Shown piece by piece: positions 1-64,000 of a stretch of 64,000 bases of DNA. Below the pieces are notes generated by a model. That model had not been told where the DNA came from. It did not search any database and was given only the letters and a program-made list of their open reading frames with translations. The position numbers and the translations under genes were made by a program. The stretch lies in IMG/VR virus record IMGVR_UViG_3300035156_000206, positions 186,001 through 250,000 of that record; one strand, 5' to 3'. How positions within the stretch are numbered: position 1 is the stretch's first letter; each line of letters starts with the position of its first letter.

Positions 1-375
1 GAGAACATGCCTGAATCAGGTCAGTTCATTTCTGAAGAAGGCAAGAACCGCATTGGTATGTCAACGACTACCCGCTCCAAGCTGAAGGCTTGTCTCAACT
101 TCAAGTCGCTGCTGGAATCAGGCAAGATCACCATCAAGTCGTCACTGCTTGTAACAGAGCTGAAGATGTTCGCTACAGGCAAAGGTTCATACATTGCTCT
201 GCCAGGCGGAACGGACGATATGGTTATGGCTTGTATGATTGTGGTGCGTCTGTTAAGCGAGATCGCTTCGTACGAACAAGAGGCTTTTGACAAGCTGTAT
301 GTGTACTCGGAAGAGGAGATGCAGTTTGGAGATGATGAGGGCAGTATTGAAGAGCCACTCGGAATGATATTCTAA
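1..375 (+). CDS. terL: Terminase large subunit, C-terminal nuclease end (T4 gp17-like); gene begins upstream of the window
   Basis: Frame is open from base 1. KACLNFKSLLESGKITI...ELKMF...GGTDDMVMA matches the T4 gp17 C-terminal pattern (LKDLIE..KL.I...EF.TF...HDDLVM). Confidence 0.85.
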   Translation, partial: ENMPESGQFISEEGKNRIGMSTTTRSKLKACLNFKSLLESGKITIKSSLLVTELKMFATGKGSYIALPGGTDDMVMACMIVVRLLSEIASYEQEAFDKLYVYSEEEMQFGDDEGSIEEPLGMIF

Positions 376-384
376 AGGAACAAG

Positions 385-921
385 ATGTTACTAGTCGAAA
401 TGACACACCTCCAACTGGACGAGATGACCACGTACCAGTTGGACCGAAGCACCCACACAGCGTTTGGAGACACTCGCGAAGCAAGTGCAGGCCGTACCCA
501 AATTGGTAACATTGAGTTTTCATCCACAACTGCAAAGGGTAAGCAGCAGCTCGTGGTGAAGTCAACTGTAACGGGACCTACAGGAAAAAAGTACACGACC
601 TTGATCATCTTTAAGAACGTCAAGTTCGAGCCGGAAGACACCCCACAGAACATCACCATACAAGGTGTGGATGGGCAACCTCTCCATATTGACCCATATA
701 GCACTGGGATGTCTGATGTTCAGGTGCGTTGCGACTGTATGGACTTCTACTGGCGCTTTGCAAACTGGAACTTCAAGCACCACGCACTCTCGGGTGATAA
801 ACCTCCTCCGTATGTGAAGGTGACAGATCGTCCTCCCGTCAATCCTCTCCAAAAAGCTGGTACGTGTAAGCACCTGTACAAGCTTGTTCAACAGATTCGC
901 GCTAAGCAACTAATTGGCTAG
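385..921 (+). CDS. SWIM-type zinc-finger protein
   Basis: CxC...CKH pattern (VRCDCMDF...GTCKHL); AAGGA RBS upstream. Confidence 0.7.
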   Translation: MLLVEMTHLQLDEMTTYQLDRSTHTAFGDTREASAGRTQIGNIEFSSTTAKGKQQLVVKSTVTGPTGKKYTTLIIFKNVKFEPEDTPQNITIQGVDGQPLHIDPYSTGMSDVQVRCDCMDFYWRFANWNFKHHALSGDKPPPYVKVTDRPPVNPLQKAGTCKHLYKLVQQIRAKQLIG

Positions 922-926
922 CAAGT

Positions 927-975
927 TGTTCCCTAGATGGGTCACACTAAATACAGTGATCTATTTAGGGAACAC
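927..975 (+). promoter_or_regulatory. Late promoter TAAATA (948-953) in the loop of a 19-bp RNA hairpin that sequesters the RBS of the fibre gene
   Basis: Arms TGTTCCCTAGATGGGTCAC / GTGATCTATTTAGGGAACA pair fully with three G-U pairs; AGGGA RBS lies in the 3' arm; ATG at 978. Confidence 0.8.
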
Positions 976-977
976 TA

Positions 978-3900
978 ATGAAACTAAAATTCCGCCAAGG
1001 CCTCGTTCGCTGCCAAACAGACAATAATAACAATCCTTTGTTCCTGCAACGCACGGGACATGCTGTTTCTCTGGTCGTATCACCTACCCCAACAATCGTC
1101 ACATTCGCTCACACCGATACAGACTATCTGTACACGGAAGGAAAGAATGTCCCTAGTGCTTGGCTAGGTCCTTTCCTTGCTGATAAAGATTATTGGCTGT
1201 ACTGGGATCTCAATATCATCACAGGACTGCGCACGTTCGGTCACACACTTCGCGCTCCAATCACATCAAGAACTCCTCCAGCACAGCCACTGGTGGATCA
1301 GCACTGGTTTGACTTAAACACAACATCAATGCGTGTGTGGAATGGTAACGTCTGGAATACTGTCATCCGCGTGTTTGCATGTAAGTATGCTCTAGGTACT
1401 GTGTTTGAAACAATGCTGAAGCCTCTGTCGAAGCAATTCACTGGCTCACAAGTGTCTCTTAATGTTCCATGCAAATCGGGAGCACTGATCTTCGATACGG
1501 TTGGAAAGCCCTTGAAGACGTCTACAAATACGTTCTTCACTACTGAAACGGGAGCTGCAGTATCCGGATTCGCAAGTGCCATCAACATCGCATCGTTGTT
1601 CAAGGAAGGTGAGGCTCAAGAAGTTATCCCAGCCTACTCAATGGTATACTTCTCAGGCTTCCACAAGCTCAAGCGTGCCAACAATAATACGTCACCGCTA
1701 ATCCCTGTTGGTATGGTCGAGACGGCGCTGACGCCTGGACAAGTTGGCCAAATGGTAACCGAAGGTTTGGTGGTTAGTGATCAATGGAATTGGACCACTG
1801 TCAACCAGCCTCTGTACATTGGAGTCAATGGGGAACTTACCGTAACACAAATGCAGCCTGATCAAGGTCCAATCGCATTCGTTATGTCACCTGACTCTGT
1901 TATGATCATTCGCACACAGTTATCACGTGGCGATCGAGGTAACGATGGTGTGATTGGTGTAGACGGAGCTGATGGTGCCCCAGGTCCCATTGGACCACAA
2001 GGTTTGCCTGGCGATCAAGGAGAAGTTGGTCCAGAAGGTCCAATCGGACCACAAGGTATTCCAGGTAATGATGGAGCAGATGGATCTCTAAACGCCGTAG
2101 CACGTGCGGGCGACGAGATGACTGGTGCACTGATTCTGCATGCTGATCCAATGACTTCGATGCAAGCTGCCACAAAGCAGTACGCAGACTCAGTATCTAC
2201 AGGCCACTTACGTATCCCATGCCGCGTTGGTTCAAAGACTGCACTGACTCTGTATGGCTCTCAAGTGGTAGACAATGTAGTGGTTGTCGTTGGTGATCGT
2301 GTGCTCGTCAAGAACCAAAGCGGAAATGGTCCGCACAAAGACAATGGTATCTACATAGTTACCAATGGCGAATGGACACGGGCAGGCGATGCTGCCACTA
2401 GCCAAAATATGGTTACTGGTATGATTGTCTATATCAGTGAAGGATCGACTCAAGCAGGACAGGCATTTGTTGTCAGCACTGTTGGTAATATTTTCGTCGG
2501 CACCACACCAATTCAATTTATCTCGTTCAACAACTCGCAGGTAATTGTACTGTCAGGTGCCGCTGGTGGATCGGGAACTACTTCGATCCCTGTCACACTG
2601 ACGAACTCTGGTGTAATCCCCGGCTCGTACACACAAGTGACTGTAAACACTGCTGGTCAAGTAACATATGGACAGAGTCCATCCACTATTGCTGGGTATG
2701 GTATTACCAATGCCGTCAACAAGCAAGGTGACAGCATGTCAGGATTCTTGCAGTTGGTAGCAGATCCAATCCTTGGAGACCATGCTGCGACCAAGAACTA
2801 TGTAGATACTCGCACGTCTGGTCCAGGATTTATCACAGCTGGTGGTCTAGCATTCAACGCAAATAGCCTCAGTGTAGTGTCTGTATCACAAAATCGGATT
2901 GTGGTGAATCCAGGTACCATTGACTTGGCATTGACGGGCGTATCTGCTGGTACATATAACAGCGTAACAGTTGACGGATATGGACGTATCACTGCTGGTT
3001 CGTCAGTAGGAAACTCACAGATCACACTAAGTGGAGATGCTACGGGTTCAGGCACATCCGCAATCAATGTGCAACTATCAAGTACTGGTGTTACAGCAGG
3101 TACGTACACTCAGGTGACAGTCGACGTCAAGGGCCGTATCACTACGGGATCTGCCCCAACAACACTTGCGGGATTCGGAATTACAGATGCGATAAAGAAG
3201 ACCGGCGACACGATGACCGGTAATCTGGTAATGGGTACTTCAGATACGGTATCAGCATCAAATCGTTGGATCCAGCGAGTTCGTGATCCTGTCAACCCAC
3301 AAGACGTTGCTACAAAGAACTATGTGGATACAGCAACTGGTGCGGTACTGACACCAGGCAATGGTTTAGCATTCGAAGGCAATCTACTGAACATTGTACC
3401 AGTAAGTACAAACCGAATCGTTGTTGCTCCAGGCACTATTGATTTAGCTACATCCGGAGCTGCTGCTGGAACATACCAACAAGTTACCGTCGACGTGTAT
3501 GGTCGTGTCACTAGTGGTGCTAATCCTCCACTGGTAAATGCAAACATCACACTATCTGGTGACGTGTCTGGTTCTGGTACTTCTGCAATTGCCGTTACGT
3601 TGGCGAACAGTGGCGTTTCGGCTGGTGCGAACTATACCAAGTTTACGGTCAACTCAAAAGGTATTGTAACTGCAGCTGCTACACCAACGACGTTTGCTGG
3701 ACTGGGGTTAGTAGATGGCCTAGATTCATTAAGTGATGTGGTACTAACTACACCTTCATCATTACAGGTATTGACGTACAATGGTGCCAACTGGATTAAC
3801 TCGTCACCAGCACAAGCAACTGACAAGTTGGTAGCTACCAGTTCTACAGATACTACCCCTGGATACTTACACAGCAAATTGGCATTAACACCACGGTTTT

Positions 3901-4877
3901 CGACATCAATCACTAGCCCAAGTGGAAATGAAACGTTTGCTGTTGACTTAGCCACAACGGGTGTGACGGCTGGTGGTCCATACAACACTTTCAATGTGGA
4001 TGCATATGGTCGCATCACTGTAGCCAATAACACATCTGGCTCTAACCAACCAATCACTCTGTCTGGTGATGCAACAGGAACCGGGTCAACAGCAATTACA
4101 GTAGCCCTGTCCAATACTGGTGTTCCAGCAGGGACGTACACTAAGGTCACTGTCGATGCTAAAGGACGTGTCACTAGTGCTGCCAACCCAACTACCATGT
4201 CTGGGTACGGGCTGACTGATGCTCAGCCATTGAATGGTTTCCTGTCGAACATATCTACAGGCAATGCCGGTATTGTTGCGAAGAACTCAACATCTGCCTA
4301 CTTCATATCGATTGTTGGTACTGCAGGACGAATCAACGTCACCAATGGTGTAGGGTATAATGGAAATCCAACTATCGATCTGGCTTCAGGTGTAATTCCA
4401 GTAGCTGGAACGTATACTAAGTTGACGGTTGATACGTACGGGCGGGTTATTGCTGGTCAAACTATTACAACATCAGATGTTGGTGGATTGGGAACCATTG
4501 CAGGACAGAATGCAAACAACGTAACCCTTACGGGCGGCAGCGTCACCAATACCAAAGTGTTGCCAAGAATTAGCACCGTAGCATATGCCGCAAACGTAAA
4601 TATCGACTGGGCAACTGCGGACATCGTAAGGGTGGTGTTGACGGGGAATATAAATATCACAAACATTGGGGCGGGACCAGGACAGAAATGTATCCTGGAA
4701 TTGATACAAGACGCCACAGGTGGACGTACGGTAACATTCACCACCGAGACCAGGTTTGGCACAGACATCACTGGATTTACCGCATCGACGGGCGCTAACA
4801 AGCTCGACCGCATCGGATTTATCTACAGTGAAATATACACGACATACGATGTCGTTGCAGTTATTCGAGGATTCTAA
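978..4877 (+). CDS. Long virion fibre protein (shared MKLxFRQG N-domain, short collagen segment, repeated ITLSGD.TG.GT / GTY..VTVD.KGR fibre units)
   Basis: 1299-aa ORF with GXY triplets near aa 320-370 and many fibre repeats; the N-terminal ~310 aa are paralogous to ORFs 10372 and 42122. Confidence 0.8.
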   Translation: MKLKFRQGLVRCQTDNNNNPLFLQRTGHAVSLVVSPTPTIVTFAHTDTDYLYTEGKNVPSAWLGPFLADKDYWLYWDLNIITGLRTFGHTLRAPITSRTPPAQPLVDQHWFDLNTTSMRVWNGNVWNTVIRVFACKYALGTVFETMLKPLSKQFTGSQVSLNVPCKSGALIFDTVGKPLKTSTNTFFTTETGAAVSGFASAINIASLFKEGEAQEVIPAYSMVYFSGFHKLKRANNNTSPLIPVGMVETALTPGQVGQMVTEGLVVSDQWNWTTVNQPLYIGVNGELTVTQMQPDQGPIAFVMSPDSVMIIRTQLSRGDRGNDGVIGVDGADGAPGPIGPQGLPGDQGEVGPEGPIGPQGIPGNDGADGSLNAVARAGDEMTGALILHADPMTSMQAATKQYADSVSTGHLRIPCRVGSKTALTLYGSQVVDNVVVVVGDRVLVKNQSGNGPHKDNGIYIVTNGEWTRAGDAATSQNMVTGMIVYISEGSTQAGQAFVVSTVGNIFVGTTPIQFISFNNSQVIVLSGAAGGSGTTSIPVTLTNSGVIPGSYTQVTVNTAGQVTYGQSPSTIAGYGITNAVNKQGDSMSGFLQLVADPILGDHAATKNYVDTRTSGPGFITAGGLAFNANSLSVVSVSQNRIVVNPGTIDLALTGVSAGTYNSVTVDGYGRITAGSSVGNSQITLSGDATGSGTSAINVQLSSTGVTAGTYTQVTVDVKGRITTGSAPTTLAGFGITDAIKKTGDTMTGNLVMGTSDTVSASNRWIQRVRDPVNPQDVATKNYVDTATGAVLTPGNGLAFEGNLLNIVPVSTNRIVVAPGTIDLATSGAAAGTYQQVTVDVYGRVTSGANPPLVNANITLSGDVSGSGTSAIAVTLANSGVSAGANYTKFTVNSKGIVTAAATPTTFAGLGLVDGLDSLSDVVLTTPSSLQVLTYNGANWINSSPAQATDKLVATSSTDTTPGYLHSKLALTPRFSTSITSPSGNETFAVDLATTGVTAGGPYNTFNVDAYGRITVANNTSGSNQPITLSGDATGTGSTAITVALSNTGVPAGTYTKVTVDAKGRVTSAANPTTMSGYGLTDAQPLNGFLSNISTGNAGIVAKNSTSAYFISIVGTAGRINVTNGVGYNGNPTIDLASGVIPVAGTYTKLTVDTYGRVIAGQTITTSDVGGLGTIAGQNANNVTLTGGSVTNTKVLPRISTVAYAANVNIDWATADIVRVVLTGNINITNIGAGPGQKCILELIQDATGGRTVTFTTETRFGTDITGFTASTGANKLDRIGFIYSEIYTTYDVVAVIRGF

Positions 4878-5813
4878 ATGACAGTCACAGTTTACAGATC
4901 AACAGATGCAGGAGCACCCACGTTGAATGGAGTCCGTGGCTCCTTCACGGCAGTGCTTCGTGCCTGTTTAGCAGATGGATATGGTACAAAACCATCTTCT
5001 GGTTGGACAGTCCCCTTTACGGGAACAAACCTTGCAGTACTGAAAATGCCAGCAACATCAAATGGCAGGTATCTTTGGGTTGATGAACAATCACAAGATA
5101 ACAATGTGGTAATGGTCGGCTTCGAGAACATGACCTCTCTTACTGCTGGAACGGGACGGTTTCCGCTTCCGTCAATGGTTCCTCCCATATTGACTAGATC
5201 GATTTCGTATGGTAGTGCGGCAACTCAGTCGTGGATGATTGTAGCATCGGATAAGATATTTTATATGTGGTGGAATGCTGGTGGCACAATTCCATCTGTG
5301 TACATGTACACGTTTGCATTTGGTGACTTTATCTCGTACTTGCCAAACGACATCTACAACACAATCATGATGTCCCCAACGAGCATAAACAGTTATGCTC
5401 TGCAACAGATCATTCCTACTGCAACAGACAGCACTGTATCACCGGGCCATTACATGCCAAGGAATTACACACAAACAGGTGGAGCTATCCAAGTAACTAA
5501 AACTTCGGACTATGCCAAGATTGGTGGATTGGTATTAGGTGCTCAAGGGATGCCATTTCCTAACCCAGTAGATGGCAAAATCTATGTAGCTCCACTATAC
5601 ATATCTGAGTCTGTTGGATCCACGTATGGCATTCTGCGAGGCGTTTTACCTGGTGTGCATGCACCTTGCTTTAAAGCAGCAGGCACCATTAATGACGGTG
5701 ACGTGCTAACAGATGTGATCGGGTTAGAGGGCAAAACGCTTGAATGCAAGACGGTCAATAGTGCAGGCCAAGGCATCGGTATGGTTATATTAGAAACATC
5801 AAACACGTGGTAA
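4878..5813 (+). CDS. Tail-fibre-associated protein, paralogue 1 of 4
   Basis: Starts MTVTVYRSTDAGAP, ends LETSNTW; directly abuts the upstream stop (TAAATG). Confidence 0.7.
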   Translation: MTVTVYRSTDAGAPTLNGVRGSFTAVLRACLADGYGTKPSSGWTVPFTGTNLAVLKMPATSNGRYLWVDEQSQDNNVVMVGFENMTSLTAGTGRFPLPSMVPPILTRSISYGSAATQSWMIVASDKIFYMWWNAGGTIPSVYMYTFAFGDFISYLPNDIYNTIMMSPTSINSYALQQIIPTATDSTVSPGHYMPRNYTQTGGAIQVTKTSDYAKIGGLVLGAQGMPFPNPVDGKIYVAPLYISESVGSTYGILRGVLPGVHAPCFKAAGTINDGDVLTDVIGLEGKTLECKTVNSAGQGIGMVILETSNTW

Positions 5814-5825
5814 CAGAGGAATTAT

Positions 5826-6752
5826 ATGCCAGTAACAGTTTATAGCTCCACAGACGTTGGAGCTCCAGTATTGACGGGTGCCGTAGGATCGATGATTACT
5901 GTGTTGGATGCAGTTCTCGTCAATGGATACGGAGCCAAGTTGGCAGCTGGATGGACCAAGCCTTATGCAGGCACCAACGTTGCAATGTATCGTCAAGGTA
6001 CAGGCAACCAGTTGTATATGCGCGTTGACGATACATCAACACTGTCCGCCAACGTGTATGGGTGCGAGACGAGCAACGGAATCAACAGTTTCACTAATAG
6101 GTTTCCAAATGCGGCCGCTTCTACATCAGGTCTATTCTTCAATAAGTCAAATGCAGCGGATACAACCGCTCGAGCTTGGATGATCATCGCAACATCAAAA
6201 GCACTGTACATGTGGGTAAACATTAACAATGAAGCTGGCAGTGCACTAGTAAACTCCGGGCTTGTGTTTTTTGGTGATATTCAACCTACCAAAGCGAATG
6301 ACATTTACCACACAATGATCATTGGCCATTATGCAGCAGGGTCAACTGGTAGTCAATTTCCATTCCTGGCAACATCATTGCCTGTAGGATTGTCTAGTCA
6401 CTTTATGGCTAGGTCATACACTCAAGTGGGTTCATCCGTACAGGTAAGTAAACACTCAGATTACATGCGTGGTGCCTCTGTTGTAGGTCGTGGGAACATT
6501 ACATTCCCCAACCCTATTGATGGTTCAGTTGTATTGGCGCCTATATGGGTTCATGAGAATTTGCTGAGCAGCTACCCCATCCGCGGCGTGATGCCAGGAG
6601 TGTGGAACATTTGCCACACTGCTCCATTTAACCACGGTGATGTGTTTCAAGGAACAGGACTGTTGGTCGGTAAGACATTCATGGCAGTCAACATGTGGTG
6701 GAATGGATCAACTGCTGCACAAGTAGCAATCGAAACATCGAACACGTGGTAA
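5826..6752 (+). CDS. Tail-fibre-associated protein, paralogue 2 of 4
   Basis: Starts MPVTVYSSTDVGAP, ends IETSNTW; GAGGA RBS. Confidence 0.7.
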   Translation: MPVTVYSSTDVGAPVLTGAVGSMITVLDAVLVNGYGAKLAAGWTKPYAGTNVAMYRQGTGNQLYMRVDDTSTLSANVYGCETSNGINSFTNRFPNAAASTSGLFFNKSNAADTTARAWMIIATSKALYMWVNINNEAGSALVNSGLVFFGDIQPTKANDIYHTMIIGHYAAGSTGSQFPFLATSLPVGLSSHFMARSYTQVGSSVQVSKHSDYMRGASVVGRGNITFPNPIDGSVVLAPIWVHENLLSSYPIRGVMPGVWNICHTAPFNHGDVFQGTGLLVGKTFMAVNMWWNGSTAAQVAIETSNTW

Positions 6753-6762
6753 AGGAGACCCA

Positions 6763-7728
6763 ATGACAGTTAGAGTATACAGATCTACAGACTTGAATGC
6801 CCCTCAGTTGAATATAAACGCGGGCAGTCTGATTACTGTACTGGACGCATGTTTAGTAAATGGGTACGGAGCAAAGACTGGGTCGGGATGGATTAAAACG
6901 CACAGTGGGACAAATGTAGCCGCATATCAGATGCCGTCGGGTACACTCAGGTACATGCGAATCAATGATACGGGTGATAGTGGTGGAGGTACAGCACGCG
7001 TTCGTGGGTTCGAAACTATCACCAACGTAACTACTGGTACCGGAACAGGGTTGTTCCCGACAGACCCTCAAATGTCTGGTGGGTTCAGCATTATGAAGTC
7101 GTATGGGGTTGGATCGGCCTCAACCACCTGGGTACTAATTGCCACCCAGACTATGTTCTATCTTTGGACTAACCCAACCAATAGCGCAAATATAACCAAT
7201 GAATCGTACGTTGGCCTATTTTGCTTTGGCGATCTTATCTCCTATGTGCCAGGAGACATTGGACATACCTATATGTGTGGTCAGGTATCTACAGAGGTAT
7301 ATGCAACATATGCTAACTTTGCAAGAACGATTGCAGGTGGATTTACTGCTACTCAAGGCCAAGTGTTGTGTCGTGGGTATGGACAAGTAACTTCTTCCAT
7401 CCCATGTGCCAAGTTTACGGATGTTTCGAAAAGTGCAGGGCATGGGTTTGCAGGGAACTATCCATTTTCTGTGCAACCATTTCCTGAACCCATAAATCAG
7501 ACCATAAACGTAAGTAAGTTTTGGGTAATCGAAAATAGTCAACCGTTAGTGCGAGGGCATGTGCCTGGTGCTTGGACGTTGCTGCATATTGACCCGTTCA
7601 AGATGGTGAGCGGGTCAGAAGGTAACACCCTCACATTTACCACAGGTGAAATGGCAGGTAAAACTATTGAGTGCTTCTACACTGGTAACAGCAGTAGAAT
7701 ATGGTTAGAAATATCAAATACATGGTAA
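6763..7728 (+). CDS. Tail-fibre-associated protein, paralogue 3 of 4
   Basis: Starts MTVRVYRSTDLNAP, ends LEISNTW; AGGAG RBS. Confidence 0.7.
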   Translation: MTVRVYRSTDLNAPQLNINAGSLITVLDACLVNGYGAKTGSGWIKTHSGTNVAAYQMPSGTLRYMRINDTGDSGGGTARVRGFETITNVTTGTGTGLFPTDPQMSGGFSIMKSYGVGSASTTWVLIATQTMFYLWTNPTNSANITNESYVGLFCFGDLISYVPGDIGHTYMCGQVSTEVYATYANFARTIAGGFTATQGQVLCRGYGQVTSSIPCAKFTDVSKSAGHGFAGNYPFSVQPFPEPINQTINVSKFWVIENSQPLVRGHVPGAWTLLHIDPFKMVSGSEGNTLTFTTGEMAGKTIECFYTGNSSRIWLEISNTW

Positions 7729-7738
7729 AGGTAACACA

Positions 7739-8662
7739 ATGACAGTCCGAGTTTATAGATCGACAGACGCCAGTGCACCAATTATGTCTGGCTCTCCTGG
7801 TGCACTAATTTCTCTGCTAGATGCATGTCTAGTGAATGGATATGGTTCGTCTGTCGCAGCTGGCTGGACAAAACCATTCTTCACGGGTGCTACCGTTGCT
7901 GCATACAAGCAAGGCGCTGGTAGCAATGGTATGTATTTTAAGTTTTTTGATACAGGGACTACGTGGTCAAATTGCTACGGCGCCGAGACTATGACTGACA
8001 TTAACACTACGACCGGAGATTTCCCAAGCCCAGGAACTCGCTCGGTATCTGGTTATAACCCAATTGTTTTCAAAAGCGCATATGGAGACTCAAGCGCTGT
8101 TCCATGGATGTTGGTAGCAAGCGAAAAGTGGTTCATGTTGTTCATAACCAGTGTGCGTGATGCGCTCGCTATTCCAAACTACATCACTGGTTTTTATTGT
8201 GGCGATATAGTATCAGAGCGGGCAAATGATGCGTACGCTACAGCGATCCTATCTGGTACATCATTCCAATACTATGACCAGCAGTTTGCAGCAACCCTAA
8301 ATAATTTGAATGGTATACAACCTGGTAACATGCTTGCACGAGCTTGGTATCAATTGGGAAATTGTGTTCACGTGAGTAAAACAGCAGATCCAGTGCGGGC
8401 GTACACAGGCACATACCCATCAATGACAGATAGCCAGATCTCTCTGTCCCCATGGGTTCTTATGGAAGGCGGCATTGTTCGTGGAAGAGTGCCAGGGATT
8501 TATGTTCCTACCTGGAACAATGGAAATGGTAATACATTTACCATGGTAGATGGACAGCGCGTAAGCTTTACAGAGGGTGAATTGGCTGGTAAAACGTTTG
8601 AAGCAAAATTCATAGCACCAAGCCAACAGTTTCTCTTAATCGAAATATCTAACACATACTGA
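7739..8662 (+). CDS. Tail-fibre-associated protein, paralogue 4 of 4
   Basis: Starts MTVRVYRSTDASAP, ends IEISNTY. Confidence 0.7.
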   Translation: MTVRVYRSTDASAPIMSGSPGALISLLDACLVNGYGSSVAAGWTKPFFTGATVAAYKQGAGSNGMYFKFFDTGTTWSNCYGAETMTDINTTTGDFPSPGTRSVSGYNPIVFKSAYGDSSAVPWMLVASEKWFMLFITSVRDALAIPNYITGFYCGDIVSERANDAYATAILSGTSFQYYDQQFAATLNNLNGIQPGNMLARAWYQLGNCVHVSKTADPVRAYTGTYPSMTDSQISLSPWVLMEGGIVRGRVPGIYVPTWNNGNGNTFTMVDGQRVSFTEGELAGKTFEAKFIAPSQQFLLIEISNTY

Positions 8663-8666
8663 TACC

Positions 8667-10157
8667 ATGACAGCACATACATACTGGAGACTGACCACAG
8701 AAACCAACAACGGTGGGGCAGTTCTGAACATTAGTGAGATTGAATTCCGTACATCACTAAATGGAGCAAACGTTGCTTTAGCATCGATGACTGCTGCTCC
8801 ATCAATAGTAAACAGGTCTAGCAACGTGTTAGGGGCAGCTGCCCTTACAATGATACAAAATGGATCCGTTGATGATAACTCATTAACTGTTCCACTGCCT
8901 TTCACGGTGTCATTCCTTGGTGTGAGCTACAATACCGTGTATGTTGGATCAAATAGCTATGTCACATTCGGGGCTTCAGCTGGTGGGCTGTATTCGGGAG
9001 TTACAGGGTCAAATCCTGCAATACCTAACATTCAAATATGTACAGGAGATCGCAGCTATCAACGCGTGTATACTGGTACCGAAAATAGTGGTGCTACATT
9101 TCGCATTCGCTGGGAAGGAAGCACCTCCACAGGTGGTACACCAGGCTCGCCTACTATGGTGTGGGAGATAACGTTCAATCGCGATACTCCTGATGTAATC
9201 CTGGTCGACATGGGAACAAATGCGGCAGAAGGCAGTGGAGCAACTGGTGTATCAGATTCGACTCAGTATGTTCTTGGTTTTGCAAATGGCACAACAAATA
9301 CTGGTTACACACTCGCACCCGGCAACACTAATCCAACTGGGTTCATTACTACATCAGCAGGGGGTGGGCTGGCAGCGTTTGATGGAGCACCAGGGACGGC
9401 TTGGTCTGTAGCACCAGGTGCTTGGATCCAATACAGATTTTCAGTAGCCAAAGACATTATCCAGCACGTAGTGCGTGCGGACAATATTGCAGTTAATGCA
9501 CCAAAGCGTTGGTCTATTTCTTATTCAGATGATGGTGTTTCTTGGACCAACACTGTGACCATTATGGCACAAGAAAATTGGGGACCTTCCGAGGCACGAA
9601 CATTTACTGATACACAGTGGCCACCAAAGGCAAATGCGGTTACGTATGGCACTGCTGAACCAATCCCAGGTGCAGTGTCGCCGTCCACAATTGGGACAAC
9701 TGCACCGAGACAGTTTTACGCCGCAAAGCTGACAAATGCTGGATGGCCAGCAACAATTGCACCTATTCAGGTAAAGCTTGATTTGAATTCAACCGCATCC
9801 AGGTATCGGTACCTTCCTTGGTGGGCAGTTGACTACAGAGGATACTTCCCAAATGATGCAACAACATTGAATCTGCCAGCATTCAATAACGGCTACACAT
9901 TGCCTTCGCAAGGTATTTCTGTATCTGGCACAATTTCTGGTCAAGTGCAAGAAGAAGGATTACCGGTAGCTGGGAAATTGGTAAGGTTGTACTACCGCCC
10001 AACAGGAGCATTGATTGCGAATGCAATATCGGATGCAACAGGACGATACACATTCAGGGGGCTAGAGCCTAGCGCGAATGTCTACGTAATCACAGCATTC
10101 AACCAAGCACCACTGCAATACGATGCAGTGATCCACGACAACATATCGGCACTATAA
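8667..10157 (+). CDS. Putative receptor-binding/adhesin protein (split discoidin F5/8-like fold, C-terminal carboxypeptidase-regulatory-like beta domain)
   Basis: YWRL...ISEIEF at the N-terminus, APKRWSISYSDDGVSWT discoidin-like motif, ISGQV...VRLYYR.TG...SDATGRYTF at the C-terminus. Confidence 0.55.
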   Translation: MTAHTYWRLTTETNNGGAVLNISEIEFRTSLNGANVALASMTAAPSIVNRSSNVLGAAALTMIQNGSVDDNSLTVPLPFTVSFLGVSYNTVYVGSNSYVTFGASAGGLYSGVTGSNPAIPNIQICTGDRSYQRVYTGTENSGATFRIRWEGSTSTGGTPGSPTMVWEITFNRDTPDVILVDMGTNAAEGSGATGVSDSTQYVLGFANGTTNTGYTLAPGNTNPTGFITTSAGGGLAAFDGAPGTAWSVAPGAWIQYRFSVAKDIIQHVVRADNIAVNAPKRWSISYSDDGVSWTNTVTIMAQENWGPSEARTFTDTQWPPKANAVTYGTAEPIPGAVSPSTIGTTAPRQFYAAKLTNAGWPATIAPIQVKLDLNSTASRYRYLPWWAVDYRGYFPNDATTLNLPAFNNGYTLPSQGISVSGTISGQVQEEGLPVAGKLVRLYYRPTGALIANAISDATGRYTFRGLEPSANVYVITAFNQAPLQYDAVIHDNISAL

Positions 10158-10158
10158 T

Positions 10159-10326
10159 ATGAGCTACAATGCACCGGTTACTCCAAATGTAACACTCAAC
10201 TTTGTGATCAAGCCGTATAACCCACCTGTCACTCCTAATGTGACGCTCAATTTCGGAGCGGTAGCTGGGGGCGGTTCGGGGGGAGGTAACGGCTTCACAT
10301 CATCAAACTTCTTTATGGTGATGTGA
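10159..10326 (+). CDS. 55-aa small protein with tandem YN(A/P)PVTPNVTLNF repeats (below the ORF-track cutoff)
   Basis: Hand translation MSYNAPVTPNVTLNFVIKPYNPPVTPNVTLNFGAVAGGGSGGGNGFTSSNFFMVM; ATG is 1 nt after the upstream stop. Confidence 0.7.
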   Translation: MSYNAPVTPNVTLNFVIKPYNPPVTPNVTLNFGAVAGGGSGGGNGFTSSNFFMVM

Positions 10327-10333
10327 GCTTGAG

Positions 10334-10339
10334 TAAATA
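10334..10339 (+). promoter_or_regulatory. Late promoter TAAATA
   Basis: TAAATA ~33 nt upstream of the fibre paralogue start at 10372; the same motif precedes other structural genes. Confidence 0.55.
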
Positions 10340-10371
10340 CGAGTATCAATCTAACAATCGAGGGTAAACCT

Positions 10372-12522
10372 ATGAAACTAACATTCCGTCAAGGTGTTGT
10401 ACAACACCAGACCGACTCGAACAAGAACCAATTGTTCCTACAGCCAAATGGGCAAGCTGTGACTCTTAACGTGTCGCCAACCCCAACGATCATCTCATTT
10501 GCGCACAAAGACGCCGACTACCTCTACACTGAAGGGACCACAGTACCTAATGCATGGCCTGGTCCGTTTGCACCTGGTGCTGAGTATTGGCTCTACTGGG
10601 ACCTGCACCCAATTACTGGCCTACGCACATTCGGTTACAGCACACGTGCACCAATCGTGTCGGCTATCAAGCCAGGCAGCGCTGCTACATCTCAACATTG
10701 GTTCGACTTAAAAGAGAACACAATGAAGGAGTGGAATGGATTCATCTGGAAGCCAGTGATCCGCGTATTCGCTGCGAAATACAAAGCAGGTGTTGGTTTT
10801 ACTACTGTCGCCCAAGGCGATTCGTTTACTGGTACCCAAGCTGGACTGCGTACTACGAACTTCTCAGGTGCGTTGATTTTTGATGGCCTGGGCAAAGCTG
10901 TTAAAACAGCAAACGGCACATTCTTCACGGCTGAGTCTGGTGCATCCGTTGCTGGTCTGTCAAGCGCTGTTAAGTACGCTGCTATGATGGTTGAAGCTGA
11001 AGTACAAGAACCAATTCCGCGCTACTCGTTTGTTTACTTCTCAGACTTTAGCCAAATTGAACTGGCTGACCCGACTACGTCTATCACTAAGCCAATCGGC
11101 ATGATCGAAGTTGATGCTGTTCAAGGAAATCTGGTACAAGTTATTACTTGTGGCCTGGTCACAAACAACTCGTGGAACTGGCTGGAAGTTAACAAGCGCA
11201 TCTACGTCGGTGATAACGGTACAGTACAAACAGAACCCGTATTCCCAGGACAACCGTCTGTAGGTTTTGTGGTTGCAAAAAATGCAATCTTGATTCGGGA
11301 CGCTGCAGCAGCTGCTACTGATGTGACAATCCCTGACACAGTGACGTACCCTGTGCTGTTCCGCGTTGGTGCAACAGAAGCGATACACAATCATAGTGCA
11401 GCTATGACATTGCTGCAAGCACGCGATTTGATCGAAGGCAATGTATCCCAAGTTGTTCTGACCACGTCAATTAATGGTGCATATGGCGGCGAATTGCACG
11501 ACCATGATATTACCGTTGTGTACAACTACGAAACTGACTGTATGGATGTCATTGACATCACCAACAATGATGGTGATAACCACATTGCAAAAGCAATTGA
11601 CGTTGGCTCTGGTGATACTATCGTAGGTGGATCTGGTGCGGCTGCAATGATCCGCATTGGTACTGATTGGACCGCAACAGACGACGAAAATGACTTGTGG
11701 ATGAACCATAATCACAGTGCTGTACTCTCAGTTGAGGATGCCGAGTCACTGATTCAAGGAACCGCATACGGTGGTGGAATTGAATTGCAGACAAGTTACT
11801 ATACAGGTAATAATCCTGGGCAAAATCATAACCACACAATTTATGTTACGTTCAATGAGCTCACAAACTGTTTCGAAATAGGTAACGTTTACAACAATCA
11901 CTCCGCATTGCCGCACGTGGGTACAGTGGTTGATATTGGTAGTGGCGGAAGTACGGTACCAATTCCAGGTCCAACTATCATGCCTACCGTGTACTACGAA
12001 GTGCCTTATAATGGACAATATGACGTGATGCCACAGACTGTTCAACGCCTGAAGGTACATAACCTCCGTAGATACACACCATTTGCAGGTGAGACACAAG
12101 ATGTAGGTTTTATGATTGACCACCCATGCGGATATGTGTATTCGTACCCGAATGGTCCCGATTACGGCGATGGACCTCCTATGGAGGGCCATTCCTTCAT
12201 GCCTCACAGCAATGGTTTGTATTTGATTGAGATTGGCTTAGTATTGGAGATTGCTACAGAGATCCCATTGCCTATTTCTGTGTCAATGTACAATGGTATG
12301 AATGGAGATACCATTCAGCAGGATATGTTCATTGCTTCGCGTTCACCTGCTCCAACAGAGTTCAAGCGATCGGTGACGTTTACTGGCTTCTTGGGCACGT
12401 ACATTCCATACGAACTGAGCATTGAGAACTTGTCGGCCGTAGATACCTTCGCCGTAAAAGGATACACGTACTTGAAAGCGATTCGATTGTCTGATACTGA
12501 CCTGGCAGAGGTTCCAGGATAA
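10372..12522 (+). CDS. Virion fibre paralogue with MKLxFRQG N-domain and two His-x-His repeat modules
   Basis: First ~310 aa align with ORF 978; HNH...HDH and HNH...HNH repeat units follow. Confidence 0.7.
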   Translation: MKLTFRQGVVQHQTDSNKNQLFLQPNGQAVTLNVSPTPTIISFAHKDADYLYTEGTTVPNAWPGPFAPGAEYWLYWDLHPITGLRTFGYSTRAPIVSAIKPGSAATSQHWFDLKENTMKEWNGFIWKPVIRVFAAKYKAGVGFTTVAQGDSFTGTQAGLRTTNFSGALIFDGLGKAVKTANGTFFTAESGASVAGLSSAVKYAAMMVEAEVQEPIPRYSFVYFSDFSQIELADPTTSITKPIGMIEVDAVQGNLVQVITCGLVTNNSWNWLEVNKRIYVGDNGTVQTEPVFPGQPSVGFVVAKNAILIRDAAAAATDVTIPDTVTYPVLFRVGATEAIHNHSAAMTLLQARDLIEGNVSQVVLTTSINGAYGGELHDHDITVVYNYETDCMDVIDITNNDGDNHIAKAIDVGSGDTIVGGSGAAAMIRIGTDWTATDDENDLWMNHNHSAVLSVEDAESLIQGTAYGGGIELQTSYYTGNNPGQNHNHTIYVTFNELTNCFEIGNVYNNHSALPHVGTVVDIGSGGSTVPIPGPTIMPTVYYEVPYNGQYDVMPQTVQRLKVHNLRRYTPFAGETQDVGFMIDHPCGYVYSYPNGPDYGDGPPMEGHSFMPHSNGLYLIEIGLVLEIATEIPLPISVSMYNGMNGDTIQQDMFIASRSPAPTEFKRSVTFTGFLGTYIPYELSIENLSAVDTFAVKGYTYLKAIRLSDTDLAEVPG

Positions 12523-12524
12523 CC

Positions 12525-12550
12525 AAGAGGAGCCAAGTGCTCCTCTTTTT
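12525..12550 (+). terminator. Rho-independent terminator
   Basis: GAGGAGC-CAAGT-GCTCCTC followed by T5. Confidence 0.85.
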
Positions 12551-12563
12551 CCGTCTGTCACTT

Positions 12564-12602
12564 CCTCCGCCTAAATAAGTCAAAACCCGTCGTACGCGGA
12601 GG
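12564..12602 (+). promoter_or_regulatory. Late promoter TAAATA (12572-12577) inside an RBS-sequestering hairpin
   Basis: CCTCCGC (12564-70) pairs with GCGGAGG (12596-602), which contains the GGAGG RBS; TTG start at 12608. Confidence 0.7.
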
Positions 12603-12607
12603 TACCA

Positions 12608-13348
12608 TTGTCTTTACCAACAACACCAGCTTTTAGTTCCGAAGAGATCATCTCCGCCGAACACATACGCCTGATTCAAGCGTACACAGAGTGCATCACA
12701 TCCTTACATAAGTTACTTGGATACAATGCATCACATAACAATTGTTACAGAGAGAAGGCGGCTGTAGCACTTGATCAATCGATCTATCCTCACCTACAGA
12801 TCAAACACAACACCAAAATGACTGGACCGGATGCCACAGACAATGTGGGTCGTGCAAGAGAATACAAGAAGATTGAACTTGGTCCAGGATACAAAAAGCC
12901 ATTTGATCGCACCTATCTAAAAGACTCCACTGTCAAGAAGCACCGCAAGGGCGAGAATGGTTTCCAACCATCAAAGCTGTTTGTGATGCTTAGTAGGTTC
13001 AGAGATGAAGCATCACAAGAGCTATTCATCGCAAATAATGTACTTGTTATTAGTGCCTTCTTTGCAGAGAACGCTATGCCATCAATTAGTTATGTTGTGG
13101 GAGGAATTGACAACTTACGAAAGGTAGTCGAGTTCTACAATAAGAAGGTGATTGATTCCCCAACAGGGACAAATAAATGGGCACACAACAACGTCAGAAT
13201 ACCGGTGTCGTGGATGCTTGAAAATCTAGACCACAAGCACATAGACGTCATCGTAATGGTGAACGGCAAGCACAAGAAGATCTCAGTTGACCATCACAAT
13301 ACCAAGTACGTGGGAGCCAATCTGAATCCCACTGGTTTTTATGTCTGA
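12608..13348 (+). CDS. Hypothetical protein
   Basis: 246-aa ORF with GGAGG RBS and TTG start; no recognised family. Confidence 0.65.
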   Translation: MSLPTTPAFSSEEIISAEHIRLIQAYTECITSLHKLLGYNASHNNCYREKAAVALDQSIYPHLQIKHNTKMTGPDATDNVGRAREYKKIELGPGYKKPFDRTYLKDSTVKKHRKGENGFQPSKLFVMLSRFRDEASQELFIANNVLVISAFFAENAMPSISYVVGGIDNLRKVVEFYNKKVIDSPTGTNKWAHNNVRIPVSWMLENLDHKHIDVIVMVNGKHKKISVDHHNTKYVGANLNPTGFYV

Positions 13349-13381
13349 TCAAAATAGTTGTCTTGGTTCATCAATTAAGCG

Positions 13382-13584
13382 TTGTGTTCGTGTTTCAACC
13401 GATGCATAATGCTCCTCATTGGATCGGTTCCAACAACACGGAACCGACAGGGTCGAAATACCCCATTTCCTCGTAGTAAATCAAGTATAAATAGAGACAC
13501 GACACAAGCAATTGTGAAGTATTGAAAATTAGACCTGAATAGTAAAACTTAACCTTAGACAAACTTAGAACTGGAAACAATATC
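13382..13584 (+). promoter_or_regulatory. SSB gene leader: sigma70-like promoter, two hairpins, TATAAATA late promoter and an A-rich repeat tract
   Basis: TTGTGT-17-CATAAT (13382-13410); hairpin TCGGTTCC/GGAACCGA (13424-13447); TATAAATA (13486-93); repeats AAATTAGAC, AAACTTAAC, CTTAGAC, AAACTTAGAAC before the ATG. Confidence 0.6.
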
Positions 13585-14547
13585 ATGGCAAAATCCTCAT
13601 TTGACGCGATCAAATCGCGCTTCTCAGCACAAAGCGGCAACGCAAACACCAACAACTATTACCCTTTCTTCAAGATGCCAGACGACGCTCAAGCTCGTAT
13701 TCGCTTCCTGCCGGACGGTAACGAAGACAATCCACTTGGCTTCCTGGTTGAAAAGCTGACCCACTCGCTGAAAGTAAATGGCGAAAACAAGACTGTTCCT
13801 TGCTTAACACCACACGGTGAAGAGTGCCCAGTCTGCAAAGTTGCAAAAGACTACTACGACCGTGACGACAAGGTCAACGGTAAACTGTACTACAAGAAAC
13901 GCACCTACCTGGCTCAAGCTCTGGTTGTCGAAGATCCAATCGTCGATGGCAAGCATGAGAACTGCGAAGGTAAAGTCAAACTGATCTCGATCGGCTACAG
14001 CCTGTTCAAGATCATCAAAGACGCGTTTGAATCAGGTGAACTGGACGATGCTCCATTCGCGTACGAAGGTGGTACCGATTTCCTGATCAAGAAAACCAAG
14101 CAAGGTGAGTTCGCTTCTTACACTCTGTCAAAGTTCGCTCGTAAATCGACCGATCTGGACGCTGAGCAGCAAGAGCACGTCAAGGCCGGCCTGGTGGATC
14201 TGTCGACTCTGTTGCCTAAAAAGCCAGACGTCAAGTTCGTTGAAAACGTCCTCGAAGCAGCCCTGACCGGCAAGAGCATCAAGGGTGAAGACGACGAGAC
14301 CGACGAAGACGACATGGGTGCCTTCGCCAAGATGAAAGCCAAAGCAGCTGCAAAGCCTGCCAAAGCTGATTCGGATGACGAAGATGAAGAGTTCGTGAAG
14401 CCTGTAAAAGCAGAAGCTGCGAAACCAGCACCTAAAGCAGCTCCTGCTGCTGATATGGATGAAGATGACGAAGCTGAGGCCCTGCTGGCCCAACTGAAGG
14501 CAAAACGCGAAGCAGCAAAGCGTGCAGCCGCAGGCAGCGACGACTAA
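13585..14547 (+). CDS. Single-stranded DNA-binding protein (T4 gp32-like)
   Basis: ARIRFLP, CL..HGEECPVC, YY...YLAQ.LVVEDP, GKVKL...G..LF..I, F.IKK..QG.FA.Y..SKF motifs and an acidic C-terminal tail. Confidence 0.9.
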   Translation: MAKSSFDAIKSRFSAQSGNANTNNYYPFFKMPDDAQARIRFLPDGNEDNPLGFLVEKLTHSLKVNGENKTVPCLTPHGEECPVCKVAKDYYDRDDKVNGKLYYKKRTYLAQALVVEDPIVDGKHENCEGKVKLISIGYSLFKIIKDAFESGELDDAPFAYEGGTDFLIKKTKQGEFASYTLSKFARKSTDLDAEQQEHVKAGLVDLSTLLPKKPDVKFVENVLEAALTGKSIKGEDDETDEDDMGAFAKMKAKAAAKPAKADSDDEDEEFVKPVKAEAAKPAPKAAPAADMDEDDEAEALLAQLKAKREAAKRAAAGSDD

Positions 14548-14576
14548 TCTCTCATCGAGATGATCTGACCTAAAAT

Positions 14577-14605
14577 AAGGGTGGCTTTGGTCACCTTTAT
14601 TTTTT
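14577..14605 (+). terminator. Rho-independent terminator
   Basis: AAGGGTGGC-TTTG-GTCACCTTT followed by a T-run. Confidence 0.75.
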
Positions 14606-14636
14606 GGGTAAACGCAACTGGTACAGGAGTATAAAC

Positions 14637-15746
14637 ATGGCAGTAAGTATGAGTTTTCTGGCAGACTTCGAGAAAGAAGTCTCCAAAATTGAGGGCGTGA
14701 CTGGTCAATCCATTCCACCTCGTAACTGGTTCAGCTTTGGGAATTATGTTCTCAATCGCGTGATGTCCGGTTCGTTCCGTCGCGGAACACCACAAGGTCG
14801 CATTACTTGTGTAGCAGGTCCATCGGGATCTGGCAAATCATTCGTTGTTGGCAATCTTGTCAAGAACGCACAAATGGCAGGTGCTTATATCCTGGTTATT
14901 GACTCAGAGAATGCTCTGGACAATGATTACATGGAAGGCATTGGAGTTGATACCAATGATGGTTACAACTACAAAGACGTGTCCACGATCAACCAAGTTG
15001 TAAATGTGGTCTCCAAGTTTATCAAAGGTTACCATAAAGCATATGGTACGATTATCGAGAATCCTGATCAACCACCAGTCCTGATCGCAATCGACTCACT
15101 CGATATGTTGTCAACGGACACAGAGCAAGACCACTTTGCTAAGGGTGATGCCAAGGGTGACCAAGGTCAGCGGTCGAAGCAACTGAAAGCAATGTTACGC
15201 AACTTCGTGACTGCAATCAAACACCTGAACATTCAGATGGTAGTGACACACCAAGTGTACCGCGCATCACAAGAGCAGATTCTTGCTGGTGAAGGTGTTT
15301 GGAAAGTCGGCGATGCAATCCGTTACGCATGCTCGCAGATTCTGCTGGTAACAAAGCTGAAGTTGAAAGCAGAGACCGGTGGTGCAATCACGGGTATCCG
15401 AATGAAGTGCGAAGGATTCAAGACGCGCTTTGCTCTGCCATTCCAAACGGTAACGATTGAAGTGCCGTACACTACAGGCATGGATCCGAACTCAGGTATC
15501 ATTGAAGCGTTCGAAGCTGCTGGAATTCTGAAACGTGGTGGTTCGTGGTATTCGGTACCTGATACCGAAATCAAGTTCCAATCCAAAGATCTGGACACGT
15601 ACGTGGACCGTCTGTTGAAGATTGCCGATGACCGCGAAGGACTATCACTGATCGCTTCAGAAGAGGATGACGAAGAGCAAGGCAAGGAAACCTCGAAAGA
15701 CTTGAAGCTCAAGCGTAAGAATGTTGCAGCAGGTACTGAGGAGTAA
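14637..15746 (+). CDS. uvsX: RecA-like recombinase UvsX
   Basis: Walker A GPSGSGKS, IDSE, IAIDSL, HQVY and Y..SQI motifs; start placed at ATG 14637 after an AGGAG RBS. Confidence 0.92.
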   Translation: MAVSMSFLADFEKEVSKIEGVTGQSIPPRNWFSFGNYVLNRVMSGSFRRGTPQGRITCVAGPSGSGKSFVVGNLVKNAQMAGAYILVIDSENALDNDYMEGIGVDTNDGYNYKDVSTINQVVNVVSKFIKGYHKAYGTIIENPDQPPVLIAIDSLDMLSTDTEQDHFAKGDAKGDQGQRSKQLKAMLRNFVTAIKHLNIQMVVTHQVYRASQEQILAGEGVWKVGDAIRYACSQILLVTKLKLKAETGGAITGIRMKCEGFKTRFALPFQTVTIEVPYTTGMDPNSGIIEAFEAAGILKRGGSWYSVPDTEIKFQSKDLDTYVDRLLKIADDREGLSLIASEEDDEEQGKETSKDLKLKRKNVAAGTEE

Positions 15747-15750
15747 CTGA

Positions 15751-16173
15751 ATGGATAAGGTCGACGTGCTGTATCATGCTCTCCTGGCTCGTGAGGTGGA
15801 GTGGACAAACCGCACCACCGAGATCTTCTCCAAAGCGGAGTATCTCACACAGGGGATTATTAATTACCTAGACCTACCTATTGCATCCATCAAGTGGGAA
15901 TCAATCGATGTATTCGGTCAAGAAATGATGATTCAGGTATCAATCCCGAACACAGATCGTTTCGAGTACGTCGAGCCTGGTGAACGAAATATCCAAACCT
16001 TAACCATTGTGCTTCCAGTATCAGTGGTTGAGGCAGAGGACACAGACTTGATCACGGCATTCCTGCATGATACCGAGGATGTACGAAAGGACGACCACCT
16101 TCAACCTGATACTGAAGAATCAGCTCAGGGCATCGTGGCTTATTCACTGGCTTCAAAGGAAACAATACATTGA
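15751..16173 (+). CDS. Hypothetical protein
   Basis: 140-aa ORF tightly packed between uvsX and uvsY. Confidence 0.65.
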   Translation: MDKVDVLYHALLAREVEWTNRTTEIFSKAEYLTQGIINYLDLPIASIKWESIDVFGQEMMIQVSIPNTDRFEYVEPGERNIQTLTIVLPVSVVEAEDTDLITAFLHDTEDVRKDDHLQPDTEESAQGIVAYSLASKETIH

Positions 16174-16628
16174 GTCTGATCGACCGATTAGGCGAGAATG
16201 CTGCAGGACTGCCAGGAATTGTTGATGAGTACGAGGAGCACCTTAGTGGTGCTGCTCGGCATCTCAACATGAAGGGGAAGACAGCCCAAGAAGCAAACGC
16301 CGAACATGCAACATGGCTGTACTTTTACGACCAGAAACGAATTGAGCTGTACATCCTAAAGAAGCACATGGAAAAGGAAGTATCCCGCATCAGAGGTAAA
16401 CTCTGGAAGGAATACACCGAAACACACTCTCGTGAACTGAACGCTCGTGACAAGGACAATTATATCAACCAGGAGAAAGCTTTCCTGAACAAGGACGAGT
16501 TGATGCTGATTGTGCAAGAACTTCATGATCATTACCAAGCCGTAGTCGACGCATTCAAAGCTCGTGGCTATGCCTTGAACAACATCACGAAGCTGCGCAC
16601 CAGTGCAATCGAAAACGATGTCATCTAA
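16170..16628 (+). CDS. uvsY: Recombination mediator UvsY-like
   Basis: Helical ~150-aa protein with Y.E...R.L...D...YI..E and AF..RG..L.NI motifs; lies between uvsX and uvsW. Confidence 0.75.
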   Translation: MSLIDRLGENAAGLPGIVDEYEEHLSGAARHLNMKGKTAQEANAEHATWLYFYDQKRIELYILKKHMEKEVSRIRGKLWKEYTETHSRELNARDKDNYINQEKAFLNKDELMLIVQELHDHYQAVVDAFKARGYALNNITKLRTSAIENDVI

Positions 16629-18123
16629 AAGAACAACCTGCTACATCAAAATTGAGGATGAGGTCAACTGTTTAATCACTGGCCTCCATCCAACCGACGA
16701 ATTAAAGCTGTACAACCAATACGGCTTATTCGCACCGAATCACTTTTTCAACCCACGCTTTAAACTGGGCATCTGGGATGGCAAGCTCCGATTCTTTCAG
16801 AAGTCGGGGCAAACCCTCGTGTATCTGTTGGATGAGATCATTCCAAAGCTCGTCAAGATGGGCTATTCGCCAGAGATCAAGGACCAGCGCAAAGGTCCCT
16901 ATGTCAATGCGAAGAACATTACCAAAGATGTGTTTGCTCATGTACTGAAGGGTGACACACCAATGGAACTGCGTTACTACCAAGTAGATGCAGTGAATGC
17001 CTTGCTGGCTGAAGGCAAGGGAATGATCGAAGCGTCTACCAGTGCTGGTAAGACATGGATCAATGCTGCACTCGTCAATGCATACGGATTGGAAGGGCTG
17101 CGCACAATTACGATCGTGCCTAGTACATCACTGGTCATTCAAACGATCAAGGACTTTCGGGATGCTGGGTTAGACGTAGGTGAGTACACCGGCAAAACAA
17201 AAGACCTTGAGCACCAGCACATTATCTCAACTTGGCAAGCACTGAAGAACCACCCAGAGATTATGCACAACTTCCAGGTTGTTGTCGTCGATGAAGTGCA
17301 CCAAGCAAAGAGTAAGATCCTCAATGAGCTGGTGAACATCCATGGAGCCAACACTCCGTACCGCTTTGGCTTGACTGGTACCTTGCCTAAAGATCCAGTG
17401 GAACGATTGACAATTCACAATGCCTTTGGTGAAGTGAAGTATACAATCCCAGCACACGAGCTAATTGAGCAGGACTATATTTCCTCAGTGGAAGTAACAA
17501 TCGCACAATTGTTTGAGAATCATCCGAAAGGCTACTTCCCAGACTTCACAGCTGAAAAGTCCTACCTACAGATCCGCAAGGAACGTCTGGAGTGGATTGC
17601 TGACAAGGTGATTGAGCGAGCGGCTCTACCCAAAGGTAATGCAATGGTTCTGGTGTCAAGCGTTGGCATCGGTAAGAAGTTGCAGAAGCTGATCCCAAAT
17701 TCGATCTTCTTGCATGGTACGGATAGTGCCGAAGACCGGAAGAAGGTATACGACCTGTTTGAGACGAACGACAACATGACCGTCATAGCGACAGTTCAGA
17801 TTGCTGGTACCGGTTTGAGTATTGACCGCATCTTCAACCTGTTCCTAATCGACATCGGTAAGTCATTCACTCGCGTGATTCAGGCGATCGGACGAGGCCT
17901 ACGTCGCAATAGTAGCGATAAAGACCACGTCAATGTGTTTGACATTTGCAGCAACCTCAAGTATAGTAAGAACCACTTGCTGATGCGAATCCAGTACTAC
18001 ACGGATGCAAAGTACCCGTTCACTAAGAATGTTGTAAAATACCGCAACTACGATGACAAGTTCAGCGAGACGCAGGATGACATTTTAAAGCAGATCGAAA
18101 GTGAAACATCGCTTGACTATTGA
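16618..18123 (+). CDS. uvsW: SF2 DNA helicase UvsW
   Basis: LRYYQ, STSAGKT, VVDEVH, GLTGT, GTGLSI and QAIGRGLR helicase motifs. Confidence 0.92.
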   Translation: MSSKRTTCYIKIEDEVNCLITGLHPTDELKLYNQYGLFAPNHFFNPRFKLGIWDGKLRFFQKSGQTLVYLLDEIIPKLVKMGYSPEIKDQRKGPYVNAKNITKDVFAHVLKGDTPMELRYYQVDAVNALLAEGKGMIEASTSAGKTWINAALVNAYGLEGLRTITIVPSTSLVIQTIKDFRDAGLDVGEYTGKTKDLEHQHIISTWQALKNHPEIMHNFQVVVVDEVHQAKSKILNELVNIHGANTPYRFGLTGTLPKDPVERLTIHNAFGEVKYTIPAHELIEQDYISSVEVTIAQLFENHPKGYFPDFTAEKSYLQIRKERLEWIADKVIERAALPKGNAMVLVSSVGIGKKLQKLIPNSIFLHGTDSAEDRKKVYDLFETNDNMTVIATVQIAGTGLSIDRIFNLFLIDIGKSFTRVIQAIGRGLRRNSSDKDHVNVFDICSNLKYSKNHLLMRIQYYTDAKYPFTKNVVKYRNYDDKFSETQDDILKQIESETSLDY

Positions 18124-18174
18124 TCCAACTGGATGTATAGTTGACTCATCAACTGTAATGGGAATAGAAGCAAC

Positions 18175-18663
18175 ATGCTAATTTTTGACGAAAACTACCA
18201 GACGATTATCTTGGACAGCATCCATACACCGGTGCGTTCGGATTACTTCTGGTGTCTGGACACAGACGACAAGGATTTCATGCTGGCGCAACTTCTGGTT
18301 CTCGAAGAGATTACCGCTCCAACGTTCACATTGAACTTGGGCGGTTTCGAATTCGATGTTCCAGCAAGTTGGAATGTACTGATTTACGATGCAGAGACAA
18401 TGCAAATTGATAGTGTAGAACTGGCAAATGCGGCTGGTAAAGACTTCACAGCCTTTATCTATGGACCACGAGAGAATCATCAACGCGGTGAGATTATCAC
18501 CATCACCGGTTACAAGCCAGTGAGCAAGTCGGTGGCTCCTCTGCTTAACAAGCACCAAATGCTATGTCACCCTATCTCTCCAAAGCACTGGATCTGCATT
18601 ACGCCACATGATGTCCAAAAACACCTTAAAAACGTGTTTGTGGGAACCATTCTGAACTTTTAA
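18175..18663 (+). CDS. Hypothetical protein downstream of uvsW
   Basis: 162-aa ORF with an upstream TTGACT-17-TATAGT promoter. Confidence 0.65.
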   Translation: MLIFDENYQTIILDSIHTPVRSDYFWCLDTDDKDFMLAQLLVLEEITAPTFTLNLGGFEFDVPASWNVLIYDAETMQIDSVELANAAGKDFTAFIYGPRENHQRGEIITITGYKPVSKSVAPLLNKHQMLCHPISPKHWICITPHDVQKHLKNVFVGTILNF

Positions 18664-18672
18664 GGAACCAGG

Positions 18673-18867
18673 ATGTTTTTTGACAGCAAAGCAGAATACA
18701 CAGGTCCACAAGAGTGCCCAGCTTGTGGCACTCTAGACTGTGGTCATACAACAAATGAAATGCAAGGATTTGCACTCGATGCACTAGTCGAAGCGAGTCA
18801 ACTCATGGGGTTGTATGATATCGAACCAACAAAAGGAGAAACAAATGGCAAAGAAAAAAGCGACTGA
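18673..18867 (+). CDS. Small hypothetical protein with a CPACG..DC motif
   Basis: AAGGA RBS; 64 aa. Confidence 0.5.
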   Translation: MFFDSKAEYTGPQECPACGTLDCGHTTNEMQGFALDALVEASQLMGLYDIEPTKGETNGKEKSD

Positions 18868-19207
18868 CGGAGTCACTCTAGCAGAGTTCCGCGCTTGGCT
18901 GCAAGGTGTAGAAGAAATGCAAGGTGCTGATTGGGCCCCTTCCGCTGAACAGTGGCGTAAGATCAAAGCTAAGTTCAATGATATCGTAGAAGAGGAAGCT
19001 TCTGCCCCTGTATTGGCACCACAGGGGCACACTCTACGCCAGCCGTATCAGCCACCACCATTCCAACAATTTGCACCAGGAACGATGCCAGCGCCGGAAC
19101 GTCCATCAATGCCTCAGCCACTCCCACAAGGATTGCAGTCAGGACTTGGCGGAACAAAGACGCCTGATATCGATTCGACAAACGGTTACTCATCGAGCCT
19201 CGTATGA
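18845..19207 (+). CDS. Hypothetical protein (EFRAWLQGVEEMQ N-domain, Pro/Gln-rich tail)
   Basis: AAGGAG RBS before ATG 18845. Confidence 0.65.
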   Translation: MAKKKATDGVTLAEFRAWLQGVEEMQGADWAPSAEQWRKIKAKFNDIVEEEASAPVLAPQGHTLRQPYQPPPFQQFAPGTMPAPERPSMPQPLPQGLQSGLGGTKTPDIDSTNGYSSSLV

Positions 19208-19671
19208 AATACTTTGAATGTCCAGCCATCTTCCGATCCTCCTTGCATGACGACTTCTGTGTCTTCATGGGTGGAGGAATCACCGGATGCCCAGATTGGC
19301 AAGCCGACGCGGTGGACTACCTTAAAGATGTGGCTGACCTCGCATTGGTGAACCCTCGACGTGCAAGCTTCGATGTTACGAATGCCAACATGACAGTTGA
19401 GCAAATTGCATGGGAACATCATCACCTGACCAATGCGGACGCCATCATGTTTTGGTTTCCTTGTGAGACCCTTTGCCCGATCACCCTATTCGAGTTAGGT
19501 GTTTATGCAGCTAAAGGGTACAACATCTTTGTGGGCTGTCATCCTGACTATGCACGCAAGGTTGATGTAATCGAACAGCTGAAGAACCTACGACCAGATG
19601 TCAAAGTGCATCAACACTTGCATAACATGCTTGATGATGTACACGAACGCGTTAAGGCCATATTCGGATGA
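19204..19671 (+). CDS. Nucleoside 2-deoxyribosyltransferase-like protein
   Basis: FMGGGITGCPDWQ, NPRR, QIAWE, IMFWFP.ETLCPITLFELG motifs. Confidence 0.85.
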   Translation: MKYFECPAIFRSSLHDDFCVFMGGGITGCPDWQADAVDYLKDVADLALVNPRRASFDVTNANMTVEQIAWEHHHLTNADAIMFWFPCETLCPITLFELGVYAAKGYNIFVGCHPDYARKVDVIEQLKNLRPDVKVHQHLHNMLDDVHERVKAIFG

Positions 19672-20201
19672 AGACACAGCTCAAGTCATACGAACTTTGG
19701 TATGATGGGGACGTGGTAATTAAGGCCAATGACATCGAACGGTTCATTACTAAAGTACCAAGTAATAAGCTGTTCGTTGACAAGGTCACTAAAGATATCA
19801 AGCAGTTCAATGCTCTGATGTCACGAGACGATGCGATCACAACCAAAGAAGAATGCAAGCCACTCAACTTTGATTGGGACCTACCTGAGTATTATTTGAC
19901 CCTAGACGTAAAGTCACATGTGTTGCGTAAGCTTGAGCAGGAAAAGCTGACATCTGATGAAGAGCTGGAAGAACGGTTTGCACGCGTTTTGACGGAGGTT
20001 AAAGCGTTTGCCAAACTTAACTTGATCAATCTGCTACGTTGCCTGATTTATATCGTGGATACGTTTACCAAATGTGGCATCGTTTGGGGAGTGGGTCGTG
20101 GAAGTAGCGTTTCGTCGTATGTCCTGTATCTCATTGGGGTTCATGACATTGACAGCGTGCAATTTGAGCTGCCATTCACAGATTTTGTGAAACACGAGTA
20201 A
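19668..20201 (+). CDS. DNA polymerase III alpha (DnaE)-like, N-terminal fragment
   Basis: GVGRGSSVSSYVLYLIGVHDIDSVQFELPFTDF corresponds to the DnaE GxGRGS...L.F.RF segment. Confidence 0.85.
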   Translation: MKTQLKSYELWYDGDVVIKANDIERFITKVPSNKLFVDKVTKDIKQFNALMSRDDAITTKEECKPLNFDWDLPEYYLTLDVKSHVLRKLEQEKLTSDEELEERFARVLTEVKAFAKLNLINLLRCLIYIVDTFTKCGIVWGVGRGSSVSSYVLYLIGVHDIDSVQFELPFTDFVKHE

Positions 20202-20202
20202 G

Positions 20203-20227
20203 TATTTATGTTTTCAGGACATAAATA
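20203..20227 (+). promoter_or_regulatory. Late promoter TAAATA (20222-27) within an 8-bp inverted repeat
   Basis: TATTTATG...CATAAATA; AGGAG RBS and ORF 20256 follow. Confidence 0.55.
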
Positions 20228-20255
20228 GGCGATAGAACTTTATAGGAGCAGCTCC

Positions 20256-20471
20256 ATGACAAAGATGGTACGTAGCGCACGAGGCGATTTGGTCGACTTC
20301 GATTTAATCAAACTCAAGCAACAACTGGCAGACGCGCCAGCCCCAACCGAAGTAGCGGCCAGGGAGAATTTCGTCGAGAAGCGTCTCAAGCGCAAACTCA
20401 GAACTAAAACCGTGCCAGCAGTTACACCTGTTGGCAAAGATGAATCAGAAAAAGAGGAAGCATCAGAATGA
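20256..20471 (+). CDS. Small hypothetical protein
   Basis: 71 aa with an AGGAG RBS; coupled to groES. Confidence 0.6.
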   Translation: MTKMVRSARGDLVDFDLIKLKQQLADAPAPTEVAARENFVEKRLKRKLRTKTVPAVTPVGKDESEKEEASE

Positions 20472-20758
20472 ATGTAACAACAATGCGCAACAACATCCTG
20501 TTCCACTTCAAGGACAAAGTCAAAGACGGCAAGTTCGTCGAAGTCACTGAATCAGGATTGTATCTGGGTTTCCAGGCAGTCGACAGCAGCCAGAAGCCGC
20601 GCGAAGGGATTGTCCTCGTTGTTGGTCCAAAGTGCACTGACGTCAAGGTGGGTGATACTATCCTGATCGAACCACTGAAGTGGACTGAGGAAACAAAGTT
20701 TGGTGGCGAGAAGTTTTGGCTCACTACCGAAGACAATGTAATTGGTATCGTGACCTAA
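20468..20758 (+). CDS. groES: Co-chaperonin GroES-like (capsid assembly chaperone)
   Basis: TESGLYL mobile loop, REGIVLVVGP..DVKVGD..L motifs; 96 aa. Confidence 0.8.
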   Translation: MNVTTMRNNILFHFKDKVKDGKFVEVTESGLYLGFQAVDSSQKPREGIVLVVGPKCTDVKVGDTILIEPLKWTEETKFGGEKFWLTTEDNVIGIVT

Positions 20759-20769
20759 AAAGAGAGCCT

Positions 20770-22233
20770 ATGTTATTCATCGCCTTAATGCTTATAACCA
20801 CCACCTGCGTTGCAGGAGCTGCTGCATTCTTCAGTGTGTACGGGCTTGCCCACACATTTGCTGCTTCGTTCTGGTCTGTTGTATTCATGGGCGGTTCTCT
20901 GGAGGCTGGCAAACTAATGCTGGCCTCCTATTTGTACCGTTTCAAGGATGCAATAACCTACAAGACCAAAGCTCTTGGTTACGTCTTCGTCGTGGTACTG
21001 ATGCTAATCACATCATTAGGTATCTACGGATATCTTGCTGAGGCGTATCAAGCCGGCTCTACAGACATGAAGCAAGTCAACGCCTCCATGGACCTGAAGA
21101 AGCAGGAGCAGGCAACCCTGCAAAAACGTAAGGGCGAAATTGACGCCCAGATTGCCCAAGTACCTGTAAAGGACGTTCGTGGCAAGCAACGTTTGATGAA
21201 ACAATTTGGACCAGAAGTAAACACCATCAATACCCGCCTGATTGCACTAACATCCGAAGTCCAAGTAGAAGCACAAAAGCAGATCACCACTGATTCACAT
21301 GTGGGACCTATTGTCTTTGTGGCCAAGATTGTTGGCATCGAGCCGGATAATGCAATCAGCTTGCTGATCCTCGCAATTGTGTTCGCATTTGACCCACTTG
21401 CTATCTACCTGACCATTGCATGCAACACAGCAATTGCCAAGTACAAAGCCAAGAAGGCTGAACCCGAAGATGAACCACCAATGGAAGATTATTGGTCAAC
21501 GGACCCCGATCCTGTCCATACTGCAGACTTCAGGAAAGAGTTCGTGGACAAGTTCAAGGCTGATATGGGGGACACTATCCTTGATGTCAAGCTTGCTGAG
21601 CAGCAGGACGACAATCCTGAGCACATCGATCTTCTAATCAAGCCAATCCCAGCTGCTGAATACGTCACCATGCCTCCAATGGGAGACTTGTCAGAGTTTG
21701 TAGAAGTTGATGCTCTTCCTGAGCCACTCACATTCCCTGAGATCGATTTGGACCTGCCTGGTGTCCCACTAGTTGAAGAGGATACTATTCATGTACCAGA
21801 AGAGATTGTGAAACGGGCAGCGGACATTGATGTTGTCGGAGCAACTTTTGATGACAGCATGTCGACCGATGAAGTACACGAGAAGTTCAACCAGCTGGTA
21901 AAAGAATCACGAGCTAGATTGGTTTCTCCTGGTGTACCTGTAATCATGACAGAGGTCAATGAGTGGTGGGATGGGATGAAGCGGCCTCGAGAACCAATCG
22001 CTGACATGAAAGCATTGGGCGAACTTTTCTCGAAAGAGGAAACAGAAGACGTCACTTTCGAAGAAGGTACAGAAGCACCTCCAGTCCAACAACTGGTTAA
22101 AATCTATGAAGAGACTGCAGCGAAAGATGTTGCAGAGCAAACTCCGATGGATATCGAGACGATGGATCGCATCACGCGATTCTTCAAGCGTCAAGAACTT
22201 ATCAAAAATGTTCGCAGTGGTACAGTGGAATAA
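20770..22233 (+). CDS. Membrane protein with three N-terminal TM helices, coiled coil, further TM and long acidic tail
   Basis: AAFFSVYGLA...LEAGKL hydrophobic segments, a coiled coil, VFAFDPLAI, then a D/E/P-rich tail. Confidence 0.7.
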   Translation: MLFIALMLITTTCVAGAAAFFSVYGLAHTFAASFWSVVFMGGSLEAGKLMLASYLYRFKDAITYKTKALGYVFVVVLMLITSLGIYGYLAEAYQAGSTDMKQVNASMDLKKQEQATLQKRKGEIDAQIAQVPVKDVRGKQRLMKQFGPEVNTINTRLIALTSEVQVEAQKQITTDSHVGPIVFVAKIVGIEPDNAISLLILAIVFAFDPLAIYLTIACNTAIAKYKAKKAEPEDEPPMEDYWSTDPDPVHTADFRKEFVDKFKADMGDTILDVKLAEQQDDNPEHIDLLIKPIPAAEYVTMPPMGDLSEFVEVDALPEPLTFPEIDLDLPGVPLVEEDTIHVPEEIVKRAADIDVVGATFDDSMSTDEVHEKFNQLVKESRARLVSPGVPVIMTEVNEWWDGMKRPREPIADMKALGELFSKEETEDVTFEEGTEAPPVQQLVKIYEETAAKDVAEQTPMDIETMDRITRFFKRQELIKNVRSGTVE

Positions 22234-22268
22234 CTGTTGAACCCCTTGGTGGGGACGATACTTCTCAA

Positions 22269-22294
22269 TAAATACCTCCTTCGTGGAGGTATTT
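22269..22294 (+). promoter_or_regulatory. Late promoter overlapping a hairpin that occludes the endonuclease RBS
   Basis: TAAATA (22269-74); AAATACCTCC-TTCGT-GGAGGTATTT 10-bp stem contains GGAGG; TTG start at 22299. Confidence 0.8.
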
Positions 22295-22298
22295 TCTT

Positions 22299-22976
22299 TT
22301 GGCACACATTTACAAAATAACAAACGCGGTTGATGGTAAGGTATATGTAGGCAAGACCAACCGTACGATCAGCAAGCGATTCAAGCTGCATATATCAAAA
22401 CACAACACCGGCACCACTTATTTGTATAGAGCAATGCGGTTGCATGGACTGGCTAACTTTAGTATATCAGAAATTGAAGAAGTGTGTGAAGTGGATGCAT
22501 CAACACGAGAACAGTTCTGGATAGTAAAACTTGGTACCAAAGTACCTTTGGGATATAATATGACAAATGGTGGGGATGGTGGCGACACTAGTGATTCTCC
22601 ACAATTCCAGAAATATTTAGCCAACCGTGACTATCGTGGTGTTAAAAATCCAATGTACGGTAAACGTGGGAAGGAAAATCCCAACTATGGCAGCTGTCGA
22701 TCAGATGAACAGAAGATAAACATGTCAGTTGGGCTGACTACTGCATGGGAAGCAAATGCCGACCGCAAGGACAAACAGTCCAATAAAATGCAAGGTGTGG
22801 GTAACCCCATGTTTGGGAAAAAGCCTAAAAACACCAAACGTGTTGTCTTTGACGGTGTTCTGTACGATAGTATCGCGGACTGCATGAAAGCAACAAAACG
22901 GTCCTCCTATTATATACAACGACACGGGCACATACAACATGACATTACTACACAAGCTTTGGCAGGAGAAATATAG
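22299..22976 (+). mobile_element. Free-standing GIY-YIG homing endonuclease with NUMOD3-like NPMYGK repeats
   Basis: HIYKITN..GKVYVGKT, RF..H, REQFWI, GYNMTNGGDG, and NPMYGK/NPNYG/NPMFGKK. Confidence 0.88.
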
Positions 22977-23874
22977 GCCAACTGAAGTCGAAGACTACCT
23001 TTTCCAGAACAAAGCGCAAAAATCCAAGTTTCTCAAAATGATTCTTGACCAGTCGATTCCACACCTACTGCTTTCGGGTGTGCAAGGAACCGGCAAGACA
23101 TCACTCGCATGGCTGCTGATGAAGCAGATTGGCGTGGATGAAGACGACATCCTGGTAATCGATTGCTCACTGACCACGTCGGTTGATGTAGTCCGAAACG
23201 ACATCGATTGCTTCATCAAGCAGTTTCCAACTGGCGACTTCCGTGTAGTTCTGATGGAAGAAGCGGACCAGTTTACTCCTGCAGCCCAGAAGGCTCTCAA
23301 AGTCACGCTGGAAGAGTATGCCGATGTAGTTCGATTCATCTTCACAACCAATCACGAACAGAAGATTCTGCCAGCAATCAAGTCGCGTTGCACACACGCT
23401 CGCTTCAAAGCACACAATGTCCCGCAAGTGACTAATCTGTGCATGAACATTCTTGAAGCTGAGGGAATGCTGTACGACCCGGACGAAGTGGACAAGTATA
23501 TTGCGTTGTGCTATCCAGACATTCGCAAGACGATTGGCATGTTACAAGATAACTGCCCGAATGGCAAACTGCTTCCAGCTTCGGACTCGACCTCCGAAAA
23601 TTCTGACTATAAGTACAAGATGCTCGAGATGATCGAGAGCGATGCGTGGGATCAATTGCGCATTGAAGTACTGCCAAGCATTGCCACCGAAGAGTGGGAT
23701 GATGCGTACCGGTTCTTGTATGAGAACATCCATCGTAGTCCAAAAATGGTTGAAGATGTAGCGAACATGAAACAAGCGGTTGTCGCAATCGCTGAATATC
23801 TGTATCGTCACTCATTCTTTGCCGACCCCATCATCAATGCCTCTGCCTTGATGATCCGAATCTCCGATATTTAA
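22939..23874 (+). CDS. Sliding-clamp loader large subunit (T4 gp44/RFC-like)
   Basis: LWQEKYRP, GVQGTGKTS, MEEAD, FIFTTN, IKSRC and PDIRKTI motifs. Confidence 0.92.
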   Translation: MTLLHKLWQEKYRPTEVEDYLFQNKAQKSKFLKMILDQSIPHLLLSGVQGTGKTSLAWLLMKQIGVDEDDILVIDCSLTTSVDVVRNDIDCFIKQFPTGDFRVVLMEEADQFTPAAQKALKVTLEEYADVVRFIFTTNHEQKILPAIKSRCTHARFKAHNVPQVTNLCMNILEAEGMLYDPDEVDKYIALCYPDIRKTIGMLQDNCPNGKLLPASDSTSENSDYKYKMLEMIESDAWDQLRIEVLPSIATEEWDDAYRFLYENIHRSPKMVEDVANMKQAVVAIAEYLYRHSFFADPIINASALMIRISDI

Positions 23875-23882
23875 GGAACACC

Positions 23883-24218
23883 ATGAGCACACTTGACGAC
23901 CAAACCGAACAAACCAAAGAAGACCGCGCCATCCTTGAGACGATTGCTGGTCACGCCGTAAAAGGCGAGATCGCTGCCTGGAATCGCAAACGCAAGTCCA
24001 TCGAGCGCATCATTACCAACAACATCCATCCGCTTGAGCAAAAGTTGATCGAGCTGAATGCACAGTTGATGCCACTGTACGATGAGCTGAAGTCGGCCCG
24101 ATCTGCCATGATCGAGTTTTGCATCCACCCTATTGACATGTTGGTCAAAGTTGAAGGCCATGTAGAATGTAAATTCTGTGATGCCAAGATGGTTGTGCCA
24201 GCAAAGGCAGCAGAATAA
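23883..24218 (+). CDS. Hypothetical coiled-coil protein with C-terminal CxH/CxxC
   Basis: 111 aa with an AAGGA RBS; FCIHP...ECKFC. Confidence 0.6.
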   Translation: MSTLDDQTEQTKEDRAILETIAGHAVKGEIAAWNRKRKSIERIITNNIHPLEQKLIELNAQLMPLYDELKSARSAMIEFCIHPIDMLVKVEGHVECKFCDAKMVVPAKAAE

Positions 24219-24619
24219 TGAGCATTCGACCACTTAAACTGAAGGATCCTACCCTACCTTCTAACCAACAGGGTATGTACGAGAAGTTTGTTGTTGCTCG
24301 TACTGATGGCAGTGATGAGCCGGGCGGTAAGCATGAAGACTGTGACTACTTTGTGCTTGATCTGACACACGACAAGCATGCTGTAGCTGCACTAGCGGCG
24401 TATGCTGTATCGTGCAAAGATACGCACCCACAGTTACATGCTGATATTACCAAACGGCTCTTCAAGATCATGCCATACACTCGAGAGGATATCCTGGTGG
24501 GTGCATATTCCTTGAACCTCGAAAAAGGTATTGGGTTTGATTCCCTCGAGATGCAAGAGTCCGTCAACAAAACTATGGCTGAATATGATGATCTGGTCGA
24601 AGCGACGAAAAAAGGTTAG
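24218..24619 (+). CDS. Hypothetical phage protein (KF.V.RTDG...GGKH..C.YFVLDL.HD domain)
   Basis: Coupled by a TAATG overlap; the motif resembles a phage domain of unknown function recalled from memory. Confidence 0.65.
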   Translation: MSIRPLKLKDPTLPSNQQGMYEKFVVARTDGSDEPGGKHEDCDYFVLDLTHDKHAVAALAAYAVSCKDTHPQLHADITKRLFKIMPYTREDILVGAYSLNLEKGIGFDSLEMQESVNKTMAEYDDLVEATKKG

Positions 24620-24620
24620 T

Positions 24621-24803
24621 GTGCAGCCACAGGATGACAGTTCTGATATTGTGAAGGAACTGTTCTCTGAGTATATTAGAGCTAGCGTGAGAACCGCAAT
24701 GGCGAAGCTGTATGACAAGGCACAGTATGTACCACGTCTGAAGGAAGAGATGGATGCGTTCAATCTCTTCATGTACCAATTCAAGAGAGAGAACCAAGAC
24801 TAA
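24621..24803 (+). CDS. Small hypothetical protein
   Basis: Probable GTG start just after the preceding stop; coupled to the gp62-like gene. Confidence 0.45.
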   Translation: MQPQDDSSDIVKELFSEYIRASVRTAMAKLYDKAQYVPRLKEEMDAFNLFMYQFKRENQD

Positions 24804-25288
24804 TGAGCGAAGACACAAAAGCCAGGCCTCTTGACATCTTTGAGGCATTGGACCGGATCAACCACAACGACTTCGGCTACTTTGCCACTCTATCGGAAGA
24901 GCAGCAGAAGTCATTCTCACCTTACGTGGCGATGAAGTGGATGCAAGGTACCAACAAGAAGAAGCAACTGGTTCGCCTGAACAACCGCGTCAATCCGTAC
25001 GTGTTTGCTTTAGGCAACAATCACAAGCAGTTGATGTTCATGCTGATGTGCTCCTGCACTGAAGGCAATGGGCAACGTTACACATGGTCCAAAGGATCTA
25101 CAAAGGCACCTGCCAAGGCACATTCCGTTGGAGTGATCATGGAAGCCTACAAGTACACACAGAAGCAAGCGCGTGAAGTACTTCATATGTTCAATATGGA
25201 CGAAATATTAGAACTGGCACAATACCTCGGAAGACAAACGGATGAGCTTACAAAAATTAAGTCTGAACACAAATCAAAGTCAAAATAG
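24803..25288 (+). CDS. Clamp loader small subunit (T4 gp62-like)
   Basis: FSPYVAMKWM...N..VN, Y.W.K, Y.Y....A.E.L pattern; near gp44. Confidence 0.75.
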   Translation: MSEDTKARPLDIFEALDRINHNDFGYFATLSEEQQKSFSPYVAMKWMQGTNKKKQLVRLNNRVNPYVFALGNNHKQLMFMLMCSCTEGNGQRYTWSKGSTKAPAKAHSVGVIMEAYKYTQKQAREVLHMFNMDEILELAQYLGRQTDELTKIKSEHKSKSK

Positions 25289-25295
25289 AGTCCCA

Positions 25296-25988
25296 ATGCC
25301 ACTGATCGCAAAAGAGAAGCCAGTTTACGAGTGCACGTGGTGTAAGAAAAACTACACGCGCGAGAAGGCTTTCATGGAACACAAGTGCCCTGTCCGTGCT
25401 CGGATGGAGCAACTGCGTTCGCCTCTTGGTCAGGCAGCATATATGTTCTATGCAAAGTGGATGCACGCTTCAAAGCGAGCTATCCCTGAACAGGCAACAT
25501 TCATGACATCCAAGTTCTACGAATCGTTTATTCGGTTTGCCAAGTTCAACAAGGCTCTGCAGTTGCCATCGACTGAGCTGTACGTGCAAGTGATGATGCA
25601 AAAAGACATCCCTCCTAACCTCTGGACGGACGATCGGGCGTATTCCATTTACCTGGAGCATATGGAGTATCACATTGATCCAAAGCTGTCGATCATTATG
25701 ACATCTGAAAGTTTGGCAAAGCTGTGTAAGGAGTATGAATGCGAGATTAGCGATGTTTTCGCTCGTGTTAATAAGAATGATGTTATACAATTGATTCGTG
25801 AGCGAAAGTTGTCGCCTTGGATTCTGTTGCGTAGCCCACGCTTTCACGAGTTCTTGGGTGATTGTTCACGTGAGCAGTTGGCCATGATTGAGACATTGAT
25901 TGATGCTCCGTTCTGGAAGAAGAAGTTTAAGGCTGACCCAAAGACTACCAAGTTTGTTGGCCTCTGCATACAAGAGTTAGGACTGTAA
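25296..25988 (+). CDS. C2H2/C zinc-finger protein
   Basis: YECTWCKKNYTREKAFMEHKC at the N-terminus. Confidence 0.7.
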   Translation: MPLIAKEKPVYECTWCKKNYTREKAFMEHKCPVRARMEQLRSPLGQAAYMFYAKWMHASKRAIPEQATFMTSKFYESFIRFAKFNKALQLPSTELYVQVMMQKDIPPNLWTDDRAYSIYLEHMEYHIDPKLSIIMTSESLAKLCKEYECEISDVFARVNKNDVIQLIRERKLSPWILLRSPRFHEFLGDCSREQLAMIETLIDAPFWKKKFKADPKTTKFVGLCIQELGL

Positions 25989-25989
25989 A

Positions 25990-26568
25990 TTGGATATCGA
26001 CATTGATCTTCCCACCAACTTCGACCCAAAGAAGATTTTCACCAGCGTTAGGGTGGCATCGATGCTGAAGGGTTCGGAATTTGTGAAGCATCCGTGTGGT
26101 GCATACTTCCAAGGCATTGCGGTAGATCCAATAACGGGACTGGCTGCAATTCCCCACAAGGAGGCACAAGACTTAGGCTTCTTCAAGATCGACTTCCTGC
26201 ACCTGAGTGTATTGGATGACTTTACCACAAAGGAACAGATTCGGAAGCTGATGAAGTACAAGCCAGACTGGACCTTGCTAAATAGTCAGGAGGTAGTGGA
26301 GAAGCTCTTCCACATCAAGAACCACTTCGATTTAGTAAATAGGGTAAAGCCTACGTCAGTACAAGAACTGGCAGACATTATGGCATTGATTCGTCCTGGC
26401 AGGCGCCAGCTGGTAGATCAGTACATGATGAACAAGGAAGCTGTACGAAAGAAACAACTGTATGAACGCCAGGCTCATGATGAGTATTCGTTCAAACGCA
26501 GTCACGCAATTGCGTATGCCTACAATGTGGTATTGCAGTTGCACCTAATCAAAAAAGGTCTACTATGA
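25990..26568 (+). CDS. DNA polymerase III alpha (DnaE)-like, catalytic C-terminal fragment
   Basis: Begins MDIDID (PDxDxD), then KHPCG, GFFKIDFL, ALIRPG and YSFKRSHAIAYA, all DnaE motifs. Confidence 0.88.
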   Translation: MDIDIDLPTNFDPKKIFTSVRVASMLKGSEFVKHPCGAYFQGIAVDPITGLAAIPHKEAQDLGFFKIDFLHLSVLDDFTTKEQIRKLMKYKPDWTLLNSQEVVEKLFHIKNHFDLVNRVKPTSVQELADIMALIRPGRRQLVDQYMMNKEAVRKKQLYERQAHDEYSFKRSHAIAYAYNVVLQLHLIKKGLL

Positions 26569-26909
26569 AATTAACAGAAGTGGTAATGCCATCGAACAAC
26601 CAAATGACGTCACATCAGCAAGTGGCTCTACTGTCGGTGTTCATTGCACTATCTAATTCGCCAGAAGCTGGTGCAGAAGCACTGAAGGGCGACGAGAAGA
26701 AAATGGCTGCAGGTGAGTATCTCATCCAACGTGGATTGGTACAAGTATCTGGTGCAGGTATCTCAATCACCCAACGTGGCGTCACAGAACTGACATCAAT
26801 GGGGTTGATCCAGCAGGGCATGGTCACTGACAAAGGTCAACAACTGATCAACCCCAAGGCGAAGGCAGTCCCAGCACCAACACAACAACCAAAAGGATTG
26901 GAATTATGA
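26565..26909 (+). CDS. Hypothetical protein (MKLTE start, possible winged-helix)
   Basis: 114 aa; YLIQRGLV...ITQRG pattern. Confidence 0.55.
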   Translation: MKLTEVVMPSNNQMTSHQQVALLSVFIALSNSPEAGAEALKGDEKKMAAGEYLIQRGLVQVSGAGISITQRGVTELTSMGLIQQGMVTDKGQQLINPKAKAVPAPTQQPKGLEL

Positions 26910-27097
26910 CAACCGAAGTTGAGAGACTGAAGCAACGCCTGATCGAAGGTGGGATCAGTCTCATTAGTGTGTTCCCGGGCACAAACCCAATGACAACACG
27001 GGAAGACTTGGCAGCAGAAATGAACAAAGCACTCGACATGATAGAAGCAGGCGAGTTTAAAGAATCAACATTTAACGACAGGGAGTTAGTAGAATGA
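26906..27097 (+). CDS. Small hypothetical protein
   Basis: 63 aa; ATGA-coupled on both sides. Confidence 0.5.
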   Translation: MTTEVERLKQRLIEGGISLISVFPGTNPMTTREDLAAEMNKALDMIEAGEFKESTFNDRELVE

Positions 27098-27441
27098 ACC
27101 AAGTACCATTAGAGGACTATGTCCGTGTAGGAAACATCATCAAAATTATCGATGGTGACACAATTGATGTTGACACGGACATGGGATGTGATATCCGCCT
27201 CAAGCAGCGCATCCGCTTGTACGGTATCAATGCACCAGAACGCCGTGAAGCTGCAGGAATGGCTGCAAAAGCATTCCTGGAACAGCTGTTAGCTGGTCAC
27301 ACTCTGATTGTTCTGAAGACGCACAAGAACAGGAAAGAGAAGTACGGGCGTTACCTGGGCGAGATCTTTATCCCAGGTGAGTCAGTCAGCATCAACATGC
27401 AAATGGTCAATGCTGGACACGCAGTAGAATTTATGGTTTGA
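27094..27441 (+). CDS. Thermonuclease (SNase-like)
   Basis: IIDGDTIDV, RIRLYGINAPE, EKYGRYLG and MVNAGHA motifs. Confidence 0.9.
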   Translation: MNQVPLEDYVRVGNIIKIIDGDTIDVDTDMGCDIRLKQRIRLYGINAPERREAAGMAAKAFLEQLLAGHTLIVLKTHKNRKEKYGRYLGEIFIPGESVSINMQMVNAGHAVEFMV

Positions 27442-27443
27442 TT

Positions 27444-27872
27444 TTAGACGGTTTCGTCTGATTGAACTTTTGGGAATGGCTTACGTTTGCGGCGTTTGAT
27501 GGTTTGGCACTGGCTAATGGTGTACTTGTTAGCTGGTCCAATAAATCGCGTTACGAAGTTGATGTTGAGGATTCGGTAGATGCGTGATGTCTCAGAGATG
27601 AGGTTATGCTTCGCGAACTCGATGGAGATGGGATAATTGTCTCGGCTATTCTCAAACCAATCCATAGCAACACGCAACATCATCTGCTCATCCACACGTT
27701 CCGGGCCGCAATAGTCCAGCACATACGCCATAATCTTGGCATCATCCATATTATCGACGATAGCTAGCAGCGTTTGATCCTGGTATTGGATCAACGAAAT
27801 GAATGGATAGCCGTTATACTCCCGCGGGTGGGATTCAATCAATAACGAACACTTGGGTTTTCTTGTTGCCAA
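27444..27872 (-). CDS. Hypothetical protein
   Basis: 142 aa with an AGGAGG RBS, TTG start and its own TAAATA promoter. Confidence 0.7.
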   Translation of the reverse strand: MATRKPKCSLLIESHPREYNGYPFISLIQYQDQTLLAIVDNMDDAKIMAYVLDYCGPERVDEQMMLRVAMDWFENSRDNYPISIEFAKHNLISETSRIYRILNINFVTRFIGPANKYTISQCQTIKRRKRKPFPKVQSDETV

Positions 27873-27895
27873 AATACGTACCTCCTAGATGTGTA

Positions 27896-27916
27896 TATTT
27901 AGTTTGGTTATAAATA
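27896..27916. promoter_or_regulatory. Back-to-back divergent late promoters
   Basis: TATTTA (27896-901, TAAATA on minus) and TATAAATA (27909-16, plus) between divergent genes. Confidence 0.65.
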
Positions 27917-27947
27917 GTCCGATAGATCCTCACTAAAGGTTACAACA

Positions 27948-28868
27948 ATGAAAAATCCATTCACCGCGATGTTAGCTGAACTGAACATCTCCCTGGGCAA
28001 CAAACTGATCGCTCCTTCCTCGAGCAGTGAAGTTGATGCCCTGAGCGACAAAGAAGAAGACAAAGTAGGTGGTATGGAGTTGCCATCTGACGAAGAGGTC
28101 ACAGACCTTGATGATGCCGAAACAGATCTGAGCAAACTAACACTTGACCAGATTATTGCTGCCCTGCAAGCTATCAAGAAAAGCCAAGAACAAGAGGCTG
28201 ATATTGGTGGTCAACGCATTGAGCCACACAGCGACTTTGCAGATGTGGACCCAATGGATCCTCCTGAGAATGTCAATCCTGCTGACAACCGTATGCCAGA
28301 TGAGAATCTGCTGGACGATGAAGGTATCCCTGCTCTGCCAGGTATGCGTCGTTCCCCAGAAGATGAACAGCTTGCTGGTCCTAAGAAGTCCAATCCTTTT
28401 AGCAACGACGAAGAGGAAGACAATTTGGACGATCCAGAAGGCGCGTCTTTTGATGGCTTTGATGCCGATCCTGAAGGCGATGCTGGTGATGTTGACCTCG
28501 ACAAAGAAGGCGACGATGCCGACCCAGTAGATGACTTCGGAGCTGATGTTACCAAAGGTGAAGACCCGATGGGTGGTGATGACATGGGTGCTGAAGATGA
28601 GCCCGATGAAAACCACATGGGAACTATCCGTGCTGTTAAGGGTGCCCACTTAGTCTACAAGCGCCAAGCTGGTGACGGTACATTCTCTGAGCTGTGGACG
28701 TACAACATTGGCGAACACGTCAATGATGCTATTGCCATCAAAAAAGCTATTGTTGCTGGTACAGATATCCCAGAAAACAAGCTACGTTCAGATGACGGTA
28801 CTCAGTCATATGAGCTGGTCACCATGGGTAATGCTCAGTTGCTGAAAATTACTGGACTGCCTAACTAA
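27948..28868 (+). CDS. Highly acidic late protein, probable internal head protein
   Basis: D/E-rich disordered body with a folded C-terminal ~80 aa; late promoter; MLAE near the N-terminus. Confidence 0.6.
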   Translation: MKNPFTAMLAELNISLGNKLIAPSSSSEVDALSDKEEDKVGGMELPSDEEVTDLDDAETDLSKLTLDQIIAALQAIKKSQEQEADIGGQRIEPHSDFADVDPMDPPENVNPADNRMPDENLLDDEGIPALPGMRRSPEDEQLAGPKKSNPFSNDEEEDNLDDPEGASFDGFDADPEGDAGDVDLDKEGDDADPVDDFGADVTKGEDPMGGDDMGAEDEPDENHMGTIRAVKGAHLVYKRQAGDGTFSELWTYNIGEHVNDAIAIKKAIVAGTDIPENKLRSDDGTQSYELVTMGNAQLLKITGLPN

Positions 28869-28875
28869 TTAGGTG

Positions 28876-28940
28876 TTGCCTTTCCGGTCTGGAACAGATA
28901 TAATGTGTCCAACACATTATTATCCCCGGTTCCGGAAAGG
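28876..28940 (+). promoter_or_regulatory. Sigma70-like early promoter with an RBS-overlapping inverted repeat
   Basis: TTGCCT-17-TATAAT (28876-28904); CCTTTCCGG/CCGGAAAGG arms (28879-87 / 28932-40). Confidence 0.65.
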
Positions 28941-28946
28941 ACTAAC

Positions 28947-29555
28947 ATGCTAGTACCAGTATCAGGCAGTCAAGGCTGCGGCAAGACAACCATTATCAAT
29001 GAGTTGTATAAAGCAGGCCACCCAATCATCCAACGCAAGACCTCGCGATCTATTCTGAGTGAATGGGGCGTATCCCTAAACGAAGTCAACCAAGATCCAC
29101 AGTTGACGATGAAGTTCCAGGAAGAAATCATCCGTCGCAAGTTTCTGGACGAAAAAGAAGCCATTGAATCAGACCAAATCGTGTTCACCGAGCGTACGTA
29201 CGCCGACTTGTTCACGTATGCATTGGTTGCATTAGGTCGTGATAACGACTTTGATGACTGGCTTCGTGACTACTACCTTCGGTGTATGACTTACCAACAG
29301 TCGTACTCGATGGTGTTCTATCTCACTGCTGGACACTTCACAGTGCAAAAGGATGGCGTGCGTGCATCCAACAAACAGTACAGCACACTGGTTGACTTGA
29401 GCATGCAAGAGTTCACCCGACAAATGACGTCGCACAATCGACTAAATATCGTCTCCACACCAGTTCTGCAAGAGCGCAAGACCATCATCGAAGTACAGAC
29501 GCTGTCAGCGCTCAACCCAGCTGCATTCAATTTGAACCTTCTCCAGTCGCTGTAA
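28947..29555 (+). CDS. P-loop nucleotide kinase (AAA_28/dNMP-kinase-like)
   Basis: GSQGCGKTT, FTERTYAD, Y.MVFYL and DGVR motifs. Confidence 0.75.
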   Translation: MLVPVSGSQGCGKTTIINELYKAGHPIIQRKTSRSILSEWGVSLNEVNQDPQLTMKFQEEIIRRKFLDEKEAIESDQIVFTERTYADLFTYALVALGRDNDFDDWLRDYYLRCMTYQQSYSMVFYLTAGHFTVQKDGVRASNKQYSTLVDLSMQEFTRQMTSHNRLNIVSTPVLQERKTIIEVQTLSALNPAAFNLNLLQSL

Positions 29556-29672
29556 CATCATAGCAAGGACACCAGTCGAACAAATAATTGGTGTCTTTGT
29601 TCAGAACATGATGTATCATGCGTAGCGTCAGCAGTCTACAAATTGACCAAACATTTGAAAACAGGAAATTAC

Positions 29673-30698
29673 ATGGAATACAACAAAATTCGCAGCACGG
29701 ACTACTCGGAAAAGATGGACGACACCATCTTCACATACGACGAGCAGTTCTACCCACTGGACAGTGACCTACCAGATCCTCAGGTCGATCCTGTGATTCC
29801 TGGCAAGCGTGTCATGATCCAGAAAGTTGGTATTGCTCCAGTCGATCTGCCAGTGAAGTTGCTGCGTCGTGATGGTGGTGTACAGGTTCTCCAGACAGAA
29901 GCATCGCTGTATTGCTCACTGGATGACATGAACGCAAAAGGCCTAAACCTGAGCCGTCTGTATCTGATCATGCACGACACGATCGAAAACCAACTGTCAC
30001 TCGATGGCATCAAGGCAGCTCTGCACAATCTGGCAACCAAGCAAGGTAGCAAGAATGCATACTGCAAGCTGCGCTTCAAGTACCCATGGCATCAGGAAGC
30101 TCTGCGTACCCGTAAGGAACTTGCGGCAATCCCTGAAGGCGCAGTTCACGATCCAATGCTGACGCAGACTCTGTCTGATGGCACTGTGATCAACCGTGAG
30201 AAGATGGTTGGCCACATCGCTTATAAGACCGAGATCGAAGGTCAATACATCGACGGCAAGTACAAGTTCTTCCTGACGGTGGACTATGTGTACTCTTCAA
30301 CTTGCCCATGCAGCTTCGAACTGTCACACAATGCTCGCAACTATCGCAAGCAAGCGGCCAATGCACACAGCCAGCGTTCGATCGCAAAAGTCAAAGTGCA
30401 ATTCAATCCAGACAACGTTGTGTGGGTCGAAGATGTGGTTGAACTGTGCCGTCATCAGATCCCAACGGAAGTTCAGATCGTGGTCAAGCGTCGTGATGAA
30501 CAAGCATTTGCTGAACTGAACGGTTCGAACCTGCTGTTCTCGGAAGACACGGCCCGCCTGTTGTACGAATCACTCGATCAGTGGTACGACTCAGGCAAGA
30601 TCAGCGACTTCAGTGTATCGATCTCCCACGAAGAGTCGTTGCACCCATGGAACGCAATCGCGGTTGTCTACAAAGACATCCCAGGCGGTCTGCGCTAA
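29673..30698 (+). CDS. folE2: GTP cyclohydrolase IB (FolE2)
   Basis: IQKVGI..V.LPV, SSTCPCS.ELS, AHSQRS, KR.DEQ.FAE and HEESLH motifs. Confidence 0.92.
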   Translation: MEYNKIRSTDYSEKMDDTIFTYDEQFYPLDSDLPDPQVDPVIPGKRVMIQKVGIAPVDLPVKLLRRDGGVQVLQTEASLYCSLDDMNAKGLNLSRLYLIMHDTIENQLSLDGIKAALHNLATKQGSKNAYCKLRFKYPWHQEALRTRKELAAIPEGAVHDPMLTQTLSDGTVINREKMVGHIAYKTEIEGQYIDGKYKFFLTVDYVYSSTCPCSFELSHNARNYRKQAANAHSQRSIAKVKVQFNPDNVVWVEDVVELCRHQIPTEVQIVVKRRDEQAFAELNGSNLLFSEDTARLLYESLDQWYDSGKISDFSVSISHEESLHPWNAIAVVYKDIPGGLR

Positions 30699-30703
30699 TC
30701 AAT

Positions 30704-30719
30704 AGGCCCTTCGGGGCCT
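30704..30719 (+). terminator. UUCG tetraloop hairpin (terminator or stabilising stem)
   Basis: AGGCCC-TTCG-GGGCCT followed by GTTTT. Confidence 0.6.
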
Positions 30720-30742
30720 GTTTTAACTAACAAAGGAACAAC

Positions 30743-31222
30743 ATGTCAGAAGTAAAGAAACCAATTTATGTCAGTACGAAAACTTACGGTGCTGAGCGTG
30801 GATTCGCAGTAGCATACCGTCAGTTCAAAGCAGAAAGCCATTGCAACCTAATTCACGGTTATGCGATGGGCTTCCACTTTGAGTTCGAGTCGACCGAACT
30901 AGACGTGCGCAATTGGGTAGTTGACTTTGGCTCACTGAAGACTCTCAAAGAAAAGCTGGACGACTGGTTCGATCATACGTGCCTTGTTGCAACAGACGAT
31001 CCAGAGATCGAGCTGTTCAAGGAAATGCACAAGCGTAAGCTGATCAAGATGGTCGAAGTTGAGCGTACTGGCTGCGAAGGCCTGGCAACGTTCCTCGCAG
31101 AGTACATCAACGAAATCTGGATGGAAGAGAATGGATACCACGGGCGCGTGAAGCTGCGCAAGGTGGAAGTCCGCGAAACCCCAAGCAATTCGGCCATGTG
31201 GCTGAATCCAGACCGCGCTTAA
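30743..31222 (+). CDS. queD: 6-carboxy-5,6,7,8-tetrahydropterin synthase QueD
   Basis: HCNLIHGY (CxxxHG), WVVDFG, FDH and VEVRETPSN motifs. Confidence 0.9.
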   Translation: MSEVKKPIYVSTKTYGAERGFAVAYRQFKAESHCNLIHGYAMGFHFEFESTELDVRNWVVDFGSLKTLKEKLDDWFDHTCLVATDDPEIELFKEMHKRKLIKMVEVERTGCEGLATFLAEYINEIWMEENGYHGRVKLRKVEVRETPSNSAMWLNPDRA

Positions 31223-31282
31223 ACGCCTTATAGATGTGATCTTATAGTGTATAAGATCACATCTATCATCCACAGAGGAAGT

Positions 31283-31603
31283 ATGAATATTAGCCTAGAT
31301 TATGACGATACCTACACACGAGATCCCGCAACTTGGGATAAGGTTATACAAACCTTTCGTGAAGCTGGCAGCAAAGTGTACATAGTCACCTGGCGGTTTG
31401 ACAAACAAACCGCCTTTGATTATGGTGGGCTGTTCGGTGACGAAAGTGGTGTGGTTCGCGAAGCTCTGGATGGTAAAGTCGACGGGATGTTCTTTACAGG
31501 ACGCACAGCTAAGGCAATGTTTATGTATAACCAAGGCATACGAATTGACGTGTGGATTGACGATGACCCACAAGCAATCCTCAGAAACATGCAAGGGCAT
31601 TAA
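31283..31603 (+). CDS. Small HAD-superfamily phosphatase-like protein
   Basis: ISLDYDDT (motif I), IVTWR (motif II), WIDDDP (motif IV). Confidence 0.7.
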   Translation: MNISLDYDDTYTRDPATWDKVIQTFREAGSKVYIVTWRFDKQTAFDYGGLFGDESGVVREALDGKVDGMFFTGRTAKAMFMYNQGIRIDVWIDDDPQAILRNMQGH

Positions 31604-31645
31604 ACTGCAGTAACCCTAACAAGATCAATTTGTTTTAGAAACATG

Positions 31646-31674
31646 TTGATCTTGTTCACGTCCTACCCTATAAT
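31646..31674 (+). promoter_or_regulatory. Sigma70-like early promoter
   Basis: TTGATC-17-TATAAT upstream of the Acb2-like gene. Confidence 0.75.
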
Positions 31675-31705
31675 GTTCTGATCGCCACCACACCTGAGAT
31701 CGAAC

Positions 31706-31957
31706 ATGGACAGCAACATTGCACAAGACGTATTCCACACCACCTACCGTGACCTTACGGAAGAAGAGGTGCAACAACTGACCTTGATCAAGCAAACGGC
31801 AGCATTGCTGTATTCACAGATCAGCCAAATTGCCTACATGCACACTGAAATCAACGTGGTGCGTGAGGTACAAATTGCCCAAGAACGTCTTGAAGAAGCC
31901 ATTATGTGGGCTGGCAAGGCAATGTCGAGCCAACTTTACAACTTGAAGCACAATTAA
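31706..31957 (+). CDS. Acb2/Tad1-hairpin-like cyclic-nucleotide sponge (putative anti-CBASS)
   Basis: YRDLTEEE....IK and RE..IA...LEEAIMWA.KA resemble Acb2 (YRDLSQEE...RVK; RW..I.KT.IQ..MM.IIRAI) and Tad1 (EEALMW). Confidence 0.7.
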   Translation: MDSNIAQDVFHTTYRDLTEEEVQQLTLIKQTAALLYSQISQIAYMHTEINVVREVQIAQERLEEAIMWAGKAMSSQLYNLKHN

Positions 31958-31969
31958 GAACAACACCTG

Positions 31970-31998
31970 TTGATATTGTTCTGAACCTCACCTATAAT
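31970..31998 (+). promoter_or_regulatory. Sigma70-like early promoter
   Basis: TTGATA-17-TATAAT upstream of the dpdL-like gene. Confidence 0.75.
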
Positions 31999-32027
31999 AT
32001 TCGTACAGTAACTTAACAAGGAAACAC

Positions 32028-32435
32028 ATGCCATACATCACAAAAGAAGACGGCTCCAAGTGGCGCATCACTGACACCAAAGTTGTGTTTGCATCATTGC
32101 AGTTCCAAGGCATCCACAACTGGCCTGGTTGTCCGTTTGACGAAGTCGCCTATCTGCGCGACCCACACCGTCATATGTTCCACATCAAAGCCTACAAGGA
32201 AGTCTTCCATGACGACCGCGACGTCGAGTTCATCATGCTCAAGAATGCCATCCAAAAGTACATTGGGGAAACGTATCCTAATGGTGTGTTGGGTGCCAAG
32301 TCGTGCGAAATGCTCGCAGTAGAACTGATCGAAAAGTTCGAGCTCTGCCAGTGTGAAGTAAATGAAGATAACGAGAACGGTGCGATCGTTACTCGCGAAA
32401 CAATGCAACTCGGTAGCCTGTGCGTGGAGCCTTAA
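32028..32435 (+). CDS. dpdL: QueD-paralogue T-fold protein, DpdL-like (putative CDG decarboxylase)
   Basis: LRDPHRHMF matches the LxxxHRHxF signature, plus HDDRDVEFI, SCEMLA and EDNENGA. Confidence 0.75.
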   Translation: MPYITKEDGSKWRITDTKVVFASLQFQGIHNWPGCPFDEVAYLRDPHRHMFHIKAYKEVFHDDRDVEFIMLKNAIQKYIGETYPNGVLGAKSCEMLAVELIEKFELCQCEVNEDNENGAIVTRETMQLGSLCVEP

Positions 32436-32436
32436 T

Positions 32437-33288
32437 ATGATGAACCCATCTATCCCTCTCCAGTCCAATCTGGTCAAAGAGCCACAGTTTTGCATCATCA
32501 CTCCAACGGCATATCTGGAGCAGTACGCTTCACAATCGTCGATGCACCTGATTCTTGCTCACCTGGTTGATACTGATGATGCGTATGCTGCTTACTACGC
32601 AAATCGTGACACCGACGAACTGAAGATCATGGACAACGGCGCCTTTGAATTGGGTCAGTCGTATGATCCAGAAAAGCTGATTGAGCTGGCTCGCAAGTGC
32701 CGTGCTGATGCAATCGTGCTGCCAGACTATCCAGGCCAGAATCAAGACAAGACCATCGAAGCAGCTATCGAATGGGCACCAAAGGTCAAAGCAGCTGGAT
32801 TCAAGACGATGTTCGTTCCTCAGTCGGTAGTTGGTGACACTGAAGGCTGGATCGAAGCATACACTTGGGCTACTCTCGACAACGACCTGATTGATATCAT
32901 CGGTATGTCGATTCTGGGTATCCCGAATGCGCTTCCACGCATTAACCGTGCATATGCTCGTGTTGTGATGACGTCGATGTTGATTGACCAGAACATCTTC
33001 AACTTCCAGAAGCATCACCACTATCTGGGCCTCAATTCGGGACCAGCACTGGAGATTCCTTCGTTGATCAATATGGGTGCTCTCGGATCGTGCGATAGCT
33101 CGAGCCCTGTATGGGCTGGTATTTGTGCAAACGAGTATTCAGAGAACACTGACAGCTTCATGTCAACCAAGAAGATCTCGAAGCATGTTGACTTCAATTA
33201 CCCAATGGTCAAGGATCCAAACGTACACCGTATGATCCAGCGCAACGTTGACCTCACCCTCAGCCTCTTTAAAAAGGAAACAAAGTAA
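32437..33288 (+). CDS. dpdA: TGT-fold deazaguanine DNA transglycosylase-like protein (DpdA family, possibly DpdA3)
   Basis: IMDNGAFE, VLPD, FVPQ, HYLG and SCDSS TIM-barrel motifs, adjacent to dpdL/queD/folE2. Confidence 0.7.
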   Translation: MMNPSIPLQSNLVKEPQFCIITPTAYLEQYASQSSMHLILAHLVDTDDAYAAYYANRDTDELKIMDNGAFELGQSYDPEKLIELARKCRADAIVLPDYPGQNQDKTIEAAIEWAPKVKAAGFKTMFVPQSVVGDTEGWIEAYTWATLDNDLIDIIGMSILGIPNALPRINRAYARVVMTSMLIDQNIFNFQKHHHYLGLNSGPALEIPSLINMGALGSCDSSSPVWAGICANEYSENTDSFMSTKKISKHVDFNYPMVKDPNVHRMIQRNVDLTLSLFKKETK

Positions 33289-33500
33289 TGACCACAGCAG
33301 TTGAAGTCCAAGCAATGGACGAATTGTGGGTCGAAATCGTCGGTTTCGTCCCAAAAAAAGAGCAGAAAGACCTAGCTCTGAAGGTTGTCCGCATCTTCGA
33401 AGATAACCTAGATGCCAATGGCGCCGAATCAGACCACCCGATGCTGCGTAAGGCATCGAATGAGCTGAATGGTGAAGAAGACGAAGAGGACGAAGACTGA
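33288..33500 (+). CDS. Small acidic hypothetical protein
   Basis: 70 aa; TAATG/TGATG coupled. Confidence 0.6.
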   Translation: MTTAVEVQAMDELWVEIVGFVPKKEQKDLALKVVRIFEDNLDANGAESDHPMLRKASNELNGEEDEEDED

Positions 33501-34018
33501 TGTTGGCGAACCCTACCGATATGATCGCGCAGGGGTTCGTCAAGAACCTCAAAGACGTGAACAAGCAAGTACAGCCAAATGCAATCGACTTCACTGTTGA
33601 CCAGATCCAGATGATCGGTGATGGCACATCAGAGCACGATTGCATCATTGGCGAGAGCAAGAAAGAGATGGCTCCACAAACGCCAATCGCTGCGAATATG
33701 GAGGGATTCTTTCCTCTAATTGCCAACCGGTCGTACGATATCTCGTCAGATATGTACGTTGAAGTGCCAGCGGGATATGCTGCCATCCTAGTGCTACGGT
33801 CGACCTTTGTTCGAAACGGTATGATCTTGGCATCCGGTCTCTATGACAGTGGCTTCAAAGGCAACATTGGTGCTGTTCTGCACACCAACAATGCAAATGC
33901 ACTGGTTGAAAAGGGCGTTCGCATTGGCCAAATCATGTTTGTTGAATCCAACTCACATGGCGTCTATGCAGGTGGCTACAACACAGCAGATGGCATTCAC
34001 TGGAAAGACAAAGCATGA
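33500..34018 (+). CDS. Trimeric dUTPase/dCTP-deaminase superfamily protein
   Basis: QVQPNAID, RST..RNG, SGLYDSGFKG, RIGQI and Y.GGY motifs. Confidence 0.85.
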   Translation: MLANPTDMIAQGFVKNLKDVNKQVQPNAIDFTVDQIQMIGDGTSEHDCIIGESKKEMAPQTPIAANMEGFFPLIANRSYDISSDMYVEVPAGYAAILVLRSTFVRNGMILASGLYDSGFKGNIGAVLHTNNANALVEKGVRIGQIMFVESNSHGVYAGGYNTADGIHWKDKA

Positions 34019-34386
34019 TCAATGTTACTCCTACTACAATGAGCCTCAAGCCAGGAGAAGTTCTGGTATTGACGGTCGATGTAGCCAACCTACCTGCACA
34101 AAAGGCAGCCGAAGTAATGAGGCACGTCAAGGAGTTCAACGAATTGGCGGTGCATGCCCGGGAGAACGGCAACGTTGTATTGGTAAAATCCAACCGGGTG
34201 CAAGCAGAAGTGCTGTCGTATGGTCCAGAAGATCGTGTTGTGGCATACGTAGATATTGGTAATCTGCCTAGACAGGCGGCCGAAAAGTATCTGGAGCATG
34301 TGCGGGAGCAGTTGAAAGAATCGATCCCGTCGGACCAAACGTTGGTGGTAGCCAAGGGCAACAAGTTTGAGGTCCAGAAAGCATGA
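34015..34386 (+). CDS. Small protein made of two portal-clip-like repeats
   Basis: TVDVANLPAQKAAEVMRHV and YVDIGNLPRQAAEKYLEHV resemble T4-type portal [19 protein letters not shown] (recalled from memory). Confidence 0.6.
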   Translation: MINVTPTTMSLKPGEVLVLTVDVANLPAQKAAEVMRHVKEFNELAVHARENGNVVLVKSNRVQAEVLSYGPEDRVVAYVDIGNLPRQAAEKYLEHVREQLKESIPSDQTLVVAKGNKFEVQKA

Positions 34387-34646
34387 AAACGATCATTCAC
34401 GTCAACCAACACGTCATCAAGTCGAACCGTAAGGATGGGGTGAATGATCCTGTTCTTACAGTCAAGACCTACAAGGACAACACATACGCGCACAGCGTCG
34501 AAATCAAAGGCGATAGCAAGGTGGTATATAGCCCTGACAAGCCTTTGAGTTGTGGGGCCCACGTATGGATTGAGACCCATGCAGAGGTTATCTGCCACCT
34601 AAACCCAACAGAAGAAGAAAATGAAAAAACGACCAGCAATGTTTGA
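34383..34646 (+). CDS. Hypothetical phage protein (IIHVNQH.I...P.LTVK...PLSCGA.VWIET)
   Basis: 87 aa; motif familiar from phage hypotheticals; function unknown. Confidence 0.7.
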   Translation: MKTIIHVNQHVIKSNRKDGVNDPVLTVKTYKDNTYAHSVEIKGDSKVVYSPDKPLSCGAHVWIETHAEVICHLNPTEEENEKTTSNV

Positions 34647-35244
34647 CCTAGTCCTGGCACTAGATTCTGAAACGTCCGGAATTGCCATGGGCTCTCTTGA
34701 TCCCACTTACAGGTCCGATCCGGGCGTGGGTGCCGAACGGTACCAAGCCGTATCCTTTGGACTGATTGTGGCAGATGTCCACACTCTGAAACCTATCGAT
34801 TCGTTGTACGTCGAGATTAAGCACGATGACAACTACTACAATTGGTCCGATGGCGCTGAGCGAGTGCACGGCCTGTCCCGTGAATACCTGGAAGCTAACG
34901 GCATGTCACTGGTTGACGCCGCCACTAAAATCCTGAACTTCATCGAAAAGTACTTCGGTCCGTATCAGGCAATCCGTAAGCTGCCAATGCTCGGCCACAA
35001 CGTAGCCACATTCGACCGCTACTTTTTGCATGACCTACTGAGCCACATCGACGTTGAGATCCAATTCGGCAATCGACACATCGATACGTTCTCGCTGGGT
35101 GTAGTTCTGATGGATCTATTTTCTTCGGATGAACTGTTTGACTTTTTCGAACTAAAGCGTGATGCTGAGAAGCATAATGCACTTGATGATGCGAAGTATG
35201 CTCTCAAGGTGGCTCGTCTGATGAAAAAGAACTTCCAAGCCTAA
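34639..35244 (+). CDS. DEDDh 3'-5' exonuclease (DnaQ/epsilon-like)
   Basis: LDSETSG, GHNVATFD, IDT and HNALDDA motifs. Confidence 0.88.
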   Translation: MFDLVLALDSETSGIAMGSLDPTYRSDPGVGAERYQAVSFGLIVADVHTLKPIDSLYVEIKHDDNYYNWSDGAERVHGLSREYLEANGMSLVDAATKILNFIEKYFGPYQAIRKLPMLGHNVATFDRYFLHDLLSHIDVEIQFGNRHIDTFSLGVVLMDLFSSDELFDFFELKRDAEKHNALDDAKYALKVARLMKKNFQA

Positions 35245-35254
35245 GGGGAACCGT

Positions 35255-35704
35255 ATGACCGTAGCAAAAATTCGTTATTCGTACAACCAAATCACGCAGA
35301 TGTGCGAAGATCTGGCTGAAATTATTAACGACATGGATGAAGCCGAGAAGCCAAAGACTATCGTTGGCTTGATCCGTGGTGGTTGCATTCCAGCTGTGAT
35401 CTTGTCGCACTTGACCAAGATCCCTTGCAAGATGTTGTCCTATTCTTCGCATCAAGGATTTGGCGGCGGTGAGAATGACAACCAGATCCCAGGTGACATT
35501 CTGGAAGGTGTGATGCAACTGTTTGTAGATGATATCTGCGATTCAGGCTACACCCTGAAAGAAGTGATGGAAGCGTGTGGTGAAGGTATGGGCAACCTAT
35601 CAGCCTCATTGATCTACCGTGATCACACTAAGTCACAATTCGATCCAGACATGTATGCCACGCGCATCACCGATTCAAGCTGGGTAGTGTTTCCCTGGGA
35701 ATAA
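35255..35704 (+). CDS. Purine phosphoribosyltransferase (Gpt-like)
   Basis: IVGLIRGGCIPA, LFVDDICDSGYTL (PRPP-binding) and WVVFPWE motifs. Confidence 0.88.
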   Translation: MTVAKIRYSYNQITQMCEDLAEIINDMDEAEKPKTIVGLIRGGCIPAVILSHLTKIPCKMLSYSSHQGFGGGENDNQIPGDILEGVMQLFVDDICDSGYTLKEVMEACGEGMGNLSASLIYRDHTKSQFDPDMYATRITDSSWVVFPWE

Positions 35705-35746
35705 TCCCAAGCATTGCCCATCCACTACAATAGTACAAGGTATAAA

Positions 35747-36199
35747 ATGAAATTAAGCTCCACACTGTCATGGGCCGATAAGCTGGTCCTGGTTAGCCGC
35801 TACGAATTGAGCGAGACCGAAGCATGTACCGCATTTGGCGTCACCAAGCAAGAGCTAGTCGTCGCAAAGAATCTGCTCGCTAAAGGTGTGTTTGCACCGA
35901 ATGAAACGCTGAATACATCCATTTACAGCGACTTCTTTGTCAAGCTCCGCAGTGGTGAATTGGATCACCTTCAGAAGACGTTTAAACCGAAAGGTGCACG
36001 TCCAAGCAAGATCACGATGGCATTTGAAGCCATCACGGATTCGCCACAAAAGGTATCCGAGATCATCGAGCGCTATGGCGTATCTTTGGCAGTACTACGG
36101 CAGAGCAAGCGCTTTGACAAAGGCAACGTTGGTCAAATCCATATCCGGAAGGATAAGGATACCAGCGAATTGATGGTGTGGCGCGACAAACAGGACTAA
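35747..36199 (+). CDS. Hypothetical protein
   Basis: ORF in operon context. Confidence 0.6.
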   Translation: MKLSSTLSWADKLVLVSRYELSETEACTAFGVTKQELVVAKNLLAKGVFAPNETLNTSIYSDFFVKLRSGELDHLQKTFKPKGARPSKITMAFEAITDSPQKVSEIIERYGVSLAVLRQSKRFDKGNVGQIHIRKDKDTSELMVWRDKQD

Positions 36200-36201
36200 A
36201 C

Positions 36202-36402
36202 ATGAACATTACTGAAGCGTTTGCTCCCCAAATTGGGGATGAAAGTACCAACTTGTATTTTGTTGGGTTTGCCGAAGGCAAAATGGAAATCCTGAAGGTC
36301 AAGGAAAGCGACCTTCCTTCGATGGATGCTAAGTGGGAACTGATGGACCCCGCATATGATGTTGGGTCCGTACTGCCACGACTGAAACAGAAGCTGGATT
36401 GA
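36202..36402 (+). CDS. Small hypothetical protein
   Basis: AGGA RBS; 66 aa. Confidence 0.5.
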   Translation: MNITEAFAPQIGDESTNLYFVGFAEGKMEILKVKESDLPSMDAKWELMDPAYDVGSVLPRLKQKLD

Positions 36403-36404
36403 AT

Positions 36405-36821
36405 ATGAGCATACTTGAGCAACCAATGTATTCAAAAGACTTCACTATTCAGTTCACTGATCTTGATGGAGTACCGCATGAGGCAACTGTAGCATTGGGG
36501 CGCAACGTCGTGGCGATATCAAAAATCGATTACGCCGAAGCCTCATTTGGGATAGGCGTAGGTAGTACGGATGTCAAATTCTACGATAGTGTGGGTGCAC
36601 TAAAGGGGTTGGACTTTTTGGTTGCTGAAGGTGCCTTTAATGTTGTGATCCACCTAATGGATAAGCACCACAACGTCAAAGTGGTTCGGACACTGCAAGG
36701 CTGTGGGATTCGGAAGACCGTCTTTCAGTCTCTACTGGCTCATTCGTGCAATGATGTGATGGGGACATCCTTCGGAATCATGTTCAACACATACACAAAC
36801 ACTTACCCAGATACGGAGTAA
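36405..36821 (+). CDS. Hypothetical protein, possibly tail-tube-like beta fold
   Basis: F.IQF...RNVV.ISK...VKFYD...IHLMD...L.GC.I pattern is loosely similar to T4 gp19-like tubes. Confidence 0.4.
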   Translation: MSILEQPMYSKDFTIQFTDLDGVPHEATVALGRNVVAISKIDYAEASFGIGVGSTDVKFYDSVGALKGLDFLVAEGAFNVVIHLMDKHHNVKVVRTLQGCGIRKTVFQSLLAHSCNDVMGTSFGIMFNTYTNTYPDTE

Positions 36822-36825
36822 TACC

Positions 36826-37356
36826 ATGGTAGTAAACACAGGCGAGATGATCCTCTTCTGGCAACCCGATTCGATCTACTCGAACTGGTATCCAAACACT
36901 CCGTTGGTGCTAGCCGAGTACCCAAAGCTGAAGTTTGACAACTCTGAGGCAGCATTCATGTTCCTCAAAGCAAAGGCCTTTGGGGATGATGTGATGGCTC
37001 TCATGATTCTGAACAACCAGGATCCTTGGGAGACCAAGAAGATGGGTCGCCGCATCAATGCGTACAATGAAGAAAAGTGGGCAGAAGTTCGCGAAGATGC
37101 GATGTTTGCGGCCTGCTACGCAAAGTTCTCCCAGAATGAAGACCTGAAAGCAGAGTTGCTTTCAACTGGTACTTTGCTGTTGGTCGAAGCAAGTCCAGTA
37201 GATAAGATCTGGGGAATCGGCCTGGCACCTAATGAGCCAAGGGCTCGTCGAGTTGAAACGTGGCAGGGCCTCAATCTGTTGGGTAAAATCCTGATGGAAG
37301 TACGGACGGTACTTGTCAATGAAATGGCTCGCGATGTAGCGGAGACGGCACAATGA
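36826..37356 (+). CDS. NADAR (YbiA/DUF1768) hydrolase
   Basis: YSNWY, SEAAFM..KA..F.D, KK.GR, AKFSQN..L...LL.TG, LVEASP.D.IWGIG and G.NLLG.ILM motifs. Confidence 0.92.
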   Translation: MVVNTGEMILFWQPDSIYSNWYPNTPLVLAEYPKLKFDNSEAAFMFLKAKAFGDDVMALMILNNQDPWETKKMGRRINAYNEEKWAEVREDAMFAACYAKFSQNEDLKAELLSTGTLLLVEASPVDKIWGIGLAPNEPRARRVETWQGLNLLGKILMEVRTVLVNEMARDVAETAQ

Positions 37357-37619
37357 GGATCGACACACTAATTTCACTGTGCCAGATGTATTCACGAGAA
37401 GGACACTCCATTCATGAACAAATGGATGATGTGATGGAGGGGAGGGACCTGGAAGAACTGAACCCAAACGCTCTAAAAATCATTCGTGCATTCTTTGAGA
37501 GAGCAGCCCGTGCCGACGTGGATGGTGCTGACGGTCTGGCAGAGATGATCGAGGATCACCAAGCCACGCTTGTCGTTTCTGACAATCGCATATATAATAG
37601 TTCATTATCACAGGAGTAA
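37353..37619 (+). CDS. Hypothetical protein
   Basis: 88 aa; ATGA coupled. Confidence 0.55.
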   Translation: MRIDTLISLCQMYSREGHSIHEQMDDVMEGRDLEELNPNALKIIRAFFERAARADVDGADGLAEMIEDHQATLVVSDNRIYNSSLSQE

Positions 37620-37624
37620 TTTTT

Positions 37625-38524
37625 ATGGCAAAGTACGAATGGTCGGAAGTATTTCAATCGATCGAAGGTGAGGCTCGATATTCAGGCCACCCAACGGCTT
37701 ATATCCGTTTCACGATGTGCAACTTCCAATGCCGTGGGTTCAACAACCCAGAGAAGCTGGATACCACATCACTAGACGTGTTGGGTTTCAACCCAGCCGA
37801 CTACAAAGACATCTACTCGATCCCGCTGATCACGCGCGGCTGCGACTCGATCTATTCGTGGGATGACAAATTCAAGCATATGTGGAAGAAAGGCACTCAG
37901 GATGACCTCGTAAAGGAACTGATTGAAGTGCTGCCACACAACAGCTTCGTTAATCCTAATTCGGGCAAGCGCACTATTCTGTCGTTGACGGGCGGAGAGC
38001 CAACGCTGCGCATGAAGTTCATCCCTGAGCTGCTTGCGCACCCAGACATGAAAGAATGTCGCCACATCCTGATCGAGACGAACTGCTCTGTCAAGCTGAA
38101 AGAAGAGCACATGCACCAACTGGCTGAATGGGCAGGCGATCATGGCGGGCGTGGTCCCGGACGCGTAACGTGGAGCAATTCACCAAAGCTGTCGGTGAGT
38201 GGTGAAGACTGGTCGGAAGCAATTCGTCCTGAAATTGCTGTGATGCAATTGCAATCAGCGTCGATGTCTGGTTATTTTGACCAGTACTTCAAGTTCGTAT
38301 GTGGACCAAACGAAGCAGACTTCGCTGAAGTGGAGAATGCGATGGAAGAGTACTACAGTGCTGGCATTTCGCGCGACACTGATGTGTACGTAATGCCAAC
38401 TGCTTGTACCGAAGAGCAACAGCAGACTGTGTCCGCTACAGTGGCCAACATGTGCATTCAACGTGGTTACATCTACTGCCACCGCATCCAGAACTCTGTA
38501 TTCGGAAACGGTGTGGGGACATAA
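37625..38524 (+). CDS. queE: 7-carboxy-7-deazaguanine synthase QueE (radical SAM)
   Basis: FQSIEGE.RY.G.P, CNFQCRGF...CDS, LTGGEP, IETN, SPKL, YFKFV and YVMP motifs. Confidence 0.92.
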   Translation: MAKYEWSEVFQSIEGEARYSGHPTAYIRFTMCNFQCRGFNNPEKLDTTSLDVLGFNPADYKDIYSIPLITRGCDSIYSWDDKFKHMWKKGTQDDLVKELIEVLPHNSFVNPNSGKRTILSLTGGEPTLRMKFIPELLAHPDMKECRHILIETNCSVKLKEEHMHQLAEWAGDHGGRGPGRVTWSNSPKLSVSGEDWSEAIRPEIAVMQLQSASMSGYFDQYFKFVCGPNEADFAEVENAMEEYYSAGISRDTDVYVMPTACTEEQQQTVSATVANMCIQRGYIYCHRIQNSVFGNGVGT

Positions 38525-38886
38525 TGACAAATTGGACAATTACGCACCCAATCTCGGGTGCAACTATTCAAGTTGCAACCGTAGGGTATCCACAGTTAGT
38601 ATTTGAAGAAGTGGACGTATTCACGGGCAATTCTTCTACAGCTTGGGTTGCAGGTGCAATGGCATGGCAACCAATCGAATTGGTCGCTGATTCACAACAA
38701 CCATTGAAAGATTTCCTGGTAGCACAGGGAGCTGTTGTGGGATTCACCATGCTTGAAATTGGAGGTGTGGAGAACGATCCTTGTCATTACGTTGTGGGAG
38801 GTCTAACCACGGCCGGGGCATACTTGTCCAAAGACGGAACACACATCCACTCCCAACAGATCACCCGAGTGATGAACCTTAAATAA
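38524..38886 (+). CDS. Tail-tube-like (T4 gp19-family) paralogue, tentative
   Basis: P.L.FEEV.V...NS....AG...W.PI.L pattern of T4-type tube proteins. Confidence 0.45.
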   Translation: MTNWTITHPISGATIQVATVGYPQLVFEEVDVFTGNSSTAWVAGAMAWQPIELVADSQQPLKDFLVAQGAVVGFTMLEIGGVENDPCHYVVGGLTTAGAYLSKDGTHIHSQQITRVMNLK

Positions 38887-38894
38887 GGAGTAAT

Positions 38895-39176
38895 ATGGAA
38901 CAGTACCAACTTCAGATCATGGTTGCCGGCTGTGCCGGCACAGGAAAGTCTGCAGTAGCTCAGCTGATTGCTGATACACTGAAGGCAAATGGGTTTAATG
39001 TCGATCTCGTGGAAGAGGAGCATGCTCCTCGTACGCCAGAGATGTTGGCCCAGATTGTCCAGACCATGAGCGCGCGTGATACCAAACTGGCGATCAAGAT
39101 GACCGAAATGAGGATCACAGTTGGTTCTGTTCAATTAGCTCGTGATTCAGCCCCATCGTGGCGGGTAGTATCATGA
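38895..39176 (+). CDS. Small protein with an isolated P-loop motif
   Basis: IMVAGCAGTGKSAVAQLIADTLKANGF. Confidence 0.6.
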   Translation: MEQYQLQIMVAGCAGTGKSAVAQLIADTLKANGFNVDLVEEEHAPRTPEMLAQIVQTMSARDTKLAIKMTEMRITVGSVQLARDSAPSWRVVS

Positions 39177-39421
39177 GTAACGTTGAGATTGTCATTTCCG
39201 GGCCCGGTGGGTGCATTGAATTTGAAGCAGAGCTTGTGATCCAGGCTCTGCAAAAAGCCGGCTTTTCGGTTAGCACCGAAACGAACCACAAGCGTGATTC
39301 AACAGTCGAAGGCACCGAGGAGTACATGGCTCGGCGCCACAAGCTCCTTCAAGATCGATTGGCCCAAGGCAAGGAAGAGACCATCCACGTCCGAATCAAT
39401 CACTGTCCATGGGGCGGCTAA
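39173..39421 (+). CDS. Small paralogue-like protein with a degenerate P-loop
   Basis: IVISGPGG...ELVIQALQKAGFSV mirrors the upstream ORF. Confidence 0.55.
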   Translation: MSNVEIVISGPGGCIEFEAELVIQALQKAGFSVSTETNHKRDSTVEGTEEYMARRHKLLQDRLAQGKEETIHVRINHCPWGG

Positions 39422-39699
39422 TGAAATCTGAATGCCAATGTAAGATACACATCCGCCAACGAGCAATCGAAGCTCGGATGGAAGGCCTCTGTCCAGATCA
39501 CAAGGAGTTGGTAGAAGATCTTATGGAGATCTTGTACGAAGCTGAAATGGATCGCGATTACTACCGTGCATTGTGTCGTGGAGTATGGCCCAATTCCGAT
39601 GAAGTGATCAAAAGCATTCGGCACGTCCATGCCATTAAGAACCCACCAATTCCAGGAGAAGATAATGCCGCAGCTGTACATCCCACCACTCCGGGTTAA
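39421..39699 (+). CDS. Hypothetical protein
   Basis: TAATG coupling; CxC...C.H motif. Confidence 0.5.
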   Translation: MKSECQCKIHIRQRAIEARMEGLCPDHKELVEDLMEILYEAEMDRDYYRALCRGVWPNSDEVIKSIRHVHAIKNPPIPGEDNAAAVHPTTPG

Positions 39700-40009
39700 G
39701 TTCATCCTGCTCGAAGATTGGACATTCCCTCTTCATGTCGAGATGCGGAATCGTGTGTTTGCTGAATTCATAGAAGCAAAGTATGAGCTAAATGAATCTG
39801 GTTACGTGGCCTATGATTCGCCACCCGTGAATGTCACTGTTCCGAAAGGTACTGTCATGCACATCGAGCGGTACTACATCAAGAATGGCGGTCGAGACGA
39901 TTTCGATAGCGTCACATTCAGAGCATGGTTCGGAAAGAAGTCACAACGATTCTGGAGTAAGTTGGCGGATGCCAATAGAATCCAGGCAGTCTTTACTGTT
40001 CCTGCATAA
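39665..40009 (+). CDS. Hypothetical phage protein (LYIP...DWTF.L..E.RN...RFW.KL)
   Basis: GGAG RBS; motif familiar from phage hypotheticals. Confidence 0.7.
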   Translation: MPQLYIPPLRVKFILLEDWTFPLHVEMRNRVFAEFIEAKYELNESGYVAYDSPPVNVTVPKGTVMHIERYYIKNGGRDDFDSVTFRAWFGKKSQRFWSKLADANRIQAVFTVPA

Positions 40010-40012
40010 AAC

Positions 40013-40036
40013 AAAGCCGCATTGTGCGGCTTTTTT
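40013..40036 (+). terminator. Rho-independent terminator
   Basis: AAAGCCGC-ATTGT-GCGGCTTT followed by TTT. Confidence 0.85.
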
Positions 40037-40057
40037 GTTACCTGGACACAAAAAGCA

Positions 40058-40083
40058 TAAATAGCCCTATCGTGGAATAAATA
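40058..40083 (+). promoter_or_regulatory. Two tandem late promoters TAAATA
   Basis: TAAATA at 40058-63 and 40078-83, after the terminator and before ORF 40135. Confidence 0.6.
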
Positions 40084-40134
40084 TCGGAAACACATGCCAC
40101 ATGTTTCACACACAATACCGTACAGGAGAAATAC

Positions 40135-41418
40135 ATGAAATTACTACTCGCCCTTTTACAAGAGGCTAAGAAAAGTGAGATGGACCCATCTCAAGTGACT
40201 GCTTCGGACGTATCAGCTTATGTTCGCCAGGTCAAATCAGCTCTGAAGGGCCAGAAGATGACCAAAGGTTCTATCGGAAGTGCTGTTCGTGACATCGCAG
40301 AAGATGATCCAAAGTTTGGTGCCCATCCAGGTGCTCTGTCGAAATTGGCCGCTGCTGTTGCTGCAAAGCTCCTAGTTGTGCCTGTCAAAGAAGGCCTGGA
40401 TGACGAAGACTTTAGTGCACCAGCTGCAACTGAGCCTCCAGCACCCAAGCAACCAGATGCTGCTACTATTGCTGCCCTGTCACTGCAATTCACAGCTGGT
40501 GAGATCTCATTTGATGAGTTCAAGGCCCAACTGGCAAGTCTGGAAGCCGGCCCTGAAGCAACTACTGATGCACCACACGGTGAGCACCCAACTGGTGGTA
40601 TGGATGATGATCTCGATGGCATGGACGATGATGAATTCGATTCACACCGCTATAATGAGAGCGCAGATGCTGACGATGAAGATGATTCAATTCCTGCCAA
40701 GTTCTCTGCATCGTCTACAAAGGCTGAACTGAGCAAGCAAGCTTCGTACCTGAAGGCTGAAATCGCCAAAGCTAGTGATCGTATGTTGGCTGCTAAGCTG
40801 AAGCAGGCACTAACCAAGATCCAAGGATTCCAGAAGTCACAAGTATCGGAAAGCCTGTCGCCACGTGCTGAGAAAGCCTTGTCAAACAAGCTTTCAAAGG
40901 TGTCTGAGAGCGCTGACAGTGCTTCCAAAGAAGTTGTTGAAGAGTCTAGCCATATCGACGTGGATGAACTGACTACGACTGAAATCAGTTCGAAGTTGCT
41001 GGCTGCTGCTAAAGCTGGACACCCTGGTGTTGAAGGTATGAAGGTACATGCCGATGCAACAATGATGCGTGTTGAAGTACCTGGCACAGATCGTTGCTAC
41101 GCAACCCTGAATCTGGACACTGGCGCATTGACGGTGCTCAAAGAAGGTTGGGACTCGGAAGAGGAAGAAGAAGCCTGTGATGGTAAAGAAATGGCTGCTG
41201 CAAAGAAGCCAAAAACTAAACTGTCACCACGTGCTACAGTCGCCATGACCAAGAAATTGGCTAAGGCACCAAAGAAAGTAGCCGAAACTGTTGAAGTCAA
41301 GCCTGAAGTTGCAGTAGTAGAAGAGAAGGTTGCTGAAGTTAAAGTGGTAGAAGCAGCAGCGCCTAAAACTCTGGGACGTTTTGCTCAATCTATCGTGGAT
41401 GCCAAATCTGCTGAGTAA
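40135..41418 (+). CDS. Probable internal head/scaffold-like protein with repeated (L/V)xE protease sites
   Basis: LLQE, VKE, YNE, VSE (x2), VEE, LKE and VAE motifs separate small domains; late promoter; AGGAG RBS. Confidence 0.6.
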   Translation: MKLLLALLQEAKKSEMDPSQVTASDVSAYVRQVKSALKGQKMTKGSIGSAVRDIAEDDPKFGAHPGALSKLAAAVAAKLLVVPVKEGLDDEDFSAPAATEPPAPKQPDAATIAALSLQFTAGEISFDEFKAQLASLEAGPEATTDAPHGEHPTGGMDDDLDGMDDDEFDSHRYNESADADDEDDSIPAKFSASSTKAELSKQASYLKAEIAKASDRMLAAKLKQALTKIQGFQKSQVSESLSPRAEKALSNKLSKVSESADSASKEVVEESSHIDVDELTTTEISSKLLAAAKAGHPGVEGMKVHADATMMRVEVPGTDRCYATLNLDTGALTVLKEGWDSEEEEEACDGKEMAAAKKPKTKLSPRATVAMTKKLAKAPKKVAETVEVKPEVAVVEEKVAEVKVVEAAAPKTLGRFAQSIVDAKSAE

Positions 41419-41440
41419 AGGGTAGGACGGCTAGGTAGCC

Positions 41441-41473
41441 TAAATAGAAGGGATCCATTTGGATCCCTTTTTT
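41441..41473 (+). terminator. Terminator with TAAATA immediately 5' of the stem
   Basis: TAAATA (41441-46), then AAGGGATCC-ATTT-GGATCCCTT and a T-run. Confidence 0.8.
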
Positions 41474-41486
41474 ATTGGGTAGCCCT

Positions 41487-41681
41487 ATGTCAATCTTTGA
41501 CCCGAAATCTGTTTCACACGCGTTCTATGCCGAGTTGTTTACAAAAATCTCCATCAATCAGCTACTAGCGGAATCTGGACACTGCAAGCTCATCAAGGAC
41601 ATGACCAAAGGTGAATTTATCAGCTACCAGATGTATCTCCTAGAAAGCGTGAACGATGTTCAGAAGCCCTTGAAGAAATAG
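41487..41681 (+). CDS. Small hypothetical protein
   Basis: 64-aa ORF after the terminator/late promoter. Confidence 0.4.
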   Translation: MSIFDPKSVSHAFYAELFTKISINQLLAESGHCKLIKDMTKGEFISYQMYLLESVNDVQKPLKK

Positions 41682-41943
41682 CACGGCCATGCAAACGGCC
41701 TGATCGTACTTCAAATTCGTCCCCAACTTGTGGAGCGAAATCGAGGCGATCAGCCCTAGGTTCCTTTCGGTCCGAACTCTTTTGGACCCACCACACGTCG
41801 TAGCCAACCAATACTGGCATATTACAACCCTGACAGCTCGCACGCACGTAGTGTGGCTTGACCGCAACCACAATTGCAGGCTCAGCCGCATAAGTAGCTG
41901 TAACAGACATCGTTGCAATAAGCAAAAACAGCAATCGTTTCAT
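41620..41943 (-). CDS. Small exported protein (signal peptide, CxxC)
   Basis: MKRLLFLLIATMSVTATYA signal peptide; GGGAG RBS; TTGACA-16-TATAAT promoter near 41969-41996. Confidence 0.7.
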   Translation of the reverse strand: MKRLLFLLIATMSVTATYAAEPAIVVAVKPHYVRASCQGCNMPVLVGYDVWWVQKSSDRKEPRADRLDFAPQVGDEFEVRSGRLHGRAISSRASEHRSRFLGDTSGS

Positions 41944-42077
41944 AATGACTCCCAGTTATTAATCTTCATTATATACAAAATTTTATTTTTGTCAACGATG
42001 TCGATACTGCCGAGGACTTGCGGTACCTGCGCACCATTATGACGATTGTAAACTCAAACCCGCCGAACGTACGGCGG

Positions 42078-42095
42078 TCGTGATAAATACCACGA
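42078..42095 (+). promoter_or_regulatory. Late promoter TAAATA (42084-89) in a small hairpin loop
   Basis: TCGTG-ATAAATAC-CACGA upstream of the collagen fibre ATG at 42122. Confidence 0.6.
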
Positions 42096-42121
42096 TCAAT
42101 ACTAGAACGGAGCAAAAATTA

Positions 42122-45454
<3,333 letters not shown>

Positions 45455-45486
45455 ACACAACAAACAAGCAATCTGAGTTCATTACC

Positions 45487-45521
45487 TAAATAGGGGAGTA
45501 GAGAAATCTACTCCCTTTTTT
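45487..45521 (+). terminator. Terminator with TAAATA immediately 5' of the stem
   Basis: TAAATA (45487-92), then GGGAGTAGA-GAAA-TCTACTCCC and T6. Confidence 0.85.
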
Positions 45522-45551
45522 ATTCGATCAAACAGTTCTTAGGAGACAAGC

Positions 45552-46100
45552 ATGGAATACAACAAAGTAAGAGACACGCTCAAGGATGGACAAGTTGTGT
45601 TCATCCTGGCGAAGACCTGGAAACAAAAATTAATCTGCTTGGTGACAGGTGGGCGATTCTCACACGTTGGATTCCTCGTGTGGATGTATGATGGATTAGG
45701 GCGGAAACGTCTCATGTGCATCGAATCAAACTTCGGCGGAGCACGTCTTGTGCAAGCAAGTGCATACATTCCACGTGGAATGACAGTGCTCGACATAGGA
45801 ATCGATTGGACAGAATACGAGGACAGTGCATTTGGAGATACAGGCAAGTTGCCGTACAGCATACCGAACTTAGTACTGATCGGCATGAAGACCTTGCTGA
45901 ATAAGGTGGGTTTGCGCAAGCTGGCAAAACTGGTACCACGTGATCACCACGGTGAGGTGTGCAGTGAGTATGTTGCTACCTTGCTTGTTGAAGTTGGTAG
46001 ATACCAACTGGATGCATTTATCAGCCCACACGAACTATATGAAATGCTGATGTCTGCACCTGTGTTGCGGGGCGTGACGGTAATTGAAGCGGTTGACTAA
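45552..46100 (+). CDS. Permuted papain-like amidase (YaeF/YiiX, NlpC/P60 superfamily)
   Basis: G.FSHVG (His before Cys), IES, Y.D and CSEYVA motifs. Confidence 0.8.
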   Translation: MEYNKVRDTLKDGQVVFILAKTWKQKLICLVTGGRFSHVGFLVWMYDGLGRKRLMCIESNFGGARLVQASAYIPRGMTVLDIGIDWTEYEDSAFGDTGKLPYSIPNLVLIGMKTLLNKVGLRKLAKLVPRDHHGEVCSEYVATLLVEVGRYQLDAFISPHELYEMLMSAPVLRGVTVIEAVD

Positions 46101-46231
46101 AAGGGCTTTCCTTTATGTTGATAACGCATAACCCATAGTTTATCCCCCTCATTCCACATCGCAAACCGTTTCCAAAATGATAAACGTTTACGCGATTATC
46201 ATTTGTTTTGGAATGCTAATCCACCAGACGT

Positions 46232-46257
46232 AAAAAAAGCCCCGAAGGGCTTTTTTT
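46232..46257. terminator. Bidirectional terminator at the strand switch
   Basis: A7-GCCC-CGAA-GGGC-T7 (UUCG loop on the minus strand). Confidence 0.9.
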
Positions 46258-46272
46258 ATTGCTTGTGTGGTA

Positions 46273-46866
46273 TTAACCCTTGACGTTGCCGCCGTAGCCG
46301 ATGACGAATTCTGCCAGGCCCATCGCATAGCCGGCGCCGACCGCTTTGAAGGTCCAGTCGCCCGACGATTTCTTGTAGACCGAACCGAACTGGACAGCGG
46401 TTTCGTTGCTAAAGTCGTCTTCCAGTTTGTAACCGCCGATGATGTCGTTGGTTTCGTCGTTGAACAGCGTAATCGATGCTTTGGAAACCTGGCCGAAGTT
46501 CTGGCGGCGCGCTTCGGCGTCGTGGATGGTAACAACGAATGCGATCTCGTCGACTGCTGCATCCAGCTTGGTGAAGTCGACAACTGCATCTTCGCCATCG
46601 CCACCGCCGGTGGTGTTGTCTGGGCTCTTGACCACGGAACCGTTCGGGAGCGCCAGCATGTTGTAGAAGACGAAGTGGCCATCATCGATCAGCTTTGGAT
46701 CGCCAGCGGTATCGTAGTGGCAAACGAAGATGCTCAGGTCGAGATCGAAGTCGCTTCCGGTATCGGTTGCGTTTGTAGTCCACTTCAATTCCGCGCGAAC
46801 GCGATTCAGGCCGACGACTTTGGACAGGTCAATGCGACCGCCTTTGGAAAGATTGATTCCCGACAT
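46273..46866 (-). CDS. terD: TerD/TerZ-family stress protein
   Basis: INLSKG..IDL, FDLDLS, FVFYN, PDNTTG.GDGED and NFGQV motifs. Confidence 0.92.
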   Translation of the reverse strand: MSGINLSKGGRIDLSKVVGLNRVRAELKWTTNATDTGSDFDLDLSIFVCHYDTAGDPKLIDDGHFVFYNMLALPNGSVVKSPDNTTGGGDGEDAVVDFTKLDAAVDEIAFVVTIHDAEARRQNFGQVSKASITLFNDETNDIIGGYKLEDDFSNETAVQFGSVYKKSSGDWTFKAVGAGYAMGLAEFVIGYGGNVKG

Positions 46867-46971
46867 AATAACTCCAGTGTGATGTTTTGTGAGATTGGGC
46901 GTCATCGCTGACAACACCCACTTTACTGCAAGCTGACAAAATTGTCAACAATTACTTTTTACTACTGTCGA

Positions 46972-47616
46972 TCAGATCGAGTCAAACTTGGCATCGGACA
47001 TGCGCTGGAAGTGACCGCTAACTGCACGGTAGATTGCTTCTGCCAGTTCGGTGACCAGATCTGCAACGATGAACCAGATGACCGAGATTGGCCAGTAAGC
47101 GATCCAGATCACGATCGATCCTTTGTTCGTGCTCGCTTGTGGAGCCACCAGCTTCAGCAGTTCCGACATCTTGGTGATATCTGCCCAGTTGGTCCCACGT
47201 GGAGCACCATACTTGATTTCTTTGACAAATGATGCCAGCATTTCAGCATCTGCTGAGTGAGCCTTGAAGTAGTCCAATGGCAGATTCTTCTGCCTCAGGA
47301 ACGCTGCGCGCGAAGCAACAAACGCTTCGGCCTTCTTGGTCAGAAAGTTTGACCACTTGTATCGTGCCCAAAGTACCCCAATCACGGCATACAGTACGAG
47401 GGCGCCGGCCACGTAGAGTGGATTGGTGATGAAGTCGATGACTACTGGGAACTTTGCGGCAATGGCCACGCCCAGTGCGATGGTGGCAATTGTTGCCCAA
47501 CCTCCGCGTTCGTGGACAACGAAACACCAGAGAATGATCGTGATGATTGCCAATGGCACCCAGAAAATTGGGAGTAAGGCAAGTAGTGCCAAATCTGCGA
47601 AAAGGGATGTGATCAT
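46972..47616 (-). CDS. Multi-pass membrane protein
   Basis: Three N-terminal hydrophobic helices and a C-terminal IVIWIAYWP.SVIW segment. Confidence 0.7.
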   Translation of the reverse strand: MITSLFADLALLALLPIFWVPLAIITIILWCFVVHERGGWATIATIALGVAIAAKFPVVIDFITNPLYVAGALVLYAVIGVLWARYKWSNFLTKKAEAFVASRAAFLRQKNLPLDYFKAHSADAEMLASFVKEIKYGAPRGTNWADITKMSELLKLVAPQASTNKGSIVIWIAYWPISVIWFIVADLVTELAEAIYRAVSGHFQRMSDAKFDSI

Positions 47617-47640
47617 TTGAGATCCTGTAAGTGGGGTTAG

Positions 47641-47671
47641 AAAAAGGCTTGCTAGATTCAGCAAGCCTCTT
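47641..47671 (-). terminator. Rho-independent terminator
   Basis: AGGCTTGCT-6nt-AGCAAGCCT with T5 on the minus strand. Confidence 0.8.
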
Positions 47672-47682
47672 GGTGTTTCAGA

Positions 47683-48753
47683 TCAGTACTCGTTGGTTAC
47701 TGGCTCGTAAGGTGGCTTGATGACAGCACGGTCTTTGCGATTGTGCATGATCGATGAGATCAGCGCGACGACAATGAATGCTGCACCAATTGTTCCCGAT
47801 ACCAGCTCGGACATGTGGTGGAATGTGCTGATGAACATGATCGTTGCCAGAGCACCAATTGCGTAGAACGCACCGTGTTCAAGGTATCGGAATTCAGCCA
47901 GCGTGCCCTTGTCGACGAGATACAGTGTCATTGACCGGACGAACATTGCACCAACACCCAGGCCAAGCGCAATCACGAGCAGGTTGTTTGTCACAGCAAA
48001 TGCACCAATCACACCATCGAACGAGAAGGACGCATCCAACACTTCGAGGTACAAGAAGCCCATCAGACCGTTCTTTGCAACCATCACGGCCGTGCCGTTG
48101 GTAACAACTTCCTCTTCCTCGTTACCAGTGAACAACTCGAGGCTATCAACAAGCACGTATGTGATGATGCCAGCCCCGCCTGCCATGAGGAACGAGATAG
48201 CTTCTGCAGGGATCGCAATATATTTGCTGACGATGTACAGGATAGCCATGGTAATGACGATCTGGATGGATTCAGCATTGCCGATCTTGGCGAGCGGTTT
48301 CTCAATCATAGCAACCCAGTGCGTATCTTTCTCAGCGTCCAGAAAGAACTTGAGGAAGACCAACATCAGGAATGCTCCACCAAAGCCGGCGATCATGGAA
48401 TGGGTTGCGGTCAATGTAGCAGCGTACTTGGCAGGATCATTCATTGCCATGACACTAACATCCCACATGCCCATGCCTGTCGTGATTGCCACGATCAAGA
48501 TAGGGAACACGATCCGCATGCCAAATACAGCGATCACCATACCGACGGTGAGGAACATCTTGCGCCAGAATGGCGTCATTTTGTTCAACTGCTTTGCATT
48601 TACCACCGCGTTGTCGATAGACAGCGATGTTTCGAGCAGACCCAACATCAGGACTGCGTAGAGGCCTGGCATACCACCGAAGTAGTAGCCCGCCCCTACA
48701 GCCAAGATCGTGAAAACGAACGACCAGTTAAAATAGCTGAGGGTGGACTTCAT
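47683..48753 (-). CDS. TerC-like integral membrane protein (DUF475 type)
   Basis: LETSLSIDNAVVNA, IAVFGMR, FLYLEVLDASFSFDGVIGAFA and YLEHGA.YAI motifs. Confidence 0.9.
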   Translation of the reverse strand: MKSTLSYFNWSFVFTILAVGAGYYFGGMPGLYAVLMLGLLETSLSIDNAVVNAKQLNKMTPFWRKMFLTVGMVIAVFGMRIVFPILIVAITTGMGMWDVSVMAMNDPAKYAATLTATHSMIAGFGGAFLMLVFLKFFLDAEKDTHWVAMIEKPLAKIGNAESIQIVITMAILYIVSKYIAIPAEAISFLMAGGAGIITYVLVDSLELFTGNEEEEVVTNGTAVMVAKNGLMGFLYLEVLDASFSFDGVIGAFAVTNNLLVIALGLGVGAMFVRSMTLYLVDKGTLAEFRYLEHGAFYAIGALATIMFISTFHHMSELVSGTIGAAFIVVALISSIMHNRKDRAVIKPPYEPVTNEY

Positions 48754-48757
48754 GGTA

Positions 48758-49543
48758 TTAGGCGCCCGTCTTTGCTTTGTACCATTCGATGAATTCGCGG
48801 TTCAGCAGCTTGCCGTACAGGTCTTCATCGGACATATTTTCGATCTGGTTGGCATTGAAGAAGCCAACATTGTCGTACTTGTCTGCCATGCGCTGCAGGA
48901 AGCGGAACGCGCAGCCCGAACCTGGGTCGCTGATGCCGATGAACTGGTAGTAGACGGCGGCATCTTTGAATTCTTCGAACAGCGTTTCGGTGGCCGTTTC
49001 GTCACCATTGTCACCATCGGTTACGATGATTGCGTAAGCTGGTGGCTTGGCTTTACCAGTAGCAGCCGGGGCAACAGGCTCAGGAGCCGGGGTCGCTTTG
49101 CCAAACAGCTTGCCGAGGATGCCCTTTGCTGCGGTAGTGGCGCCGGCAATACTGGCCGAGACGGCACTTGGCTTGTAACGATCGTTGATCAGGCGCAGCA
49201 GTGGCGAATAGTTGGTGCCGGACCAAAGACGCAGGGAGCTGTTGTTCAGGATATGCTTGTTGACGTAGTCACCGAACATTGATTCTTTGACGTCCGGTGC
49301 TTCTTGTGCGTTTGAACCGAACACGAATGCATCGAGCGTTGCATTGTCGTCGAACTTCATGGCCAGCGGGAAGACGCGCTGCACGGTGTTGTGCATGACG
49401 CCGCGCGAGAACAACCCTTGGGCGGAGCCGGACACGTCCAGCGAAATGCTGACCTGGGCACAGATTTTCGGTGCCGAGCGTTTCATCAGGATGATATCGA
49501 CTTTCTTGCGCAGGTCGATGAGGTTTGGTTGGTCAATGGCCAT
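48758..49543 (-). CDS. vWA-domain protein (TerF-associated type)
   Basis: LDVSGS MIDAS motif, GTNYSP, IVTDGD and QFIGI. Confidence 0.88.
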   Translation of the reverse strand: MAIDQPNLIDLRKKVDIILMKRSAPKICAQVSISLDVSGSAQGLFSRGVMHNTVQRVFPLAMKFDDNATLDAFVFGSNAQEAPDVKESMFGDYVNKHILNNSSLRLWSGTNYSPLLRLINDRYKPSAVSASIAGATTAAKGILGKLFGKATPAPEPVAPAATGKAKPPAYAIIVTDGDNGDETATETLFEEFKDAAVYYQFIGISDPGSGCAFRFLQRMADKYDNVGFFNANQIENMSDEDLYGKLLNREFIEWYKAKTGA

Positions 49544-49545
49544 GG

Positions 49546-50694
49546 TTATTTCCTTTGGATAAGTTTGGTTTGCAACTCTTTTTGCATCTCGGCTACGCGG
49601 TTTGACACGAGCTTACGATGTTTGGCACCTTCTTCGGTGATCTGGAATACTCCCTGGATCCCCGAAATAAGTTCTGATTGGACATGCTCGATCGTTGTTA
49701 GATCGATAATGCCACGCTGACTTTGTTGCGCAACCGCAATGGACGTCTGCTTCAGCTTGGTAGCTGTATCGCGAGCCATTTGGTTGGTAAAGTCATTGAT
49801 TTGGGTTGACAGCTGGGCACCACGAGCTTGCTCGTCTACCATCATCCCGACCATGAACTGACGCTTCCAGTTCGGGACAACGTGTGCCTTCACGAGCTTG
49901 AACTGCTCGATCAGGTGAACACCATTCTGTTGCATCAAGCGAATTGCCGGTGCCGTTTGATAGGCAGCCATTTTCAGGCGCTCGAAGTTCGATGCCTTCA
50001 TGTCGAGACTTACCAAATAGTTCTTGGCATCATTGACTTGTTGGACATCGTAAGGATCTGGGTTGGGGCCAAGGCTGGCTACGAAGGCATCGGTCTCGAC
50101 CTGCAGCTCTTCAATCGCCAAGCGGGAAGCAAGCACGAGCTTGTCCAGAGCATGGTACTGATCCATGTTGGCTTCGTACAGGTCTTCCATGATGTCGAGT
50201 CGCTTGCTGATGCCCGAGGAGAATACATCCACCTCATTGACGATCTTTTCCACCTGGGTGGTAGCCAAATCAAATTGGCCAACGACGCGATCTTTTGTAT
50301 TGCGGAATTTGTCGAGCCAGCCACCAATGACAGGCAGGCGGCTCTTCTGGTTCAGCACACCAATGTTGATACCTTTGGCTGCGATGATGATGTTAGTGAG
50401 CTTGTCACCAACAAAGTCCAAATCGCTGGACTTGCTGTGTTGCAGCATATTGTCTGCCATATCGGCAATACGATCCTGCACATCATCACCGAACGCTACC
50501 AGAGCCGTAGGATCTACCTTCACCAGCTGATCCTTGAGCTTACGGATCTCGGCCATTCCTTCTGAGCTGTACTTGGCCATCGCCGTGTTTAATACAGAAG
50601 GACTACCGTTCAGCGAAGCATTTGTCGCTACAGCGGATGAGCCAAAAGGACTCGATTCGCTTGTGCGCGCAGACTGCGATTTGAACTGTTTCAT
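49546..50694 (-). CDS. telA: Toxic-anion resistance protein TelA/KlaA
   Basis: Coiled coil with L.....E.N...Y..L..., AP.IR..Q.N..L and VP.WK.Q motifs. Confidence 0.88.
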   Translation of the reverse strand: MKQFKSQSARTSESSPFGSSAVATNASLNGSPSVLNTAMAKYSSEGMAEIRKLKDQLVKVDPTALVAFGDDVQDRIADMADNMLQHSKSSDLDFVGDKLTNIIIAAKGINIGVLNQKSRLPVIGGWLDKFRNTKDRVVGQFDLATTQVEKIVNEVDVFSSGISKRLDIMEDLYEANMDQYHALDKLVLASRLAIEELQVETDAFVASLGPNPDPYDVQQVNDAKNYLVSLDMKASNFERLKMAAYQTAPAIRLMQQNGVHLIEQFKLVKAHVVPNWKRQFMVGMMVDEQARGAQLSTQINDFTNQMARDTATKLKQTSIAVAQQSQRGIIDLTTIEHVQSELISGIQGVFQITEEGAKHRKLVSNRVAEMQKELQTKLIQRK

Positions 50695-50781
50695 TCGATC
50701 TCCCTTAACAATGACATCATTATACGGATGGGCTATACGAAAAGTCAACAAATATTTCTGCTAACTTTGAAACTGAAGGGT

Positions 50782-52026
50782 CTAAGCCAGAATTTGTTTC
50801 AGGGAGGTGAACGATTGCTCGATTTCAGCCAATACACCTTTCTTGCGAATGAACTGCTTATCCATCTGCAAGTCGGCGATCTTGGATGCCGAGGATGTCT
50901 CGAGAGCGGACATCAACACAACACATTGCTGTTTCCACGTGGGAACAACTGTCTGCGATATTTGTTGAATTCGATCTGCCTTGTCTTTACTTGCCATCTG
51001 CAACATTCGGATCGCAGGTGCATTCAGAATAACTGAGTGGGCAAGCTTTTCAAGTTCAGTGACCTTACGCTCAAACCGAGTAACACTGTCACGGAAGTAT
51101 GCCAAGTCCTGCCCAGCAAAAATGTTGGTAGTATCGACTGTCTTTTCCATTTCAGGAAGAGTCTTGGTGAGGTGACGTTCTGTAATGATCTTGCCAGCAA
51201 TAACGTGCAGGTTCAATAAGGTGAAGTTGTCACGATTGTTCTTGAATACATCATCAAACGAATCAATCAATTTGAGCAGTTCAGACACGCTAGACTTCAG
51301 TTCCACAACCAGCACGTCCACTCTATTGATATTGTTTTGGAACTTCTGTACAACTTCGTTAACGGAAGGTACGTACGCTCCTTGACGGATCCAACGCATC
51401 AGACCAGATTCTTGTGGAGTGGTGAGGATGGTGGTGAGCTCTTTGGATGCTTCCATTGTGATCAATAGGTCTTGGATCTTGTCATTGACCTGGGAAGTCT
51501 TACCAGATGTCTGCTCTTTGATGATCCCATCGATCAGCGTACCAAACCGAACGCGCTGCTCGTCGGAATAATGCAACACGTAGGATGCGTCTGCAATGTC
51601 GGCAGCATCAACGATGTTACGTACTCGAGCTATGTCTTTGTGGGAGAGTTTAACACAAAGTGGGTGGTCGCGGTAGAATGGATCCACCACATCAACACCA
51701 ACAGCTTTACTCGGGAAAAGTACTTTCCCGGCAGTGCCCTTGGGAGCAGGCTTAGGTATAGGTATAGGTATAGGTATAGGGGATTTTGGTGCCCGTTCGA
51801 GTTCCATCCGCTTCTGCAATTCCTCCCGGACCATGCGCCGTTGTTCTTCGAGGCGCAGATGTTCTTCGTTGGTCATTACCGATTTGGTAGGATCGTCTAC
51901 AACAGGAGAAGGCTTTGGTGCTGGAGTAGGCATAGTCCGCGCAGGAGCGGACTTGAATACCTGCTTCGGTTTGTTTGGTTGTGCCATGGTCGTTACTTTA
52001 TTTGGGAAGAGCGGTTTCGGTTCCAT
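50782..52026 (-). CDS. Divergent TelA paralogue with a Pro/Lys-rich N-terminus
   Basis: F.NN..N...L...I.AG, APAIR..Q and VPTWKQQ mirror the adjacent TelA. Confidence 0.7.
   Translation of the reverse strand: MEPKPLFPNKVTTMAQPNKPKQVFKSAPARTMPTPAPKPSPVVDDPTKSVMTNEEHLRLEEQRRMVREELQKRMELERAPKSPIPIPIPIPKPAPKGTAGKVLFPSKAVGVDVVDPFYRDHPLCVKLSHKDIARVRNIVDAADIADASYVLHYSDEQRVRFGTLIDGIIKEQTSGKTSQVNDKIQDLLITMEASKELTTILTTPQESGLMRWIRQGAYVPSVNEVVQKFQNNINRVDVLVVELKSSVSELLKLIDSFDDVFKNNRDNFTLLNLHVIAGKIITERHLTKTLPEMEKTVDTTNIFAGQDLAYFRDSVTRFERKVTELEKLAHSVILNAPAIRMLQMASKDKADRIQQISQTVVPTWKQQCVVLMSALETSSASKIADLQMDKQFIRKKGVLAEIEQSFTSLKQILA
51753..51780 (+). repeat. In-frame hexanucleotide tandem repeat (TAGGTA)4+
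   Basis: Encodes PIPIPIPKP in the TelA paralogue. Confidence 0.85.
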
Positions 52027-52039
52027 TACACAACTTTGG

Positions 52040-52510
52040 TTACTTCCCTGAGGCTAATTTGTAGATGTCGAGCCAAGTGCCCTCGTGGTAGATCTTTTCG
52101 ACCGTCACTGGGTTGATAATCGTCTCGCTGTGTATTGGAGGAGTGAAATCCACCGCAGCATTGCCGGTCACTTCACGGGCGGCAATACGCTCTGGTTCCA
52201 CAAGCATTACGATGTATGAGGACTTTTTGCCAGTGATCTTAATAACATCACCTGGCTTAAGCTGAGTTACAGCCCAACGGCCGCAAATGGATTGCATGGT
52301 AGCTTTCCGGGCAGTTTTGGCGGCAGCAGCTTTCTCGCGCACCTTGTTCCAGCCATTAGCTTTTTCGCTGATGTGTTCGTCTAACATCACATTCAATGCC
52401 TTCTTGAAGGCAACCATCTGACCTTTGTTCTTGAAAGGCAAAGACTTAAATCGGCCTACCATTCCTTGAATGATAGTTGCATGTGGTACTACTTTTGTTT
52501 CGTCAGTCAT
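52040..52510 (-). CDS. Hypothetical protein
   Basis: 156 aa; AAGGA RBS; TTGACT-17-TACAGT promoter upstream. Confidence 0.65.
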   Translation of the reverse strand: MTDETKVVPHATIIQGMVGRFKSLPFKNKGQMVAFKKALNVMLDEHISEKANGWNKVREKAAAAKTARKATMQSICGRWAVTQLKPGDVIKITGKKSSYIVMLVEPERIAAREVTGNAAVDFTPPIHSETIINPVTVEKIYHEGTWLDIYKLASGK

Positions 52511-52580
52511 GATGTCCTTTAGGGAATCGCTTCACAATTACCTATACTGTAAAGCAATTCCTCTTAATAGTCAACAAAAA

Positions 52581-52913
52581 TTAGCAGGTGAGAATGTTCT
52601 TCCCAATGCCTGGCATCATCGGTGGATTGACGTCTACTGGATGATACGGAAACTGTGGGTACACCGGGAGGACATTAGGTGATGGTGCCTGCTTGTCAAT
52701 CTCCTTCATCAGGCGCTGAAGCGCTTCATTAGGAGACACCTTAACTGTACCTGGTGCTACTACCGCTGCTGGCTTAGCCAATGGCGGTGTTGTTTTTGTC
52801 AACACAGTGTCCAAATGTTGACAAATCGATAACCATTGCTCTGGTGTAGGGACTTTGTCCCCCGCCAGCTCAACGAAACCTGTTAACCAATATGCGAATT
52901 GTTCTGGGTTCAT
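52581..52913 (-). CDS. Hypothetical phage protein (MNPEQFAYWL.GF.E)
   Basis: ATGA overlap with the RNA ligase stop. Confidence 0.7.
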   Translation of the reverse strand: MNPEQFAYWLTGFVELAGDKVPTPEQWLSICQHLDTVLTKTTPPLAKPAAVVAPGTVKVSPNEALQRLMKEIDKQAPSPNVLPVYPQFPYHPVDVNPPMMPGIGKNILTC

Positions 52914-53941
52914 GCTATTTCCTTTCCGATGTTTGCGATATACCAATCTTTACCTACACGATTGACCTTGCCCATTACTTCTTTTGCGACCAGACCACTT
53001 GCTTCAATGGTATCCAGTTCTTCTTTGATGACGTCCGAACCCAGGAACTTCAGGAATGTTCCGATGTTCTTCACATCATCAGCATCTAGGCCCATTTCGA
53101 CCACTTTGCCCTTCATCTGCATCAGACGGTTCTCCGTAACCACTTTGGTTGCGAATTCGTTGATGCTGTTGACCTTCTCCACATCCACCTCAGCCAGAAC
53201 TTTGACCTTCGATGCCGAGTGCTTCTCGCCTTTTACTTTGAACAGAAGTCCACGCTGGTAAAAACGCTCGTCTGTGTCTACACAGCTCCAAACAATGCCT
53301 TCACCTACGCCATTGTCAACGCCAAAGTGCTTAGCTACTGGGCACTCTGTTTCGACCTCAATTGTCAGTTCAACCAGTTTGTTTTGGCTCAGCTCAGGGT
53401 TGGTGAAATCAATGTCCATCTCCCAAGTTGGGAATTCGAAGATTGAGTACACGTTCTGTGAACTGAATGCTTCGCCCATTGCTGAGAAGAGTTCGTCCTG
53501 GATGTTTTTGCCTAGGTAGCGAGTTGTTTCGCCCGTGCCGTGACGGATACCAAAGATCACAAACATCTTTGGTAAGCCACTGATCCCAACACCCTTTTGG
53601 ATGTTGCCACCGCACCACTCACCGTAGATCGTGAGGGTTTCATCAGTACCCAGGCCGGCCAGTTGGCGGATATTGCCGAAAGCCAGTTCCCACATTGCTG
53701 TACGGGTGTGGACATACTGAGCAAACCCTGCATTGTCACTTTCAGGTGTGATGATGCGCTCACGCGATTGAGCCCAAAGTACACCGGACTCTTGCACCAC
53801 TGACGAATTGGTTCCGTGCAGCTTAACAGTTCCACGGAACTTCAGCACCGGAGCTGGGATTGTGTGATAGTTGCACATATCACGGACGTGTTTGACGATC
53901 GAGCGAAATTGGTCGATCGATGGGTATTTAATGTGTTCCAT
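52910..53941 (-). CDS. Rnl2-like RNA ligase
   Basis: KLHGTN (motif I), RERI, YGEWCG, FVIF, GEGIV and LFKVK nucleotidyltransferase motifs; AAGGAG RBS. Confidence 0.85.
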   Translation of the reverse strand: MEHIKYPSIDQFRSIVKHVRDMCNYHTIPAPVLKFRGTVKLHGTNSSVVQESGVLWAQSRERIITPESDNAGFAQYVHTRTAMWELAFGNIRQLAGLGTDETLTIYGEWCGGNIQKGVGISGLPKMFVIFGIRHGTGETTRYLGKNIQDELFSAMGEAFSSQNVYSIFEFPTWEMDIDFTNPELSQNKLVELTIEVETECPVAKHFGVDNGVGEGIVWSCVDTDERFYQRGLLFKVKGEKHSASKVKVLAEVDVEKVNSINEFATKVVTENRLMQMKGKVVEMGLDADDVKNIGTFLKFLGSDVIKEELDTIEASGLVAKEVMGKVNRVGKDWYIANIGKEIA

Positions 53942-53943
53942 GG

Positions 53944-54144
53944 TCATTCTCCTTGTTTGGGGACCCAATAAAATATGGGATTGTTTCGTTTGTGTTGGCG
54001 TTGCCGCTCTTCTACGCCGTACCAATAGGTGCCGCTCCATTCCATCAGAAAGCTCACCACTCCACACCGCAGTTGCATCACTACAATATAATGCCCCGGG
54101 TTGATTGGTGTTCTTTCGTATATCCCAAAGCGGCGGTTACTCAT
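53944..54144 (-). CDS. Small hypothetical protein
   Basis: 66 aa, packed between neighbouring genes. Confidence 0.5.
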   Translation of the reverse strand: MSNRRFGIYERTPINPGHYIVVMQLRCGVVSFLMEWSGTYWYGVEERQRQHKRNNPIFYWVPKQGE

Positions 54145-54503
54145 TTTGAATTGTGCTGATCGTACCAGCTCACATGGAAGTGATCATCAACCGTCTGCAC
54201 AATATCGCTCACATTGAATCGCAACGCTTGTTGGATATTGGCAAACAGCGTCTTCGCATCATCTCCAAACCACAAAAATCCATAGCCTGGTAACCCATAG
54301 TTGGTATTTGGCTTGATGATGCCGCTGAACCGATCGCACACCAACTCCAGATGTTTGCCTTGTACTTCAATTGACTCGACTTGTTCCGGACGAATCCACG
54401 TCTTGAATTGTGCGATCACTGTCTCGTACTCTTCTCGCTTGTACTCGTATGGAAGGTCCGAGAGCGTTACTCCACGACCACCTTCTGTAGTGACGATGAT
54501 CAT
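54141..54503 (-). CDS. Hypothetical protein
   Basis: 120 aa; ATGA coupled. Confidence 0.6.
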   Translation of the reverse strand: MIIVTTEGGRGVTLSDLPYEYKREEYETVIAQFKTWIRPEQVESIEVQGKHLELVCDRFSGIIKPNTNYGLPGYGFLWFGDDAKTLFANIQQALRFNVSDIVQTVDDHFHVSWYDQHNSK

Positions 54504-55033
54504 TCTGGTACCCTGTCAGCTACACTATCTCCCACCGGGTCAAACTGCAGCAGGAAGTTGAGCACTTGAGCCCAGCTCTGGTATTCGTTCTGGTGACCAT
54601 AAGTCAACAGAGTGCCAGCAAACTCTTCGATGTGAGCCTTGTGTGGCCGATCATCGATCAGGAAGTCCCGCTGGGTACCAAGAGTACCTTTATTTGGGGT
54701 GATGATCACACTTTTGAACAGCTCAGGGATGTGCTCTTGGACCCAGAACAGCTTTTCGGCCGCTGCATACGGGTTATCATGAGGAATCTTGGTAGCGATC
54801 CAGACATCAAACCCATGAGCGATCAGGATGCGTATGCTGTCGATTGCGTGAGGAAGGGGCTTCAGATTGCGGTATGCACCAGGACGAAGTTTGAACTCTT
54901 CAGAGGTAAGACCGGATTTGTCTCGGCATGAGCCGAAGTCAGCAGTGACACCATCAAGGTCAACGAAGACGCGACGGGCGCCACCATTGTAGCCTTTGGC
55001 GGTATAGAATTTGCGACGGGTAATGTTGGACAT
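54500..55033 (-). CDS. 5'(3')-deoxyribonucleotidase (HAD, NT5C-like)
   Basis: VFVDLDGV.ADF, EK..WV..H, NK and LIDD motifs; TTGACA-17-TATAGT promoter upstream. Confidence 0.88.
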   Translation of the reverse strand: MSNITRRKFYTAKGYNGGARRVFVDLDGVTADFGSCRDKSGLTSEEFKLRPGAYRNLKPLPHAIDSIRILIAHGFDVWIATKIPHDNPYAAAEKLFWVQEHIPELFKSVIITPNKGTLGTQRDFLIDDRPHKAHIEEFAGTLLTYGHQNEYQSWAQVLNFLLQFDPVGDSVADRVPE

Positions 55034-55104
55034 CGATGTCTCTCAGGTTGTTTGTTCCAGATGGAACTATACGACAACCTGATCAACATGTCAACTGAGG
55101 GAAA

Positions 55105-55299
55105 CTACTTTTTCTTTGGAAAGGTGTCTAACCAGCACTCGTGGACGAACGGAGGCACTTGAGTCGTAGGCTCAGAGCGACCATTGCACAACAGTTGCAT
55201 GGTAGTTACTTGCCAATAAATCTTGAAGCATAGCAGGACAGCAATGATGCATGAGACAGCAAAGACTAGGCCAGCAAAGACGCGTAGAAGCTTCTTCAT
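55105..55299 (-). CDS. Small membrane-anchored protein
   Basis: One hydrophobic helix; GGAGG RBS. Confidence 0.6.
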   Translation of the reverse strand: MKKLLRVFAGLVFAVSCIIAVLLCFKIYWQVTTMQLLCNGRSEPTTQVPPFVHECWLDTFPKKK

Positions 55300-55360
55300 A
55301 ATGTACCTCCATATTTAGGGTATATTGGTATATAGTACCATATCCCTAAACAATGGACGG

Positions 55361-55385
55361 AAAAAAAGCCCCGAAGGGCTTTTTT
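55361..55385 (-). terminator. Terminator identical to that at 46232
   Basis: A7-GCCCCGAAGGGC-T6. Confidence 0.88.
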
Positions 55386-55391
55386 GATGTC

Positions 55392-55820
55392 TTAGTGAAT
55401 GCGCTTGTATCCACGTTTCAGGCGAGCAAGTGCCAGATCCTTGTGTTCTTGTTTTGTTACAGATCCCCACTTCCGGCCTAGGTGATTATCCCACAACCCA
55501 CTTCCATACGGCGTGAAGTATTTGTCCCAGGCTTCTTTACCAAACAGATACTCTGCAGCGTCCTCTTGATACATCTCTTCGCCATTGGCAAGCTTGAGAT
55601 ATACTTGGCCTTGGCTCAGAAACAATCCTTGAGCAGTGAAGTATGGGTGCATGGACAGCCAACCAAACGTACAACCAATAGTACCACATGTTGGTTTGGT
55701 TGTACGATTGTTTGAACAGATTTTGTCCAGGTCAAAGTTCTTAGGTGGGATACCACCGACAATCGAAAAAGCTACCGCAAGGTTTTCCTTGCGGACGGCC
55801 ATAGGCAACATCTTGGTCAT
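55392..55820 (-). CDS. CGTxGC-motif protein, paralogue 3 of 3
   Basis: ENLAVAFSIVGGIP, CGTIGCTFGWL and LALARLKRGY. Confidence 0.7.
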   Translation of the reverse strand: MTKMLPMAVRKENLAVAFSIVGGIPPKNFDLDKICSNNRTTKPTCGTIGCTFGWLSMHPYFTAQGLFLSQGQVYLKLANGEEMYQEDAAEYLFGKEAWDKYFTPYGSGLWDNHLGRKWGSVTKQEHKDLALARLKRGYKRIH

Positions 55821-56329
55821 TTTGGAACTTCCAGTTTGGAGTTGAACTTCGAGTAGTAACCACGCTTAAGACGAGCTAGGGCAAGTGCTTTATGTTCCTG
55901 TTGGGTCCCACTGCCATAATCTTTGGGCTGGTTTAGTTCTTTGAGTAGAAACTTATCAGCTGCACCATCCCCGTATGCATCGAAGAATCGATTGAAGGCA
56001 CGCCGTCCAAACAAGCGTTGTGCAATTAATTCAACGTCGGTGCCGTAACCGTACCCATAACCATGTGGGTTATCAGCAGTATCAATCACACTGCCGTTGC
56101 GCAGCCCCAGTCCTTGGGCAGTAAAGTACGGGTGAATAGCTAGCCATCCCAAGGTACACCCAATGGTACCACAGCGGTGCTTACTGGCAACCTCAATATC
56201 TTCTGGTTTTTGGACCTTGTAACTATTACAGAAAGTGTCCAGATTGAACTGTTCTGGCGGAATACCACCAATGATGGAATAGGCTACGGCGATGTTTTCG
56301 CGTTGTTGTTCCGGTGTAATACGTTTCAT
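55817..56329 (-). CDS. CGTxGC-motif protein, paralogue 2 of 3
   Basis: ENIAVAYSIIGGIP, CGTIGCTLGWL and LALARLKRGYYSKFNSKLEVPK. Confidence 0.7.
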   Translation of the reverse strand: MKRITPEQQRENIAVAYSIIGGIPPEQFNLDTFCNSYKVQKPEDIEVASKHRCGTIGCTLGWLAIHPYFTAQGLGLRNGSVIDTADNPHGYGYGYGTDVELIAQRLFGRRAFNRFFDAYGDGAADKFLLKELNQPKDYGSGTQQEHKALALARLKRGYYSKFNSKLEVPK

Positions 56330-56807
56330 TTTGGGACTTCCAGTTTGGAGTTGAACTTCGAGTAGTAGCCACGCTTCAGCCGTGCAAGAGCTAGCGTCTT
56401 TTGTTGTTCTTTGGTGGCATCATGATCACAGTACTCATGATCATATGGAAGACCCAACTCCTTGCACAATGCAGAATCAGCCGAACCACCACCATACGGC
56501 TCAAAGAAACGCTTGAATGCGCGGCGCCCGAACAGTGCATCAGCAATGTAAACTACATTGACCTTCTGGTAATAATACTTGTCCTGGTCACCATCACGAA
56601 TTACTTCGCCTTGGTGCAAGCGGATACCTTGGGACACAAAGTGTGGGTGAGTAGCGAGCCAGCCTAACGTACAACCAGTTGAGCCACAAGACTTTACAAT
56701 GTCTTCTGCTGTTGTGGCACTTGATGTGCTACAAAAACTGTCTAGGTCGAAGTGCTTCGCTGGGATACCACCAATGATGGAATAGGCTACGGCAATGTTT
56801 TCGCGTT
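55817..56807. repeat. Near-identical direct repeats at the paralogue ends
   Basis: 55817-55867 vs 56326-56376 (51 nt, 2 mismatches); 56262-56304 vs 56765-56807 (43 nt, 1 mismatch). Confidence 0.85.
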
Positions 56808-56832
56808 TTTGTGCTGCGGAGAGTCGTTTCAT
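56326..56832 (-). CDS. CGTxGC-motif protein, paralogue 1 of 3
   Basis: ENIAVAYSIIGGIP, CGSTGCTLGWL and the same C-terminus as paralogue 2. Confidence 0.7.
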   Translation of the reverse strand: MKRLSAAQKRENIAVAYSIIGGIPAKHFDLDSFCSTSSATTAEDIVKSCGSTGCTLGWLATHPHFVSQGIRLHQGEVIRDGDQDKYYYQKVNVVYIADALFGRRAFKRFFEPYGGGSADSALCKELGLPYDHEYCDHDATKEQQKTLALARLKRGYYSKFNSKLEVPK

Positions 56833-57059
56833 AATTTGAGTCCAATTTGTTGAAGACAGATGCAAACTGTAGATGAAACAAAACTACAAGTCAACAACTT
56901 TTTGTTCAAGTTGCGACTGAAGCTCACGGATTGTGTACAACAGCTGGTCAACTATGATCTCGTGGTCTGTATGGTACACAAGATGTCCATGAGCAGCAGG
57001 GAGAACACATTCAACTACATCTGGGTTGGTATCGTACCGGGTGATATCTGGTGCTTCGA

Positions 57060-57278
57060 TCATGTGTGTAGGAACTTTTTGTAAAAGGCTTCGAAATGGC
57101 GTTCACAAGCAATCAGCACCATCTCTTCTTCGGATGGGCGACCTTTTAGTGACTTACGGCGACGGCGGATCTCTTCGAAATCCTGCTGCATCTTGGAATA
57201 GAACTCCTTATCAAAGAAGTCCTTGTTGGGCATGGGAGGCTTATAAGGCTTCTCGTGCTCTTCTTTACTTGGCTTCAT
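57060..57278 (-). CDS. Small basic hypothetical protein
   Basis: 72 aa; overlaps the upstream ORF end. Confidence 0.45.
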   Translation of the reverse strand: MKPSKEEHEKPYKPPMPNKDFFDKEFYSKMQQDFEEIRRRRKSLKGRPSEEEMVLIACERHFEAFYKKFLHT

Positions 57279-57507
57279 TTCGTGCCTTCATCCATTCAGA
57301 ACATTGCAAATGGCCTCCACGTGAATCCAACCGTGGGATGATGCCACCGAACATCCCGCCGCTGATATACTGCAAGCCAGTCCGCTGATCGGTGTAGACG
57401 GTCAGCCCACTACGACGTCTCCCAGTCTTTGGGTCACTATCGTCCCGTGGGGCAAGGCGGCCATTGATCACCATTACGACAATGACAACCACAATCAAAT
57501 AAAACAT
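57265..57507 (-). CDS. Small membrane-anchored protein (DDSD....RSGL.VYTD..TG.QY)
   Basis: Hydrophobic N-terminus; AAGGA RBS. Confidence 0.65.
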   Translation of the reverse strand: MFYLIVVVIVVMVINGRLAPRDDSDPKTGRRRSGLTVYTDQRTGLQYISGGMFGGIIPRLDSRGGHLQCSEWMKARNEAK

Positions 57508-57515
57508 GCTGTTCC

Positions 57516-57779
57516 TTAAATTGAACCATCGATCATTGTGAATTTGGTATACTTCATTGATGCTTCAGAAAAGGTATCGTACGACACACTTTCAAACTCA
57601 ACATCAATGATGTTCATATTACGCAGCTTGCTCCAACGAGACAACCGCTTTTGTGATGAGGCTACAGTCCTCGCTTGCACGAACAGGTGATTCTTACCCA
57701 CACCATTTGAATACACAAACCATTGCATTGCACTATTCCTTTGTTTCGGGCATTTCGTGAGTTGACCAGGCTTTGCCAT
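57516..57779 (-). CDS. Small hypothetical protein
   Basis: 87-aa ORF in the operon. Confidence 0.45.
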   Translation of the reverse strand: MAKPGQLTKCPKQRNSAMQWFVYSNGVGKNHLFVQARTVASSQKRLSRWSKLRNMNIIDVEFESVSYDTFSEASMKYTKFTMIDGSI

Positions 57780-57893
57780 CCCATTTCCAAAGCTTACCCC
57801 AGATTACCATTTCCATCGGAAATACAACTGGTGGTAGGGTTGGCGCTTTTGGTAAATTGCCCATCATTATGTTGAACATGCTCAGACCGGACA

Positions 57894-58085
57894 TCATGAT
57901 TGTTCCTTTGGAACATAGATCACACCACTCTTGCCCTTGTCCTGGATTTGTGCAACGCCCTCAACTTCGTAGTTGTCTTCGTTGACGCGCTTATATGTGA
58001 AGCCCCCGTATTCGGAGGTATCTTCAATGATGTTCTGTTTGATCTTCTCGATGATGTCGAGTAGGGCGAATTTGTCGATTAGCAT
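57894..58085 (-). CDS. Small hypothetical protein
   Basis: 63 aa; coupled to neighbours. Confidence 0.5.
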   Translation of the reverse strand: MLIDKFALLDIIEKIKQNIIEDTSEYGGFTYKRVNEDNYEVEGVAQIQDKGKSGVIYVPKEQS

Positions 58086-58297
58086 GAGGCAGCCTGTATG
58101 AGTTGTACGTTGCGGATCACATCTTGGGCACGCATCTCTTTTAGAACAGCACCAACACGGACACGAGTGGGAAGCGACAGCGTCTGCTCCTTCCAGGTAT
58201 TACCTGATTTGGTCTCGTATGTGATGACGTGTTTATCGATAGTTTGCTTGGACATTTGTGGCTCCGTGATTGAATTTGTGCAATAATCATAGAACAA
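58079..58297 (-). CDS. Small hypothetical protein (true start probably MSKQ)
   Basis: GGAG RBS before MSKQ; TTGTCT-17-TATGAT promoter at 58286-58314. Confidence 0.5.
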   Translation of the reverse strand: MFYDYCTNSITEPQMSKQTIDKHVITYETKSGNTWKEQTLSLPTRVRVGAVLKEMRAQDVIRNVQLIQAASC

Positions 58298-58390
58298 AAC
58301 ACAGAATGAGACAACAAATTTTGCTGTGGATTCAGCTGAATGCCAAAATCGTTAGATAGCTTGTAAGCAGGGGAAATGTAAAATGTTCGG

Positions 58391-58879
58391 CTATTCGATT
58401 GAAGCCTGAAGGTAGTTGATGGCTGATTGGAGCCGCAGAATATCGTCCTTAGCCAATCCAATCATCTTATTGCACTTACCACATAATAGCCCACGCACAT
58501 TACCTGTACTATGGCAATGATCTAAGTTGGCGGCTGTAGATTGGTTTCCTGTCCCAATGAACAGTTGAAAACATATTGCACATTTGTGATCTTGTTTTGC
58601 CAACAAAGTGGCATGTTGCTCTAATGTGATCCCATAGTTTCGGAGCAAGTGATTACGACGGGTAGAGAGTTTGACTTGGTCTGTCTGAAGGTATTCTTGA
58701 TAGTTCTTGCTGGCTCTGTACTTAGCCCTGGCTGCGGTCTTGGCCTCAGAAGGAATGTAGGTGCATTCAATACACCTGCCAGAGACGTGGCGCTCACCTA
58801 TGTGACCACGCTTGCATGGTGTGGTTGACATGTATTTGGTTAAGCCTGCAGCAATGGCTTGTTGTCTTGGTGAATTCAT
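58391..58879 (-). mobile_element. HNH / endonuclease-VII-type homing endonuclease
   Basis: CKRGH...RCIEC, YGITLE, Q...CAIC and DHCHSTG.VRGLLC..CN..IG motifs. Confidence 0.88.
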
Positions 58880-58905
58880 TATTGCTTTCCGGTTCTGGAA
58901 TAGGT

Positions 58906-58936
58906 GAAGGCCCGACACTAACCTGGCCGGGCCTTC
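58906..58936 (-). terminator. Strong hairpin between the RNA modules and the HNH gene
   Basis: GAAGGCCCG-13nt-CGGGCCTTC 9-bp stem; no U-tract, so it may be a processing or protective stem. Confidence 0.6.
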
Positions 58937-58947
58937 TATTTGATTTG

Positions 58948-59067
58948 ATGACAAGTCAATGTGTTTACCAATTTCACCAACCCCGCATCAGAAGTACTCT
59001 GCTGATGCAACGCACTTTTGGTGCGGGGTGAAGGACTCGAACCTCCAAGGAGTTAACTATATGTCAT
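58948..59067 (-). ncRNA. Circularly permuted tRNA-like module B
   Basis: 5'-ATGACA-tata-GTTAA-ctcctt-[GGAGG TTCGAGT CCTTC]-ACCCCGC-A-CCA-linker-GCGGGGT-TG-[GTG AAATTGGTAAA CAC]-A-TTGAC-t-TGTCAT; the acceptor strands pair 7/7. Confidence 0.75.
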
Positions 59068-59090
59068 TGGTTCCAGATTATGTATCACGT

Positions 59091-59226
59091 CGACTGCTGA
59101 GCTTTGCTAATAAAATGGCACTCTACCTCTGAGCTACCAGCCACCAAAAGAGACTATTGCGAATCTGTTTTGGTTGGCCGGGATGGATTCGAACCACCGA
59201 CTTCCGATTTGGGACTCAACACCGCG
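59091..59226 (-). ncRNA. Circularly permuted tRNA-like module A
   Basis: 5'-TGTTGAGT..AAATCGG-aagtc-[GGTGG TTCGAAT CCATC]-CCGGCCA-A-CCA-linker-TGGCTGG-TA-[GCTC AGAGGTA GAGT]-G-CCATTT..GCTCAGCA; the acceptor strands pair 7/7 with one G-U. Confidence 0.75.
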
Positions 59227-59391
59227 CTTTATTGTACAATCCAATAAACCGATAAAGCTGTATAGGCAAGAAACTAAGGCTGACTAGATACTAAATGTAC
59301 CTGTTAAGCTAAGACTAATGATAAAGCTACCTATTCTTTAATACCTTGCGTGCGGTGGGAATCACTAACTATGACCCCACCCACATATTTC
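59227..59391 (-). ncRNA. Structured non-coding segment preceding the tRNA-like modules
   Basis: Long GTGGGTGGG/CCCACCGCA hairpin after the upstream stop, a TTAG-repeat tract, and a TTTATTG/CAATAAA hairpin; no credible ORF. Confidence 0.5.
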
Positions 59392-60192
59392 TTAGAAGCC
59401 TTCTGGGTGCAAGAACGAGATCAGCTTTTGCCCGATCTTGGTCTGGCGCACTGGCGTCGCGTTTGCACGCATACGCGCTTGCTTCGTGGCCTGGATCAGA
59501 TCGTCCAGACGACCCAGCAAGGCCGATTTTTCGGTGGTGGTCATTGCCGACGACCAGGTTTCTTTGGTGAAGGTGCCGACGTTGACGGTCTCTTCCCACT
59601 TTTCGATCTGTGCCGGATGCTTGTCCGTTGGAGCGACCAGCACTTTGTGCTTGATTTCTTTCGCGGTCTTGGCGCGAACTTCGGCATTTGCCTGGCGGAA
59701 GACGTGCTTGCCGCGGGCCGAATCAGGAACCCAGTTGATGCCTGGCGCCAGCGTAGGAATGACTTCGTACACGGTGCGCAGCGCTTTCAGCTTGGTTTCC
59801 ATGCCCAGCAGGAAGCCGACTGGCAGCTTTTCTGCCAACACGGTGCCGTCAGTCAGGACCAGGTCAGCGACGGCGTCTTGATTCGTTGCTTCTTTTTGCA
59901 GCACGACGTCGTAGTAACGGGTGACGCCGTCGAGTACGTACTGCAGCTTTTCGTGGACGGTGGTAACCATTTCCAGGTGCTGCTCTTCAGCCTTTTCCGT
60001 TGCTGCGGTTGCCGCTTCGTTACTGGCGTCGCCGGAGAACATTTTCAGGGTACGATGCGAACCGGTGAAGTGGGTTGCTTTGTCCGAGAAGGTCTTGATT
60101 GCTTCAGGGATGATCTTGTTTGCAACGCCTTGAACATCGACTTCAACTGCCAGAATCTCATGCAGCATTGGTGCTTTTTTGTTATCGCTCAT
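59392..60192 (-). CDS. Coiled-coil protein of unknown function (DUF7873-like, recalled from memory)
   Basis: LHEILAVE, KATHF.G..RT, TTV.EKL, QKEATNQ.A.ADL, IPTL.PG..W, HPAQI and AR.RAN motifs; strongly C/G-ending codons; GAGG RBS. Confidence 0.8.
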   Translation of the reverse strand: MSDNKKAPMLHEILAVEVDVQGVANKIIPEAIKTFSDKATHFTGSHRTLKMFSGDASNEAATAATEKAEEQHLEMVTTVHEKLQYVLDGVTRYYDVVLQKEATNQDAVADLVLTDGTVLAEKLPVGFLLGMETKLKALRTVYEVIPTLAPGINWVPDSARGKHVFRQANAEVRAKTAKEIKHKVLVAPTDKHPAQIEKWEETVNVGTFTKETWSSAMTTTEKSALLGRLDDLIQATKQARMRANATPVRQTKIGQKLISFLHPEGF

Positions 60193-60268
60193 ATACCCTC
60201 AAAATGGTTACGTGTTAATCTGATATTTGTTGTTCAGAGGATTTCTCTCTCAAAACATCATGAAGTGC

Positions 60269-60306
60269 ACTTTAAACTGTTTACTTCATTTTGACAACGA
60301 TTATTT
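60269..60306 (-). promoter_or_regulatory. Early promoter with AAATAATCG upstream element
   Basis: AAATAATCG-TTGTCA-17-TAAAGT. Confidence 0.7.
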
Positions 60307-60443
60307 CAACTGATTTTTCAACAACTCTTGGGAGTGGATATGCTTCTTCGGACCGCACTCCCAAAACTACTTACTACCGCCCTTCCTCCTACAAACCATC
60401 CGCATGCACATCTCTGTAGGCAGTCTCTAACGTGACAGAGATC

Positions 60444-60482
60444 AGTATATAGAAATCTCCGTTTGGTTGACAACGATTATTT
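60444..60482 (-). promoter_or_regulatory. Early promoter with AAATAATCG upstream element
   Basis: AAATAATCG-TTGTCA-18-TATACT. Confidence 0.7.
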
Positions 60483-61520
60483 TTATGGACGAAAGTGGCG
60501 TGGTGGCATCTCTGCCAGCTGTTTGATGCGGTTCTTTTTGCTGGACGTAAATCCGAAGTCGCCTTCCGATTCTGATGATGAGGGGCTCTCAGTCATCATA
60601 GCACGCAGCTTCTGTGCCGCCCAATCGACATCACGCCGGAACACACGGGTCAGAATGATGAACTCGCGCAGGTGGGCAATCGAGAACCCTTCTGACAGGT
60701 TTACGTACTTTTCCACTTCCTCTGCTGTCAGCCCTGGCTCTTTGGCTTTCAGGTAAATTGCCCGCGCCGCTGATGTTGGCATACCAACCTTGATCACCGA
60801 ATCGAAACGGGATGGACGGTCGATGAACCGACGATCCATTCGTTCAGGGTAGTTTGTGGTAGCAACAAAGATGATGTTGTCCACTTGGTTCTCCCCGTCC
60901 AGAATGGAAAGGTAGTTTGCTTCACCGTATGTTTGTACCAGTGCATCCATATCTTCCAACAGCGCCACGATTTGGCGATGTGGTTCGATTTTTCGGATCA
61001 GCTTCAGGCACTCAGCGGCATAATGTGGATGACCAACCACAAATGCGATACCTTGCATTTTGTTGATAACGATATCTACCAGCTGGGCAAGGGTAGACGT
61101 CTTTCCTGAACCAGGAGGACCCCACAGAAAAATACCACGCTTGTAGATCATCTTGCGGGCAATGAATTCAGGCTTGAGGTCAGCAAACTCCTCAATCTCA
61201 CGCAGTACCGATTCGGACGCGCTATCAGGGAGATGAATGAGGCCATCAGTGGCATTCTCTACCTTGGTCAGGTAGAATCCAGCAGCATCTGAGTGGCCCC
61301 CTGTATACATGCCACATTCGAGAGCTGGAGTAGAATCTTGCACACCCCAGTAAGTCTTACCACTTCGTGCCCAACGAGATGGGTTATTGGAGCTGGAAAT
61401 ATCAGACGAGTTGGTAGAGACAGGTGTCTCTGATACCGCCACACAGTCTCCGCTAGACGTTGGTTTGAGATCGGTACCAACTGTGGACATCAACTCACTG
61501 ATTTCATCTACATTACTCAT
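60483..61520 (-). CDS. AAA+ ATPase
   Basis: GIFLWGPPGSGKT, LLEDMD, LDG, ATTNYPE and RPSRFD motifs. Confidence 0.9.
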   Translation of the reverse strand: MSNVDEISELMSTVGTDLKPTSSGDCVAVSETPVSTNSSDISSSNNPSRWARSGKTYWGVQDSTPALECGMYTGGHSDAAGFYLTKVENATDGLIHLPDSASESVLREIEEFADLKPEFIARKMIYKRGIFLWGPPGSGKTSTLAQLVDIVINKMQGIAFVVGHPHYAAECLKLIRKIEPHRQIVALLEDMDALVQTYGEANYLSILDGENQVDNIIFVATTNYPERMDRRFIDRPSRFDSVIKVGMPTSAARAIYLKAKEPGLTAEEVEKYVNLSEGFSIAHLREFIILTRVFRRDVDWAAQKLRAMMTESPSSSESEGDFGFTSSKKNRIKQLAEMPPRHFRP

Positions 61521-61556
61521 TATTGCTCCAGGGTGTGTTGTGGAAAACTAAGGTGA

Positions 61557-61595
61557 ACTATATCTTTTTTCGTTGCTGGTGGACAACGATTATTT
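61557..61595 (-). promoter_or_regulatory. Early promoter with AAATAATCG upstream element
   Basis: AAATAATCG-TTGTCC-18-TATAGT. Confidence 0.7.
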
Positions 61596-62138
61596 CTTCG
61601 GATGTTTGGCTAATATGTCCTTCATGATGAAGTGGCTCATGATACGAGTCTCTATCATCTGCCTGTTAGGGTTATCAATCTTAGCCAATTTTGGATCCCC
61701 ATCGTACGCCTCCCACCAAGCCTGCATCTCCTTCATCAGAGCAAGACCTTCAGATCGTTTGAAGTACCCTGCTTGGTCCGTTAAATGCCAACTTGGTCTG
61801 TAGCCATCAATGGTTGGGTGACCACGAACGATTCCCTCAAAGGAACACCAATGAAATGTACCATCGGTATCTTCTGTGTATTCGTGAAGCATTGTCCGGA
61901 CTTCTGTAGCATTCTCAGGTGTGTCTGGCTTATACATAGCATGGTAATCGTCAGCAGATGCATTCATGTATTGCCCCGGCGCCCGATATGTTGCTAAACG
62001 GACGTCTACAAGTTGCCAACACCTGGTGCCTTCGTAAAGTTCCATTAGAGCTACTCTATCACTTTCCCATGGCTTCATATCTGGATTGACTAGGATTAGG
62101 GCAATCTGTCCCCGGCGCATTATGATTCTGGTTTTCAT
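61590..62138 (-). CDS. Hypothetical protein
   Basis: ORF between a terminator and the AAA+ promoter. Confidence 0.6.
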   Translation of the reverse strand: MKTRIIMRRGQIALILVNPDMKPWESDRVALMELYEGTRCWQLVDVRLATYRAPGQYMNASADDYHAMYKPDTPENATEVRTMLHEYTEDTDGTFHWCSFEGIVRGHPTIDGYRPSWHLTDQAGYFKRSEGLALMKEMQAWWEAYDGDPKLAKIDNPNRQMIETRIMSHFIMKDILAKHPKK

Positions 62139-62150
62139 TATTGTGCTCAC

Positions 62151-62175
62151 AAAAAAGGCGCACAAGGCGCCTTTT
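62151..62175 (-). terminator. Rho-independent terminator
   Basis: AAAAGGCGC-5nt-GCGCCTTTT with T6 on the minus strand. Confidence 0.8.
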
Positions 62176-62177
62176 GG

Positions 62178-62609
62178 TTACAGAGATGCCATCAGGCGTT
62201 CGACCTCAATCCGACGACGCTCATCTGGTGATAGTACCGTGTTGAGACGGTCTTCAAGTTCATCCAGTGCCTTCTTTTCTTCACGGATGGTAATACCAGC
62301 AAGGCGCTTCTTGCTGTCTTCTACCCACGAGTTGAATGTGTAGCCTTGATAGCTCTTCGGTGGATCCAGCTCCAACAGCATTGCAGCCTCTTCACGAGCC
62401 TTGCGCTGGATCATCAGATCAGCCACCACATCAAGTACTTGGCTAGCAGTGCTAGTGCCAAGGCTCACAGGGGTGGTAGATCCCAGCAGACGGTAGCTGC
62501 AATTTGTAGTCCAGCTTTTTGCCAGCTGGGATTCCAATTCGGCTACTTTTGCCTTGCGTGCATTCAGTTTGTCGAATAGGGTACGAATTTGGTCGTCAAG
62601 TGTTGACAT
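62178..62609 (-). CDS. Hypothetical coiled-coil phage protein
   Basis: W.TNC...W..D.K.R...L...E..L...LS..E.R motif; AAGGAG RBS. Confidence 0.7.
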   Translation of the reverse strand: MSTLDDQIRTLFDKLNARKAKVAELESQLAKSWTTNCSYRLLGSTTPVSLGTSTASQVLDVVADLMIQRKAREEAAMLLELDPPKSYQGYTFNSWVEDSKKRLAGITIREEKKALDELEDRLNTVLSPDERRRIEVERLMASL

Positions 62610-62623
62610 ATTATTTCTCCTTG

Positions 62624-63970
62624 TTAGTAAATTTGTGTTTTGCTTACATGGCTATTCTGCAGAATTGCATACAGATCACCGAAGTTGTGTGCCCGCGCTA
62701 CGGCAATTAACCTTTCCAGGCCATGGAGAATATCCTCGGTTAGTGGAGCAGCGCCATGGTGCATTGGTACCCAGCCCACCAGAGCTTCTGTGAAGTCATT
62801 ATGCACACCATTGATTCGCTCAGCAACACCAGGGGTGCGCTCATTGAAGTCTTCCAATACCAATTTGGGCTGATTGCGACCGTAGTAGCCAGTTGCACCG
62901 GGATTGCTGAACCGCACCCGACGTTCAGCAGGATCATACACTGCCACACGAGAATACGTGACCGAATATTTTGGTGGTTGTGGGCCCGGGGCGTAGTGCG
63001 ACGATGGGTGTAGATCAATCTCCACACAGATCTCGATGAAGCGCGTCTCGTCGAATTGGATCCAATGGTTGCCCTTGACTGAGTGGTCAATCCCGTTGCT
63101 GCAGGCATAATATCCCAGGTTTTGAGTGTATGAATCATGATCCTTGTAGTGCTTGAGGAAATCATCATTGCGCACATCAGGGAAATTATTGGGCACCAGT
63201 TTGACACCGATCATTGGTTGTGACGAGTACAGCTTGTAGAAGGTGTCCATGAGCTCAGCGTACTGAGGATGGCACTCTTCGCTCACCACTTGAGCCAGGT
63301 ACTGGGTTGGCGACTTGAATTCCACTGCACCAGTTTCGGGGTTGATGAAGACGTGTTGCGGCTTCTTATCTACCTGGGTGCTTGTTAGACTACTACCCCA
63401 ATTTTCAGCACGTTCGCTCACCATGTCGTACGTAGGAAAGCGACCCAAATACACCACTTGTTTGCGGTCAGTTTTGATCTCGTAGGTGTACCCAATGCCC
63501 AGTTCTTTAGCACCAACCTTCATTCCTTGCTTGTCAGTGTGTGTTACGGATTCTTGGTATTCCACGGAGTTCGTAGGCAACAATACCAAGTCGGCGCCAT
63601 GCCAAGCATATACGCACGGCTCGACGATATCACGCTTTGACACATCTGAGTGCATCAGGATGCCAATAAGGTTGTCGACCTCAATTTCCATCTCGAAGTT
63701 GCGTGGATCCCAGACGCGAATCTTGGACCGACCACTACCCCAATGGCCATCGCGTTGGATACCCTTGTTGAATGTGAAGTTTGGTTGTGGCGTGTTGTCG
63801 AAAGTCTCGACCTCGATATTCTTATCGCGCCAGTTTTCCCAGGACGTTTGCTTACGCAGTTTGCCCTTGTGATCCGTGTAGATGACGTACGCCAGCTTTC
63901 CTGTGAATGTATCGGGGCGTGATACGTACCCTACGGTAATTGTTTTTGGTATATAGAGATCTGTTTTCAT
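62624..63970 (-). CDS. Hypothetical phage protein (GKLAYVIY.D.KG.LRK..SW...DPR.FE.EI N-domain)
   Basis: 448-aa ORF; the N-terminal motif is familiar from large-phage hypotheticals. Confidence 0.75.
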   Translation of the reverse strand: MKTDLYIPKTITVGYVSRPDTFTGKLAYVIYTDHKGKLRKQTSWENWRDKNIEVETFDNTPQPNFTFNKGIQRDGHWGSGRSKIRVWDPRNFEMEIEVDNLIGILMHSDVSKRDIVEPCVYAWHGADLVLLPTNSVEYQESVTHTDKQGMKVGAKELGIGYTYEIKTDRKQVVYLGRFPTYDMVSERAENWGSSLTSTQVDKKPQHVFINPETGAVEFKSPTQYLAQVVSEECHPQYAELMDTFYKLYSSQPMIGVKLVPNNFPDVRNDDFLKHYKDHDSYTQNLGYYACSNGIDHSVKGNHWIQFDETRFIEICVEIDLHPSSHYAPGPQPPKYSVTYSRVAVYDPAERRVRFSNPGATGYYGRNQPKLVLEDFNERTPGVAERINGVHNDFTEALVGWVPMHHGAAPLTEDILHGLERLIAVARAHNFGDLYAILQNSHVSKTQIY

Positions 63971-64000
63971 TCGGCCAATATGATGGGGAGTTAGTAAAAA

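What the first reader, a model, noticed from the sequence alone, without database searches (positions are those of the whole stretch)
19668..26568. Minimal DNA Pol III alpha core encoded as two separate genes 5.8 kb apart, without inteins
Seen: ORF 19668 (177 aa) ends right after the GRGS...F.DF segment, and ORF 25990 (192 aa) begins at DIDID and carries KIDFL and SHAIAY. The split lies exactly between the ERF-like and PDxD motifs. All three catalytic Asp fall in the second piece, and the PHP, OB and clamp-binding domains are absent. Both pieces flank the clamp-loader genes. Similar fragments are, as I recall, annotated in some T4-like jumbo phages, with function untested. Inference: a heterodimeric nucleotidyltransferase (primer synthesis/extension, repair, or incorporation of modified nucleotides).
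Basis: partly seen in the sequence, partly recalled or inferred. Interest (0 to 1): 0.6.

Follow-up and report, generated by a model that had tools for sequence, protein, structure and literature searches.

The report
Split minimal Pol III alpha polymerase
An uncultivated giant phage from a soil-crust metagenome encodes the catalytic heart of the bacterial replicative DNA polymerase (Pol III alpha) as two small separate proteins that very probably reassemble into one enzyme; this arrangement was already described by comparative genomics in 2021, but nobody has yet tested what it does.

Summary
ORF A (19668-20201, 177 aa) holds the N-terminal half of the Pol III alpha palm, including GRGS. ORF B (25990-26568, 192 aa) starts at the catalytic DxD strand and holds all three catalytic Asp plus a cut-down fingers core. 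There is no thumb, PHP, OB or clamp-binding domain, and no intein. The genome has a complete family-B polymerase elsewhere.

The split is ancient and under selection. Both pieces form large families of fixed length with invariant catalytic residues. They co-occur in every complete relative checked, 4-244 kb apart and never adjacent. Synonymous sites are saturated against a relative while the proteins stay 77-84% identical.

A controlled complex prediction supports a heterodimer (ipSAE 0.90, best control 0.00). Rare natural fusions exist in both orders (A-B and B-A).

The kind is not new. Iyer et al. 2021 (PMC7824862) described this "minimal, split Pol III alpha" as a marker of group 2.2 jumbo phages. 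Added here:
- the controlled complex test;
- a 69-residue N-terminal strap domain on piece A;
- the fusions;
- spacing statistics;
- conserved neighbours.

Function is untested. The best guess is an accessory, distributive template-dependent DNA polymerase working alongside PolB.

The parts
19668..20201 (+). Piece A, 177 aa. Residues 1-69 are a phage-specific N-terminal domain. Residues 70-177 are the N-terminal half of the Pol III alpha palm (the NTP-binding half).
   Evidence: PF07733 E 1.7e-10. phrog_11127 E 1e-36. Profile aligns to E. coli alpha 311-393. AF2 pLDDT 90.5. VIA Z 12-13.8 to E. coli alpha 279-395. 2498 homologues of 173-215 aa. The ATG overlaps the upstream stop as ATGA.
19668..19874 (+). 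N-terminal domain of piece A (residues 1-69, conserved LWYDGD motif). It has no counterpart in bacterial alpha and is predicted to clasp residues 40-55 of piece B.
   Evidence: No Pol III alpha match for model residues 1-69. D13 and G14 are invariant in the domain, and W70 is invariant at its boundary with the palm half. Interface residues are A 3-16, 29-34 and 66-72 against B 40-55 and 62-65. The domain is absent from the divergent fusions P0368 and P0387.
20094..20105 (+). GRGS motif (A residues 143-146), the triphosphate-binding loop equivalent to E. coli alpha R362-G363-S364.
   Evidence: Invariant in 50 of 50 aligned sequences. Alignment to E. coli alpha. Coordinates verified.
25990..26568 (+). 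Piece B, 192 aa. It is the C-terminal half of the palm, carrying all three catalytic Asp, plus a reduced fingers core. There is no thumb.
   Evidence: phrog_11778 E 1e-61. PF17657 23.2 bits. AF2 pLDDT 90.9. Foldseek top hits are all Pol III alpha. VIA Z 10.7 with 191 residues on Taq alpha 462-840. 1344 homologues of about 188-200 aa.
25993..26007 (+). DIDID strand (B residues 2-6). D2 and D4 correspond to E. coli D401/D403 and Taq D463/D465.
   Evidence: D2, D4 and D6 are invariant. Structural register B1 = Taq 462 = E. coli 400. The strand pairs with A W140-G141 in the complex model.
26185..26193 (+). KID (B residues 66-68). K66 and D68 correspond to Taq K616 and D618; D68 is the third catalytic Asp.
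   Evidence: Invariant. HMM alignment to Taq alpha.
26392..26517 (+). Fingers motifs: IRPG (R135-P136) and SHAIAY (residues 171-176).
   Evidence: R135, P136, H172 and Y176 are invariant. They align to Taq LYRPGP 696-701 and SHAAAY 816-821.
20468..20758 (+). Cpn10/gp31-like co-chaperonin. It is part of the conserved block A - small ORF - Cpn10 - clamp loader.
   Evidence: PF00166 E 2.7e-7. The same order occurs in 121Q, Atu_ph07 and L004; in XacN1 the order is the same, with unannotated small ORFs in the co-chaperonin position.
22299..22976 (+). GIY-YIG / I-TevI-like homing endonuclease lying between the pieces. It is a mobile insertion and not the cause of the split.
   Evidence: PF01541 and PF20987. 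phrog_314. Absent at this position from the syntenic relative L004.
22939..23874 (+). gp44/RFC-like clamp-loader large subunit.
   Evidence: phrog_168 E 5e-62. PF13177 and PF00004.
24803..25288 (+). gp62-like clamp-loader small subunit (weaker assignment).
   Evidence: phrog_225 E 6e-6 and phrog_11758.
25242..25988 (+). phrog_11058 protein with an N-terminal C2H2-like zinc finger. It is a conserved near-upstream neighbour of piece B. Function is unknown, and it is a possible third component.
   Evidence: phrog_11058 E 9e-47. The same family lies 1-2 genes upstream of B in L004, 121Q, GAP32 and Atu_ph07. All relatives are viral.
34621..35244 (+). DEDDh exonuclease, annotated in relatives as 'Pol III epsilon'. 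It is a candidate proofreader, but no link to A/B was tested.
   Evidence: PF00929 E 1e-6. phrog_192. 44% identical to XacN1 ORF223, which lies near piece B there.

Best explanation
Pieces A and B are the two subunits of an obligate heterodimer that rebuilds a minimal C-family (Pol III alpha-type) polymerase catalytic core.

How the parts fit, as predicted:
- Piece A supplies the helical half of the Pol-beta-like palm, with the GRGS triphosphate-binding loop.
- Piece B supplies the beta-strands carrying the three Mg2+-binding aspartates (D2, D4, D68), plus the fingers helices that hold the incoming nucleotide and template (R135, H172, Y176).
- The beta-strand next to GRGS in A (W140-G141) pairs with the N-terminal Asp strand of B, closing the palm sheet.
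- A phage-specific 69-residue N-terminal domain of A clasps a hairpin of B (residues 40-55). It appears to stand in for the missing covalent link.

Likely behaviour and role (inferred): the enzyme has no thumb, PHP, clamp-binding, HhH or OB domain, so it should be distributive. It works next to the phage's complete family-B polymerase, most likely as an accessory template-dependent DNA polymerase in the T4-like replisome, doing gap filling or repair, or extending primers on one strand.

Shown computationally: homology, fold, intact active-site residues, selection, co-occurrence, predicted interface and natural fusions. Inferred only: that it polymerises DNA on a template, and its biological role.
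For: - Homology and fold of both halves to Pol III alpha only.
- Invariant residues. In A: G141, G143, R144, G145, S146 and D162. In B: D2, D4, D6, K66, D68, R135, P136, H172 and Y176.
- Complex prediction: ipSAE 0.90, 0.90 and 0.91 against a best control of 0.00, with 165 contacts, partner pLDDT 91 and at least 97% contact agreement between runs. That mark was reached by 58 of 80 solved complexes and 2 of 110 mismatched pairs.
- Co-occurrence: A was found in 5 of 5 isolate genomes that carry B. It was found in 13 of 17 IMG/VR contigs of at least 100 kb, including 3 of 3 that are at least 90% complete. The 4 misses are 26-40% complete.
- Fusions: P0315, P0391 and P0392 (375-376 aa, A then B, three sources), P0368 (A core then B) and P0387 (B then A core).
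- Selection against L004: pN/pS is 0.151/0.769 for A and 0.102/0.862 for B. That is the same regime as the clamp loader (0.109/0.837) and the helicase (0.075/0.846).
- Replication context. A sits in a conserved block with the clamp loader. B lies by the primase and gp41-type helicase in 121Q, GAP32, Atu_ph07 and Slicko01. The fused forms are translationally coupled to a DnaB/RepA-type AAA_25 helicase (L019) or a PF03090 replicase (L020).
- A complete PolB with exonuclease and polymerase domains is present in the same genome.
- The same reading was published by Iyer et al. 2021.
Against: - There are no biochemical data for any member.
- The palm-palm part of the predicted interface copies intrachain contacts of solved Pol III alpha structures, so that part of the score may come from the model's memory (caveat). 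My own unpaired alignments were used, so the calibration counts hold only roughly.
- The position equivalent to E. coli R390 in the ERF segment is Asp or Glu in the phage family (T-D-F / E-D-F). Nucleotide handling may therefore differ from bacterial alpha.
- Without a thumb or any duplex-binding domain, stable primer-template binding is not assured.
- The neighbourhood evidence is ordinary replication-module synteny and does not single out a role.
Confidence: 0.6

Rival explanations
1. The heterodimer is real but is not a template-copying DNA polymerase. It would be a Pol-beta-superfamily nucleotidyltransferase with another product: untemplated 3' tailing, RNA or NTP use, a nucleotide second messenger, or selective handling of modified dNTPs.
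For: - The thumb and every duplex-binding domain are lost.
- The R390-equivalent position is acidic.
- PolB already covers bulk replication.
- This genome carries FolE2, QueD and QueE-like genes for 7-deazaguanine precursors, but no TGT/DpdA was found.
Against: - The fingers motifs that contact template and incoming nucleotide in bacterial alpha are invariant (R135-P136, H172, Y176).
- The family is present across group 2.2 phages in general.
- The Ndt-like gene coupled to A here is not conserved beyond the close relative.
- All conserved linkage is with replisome genes.
Confidence: 0.2
2. The heterodimer is a dedicated primer-extension or lagging-strand polymerase. It would give the phage a two-polymerase replisome in which the mini Pol III takes over from primase and hands off to PolB, a Pol-alpha-like division of labour.
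For: - Piece B lies a few genes from the primase and gp41-type helicase in 121Q, GAP32, Atu_ph07 and Slicko01.
- Fused forms are translationally coupled to a PF03090 replicase/primase-type gene (L020) or a DnaB/RepA-type helicase (L019) on small contigs.
Against: - T4-type replisomes run both strands with gp43 alone (established knowledge).
- No clamp- or primase-binding motif was identified.
- Gene proximity inside a replication module is weak evidence.
- The fused-form contigs are 3-8 kb singletons whose full gene content is unknown.
Confidence: 0.15
3. The two ORFs are decaying remnants of a captured dnaE gene, broken up by insertions such as the GIY-YIG homing endonuclease, and have no function.
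For: - A homing endonuclease lies between the pieces.
- Most alpha domains are missing.
Against: - The split has identical boundaries in phages of Xanthomonas, Ralstonia, Agrobacterium, Escherichia, Cronobacter and Alishewanella, and in hundreds of metagenomic clusters.
- Catalytic residues are invariant.
- pN is far below pS, as for essential replisome genes.
- The endonuclease is absent from relative L004.
- Both models fold with pLDDT around 91.
Confidence: 0.02
4. The halves are joined after translation by a split intein, or at the RNA level, into one chain.
For: Cyanobacterial DnaE is the classic split-intein protein (established knowledge).
Against: - No Hint or intein family was hit in either ORF.
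- A ends 4 residues after its last palm element and B starts at M-D-I-D, so no intein residues exist.
- Every residue of both models is accounted for by palm, fingers or the N-terminal domain.
- The genes lie 4-244 kb apart in relatives.
Confidence: 0.01

Closest known systems
Split minimal DNA polymerase III alpha of 'group 2.2' jumbo phages (Iyer, Anantharaman, Krishnan, Burroughs and Aravind 2021, Viruses 13:63, PMC7824862)
   Same: - Two standalone proteins from distant genes: an N-terminal NTP-binding half and a C-terminal Mg2+/template-binding half.
- No other Pol III domain is present.
- The genome also carries a family-B polymerase, an RFC-like clamp loader, gp32 and a UvsW-type helicase.
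- The nearest isolates (Xoo-sp13, RsoM2USA, XacN1, Atu_ph07, GAP32, 121Q) belong to the T4-like/Rak2-like jumbo phages; of these, the passages read from the paper name only Atu_ph07 as group 2.2.
   Different: Nothing essential differs; this is another member, from a biocrust metagenome phage. Points not found in that paper's text:
- rare fused and permuted single-chain forms;
- presence in a 141-kb phage that is not a jumbo phage;
- the N-terminal clasp domain of piece A;
- the A - Cpn10 - clamp-loader and phrog_11058 - B neighbourhoods;
- a controlled complex prediction.
Bacterial DnaE / Pol III alpha (E. coli, Taq, M. tuberculosis DnaE1; PDB 2HNH, 2HPI, 3E0D, 5LEW)
   Same: - Pol-beta-like palm with GRGS and three catalytic Asp.
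- Fingers motifs (L/I)RPG and SHAxAY.
- These are the best, and the only significant, fold matches.
   Different: - About 300 core residues replace about 500 (E. coli 279-782).
- There is no PHP, thumb, beta-binding/HhH, OB or tau-binding domain.
- It is encoded as two chains.
- It has an extra 69-residue N-terminal domain.
- The R390-equivalent position is acidic.
- It is not the main replicase, because PolB is present.
Cyanobacterial split DnaE joined by the Npu/Ssp DnaE split intein
   Same: A Pol III alpha encoded by two distant genes.
   Different: In cyanobacteria a full-length alpha is restored by protein trans-splicing, at a site in the fingers. Here there is no intein, the break is inside the palm between the ERF-like segment and the DxD strand, and the halves must associate non-covalently.
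Split family-B DNA polymerases and multi-subunit RNA polymerases of phiKZ-like (group 1) jumbo phages
   Same: The general theme of polymerases broken into separately encoded pieces in jumbo phages (PMC7824862).
   Different: They are an unrelated fold (RRM-like palm or double-psi beta-barrel) in a different phage group, and there the split enzyme is the main polymerase.

Membership tests
Split minimal Pol III alpha of group 2.2 jumbo phages (Iyer et al. 2021) | The N-terminal NTP-binding half and the C-terminal Mg2+/template-binding half are separate proteins from non-adjacent genes | tested here: met
   A is at 19668-20201 and B at 25990-26568, with 5788 bp between them.
Split minimal Pol III alpha of group 2.2 jumbo phages (Iyer et al. 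2021) | No other Pol III alpha domain (PHP, beta-binding, OB) in the genome | tested here: met
   There is no PF02811 hit, and only one PF07733 and one PF17657 hit in the 292-kb record. The record is estimated 84% complete, so absence is not absolute.
Split minimal Pol III alpha of group 2.2 jumbo phages (Iyer et al. 2021) | Accompanied by a family-B polymerase and T4-like replisome genes (RFC-like clamp loader, gp32) | tested here: met
   PolB of 898 aa with PF03104 and PF00136. Clamp loader. gp32 at 13585-14547. UvsW-type helicase at 16603-18123.
Split minimal Pol III alpha of group 2.2 jumbo phages (Iyer et al. 2021) | Sequence membership in the phage-specific families of both halves | tested here: met
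   phrog_11127 E 1e-36 and phrog_11778 E 1e-61, both full length. Best tblastn hits are Xoo-sp13, RsoM2USA and XacN1.
Canonical C-family replicative polymerase (DnaE/PolC) | Pol-beta-like palm with GS-type triphosphate loop and three catalytic Asp | tested here: met
   GRGS, D2, D4 and D68 are invariant and structurally in register with E. coli and Taq alpha.
Canonical C-family replicative polymerase (DnaE/PolC) | N-terminal PHP domain | tested here: not met
   No PF02811 anywhere in the genome. Residues 1-69 of A have no PHP or Pol III alpha match.
Canonical C-family replicative polymerase (DnaE/PolC) | Thumb domain between the DxD strand and the third Asp | tested here: not met
   64 residues separate D4 and D68, against about 150 in E. 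coli (D403-D555) and Taq (D465-D618). The 192 residues of B span Taq 462-840.
Canonical C-family replicative polymerase (DnaE/PolC) | Beta-clamp-binding / HhH domain and C-terminal OB fold | tested here: not met
   B ends at the equivalent of E. coli residue ~782 / Taq ~840. No further Pfam hits were found.
Canonical C-family replicative polymerase (DnaE/PolC) | Template-directed DNA synthesis activity | not testable with these tools
   This needs biochemistry. No published assay was found.
Split-intein DnaE | Hint/intein halves at the junction ends of the two proteins | tested here: not met
   No intein family hit. The termini carry no extra residues.

The most novel reading that the evidence does not exclude
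The mini Pol III alpha heterodimer is a second, dedicated replisome polymerase. It would extend primers from the phage primase, or fill lagging-strand gaps, and hand over to PolB. That would give these phages a two-polymerase division of labour built from a C-family and a B-family enzyme. The roughly 300-residue core, also found fused in either order beside replicase or helicase genes on small elements, would be the smallest functional C-family polymerase.
Probability: 0.2. Interest if true: 0.8.

Novelty: new member of a known kind. Interest (0 to 1): 0.4.

Why it matters
C-family polymerases are the main replicases of bacteria and are known only as enzymes of more than 900 residues with several domains. 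If active, a roughly 300-residue core that assembles from two chains would have several consequences.
- It would define the minimal catalytic unit of the family.
- It would give a tractable model for how the Pol-beta-like palm of Pol III works and evolved.
- It would raise the question of why hundreds of large T4-like phages keep a second polymerase, from the "bacterial" lineage, next to an "archaeo-eukaryotic" PolB.

The system is abundant: 595 representatives at 50% identity for piece B alone. It is present in cultivable E. coli, Xanthomonas and Agrobacterium phages, so the open question can be tested directly. For this window the value is confirmatory, because the kind was published in 2021.

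Tried and rejected
- **Near-identical DNA in the phage collection:** no match. The genome is an uncultivated IMG/VR record.
- **Second Pol III piece, PHP or family-A polymerase in the genome:** none found.
- **GIY-YIG endonuclease as the cause of the split:** rejected. It is absent from syntenic relative L004, and the split is universal.
- **Ndt-like gene (19204-19671) as a functional partner of A:** it is translationally coupled to A here, but the gene upstream of A in XacN1, Atu_ph07 and 121Q has no such domain. Rejected.
- **Link to 7-deazaguanine DNA modification:** FolE2, QueD and QueE-like genes are present, but no QueC or TGT/DpdA was found. No link between these genes and the A/B family was shown. 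Not supported.
- **C-terminal 'QLHLI' of B as a clamp-binding motif:** rejected. It lies inside the conserved fingers helix (residues 170-188 in the model), which falls within the stretch that superposes on E. coli alpha up to residue 782.
- **dN/dS proper:** synonymous sites against the closest relative are saturated (pS 0.77-0.86). Only pN/pS could be given, with no dS estimate.
- **Relatives of the fused forms in IMG/VR:** none. The 188-aa ORFs flanking L019 and L020 are unrelated to each other.
- **Expression evidence:** only DNA runs from biocrust metagenomes hold the stretch, with no RNA run.
- **N-terminal domain of A:** Its weak Z of about 2 to EndoMS/NucS is not meaningful.
- **Limits of the exhaustive search:** only the top 150 of the 595 representatives are visible. 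More fused or intermediate forms may exist among the weaker hits.

Full report
**1. What is in the window**

The window is bases 186001-250000 of a 291,967-bp IMG/VR virus record estimated 84% complete. Its DNA is held in a biocrust metagenome. It has no near-identical relative among 50,697 deposited phage genomes.

ORF A (19668-20201, +, 177 aa) starts at an ATG that overlaps the stop of the upstream gene as ATGA.

ORF B (25990-26568, +, 192 aa) starts at a TTG with AGGA about 8 nt upstream, directly after the stop of the preceding gene.

Between them lie:
- a small ORF;
- a Cpn10-like co-chaperonin (20468-20758);
- a 505-aa membrane protein;
- a GIY-YIG/I-TevI-like homing endonuclease (22299-22976);
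- the gp44-like (22939-23874) and gp62-like (24803-25288) clamp-loader subunits;
- a zinc-finger protein of family phrog_11058 (25242-25988).

**2. Are they Pol III alpha pieces?**

Yes.

Piece A matches PF07733 positions 5-96 of 260, at 41.4 bits against a gathering score of 23.9. A 50-sequence profile of A aligns to E. coli alpha 311-393. This puts A's R144-G145-S146 on R362-G363-S364 and A's C-terminal F-T-D-F on F388-E-R-F391. The AF2 model of A (pLDDT 90.5) finds only Pol III alpha and PolC in the PDB. Its residues 70-177 superpose on E. coli alpha 279-395 with Z 12-13.8 and rmsd 2.1-2.7 A.

Residues 1-69 of A have no counterpart in any solved alpha.

For piece B the Pfam evidence is marginal (PF17657, 23.2 bits against 22). 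Three other results settle it:
- the phage family phrog_11778 matches end to end at E 1e-61;
- the B profile aligns to Taq alpha 609-715 and 809-823;
- the AF2 model (pLDDT 90.9) aligns over 191 of its 192 residues to Taq alpha 462-840 and E. coli alpha 400-782, with Z 10.7 and rmsd 3.2 A.

In that register D2/D4 correspond to E. coli D401/D403 (Taq D463/D465) and D68 to Taq D618 (E. coli D555). Established knowledge identifies these as the three catalytic carboxylates of Pol III alpha.

Only 64 residues separate D4 from D68, against about 150 in the bacterial enzymes. The thumb is therefore deleted, and the fingers are cut down to the helices carrying IRPG and SHAIAY.

The genome has no PHP domain and no further alpha fragment. 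No intein family is hit, and the termini leave no room for one.

**3. Is the split real biology or decay?**

It is real biology.

Piece A has 2498 homologous 90%-identity clusters of 173-215 aa. Piece B has 1344, of about 188-200 aa. In 50-sequence samples the catalytic and nucleotide-binding residues are invariant. The N-terminus of B is always M-D-[IV]-D-[IL]-D.

The closest long relative is L004, a 52-kb Logan contig with the same gene order. Against it, synonymous sites are saturated (pS 0.77 and 0.86) while non-synonymous change is low (pN 0.15 and 0.10). The clamp loader and the UvsW-type helicase next door show the same pattern.

Profile searches found piece A as an intact separate frame in 5 of 5 isolate genomes that carry piece B: 121Q, GAP32, Atu_ph07, XacN1 and Alishewanella phage Slicko01. 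They also found it in 13 of 17 IMG/VR contigs of at least 100 kb that carry B. All 3 of those that are at least 90% complete have it, and the 4 misses are 26-40% complete fragments.

Over 22 genomes the gap between the two genes runs from 4.2 kb to 244 kb, with a median of 12.6 kb. The genes are never adjacent.

The homing endonuclease between the pieces in this window is missing from L004. It is a later insertion, not the cause of the split.

**4. Do the pieces work together?**

The scores were ipSAE 0.90, 0.90 and 0.91 against a best control of 0.00. There were 165 confident contacts, pLDDT was 91/91, and at least 97% of contacts were shared between runs. In the tool's calibration this mark was reached by 58 of 80 solved complexes and 2 of 110 mismatched pairs. 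Because my own alignments were used, those counts hold only roughly.

The tightest contacts pair A W140-G141, the strand leading into GRGS, with B D4-L7, the Asp strand. This closes the palm sheet as in single-chain alpha, so this part of the score could be the model's memory of solved Pol III alpha.

A second contact surface has no solved precedent. The N-terminal domain of A and the linker that follows it (residues 3-16, 29-34 and 66-72) wrap B residues 40-55 and 62-65. Invariant residues sit there on both sides: A D13, G14 and W70, and B Q41, D46 and P55.

Independent support comes from the exhaustive profile search with piece B, which gave 595 representatives at E <= 1e-3. Among the top 150, 147 are standalone B pieces or fragments of them. 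Three are fusions:
- P0315 (375 aa) is A(8-182), a 9-residue linker, then B(191-374). It has two full-length relatives from other sources, P0391 and P0392 (376 aa, 78-81% identity). Its other nearest relatives are standalone B pieces at 51-59% identity, so this fusion is probably secondary.
- P0368 (336 aa) joins only the palm part of A, starting at the equivalent of A residue ~70, to B.
- P0387 (398 aa) has B first and the A palm part after it.

Each fusion reads as one open frame on its contig under the standard code.

Fusions in both orders are what one expects of two modules that dock non-covalently. The two divergent fusions lack the N-terminal domain of A. That fits the idea that this domain is a strap needed mainly when the chains are separate, though this is an inference from two cases.

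**5. Context and likely role**

The genome has a complete PolB with exonuclease and polymerase domains (898 aa). It also has gp32, a clamp loader and a UvsW-type helicase. The mini-alpha is therefore an accessory enzyme, not the main replicase.

Piece A sits in a conserved block: A, a small ORF, a Cpn10-like gene, then the gp44-like clamp loader. The block occurs here and in L004, 121Q and Atu_ph07; XacN1 has the same order, with unannotated small ORFs in the co-chaperonin position.

Piece B has a conserved upstream neighbour of family phrog_11058 here and in L004, 121Q, GAP32 and Atu_ph07. In 121Q, GAP32, Atu_ph07 and Slicko01, B lies a few genes from the primase and gp41-type helicase.

The divergent fusions overlap the stop or start of a PF03090 replicase gene (L020) or an AAA_25 DnaB/RepA-type helicase gene (L019).

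A DEDDh exonuclease (34621-35244) is 44% identical to the XacN1 protein annotated as 'Pol III epsilon'. Genome papers on these phages note it as conserved. Bacterial epsilon binds the PHP domain, which is missing here, and no link between the exonuclease and A/B was tested.

Taken together, the best-supported mechanism is a distributive, template-dependent DNA polymerase acting within the replisome, in repair or gap filling or in primer extension.

One difference from bacterial alpha could bear on substrate handling. The position of E. coli R390 is Asp or Glu throughout the phage family.

A non-polymerase nucleotidyltransferase activity cannot be excluded.

**6. What is known**

Atu_ph07 gp316 and XacN1 ORF245 (piece A) have been annotated as 'DNA polymerase III alpha subunit' since 2018.

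Iyer, Anantharaman, Krishnan, Burroughs and Aravind (Viruses 2021, PMC7824862) recognised both halves. [quoted passage not shown] They presented it as a marker of group 2.2 jumbo phages that accompanies PolB. They proposed that the halves reconstitute an enzyme that cooperates with PolB on one strand or in repair.

Five literature searches found no experimental follow-up.

The window is therefore a new member of a known but uncharacterised kind. Not found in that paper's text, and added here:
- the controlled complex prediction;
- the N-terminal strap domain;
- the fused and permuted forms;
- presence in a 141-kb phage that is not a jumbo phage;
- the spacing statistics;
- the two conserved neighbourhoods.

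**7. Verdict**

- Observation: confirmed.
- Interpretation: supported as far as computation can go.
- Novelty: low for the kind, modest for the added details.
- Interest: 0.4. The enzyme is a curious and testable open problem, but the finding itself repeats a published one.

**Procedural notes**

- No alternative genetic code was used.
- The costly exhaustive protein search was used once, because the 'always split' claim rests on the absence of fused relatives, which the length-limited word search cannot see.

Noticed in passing
L018:1066-2193, L021:519-1649 (fused A-B); L020:3171-4181 (A core-B); L019:871-2067 (B-A core): Rare single-chain versions of the mini Pol III alpha exist in metagenomes, in both domain orders. 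The two divergent ones lack the N-terminal domain of piece A. They overlap a PF03090 replicase gene (L020) or an AAA_25 helicase gene (L019). They are not mentioned in the 2021 paper.
   Followed up: partly
window 29643-30698, 30743-31222, 37625-38524: FolE2-type GTP cyclohydrolase I, QueD/PTPS and a QueE-like radical-SAM protein are the first steps towards 7-deazaguanine (preQ0-type) bases. No QueC and no TGT/DpdA were found in the 84%-complete genome. It is therefore unclear whether and how the DNA is modified. Relative L004 also has FolE2.
   Followed up: partly
window 25242-25988: A 248-aa protein of the virus-only family phrog_11058 has an N-terminal C2H2-like zinc finger. It is conserved 1-2 genes upstream of piece B in distant phages (121Q, GAP32, Atu_ph07, L004). 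Its function is unknown, and it may be another component of the system.
   Followed up: partly
window 22299-22976: A GIY-YIG / I-TevI-like homing endonuclease is inserted just upstream of the clamp-loader gene and overlaps its start by 38 nt. It is absent at this position from the syntenic relative L004.
   Followed up: yes
window 19204-19671: A nucleoside 2-deoxyribosyltransferase-like protein (PF15891, E 7e-20) is translationally coupled (ATGA) to piece A here and in L004. The coupling is not conserved in XacN1, Atu_ph07 or 121Q.
   Followed up: yes
window 36826-37356: A NADAR-domain protein (PF08719, E 5e-45). Members of this family reverse ADP-ribosylation, so it may act against host defence.
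   Followed up: no
window 42080-45454: A 1124-aa protein with many collagen-like and tail-fibre repeat matches (phrog_5073 and phrog_6320, E down to 1e-127).
   Followed up: no
window 27948-28868 and 20716-22233: The first is a 306-aa, extremely acidic, low-complexity protein with no family match. The second is a 505-aa TTG-start protein with N-terminal membrane segments and an acidic tail; its L004 counterpart is 100 aa shorter.
   Followed up: no
L007 / OQ508956.1 (Alishewanella phage vB_AspM_Slicko01): Both mini Pol III alpha pieces occur, 11 kb apart, in a 141-kb phage. That is below the usual 200-kb jumbo threshold, so the system is not restricted to jumbo phages.
   Followed up: partly
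P0194: One piece-B homologue sits on a 48-kb contig that NCBI labels as a Candidatus Thermoplasmatota archaeon MAG. It is probably a phage contig binned into a MAG, but this was not checked.
   Followed up: no

What the first reader, a model, noticed from the sequence alone, without database searches (positions are those of the whole stretch)
29673..38524. 7-deazaguanine DNA-modification cluster predicted to make unsubstituted 7-deazaguanine (dDG) or dCDG
Seen: FolE2, QueD and QueE (GTP to CDG), a second T-fold protein with LxxxHRHxF, and a TGT-fold protein (DNGAFE/LPD/HYLG/SCDSS). No QueC, QueF or ArcS occurs in the window. Known: DpdL (LxxxHRHxF) is the predicted CDG decarboxylase, and DpdA-family transglycosylases insert deazaguanines into phage DNA; DpdA3 is linked to complete G replacement. 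The use of the zinc-independent FolE2 rather than FolE is notable.
Basis: partly seen in the sequence, partly recalled or inferred. Interest (0 to 1): 0.68.

Follow-up and report, generated by a model that had tools for sequence, protein, structure and literature searches.

The report
Jumbo-phage 7-deazaguanine DNA modification cluster
An uncultured giant phage from a soil-crust metagenome has the same enzyme set as the only phages known to replace every guanine in their DNA with 7-deazaguanine, built here with a zinc-independent first enzyme, so it probably makes restriction-resistant DNA in the same way.

Summary
On the + strand of window 29643-38524 lie FolE2, QueD, a DpdL-type T-fold protein (LRDPHRHMF), a TGT-fold transglycosylase and QueE. 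The transglycosylase matches the DpdA3 proteins of phages phiST and immuto (hhalign 98%) but not DpdA1 of phage 9g (2%). No QueC, QueF, ArcS, DpdM, DpdN or type-I FolE is found in the 292-kb contig. A complete 350-kb relative also has FolE2, DpdL and DpdA but no QueC.

This is the gene set of Cellulophaga phage phiST, whose DNA carries dDG in place of all dG. The most likely product is therefore 2'-deoxy-7-deazaguanine; dCDG is the less likely alternative.

The new points are:
- FolE2 has no match in 50,697 deposited phage genomes.
- The transglycosylase forms its own deep clade beside the reference DpdA3 proteins and is abundant in metagenomes.
- A small purine phosphoribosyltransferase in the cluster has phage homologues almost only in phiST-like and immuto phages, the two groups measured at 100% replacement. 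This points to guanine salvage or a nucleotide-level step that the published model does not include.

DpdL and DpdA3 activities have never been shown biochemically, so the product remains a prediction.

The parts
28905..29555 (+). P-loop kinase-like protein (AAA_28/NadR-type; weak thymidylate-kinase PHROG). It is a conserved neighbour directly upstream of FolE2. Its role is inferred: nucleoside or nucleotide kinase.
   Evidence: PF13521 7.4e-13; phrog_2107 2e-10. It sits next to FolE2 in L006, L011, L012, L015, L018, L025 and L026. The only phage-isolate match is weak.
29643..30698 (+). FolE2 (GTP cyclohydrolase IB): GTP to dihydroneopterin triphosphate. The likely true start is the ATG at 29673.
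   Evidence: PF02649 1.4e-55; NF010200 215.1 bits against a cut-off of 215. 78% identical in the 315-kb relative L006. No tblastn match in 50,697 phage records and no PHROG.
30743..31222 (+). QueD (6-carboxytetrahydropterin synthase), phage type with CxxxHGY instead of CxxxHGH.
   Evidence: PF01242 9e-18; phrog_2389 1.3e-40. 34% identical to phiST QueD, which has the same HGY variant. The nearest solved relative is A. baumannii QueD2, 7v0f, 6.7e-6.
31247..31603 (+). Small protein of unknown function with HAD-like DxDxT and DD motifs. Not conserved in relatives, so probably not a core part.
   Evidence: phrog_4256 8e-22 and phrog_4919 4e-21, both of unknown function. No Pfam match even at E 10. 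Absent from all related loci. The motifs were read from the translation.
32028..32435 (+). DpdL-type T-fold protein, the predicted 7-carboxy-7-deazaguanine (CDG) decarboxylase.
   Evidence: LRDPHRHMF motif. tblastn: phiST gp040 36%, 7e-11; ACP17 39%, 2e-14. Shared blocks HNDRDxEF, SCE and EDxENGA. AF2 pLDDT 93, and the top PDB match is E. coli QueD 4ntk, 1.7e-5. 1708 homologues in metagenomes.
32437..33288 (+). DpdA3-like guanine transglycosylase, a minimal TGT TIM barrel of 283 aa.
   Evidence: AF2 pLDDT 85, pTM 0.85. Foldseek PDB: arcTGT 1j2b 7e-10 and bacterial TGTs. BFVD: phiST M4SLA5 9e-17, TM 0.80/0.87. hhalign 98% to phiST and immuto DpdA3, 2% to 9g DpdA1. No Pfam, PHROG or NCBIfam match. 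965 homologues.
33500..34018 (+). Trimeric dUTPase of the dCTP-deaminase-like (archaeal) type. It is the only dUTPase-fold gene in the contig and lies directly downstream of dpdA in almost all relatives.
   Evidence: PF22769 2.1e-14 and PF00692 7.4e-6. PDB 9w59 and 2yzj dUTPases. Single dUTPase hit in the genome. Adjacent to DpdA in the IMG/VR loci, Vibrio phage D479 and Rhizobium phage RHph_I1_18.
34621..35244 (+). DEDDh 3'-5' exonuclease, a conserved neighbour. phiST also has a DEDDh exonuclease just upstream of QueD.
   Evidence: PF00929 9.7e-7; phrog_192 3e-20. Conserved in the related loci. phiST gp035.
35255..35704 (+). Small 6-oxopurine phosphoribosyltransferase. Inferred role: it removes and recycles the guanine displaced from DNA, or it makes a deazaguanine nucleotide.
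   Evidence: PF00156 2.2e-12. PDB 1vdm purine PRTase 1.3e-12. tblastn in phages finds only immuto (4 records), phiST-like (5 records) and one unverified scaffold. Within 10 kb of DpdA in 11 IMG/VR loci.
35714..36199 (+). Conserved protein of unknown function (161 aa) that travels with the cluster.
   Evidence: No family match. 68% identical in L006/L007 and present in 11 further loci.
36826..37356 (+). NADAR-domain hydrolase, probably a separate counter-defence against guanine ADP-ribosylation (DarTG1) and not a pathway enzyme.
   Evidence: PF08719 5.4e-45. Literature on phage NADARs: PMC11825919, PMC11543638. Present in L006 and L011.
37625..38524 (+). QueE (radical-SAM CDG synthase), phage type with cysteines C32-x3-C36-x36-C73.
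   Evidence: phrog_2076 6.6e-47. The QueE N-terminal signature matches TIGR03963 and PDB QueE 6nhl and 4njg. Alignment with phiST QueE and L006 QueE.

Best explanation
The cluster is a phage system that replaces guanine in the phage's own DNA with 7-deazaguanine.

Proposed pathway:
1. FolE2 opens GTP to dihydroneopterin triphosphate.
2. QueD converts that to 6-carboxytetrahydropterin.
3. The radical-SAM enzyme QueE contracts the ring to 7-carboxy-7-deazaguanine (CDG).
4. The QueD paralogue DpdL removes the carboxyl group to give free 7-deazaguanine.
5. The DpdA3-like transglycosylase swaps this base for guanine in DNA, giving 2'-deoxy-7-deazaguanine (dDG).

By analogy with phiST, dDG probably sits at most or all G positions. 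This should block restriction enzymes and other nucleases that read the N7 side of G.

The neighbouring purine PRTase most likely takes the displaced guanine back to GMP. That would keep the reversible exchange running forward and refill the GTP pool. The dUTPase, kinase and exonuclease are nucleotide-pool helpers.

What is shown: the gene identities, folds, homologies, absences and conservation. What is inferred: every enzymatic step of DpdL, DpdA and the PRTase, and the extent of replacement.
For: - Family and fold assignments.
- DpdL is homologous to phiST gp040 and ACP17 DpdL and carries the diagnostic LxxxHRHxF motif.
- DpdA is related to the phiST and immuto DpdA3 proteins at hhalign 98%, E about 1e-13, over 208-245 columns. 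It is as close to each of them as they are to each other: 25%, 24% and 23% identity.
- phiST has the same set (FolE, QueD, QueE, DpdL, DpdA3, no QueC) and contains 302,000 dDG per 10^6 nucleotides, with no dG and no CDG.
- No QueC, QueF, ArcS, DpdM or DpdN in the 292-kb contig, and no QueC in a complete 350-kb relative that keeps FolE2, DpdL and DpdA.
- Intact orthologues at 50-80% identity occur on dozens of viral contigs in conserved order.
- The jumbo phage PA5oct, which has a DpdL homologue, resists G-dependent restriction enzymes (PMC12191111).
- The PRTase family is almost confined to the two phage groups with measured 100% replacement.
Against: - DpdL decarboxylase activity and DpdA3 transglycosylation have never been shown. 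Co-expression of dpdL and dpdA from phiST and ACP17 in E. coli gave no dDG.
- There is no chemical data for this phage. Only assembled contigs from a biocrust metagenome hold it.
- The contig is about 84% complete.
- The DpdA clade is separate from the reference DpdA3 proteins, and its monophyly with them is only weakly supported.
- CATG and other G-containing palindromes are still under-represented. This does not fit a genome fully immune to restriction, although the test is weak.
- The PRTase is absent from other DpdL/DpdA3-like phages: D479, RHph_I1_18, MA9V-3 and ACP17.
Confidence: 0.6

Rival explanations
1. Same product, different route. The deazaguanine enters DNA through the nucleotide pool and not by base exchange on finished DNA. 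There are two versions. In one, the PRTase makes a 7-deazaguanine ribonucleotide that is phosphorylated, reduced and polymerised. In the other, the DpdA3-like enzyme exchanges the base on dGMP or dGTP, and the kinase and polymerase do the rest. In both, an NTP pyrophosphatase removes the competing dGTP.
For: - Clusters of the DpdA3 type repeatedly carry a PRTase, an NTP pyrophosphatase and a P-loop kinase. phiST has gp039 (MazG-like), gp041 (ATPase) and gp064 (PRTase). immuto has genes 60 (PRTase), 63 (NTP pyrophosphohydrolase) and 68 (thymidylate kinase). D479 has a dNMP kinase next to dpdA.
- DpdA3 is tied to 100% replacement, unlike DpdA1 and DpdA2.
- DpdA3 plus DpdL failed to modify DNA in E. 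coli, and an ADG nucleoside was seen in CP220-infected cells.
- The genome also has a MazG gene at contig position 79337-79540.
Against: - The enzyme next to dpdA here has a dUTPase fold, is the genome's only dUTPase and most resembles true dUTPases, so it need not act on dGTP.
- The kinases of the different phages are not detectably homologous.
- The PRTase is missing from several DpdL/DpdA3-like phages.
- These clusters sit inside replication and nucleotide-metabolism modules, where such genes are common anyway.
- The published view is post-replicative insertion.
Confidence: 0.2
2. The product is dCDG. DpdL is not a decarboxylase, or it does something else, and the transglycosylase inserts CDG itself.
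For: - The DpdL function is only predicted.
- VH7D DpdA2 can insert CDG at low efficiency in a queC mutant, and dCDG exists in a Sulfolobus virus.
- The paper itself considers that DpdA3 may insert CDG.
Against: - phiST, with the same gene set, had no detectable CDG and full dDG.
- DpdL is strongly conserved: 32 invariant columns in 27 homologues, including H47, R48 and H49.
- DpdL co-occurs with the QueC-less pathway in a complete relative.
Confidence: 0.1
3. The phage only boosts CDG supply. The host's QueC (and other host enzymes) turn it into preQ0 or a derivative, so the DNA carries dPreQ0, dADG or dG+.
For: - The contig is 84% complete, and most bacteria encode QueC (13 of 14 control genomes).
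- Vibrio phage D479, which has a related DpdA and DpdL, carries a weak QueC-family match elsewhere in its genome.
Against: - No QueC in a complete 350-kb relative.
- The presence of DpdL argues for a CDG-consuming branch.
- phiST's DNA carried dDG only, with no dPreQ0, dADG or dG+ detected; that its Cellulophaga host has its own QueC is assumed here, not tested.
Confidence: 0.07
4. The genes serve tRNA or folate metabolism (queuosine or pterin supply as auxiliary metabolic genes) and do not modify DNA.
For: FolE2, QueD and QueE are shared with queuosine biosynthesis. FolE2 also feeds folate synthesis.
Against: - The transglycosylase does not match the tRNA-TGT family PF01702, and it groups with the DNA-modifying DpdA3 proteins.
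- There are no tRNA genes in the window.
- There is no QueC or QueF to reach preQ1.
- The cluster lies in the DNA replication module.
Confidence: 0.03

Closest known systems
Cellulophaga phage phiST (and phi13:1, phi19:2) dDG system: FolE, QueD, QueE, DpdL, DpdA3
   Same: - The same five-step gene set without QueC.
- A homologous DpdL (36% identity, same LxxxHRHxF motif).
- A homologous DpdA3 (25% identity, hhalign 98%, TM 0.80/0.87).
- The same phage-type QueD (CxxxHGY).
- A homologous small PRTase, and a DEDDh exonuclease next to the cluster.
   Different: - FolE2 replaces the unrelated type-I FolE.
- A trimeric dUTPase takes the place of the MazG-like pyrophosphatase.
- The kinases are not homologous.
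- Here the PRTase sits inside the cluster; in phiST it is 18 kb away.
- The host phage is a T4-like jumbo phage of at least 292 kb from soil crust, not a 78-kb marine phage.
- The DpdA belongs to a separate deep clade.
- The product has been measured only in phiST.
Flavobacterium phage vB_FspM_immuto fdPreQ1 system (DpdA3, FolE, QueD, QueE, QueC, QueF, DpdN)
   Same: - A DpdA3 homologue (24% identity, hhalign 98%).
- A homologous PRTase located between QueE and FolE.
- An NTP pyrophosphatase and a kinase flank dpdA.
- Replacement is complete.
   Different: immuto continues to preQ1 and formylates it. [quoted passage not shown] The window genome has none of QueC, QueF or DpdN and has DpdL instead.
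Vibrio phage D479, Rhizobium phage RHph_I1_18, Aeromonas phage Ahp1 and Vibrio phage Bakedbeans (uncharacterised isolates)
   Same: These are the closest DpdA proteins among isolates (32-41% identity). In D479 and RHph_I1_18, whose neighbourhoods were read, DpdL lies upstream and the same dUTPase type follows dpdA.
   Different: D479 and RHph_I1_18 are annotated with a type-I GTP cyclohydrolase and have no PRTase; the Ahp1 and Bakedbeans neighbourhoods were not examined. D479 has a weak QueC-family match. No modification data were found for them, and the dpdA and dpdL genes are annotated as hypothetical or under an unrelated domain name.
DpdA1/DpdA2 systems (Enterobacteria phage 9g dG+, CAjan dPreQ0, Vibrio VH7D dPreQ1) and the bacterial dpd cluster
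   Same: The pathway is the same up to CDG. The transglycosylase has a TGT fold and shares the SCDSS active-site motif with 9g DpdA1.
   Different: Those systems need QueC and insert preQ0 or preQ1 at 0.1-30% of G positions. The window DpdA shows no overall profile similarity to 9g DpdA1 (hhalign 2%).

Membership tests
DpdL (predicted CDG decarboxylase, Hutinet 2023) | T-fold, QueD-like structure | tested here: met
   AF2 model with pLDDT 93. The top PDB matches are E. coli QueD 4ntk (1.7e-5, TM 0.6-0.7) and PTPS enzymes.
DpdL (predicted CDG decarboxylase, Hutinet 2023) | Signature LxxxHRHxF in place of QueD's CxxxHGH | tested here: met
   L43-RDP-H47-R48-H49-M-F51. L43, H47, R48, H49 and F51 are invariant in 27 homologues. 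The motif aligns with phiST FLSLNHRHLF.
DpdL (predicted CDG decarboxylase, Hutinet 2023) | Sequence homology to the founding members (phiST CGPG_00067/gp040, ACP17) | tested here: met
   tblastn: phiST 36%, 7e-11; ACP17 39%, 2e-14.
DpdL (predicted CDG decarboxylase, Hutinet 2023) | Occurs with FolE, QueD, QueE and DpdA, without QueC | tested here: met
   The complete relative G008 shows the same pattern.
DpdL (predicted CDG decarboxylase, Hutinet 2023) | Decarboxylates CDG to 7-deazaguanine | not testable with these tools
   This has not been shown for any member.
DpdA3 subfamily of DNA guanine transglycosylases | TGT-like TIM-barrel fold | tested here: met
   Foldseek: arcTGT 1j2b 7e-10, and bacterial TGTs at about 1e-8.
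DpdA3 subfamily of DNA guanine transglycosylases | Closer to the reference DpdA3 proteins (phiST, immuto) than to other DpdA subfamilies | tested here: met
   hhalign 98% to both DpdA3 proteins and 2% to 9g DpdA1. In BFVD, phiST scores TM 0.80/0.87, while the phage TGT/DpdA-like entries lower in the list score about 0.45-0.58 by the query. Pairwise identity equals that between phiST and immuto. DpdA2, DpdA4, bDpdA and Campylobacter DpdA3 were not compared by sequence.
DpdA3 subfamily of DNA guanine transglycosylases | Forms one clade with the reference DpdA3 proteins | tested here: inconclusive
   In the ML tree the window clade (23 rows, support 93/90) is sister to a weakly supported clade (81/29) holding phiST, MA9V-3 and immuto. 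The only outgroup is a single very long DpdA1 branch.
DpdA3 subfamily of DNA guanine transglycosylases | Conserved acidic active-site residues | tested here: met
   D66 (MDNGAFE), D97 (LPD) and D220 (SCDSS) are invariant in 32 homologues. They align with LDNGA and STDS of phiST, and with SCDSS of 9g DpdA1. That these are the catalytic residues is inferred from knowledge of the TGT family.
DpdA3 subfamily of DNA guanine transglycosylases | Complete replacement of G in virion DNA | not testable with these tools
   No isolate and no raw reads exist. Only assembled contigs hold the sequence.
FolE2 (GTP cyclohydrolase IB) | Match to the family models above the curated cut-off | tested here: met
   PF02649: 189 bits against a cut-off of 25. 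NF010200: 215.1 bits against 215, which only just passes.
QueD (6-carboxytetrahydropterin synthase) | PTPS fold family, catalytic Cys and His-rich metal site (CxxxHGH) | tested here: inconclusive
   PF01242 at 64.8 bits passes and Cys34 is present. However, the motif is CNLIHGY, and the first His of E. coli QueD (AAHR) is Tyr here. The same variant occurs in phiST's QueD, whose pathway works in vivo. TIGR03367 scores below its cut-off.
QueE (CDG synthase, radical SAM) | QueE signature and three cluster cysteines | tested here: met
   phrog_2076 6.6e-47. The N-terminal EVFxSxEGE...CNxxC block aligns with solved QueEs. C32, C36 and C73 are invariant in the 3-way alignment, with a 36-residue insert. 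All NCBIfam QueE models score below their cut-offs.

The most novel reading that the evidence does not exclude
Complete guanine replacement by DpdA3-type systems may need a dedicated purine phosphoribosyltransferase, helped by an NTP pyrophosphatase and a kinase. This component is missing from the published pathway. There are two possible roles. The PRTase may remove the guanine released by the reversible base exchange and recycle it to GTP, closing a guanine-to-deazaguanine cycle. Alternatively, the deazaguanine may reach DNA through the nucleotide pool, with the TGT-like enzyme or the PRTase acting on free bases and nucleotides and not on DNA. In this jumbo-phage lineage the whole route may also be zinc-sparing, since it uses FolE2 and a QueD2-like QueD.
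Probability: 0.25. Interest if true: 0.72.

Novelty: new variant of a known kind. Interest (0 to 1): 0.5.

Why it matters
dDG has been measured in only three closely related Cellulophaga phages. This cluster suggests the same chemistry is widespread. About 1,000 DpdA and 1,700 DpdL homologues were found in metagenomes, many of them on contigs of 100-350 kb.

The lineage offers fresh DpdL and DpdA3 proteins from a different host range for the biochemistry that failed with the phiST and ACP17 proteins. It also gives the first phage case of FolE2 feeding a deazaguanine pathway.

The restricted distribution of the PRTase yields a testable idea for how DpdA3 systems reach 100% replacement while DpdA1 and DpdA2 systems stop at 30% or less. 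7-Deazaguanine DNA resists many nucleases and is useful in biotechnology, so an enzymatic route to fully substituted DNA has practical value.

Tried and rejected
- **Palindrome avoidance** as an indirect sign of full modification. CATG (z -13.6), CTAG and several G-containing 6-mers are still under-represented, and AT-only palindromes are not specially avoided. This is uninformative, or mildly against full protection.
- **Sequencing reads.** Only two runs of biocrust metagenomes hold the stretch, both kept as assembled contigs. Contigs cannot show base modification.
- **Kinase distribution.** The AAA_28 kinase has a single weak phage match, so it says nothing. The kinases of phiST, immuto and D479 are not detectably homologous to it.
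- **The 306-aa ORF at 27948-28868**, conserved upstream of the kinase. It is an acidic, disordered protein with no family match and no usable Atlas hit, so it was not taken as an enzyme.
- **ACP17's 342-aa neighbour of DpdL.** It is not related to this DpdA family (hhalign 0.2%).
- **The faecal phage scaffold MT835497.1.** It carries the PRTase, but no deazaguanine genes were found in its 55.7 kb. It is the one exception to the PRTase/DpdA3 link.
- **Promoter and terminator scans.** Counts are no higher than in shuffled sequence. The good -35/-10 matches just upstream of dpdL (31970-31998), the kinase (28876-28904) and queE (37570-37598) are noted only as possibilities.
- **Megablast of the whole cluster against phage genomes:** no match.
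- **Tools left unused.** The large profile search and complex prediction were not used because the questions were settled without them. No alternative genetic code was needed.

Full report
**Setting**

The window is positions 186001-250000 of a 291,967-bp linear viral contig, estimated at 84% complete. The only public runs that hold it are biocrust metagenomes, kept as assembled contigs. The cluster lies on the + strand inside a T4-like replication module. That module has a gp32-like SSB, UvsX/RecA, a UvsW helicase, a clamp loader and a GIY-YIG homing endonuclease upstream, and a collagen-repeat protein downstream. GC content is even at about 48%. Megablast of the cluster against 50,697 phage records finds nothing.

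Five genes were reported and all are present:
- FolE2 (29643/29673-30698): PF02649 at 1.4e-55, and NCBI's FolE2 equivalog at 215.1 bits against a cut-off of 215.
- QueD (30743-31222): PF01242 and the phage QueD PHROG at 1.3e-40.
- QueE (37625-38524): the phage QueE PHROG at 6.6e-47. It carries the QueE N-terminal signature seen in solved QueEs.
- The 135-aa protein at 32028-32435 carries LRDPHRHMF.
- The 283-aa protein at 32437-33288 carries MDNGAFE, LPDYP, HHYLGLN and SCDSS.

The last two proteins match no Pfam, PHROG function or NCBIfam model, so they were examined further.

**DpdL**

- tblastn finds the founding DpdL proteins: phiST gp040 at 36% and 7e-11, and ACP17 at 39% and 2e-14. It also finds homologues in PA5oct-like jumbo phages and others.
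- The alignment shares the LxxxHRHxF, HNDRDxEF, SCE and EDxENGA blocks. H47, R48 and H49 are invariant in 27 metagenomic homologues.
- The AlphaFold model (pLDDT 93) matches E. coli QueD and PTPS structures best.
- This meets every definition of DpdL that can be tested by computation. The paper that named DpdL could not show its activity.

**The transglycosylase**

- The AlphaFold model (pLDDT 85, pTM 0.85) matches archaeosine and bacterial tRNA-guanine transglycosylases in the PDB at 1e-10 to 1e-8.
- Among viral models it matches phiST M4SLA5, the DpdA3 of the dDG phage, at 9e-17 with TM 0.80/0.87 and rmsd 2.5 Å. The phage TGT/DpdA-like entries lower in the list reach TM of only about 0.45-0.58 by the query.
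- Profile comparison gives 98% probability (E about 1e-13) to both phiST and immuto DpdA3. It gives 2% to DpdA1 of phage 9g, where only the SCDSS motif aligns.
- Pairwise, the window protein is as close to phiST (25%) and immuto (24%) as those two are to each other (23%).
- In an ML tree, the window protein sits in a well-supported clade of 23 sequences with Vibrio phage D479 and Rhizobium phage RHph_I1_18. This clade is sister to a weakly supported group holding the reference DpdA3 proteins. I therefore call it DpdA3-like and leave formal membership open.

**What is absent**

- QueC, QueF, canonical TGT, DUF3109 (DpdM) and DUF5591 (ArcS) give no match in the 292 kb.
- tblastn with 9g Gat-QueC, immuto QueF, DpdN and FolE, and phiST FolE also gives nothing.
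- Because the contig is incomplete, I checked relatives. Eleven IMG/VR records carrying related DpdA genes were searched. The only one with QueC is a distant 178-kb phage. A complete 350,089-bp relative with terminal repeats (DpdA 54% identical) has no QueC but does have DpdL and FolE2.

**What it most likely makes**

The gene set is that of Cellulophaga phage phiST: a GTP cyclohydrolase, QueD, QueE, DpdL and DpdA3, without QueC. phiST DNA contained dDG in place of all dG, and no CDG was detected. I therefore favour dDG, with confidence of about 0.6 for the full statement. dCDG is a minor alternative, and host-QueC-dependent products are less likely still. Independent support that DpdL-bearing jumbo phages modify G comes from PA5oct, which resists G-dependent restriction enzymes.

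**What is new**

1. FolE2 has no tblastn match in 50,697 phage records and no PHROG. It is nevertheless conserved beside the kinase in many relatives of this lineage and in the more distant L033. The phage QueD's nearest solved relative is A. baumannii QueD2, the low-zinc paralogue. The first two steps may therefore be independent of zinc supply; this is an inference.
2. The family is large. 965 DpdA and 1708 DpdL homologues passed E 1e-3 in the metagenome protein collection, many of them on contigs of 100-350 kb.
3. The gene order dpdL-dpdA-dUTPase-exonuclease-(PRTase)-orf161-queE is conserved.
4. The small purine PRTase (best solved match P. horikoshii 1vdm) has phage homologues in only 10 of 50,697 records. 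Four are immuto records and five are phiST-like records. These are exactly the two groups with measured 100% replacement through DpdA3. The tenth is an unverified faecal scaffold without detectable deazaguanine genes. In immuto the PRTase lies between queE and folE. The 2023 paper does not mention it. It is not universal: D479, RHph_I1_18, MA9V-3 and ACP17 lack any PF00156 gene.

My preferred reading of the PRTase is that it removes and recycles the guanine displaced by the reversible exchange. The rival reading is a nucleotide-pool route. That reading also draws on the NTP pyrophosphatases and kinases that flank dpdA3 genes. It draws as well on the failed heterologous tests. Against over-reading these neighbours, the pyrophosphatase here is the genome's only dUTPase and resembles true dUTPases.

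**Limits**

No step after CDG has biochemical proof anywhere, and there is no chemical data for this phage. Palindrome statistics do not show relaxed restriction avoidance. No reads tool was run on the window.

Noticed in passing
window 35255-35704; L052 6822-7217; L054 5001-5429: This small purine PRTase family is found, among 50,697 phage records, almost only in the two phage groups with measured 100% 7-deazaguanine replacement (immuto and phiST-like). One unverified faecal scaffold is the exception. It is absent from several other DpdL/DpdA3-like phages. The paper that defined the pathway does not discuss it.
   Followed up: partly
window 30743-31222: The phage-type QueD has CxxxHGY instead of CxxxHGH, and a Tyr where E. 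coli QueD has its first metal-binding His. phiST's QueD shares this variant. The nearest solved relative is the low-zinc paralogue QueD2 (7v0f). Together with FolE2, this hints at a zinc-sparing pathway.
   Followed up: partly
window 37625-38524: QueE has an unusual cysteine spacing, C32-x3-C36-x36-C73, with a roughly 34-residue insert before the third cysteine. The QueE of the 315-kb relative shares this spacing. phiST QueE has C-x3-C-x7-C.
   Followed up: partly
window 36826-37356: A NADAR-domain hydrolase (PF08719, 5e-45) sits inside the cluster and is conserved in close relatives. Phage NADARs are reported to reverse guanine ADP-ribosylation by DarT1, so this is probably a separate counter-defence that also concerns guanine.
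   Followed up: partly
window 27948-28868: A 306-aa strongly acidic, Asp/Glu-rich, predicted disordered protein is conserved just upstream of the kinase-FolE2 pair. In some relatives it lies directly upstream of dpdA. It has no family match. A DNA mimic or an internal protein is a guess.
   Followed up: partly
window 22299-22976: A GIY-YIG homing endonuclease with an I-TevI-like DNA-binding domain lies directly before, and slightly overlaps, the clamp-loader gene.
   Followed up: no
window 42080-45454: A 1124-aa protein has seven stretches of collagen triple-helix repeats (PF01391, 4.5e-71). It is probably a fibre or decoration protein.
   Followed up: no
window 34015-34386: A 123-aa ORF has a short match (residues 73-107) to the T4 portal protein family and to phrog_23805. 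It looks like a small protein sharing one motif, not a portal gene.
   Followed up: no
L010 (Vibrio phage D479, record 153872-154066): D479 has DpdL and the closest isolate DpdA. It also has a partial QueC-family match (32.8 bits, model positions 133-201) about 100 kb from its dpdA cluster. Its product may therefore differ from dDG.
   Followed up: no
L050 6458-7339 (Chryseobacterium phage MA9V-3): The DpdL homologue (53% identical to the window's) forms the C-terminal third of a 293-aa annotated protein. This suggests a fusion with an unknown N-terminal domain, next to a phiST-like DpdA3.
   Followed up: no
whole contig (G000): CATG is strongly under-represented (1318 observed against 1716 expected, z -13.6). 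TTGCAA, CAGCTG and AAGCTT are also depleted.
   Followed up: partly

Follow-up and report, generated by a model that had tools for sequence, protein, structure and literature searches.

An open reading frame (ORF) in the genome of a soil jumbo phage very probably encodes a tandem duplicate of a domain that is homologous to the clip of T4-type portal proteins, and each of the two copies just as probably comprises strand beta1, the tip loop and helix alpha6, together with one or two additional strands. The ORF is located on the plus strand at positions 34015-34386 of the stretch analysed here (hereafter the window, i.e. 64,000 nt covering positions 186,001 to 250,000 of the 291,967-bp IMG/VR virus record IMGVR_UViG_3300035156_000206, obtained from a biocrust metagenome), starts with ATG and specifies a protein of 123 aa (13.6 kDa, pI 6.3).

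The T4 clip comprises residues 279-358 of the portal protein gp20, i.e. three strands and helix alpha6, and protrudes from the capsid, where it serves as the attachment site for the packaging ATPase gp17 and later for the neck protein gp13 (PMC4493910). Its tip residues N291, M292, R295 and K296 face gp17, and mutating them abolishes packaging (PMC4493910). A 24-residue peptide corresponding to gp20 288-311 is reported to bind gp17 and to inhibit T4 packaging (cited in PMC4493910). The three-stranded sheet of the clip is formed between subunits, with one strand contributed by one subunit and two by its neighbour; it is the sole main-chain to main-chain contact between subunits of the T4 portal and contributes assembly energy, and T4 uses gp40 and YidC in portal assembly (PMC4493910).

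There are several indications of homology between the ORF and this domain at the level of sequence profiles. The Pfam profile Portal_T4 (PF07230) matched the ORF protein in two stretches with 31.9 bits (cut-off 22.9; E=7.7e-8), both units mapping to profile positions 205-239 of 433, which correspond to T4 gp20 residues 279-317 at the beginning of the clip, a segment holding both the residues in contact with gp17 and the 24-residue peptide. A match was also obtained with the PHROG portal family phrog_213 (E=2.2e-8), and two with the 72-position profile phrog_23805 (E=1.8e-13). By HMMER, ORF residues 70-109 aligned to T4 gp20 279-317 (PDB 6uzc/3ja7), and BLASTP found 41 % identity (E=1e-6) between the second unit of the ORF and residues 249-284 of the portal encoded in the same genome. 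When alignments of the family and of portals were compared by hhalign, probabilities ranged from 91.5 to 96.1 % and E-values from 8.6e-7 to 3.3e-9, with 96.1 % and 3.3e-9 for the alignment of 32 family units (A4). Used as a query, the unit profile was specific for the portal clip: among 177,635 PDB sequences the only significant matches were T4-type portal gp20 (residues 281-310, E=1.7e-5), and in five complete phage genomes (180-385 kb) nothing matched apart from the portal clip and the small genes of the family. Moreover, the Portal_T4 cut-off was passed independently by the family members P0010 (44 bits), P0019 (38), P0016 (37) and P0007 (24). P0019 aligned to portal residues 254-326, i.e. 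the whole clip including its hairpin (95.6 % probability, E=1.2e-8), and homology of the hairpin is demonstrated for this family member only, not for the ORF itself.

The duplication within the ORF is real. Unit 1 comprises residues 9-66 (34039..34212, plus strand) and unit 2 residues 67-121 (34213..34377, plus strand), with boundaries taken from alignment A1. Half against half, BLASTP found 13/32 identities (E=3e-8), the similarity extending beyond the two tip motifs. These motifs span T20-E40 (34072..34134, plus strand) and Y78-E98 (34246..34308, plus strand), and both align exactly onto gp20 288-311. Copy 1 retains the equivalents of T4 N291, M292 and K296 as N25, L26 and K30; copy 2 retains N83 and L84, and carries A88 at the position equivalent to K296. 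The original prediction, made from the sequence of the window, had described a 123-aa ORF with two repeats as a stand-alone tandem copy of the portal clip motif, citing the T4 gp20 clip sequence. The ORF and both motifs were located as described and the cited sequence proved correct in the alignment to gp20 279-317; what is duplicated is the N-terminal strand-helix element of the clip, which in T4 is the tip on which the terminase docks (PMC4493910).

With the family alignment, AlphaFold2 (AF2) produced a model of the ORF protein with a pLDDT of 79 and a pTM of 0.58; the model obtained without alignment had a pLDDT of 43 and was unusable. Unit 1 is predicted to consist of a strand (residues 16-21), a helix (28-50) and two further strands (54-59 and 62-66), and unit 2 of a strand (75-79), a helix (86-101) and a strand (109-114), so that both units have a strand-helix-strand layout in common, and the predicted makeup of unit 1 (three strands, one helix) equals the published description of the T4 clip. 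When unit 2 alone was used for a structure search in the ESM Atlas, a 524-aa Portal_T4 cluster ranked first (TM 0.74 over 53 residues), and small alpha/beta domains of the BON, POTRA and OmpA-like types scored about as high on this unit. The structural similarity to gp20-type portals for which the original prediction had proposed a check was thus found for unit 2, but it is not specific. In whole-model fold searches (Foldseek against the PDB, BFVD and AFDB clusters; VIA-align; Atlas) there was no portal among the matches, which were generic beta-alpha-beta sandwiches, e.g. MIF/4-OT, the MamM CTD and the ring-building motifs of T3SS and sporulation proteins (Z 3-5). Since structural similarity is present but non-specific, the case for clip homology rests on the sequence profiles. 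Structure aligners repeatedly took ORF residues 61-115 as a single compact module, in which unit 2 is joined by the final strand of unit 1; a sheet formed between the units would require such an arrangement. When the ORF protein was co-folded with the large terminase subunit (TerL) of the same genome, the score was 0.00, a value that the tool itself classes as uninformative and does not count as counter-evidence.

The ORF is not a portal protein, being 123 aa long and clip only in a genome with a separate 564-aa portal, nor is it a stray portal fragment, since it belongs to a rare and uncharacterised family. About 40 clusters of this family are known, and its members have one, two or three units. 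When 1.84 billion representative proteins were searched exhaustively with HMMER, 22 real relatives emerged (E 2e-21 to 1e-3), most of them 111-136 aa in length and colinear with the ORF across both units, and the duplication is therefore old and predates the family. A profile search added 15 further clusters, all without a name. Single-unit members were found in Vibrio phages of 191-196 kb, where they correspond to phrog_23805, and as a 98-aa ORF in a related 364-kb phage, and P0007 is a three-unit member; P0011 (1112 aa, 10 stretches) was left out as a low-complexity repeat artefact. The unit numbers one, two and three all divide 12, the number of portal subunits. In all contexts seen, the family occurs in phages with a T4-type portal or terminase. 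It is present in a single copy in the window's genome, and the two-unit gene is missing from jumbo phage relatives with 40-56 % TerL identity as well as from XacN1, KVP40 and S-ShM2. A word-indexed homologue search with the single protein returned nothing but the ORF protein itself, a search of IMG/VR for relatives of the ORF locus found none, megablast of the region against cultured phages gave no match, and neither NCBIfam nor PADLOC matched the ORF.

In alignment A4 (32 units; consensus VDVGxLPxxKAxxY) conservation is highest across the tip motif, VDxGx[LM]PxxKAxxY. Its D is found in 25/32 units (3.2 bits) and an L or M at the position of M292 in 31 of the 32 (3.0 bits), followed by A (25/32), P (24/32), Y (19/32) and a K or R at the position of K296 (19/32). 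In the largest branch of the family, which belongs to marine T4-like phages, the N, P and K of the motif are lost and the hydrophobic L/M alone is kept, so the tip motif may be partly structural.

Given that a surface loop is the best-kept part of this small domain, a putative binding site is suggested, and the reading which we tentatively prefer is that the ORF protein is a soluble mimic of the docking tip of the portal and binds a clip partner. The conserved motif would then engage a protein whose usual binding site is the clip, most likely the ATPase domain of the large terminase or, alternatively, a neck or adaptor protein. By competing with docking on the portal, the mimic could delay or modulate packaging; alternatively, the motor that it blocks could be that of another T4-type phage infecting the same cell. 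The tandem pair could also complete the clip sheet within one chain and in this way form a stable two-subunit clip surface.

We compared the 27 residues around the tip between the ORF units and ten portals. Identities were 13/27 (unit 1) and 11/27 (unit 2) for the T4 portal, 11/27 and 8/27 for that of Vibrio phage pv27, 10/27 and 12/27 for both cyanophage S-ShM2 and KVP40, and 5/27 and 9/27 for the portal of the window's own genome (G000); over the ten portals, unit 2 identities ranged from 7 (XacN1) to 12. The tip of the own portal, GKMPPAMTKK, lacks the N and the K that unit 1 retains. Considering these low identities, the ORF is no recent copy of the resident portal and does not track it. 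Unit 1 looks more like a canonical T4-type tip than like that of the resident portal, and the target could therefore be the motor of a co-infecting phage. That the repeats show no greater likeness to the own portal tip than to other portals counts against the mimic model, since a closer match would be expected if the phage's own motor were being regulated, and the generic whole-model fold matches in the PDB (Z <=5) count against it as well.

The gene is located far from the head genes of its genome, whose nearest cultured relative by portal sequence is the Xanthomonas jumbo phage XacN1 (50.8 % identity). The portal gene (564 aa; 160588-162282 of G000) lies about 58 kb upstream of the ORF, and the gene of TerL (510 aa; 184843-186375 of G000, plus strand, its 3' end at window positions 1..375), the candidate partner, about 34 kb upstream. 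The ORF itself belongs to a gapless string of plus-strand genes that runs from 32028 to about 38500. Immediately upstream is a dCTP-deaminase/dUTPase-like gene (33500..34018, plus strand; Pfam DCD, E=2.1e-14), the stop codon of which overlaps the ATG of the ORF (ATGA), and immediately downstream a gene of 87 aa (34383..34646, plus strand; phrog_8676), the ATG of which overlaps the ORF stop codon in the same manner (ATGA). The order in the window is thus dCTP-deaminase-like gene, ORF, 87-aa ORF and DnaQ-like exonuclease gene, with overlapping stop and start codons. Including its neighbours, the string encodes FolE2, a PTPS/QueD-like protein, a QueE-like radical-SAM protein, the deaminase-like protein, a DnaQ-like exonuclease, a phosphoribosyltransferase and NADAR, i.e. 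the operon is one of nucleotide metabolism and 7-deazaguanine. Both statements on context in the original prediction, i.e. that the gene lies outside a head operon and within a nucleotide-modification cluster, are borne out by these data.

A sigma-70-like promoter match (31970..31998, plus strand; TTGATA, 17 nt spacer, TATAAT; 11/12) occupies the gap just before the string starts at 32028, and the first strong terminator-like hairpin downstream of the string is found at 40013..40033, reading on both strands. The promoter match hints at early transcription of the string, which is merely a hint since sigma-70-like matches are not enriched in the region. The T4 late-promoter octamer was found 13 times genome-wide against about 12 expected, i.e. 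without enrichment, and is therefore of no use for timing the expression of the ORF. Only two biocrust DNA runs, and no RNA run, were listed with the window sequence.

Downstream of P0002, the closest homologue (41 % identity), the genes follow in the same order as downstream of the ORF, and in marine T4-like phages the homologue occupies a fixed slot inside the replication cluster of 4 diverged contigs, being preceded by gp45, gp44, gp62, regA, hsp20, dCMP deaminase and sometimes AdoMet decarboxylase, and followed by an ORF of roughly 100 aa, the gp43 polymerase, uvsX and gp41. In the Vibrio phages and a 314-kb phage, the neighbours of the family gene are tRNAs and small ORFs without an assigned function. 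That the family gene and the small downstream ORF make up a conserved two-gene module was considered and rejected, since the 87-aa and roughly 100-aa ORFs are unrelated between lineages.

As the ORF is co-transcribed with nucleotide-metabolism genes and its marine homologue lies between dCMP deaminase and DNA polymerase, the context points to replication rather than packaging. It is possible, if rather doubtful, that the clip fold has been reused outside packaging, e.g. in a small adaptor of the replication or dNTP-synthesis machinery, with the likeness to portals reflecting ancestry only. Such reuse would agree with the fixed replication-cluster slot in the 4 diverged marine contigs, with the position of the ORF between dCTP-deaminase-like and DnaQ-like genes and the shared downstream order in P0002, and with the absence of most of the portal-like tip motif from the marine branch. 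However, gene order is weak evidence in phages, the small downstream ORFs are non-homologous between lineages, and the Vibrio phages and the 314-kb phage carry the gene away from replication genes. Furthermore, reuse of the fold gives no account of the terminase-facing tip being the best-conserved segment.

The portal is also sensed by bacterial defences, i.e. Avs4 and Avs11 as well as RAZR, with Avs4 sensing portal monomers and RAZR portal rings. The original prediction had proposed that such a portal-sensing defence might be titrated. We consider it unlikely that the ORF protein serves immune evasion, either by binding one of these sensors without activating it or by covering the clip of the monomeric portal, even though the existence of such sensors, the patchy distribution of the family (typical of accessory and counter-defence genes), the sigma-70-like promoter upstream and the DNA-modifying neighbours would all be in line with this explanation. 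Avs proteins recognize whole folds across extended interfaces and RAZR requires a ring of portal diameter, for both of which a clip unit of 55 residues may not suffice, and the repeats are not tuned to the own portal, which weighs somewhat against a decoy of it. Likewise, PADLOC gave no match for the ORF, and the anti-Avs proteins ORF55 (annotated as DNA ligase) and ORF83 are not portal-like and are unrelated to it. Finally, a branch that is syntenic within a replication cluster, and has lost the portal-like tip there, is unlike a fast-evolving counter-defence gene.

Modulation of portal assembly is a distinctly unlikely explanation. In this scenario, a free beta-edge of the clip units would add itself to the clip strands of single portal subunits or of rings still incomplete, and the ORF protein would chaperone or cap the own portal or else poison that of a competitor. 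The clip sheet being the only main-chain contact between subunits of the T4 portal (PMC4493910) and the homologous strands in every unit of the family speak for this, but conservation is concentrated in the tip and the N-terminus of the helix and not in the strand edges, and T4 already has gp40 and YidC for portal assembly (PMC4493910). It is very improbable that the protein is unrelated to portals and shares with them, by chance or convergence, no more than a common motif of strand, turn and helix N-cap: the aligned core is merely 30-35 residues long and the whole-model fold matches are generic, with BON and POTRA superposing on unit 2 equally well, but P0010, P0019, P0016 and P0007 each exceed the Portal_T4 cut-off, the profile is specific for gp20 across the PDB and five whole phage genomes, and the alignment of P0019 continues through the clip hairpin.

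Returning to the soluble mimic of the docking tip as our preferred reading, a more far-reaching version may be put forward, which we regard as improbable. The one-, two- and three-unit clip mimics might assemble by strand exchange into a pseudo-portal docking surface or ring, which would sequester the terminase, be it the own or that of a competitor, or blind portal sensors. If true, this would be the first phage-encoded decoy of a phage's own conserved structural protein.

Both the packaging motor and, later, the neck dock on the clip, and several bacterial immune receptors recognize the portal. If the ORF protein binds the terminase, it would be a phage-encoded regulator of, or weapon against, the packaging motor and a ready probe for the poorly resolved interface between portal and motor, whereas binding of a portal sensor would define a new class of counter-defence. 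Whichever of the two is the target, the family offers structural biology the smallest folded form of the clip known so far. If the fold has instead been reused in replication, the family would clearly illustrate how a domain of a virion protein is recruited for a different role.

What appears to be new here is a portal domain in a free-standing tandem architecture, and we found no description of a stand-alone portal-clip family in the literature that could be searched. Compared with the T4-type portal clip itself (gp20 279-358; PF07230; 3JA7/6UZC), the ORF protein shares the motif of strand, tip loop and helix (VDxGN[LM]PxxKAxxY), with three strands and a helix per unit. In contrast to the portal, it has no wing, stem or crown, comprises 123 instead of about 520-570 aa, carries two clip units per chain without the 20-residue insertion between helix and hairpin, and is encoded at a distance from the head genes, in an operon of nucleotide metabolism. 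The inhibitory gp20 peptide 288-311 covers the same segment as both ORF motifs, and unit 1 shares 13/27 residues with T4 in the tip comparison. Unlike this peptide, a synthetic reagent for laboratory use, the ORF product is a natural folded protein with putative terminase binding.

The small phage proteins of phrog_23805, such as WXB48151.1 (Vibrio phage VB_VaC_SRILMA) and WNO23560.1 (phage pv27), have the same fold unit (unit profile, E=1.9e-17) but possess one unit instead of two, with genes located in a region of tRNAs and small ORFs. The tautomerase superfamily provided the best whole-model Foldseek matches and follows a common logic of single (4-OT) and fused double units (MIF, cis-CaaD). 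Tautomerases depend on a catalytic N-terminal proline. Membership of the ORF in this superfamily was rejected, since the matches have a TM of 0.30-0.34 and an E-value of about 3e-3, and neither the ORF nor its relatives have a proline after the initiator methionine.

With respect to the proposed mode of action, the packaging-interference proteins of satellites come to mind, i.e. Ppi of SaPI, which binds TerS, and Gpi of PLE, which acts on the terminase of ICP1. In these cases, as proposed here for the ORF protein, the packaging motor is bound by a small protein and thereby diverted or blocked. Ppi and Gpi are, however, unrelated in sequence to the ORF protein and encoded by satellites, whereas the tandem clip protein is encoded by the phage itself.

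The 123-aa ORF with two tandem portal-clip-like units (window 34015-34386) lies within a plus-strand gene set of the 7-deazaguanine type that extends from window 29643 to 38524. Two of its members are genes for a FolE2 GTP cyclohydrolase (29643-30698) and PTPS/QueD (30743-31222). A radical-SAM gene at 37625-38524 is QueE-like, with NCBIfam QueE matches well under the cut-off. Also in the set are genes for a dCTP-deaminase-like protein, a DnaQ-like exonuclease, a PRTase and an NADAR protein. The slot expected for a DpdA-type transglycosylase is occupied by a plus-strand 308-aa ORF (32362-33288), for which no family was matched in Pfam or NCBIfam.

On the minus strand, a 221-aa open frame (window 33933-34598) runs antisense across the entire 123-aa ORF. 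Since the plus-strand ORF has homologues and suits the gapless string of plus-strand genes, we take the antisense frame to be a non-coding shadow frame.

In four marine T4-like contigs (L006, L009, L109 and L110), the clip-like gene is separated from the gp43 polymerase gene by a conserved ORF of about 100 aa, with 39 % identity between the L006 and L009 copies, the sole pair compared. This ORF is not related to the 87-aa ORF directly downstream in the window (phrog_8676), though its position is equivalent. In a 363,531-bp IMG/VR record of a jumbo relative (L100), a single-unit clip-like ORF of 98 aa (L100:1507-1803) is located about 8 kb 5′ of that phage's portal gene. It contains a hairpin-like stretch similar to the portal clip hairpin, but it reaches a probability of just 9 % when aligned to portals with hhalign.

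In the phage record itself (G000), the portal protein has a low-complexity, Gly-rich C-terminal tail, and a highly Ala- and Gly-rich 443-aa ORF (L001:13-1344, immediately 5′ of the portal gene) ends 13 nt ahead of the portal ATG. The plus-strand gene for the large terminase, TerL (G000 184843-186375), ends inside the window (1-375), and an exact T4 late-promoter octamer, TATAAATA, is found at G000 184809, i.e. 34 nt 5′ of its ATG. A second exact copy lies 39 nt 5′ of a 306-aa ORF (window 27948); genome-wide, the octamer is not enriched (13 observed vs around 12 expected). Four TerL relatives (P0048, P0058, P0149 and P0156) are 846-876 aa long and match the homing-endonuclease families PF14528 and/or PF05204 in Pfam; they look like intein-containing terminases.

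Chains of the clip family carry one unit (Vibrio phage genes), two (window 34015-34386) or three (P0007), all divisors of 12, the subunit count of the portal. It is only an idea that the clip-like units might assemble as rings; the structure aligner returned weak matches (Z 3.2-3.5) to the ring-building motifs of PrgK, EscJ and SpoIIIAF.
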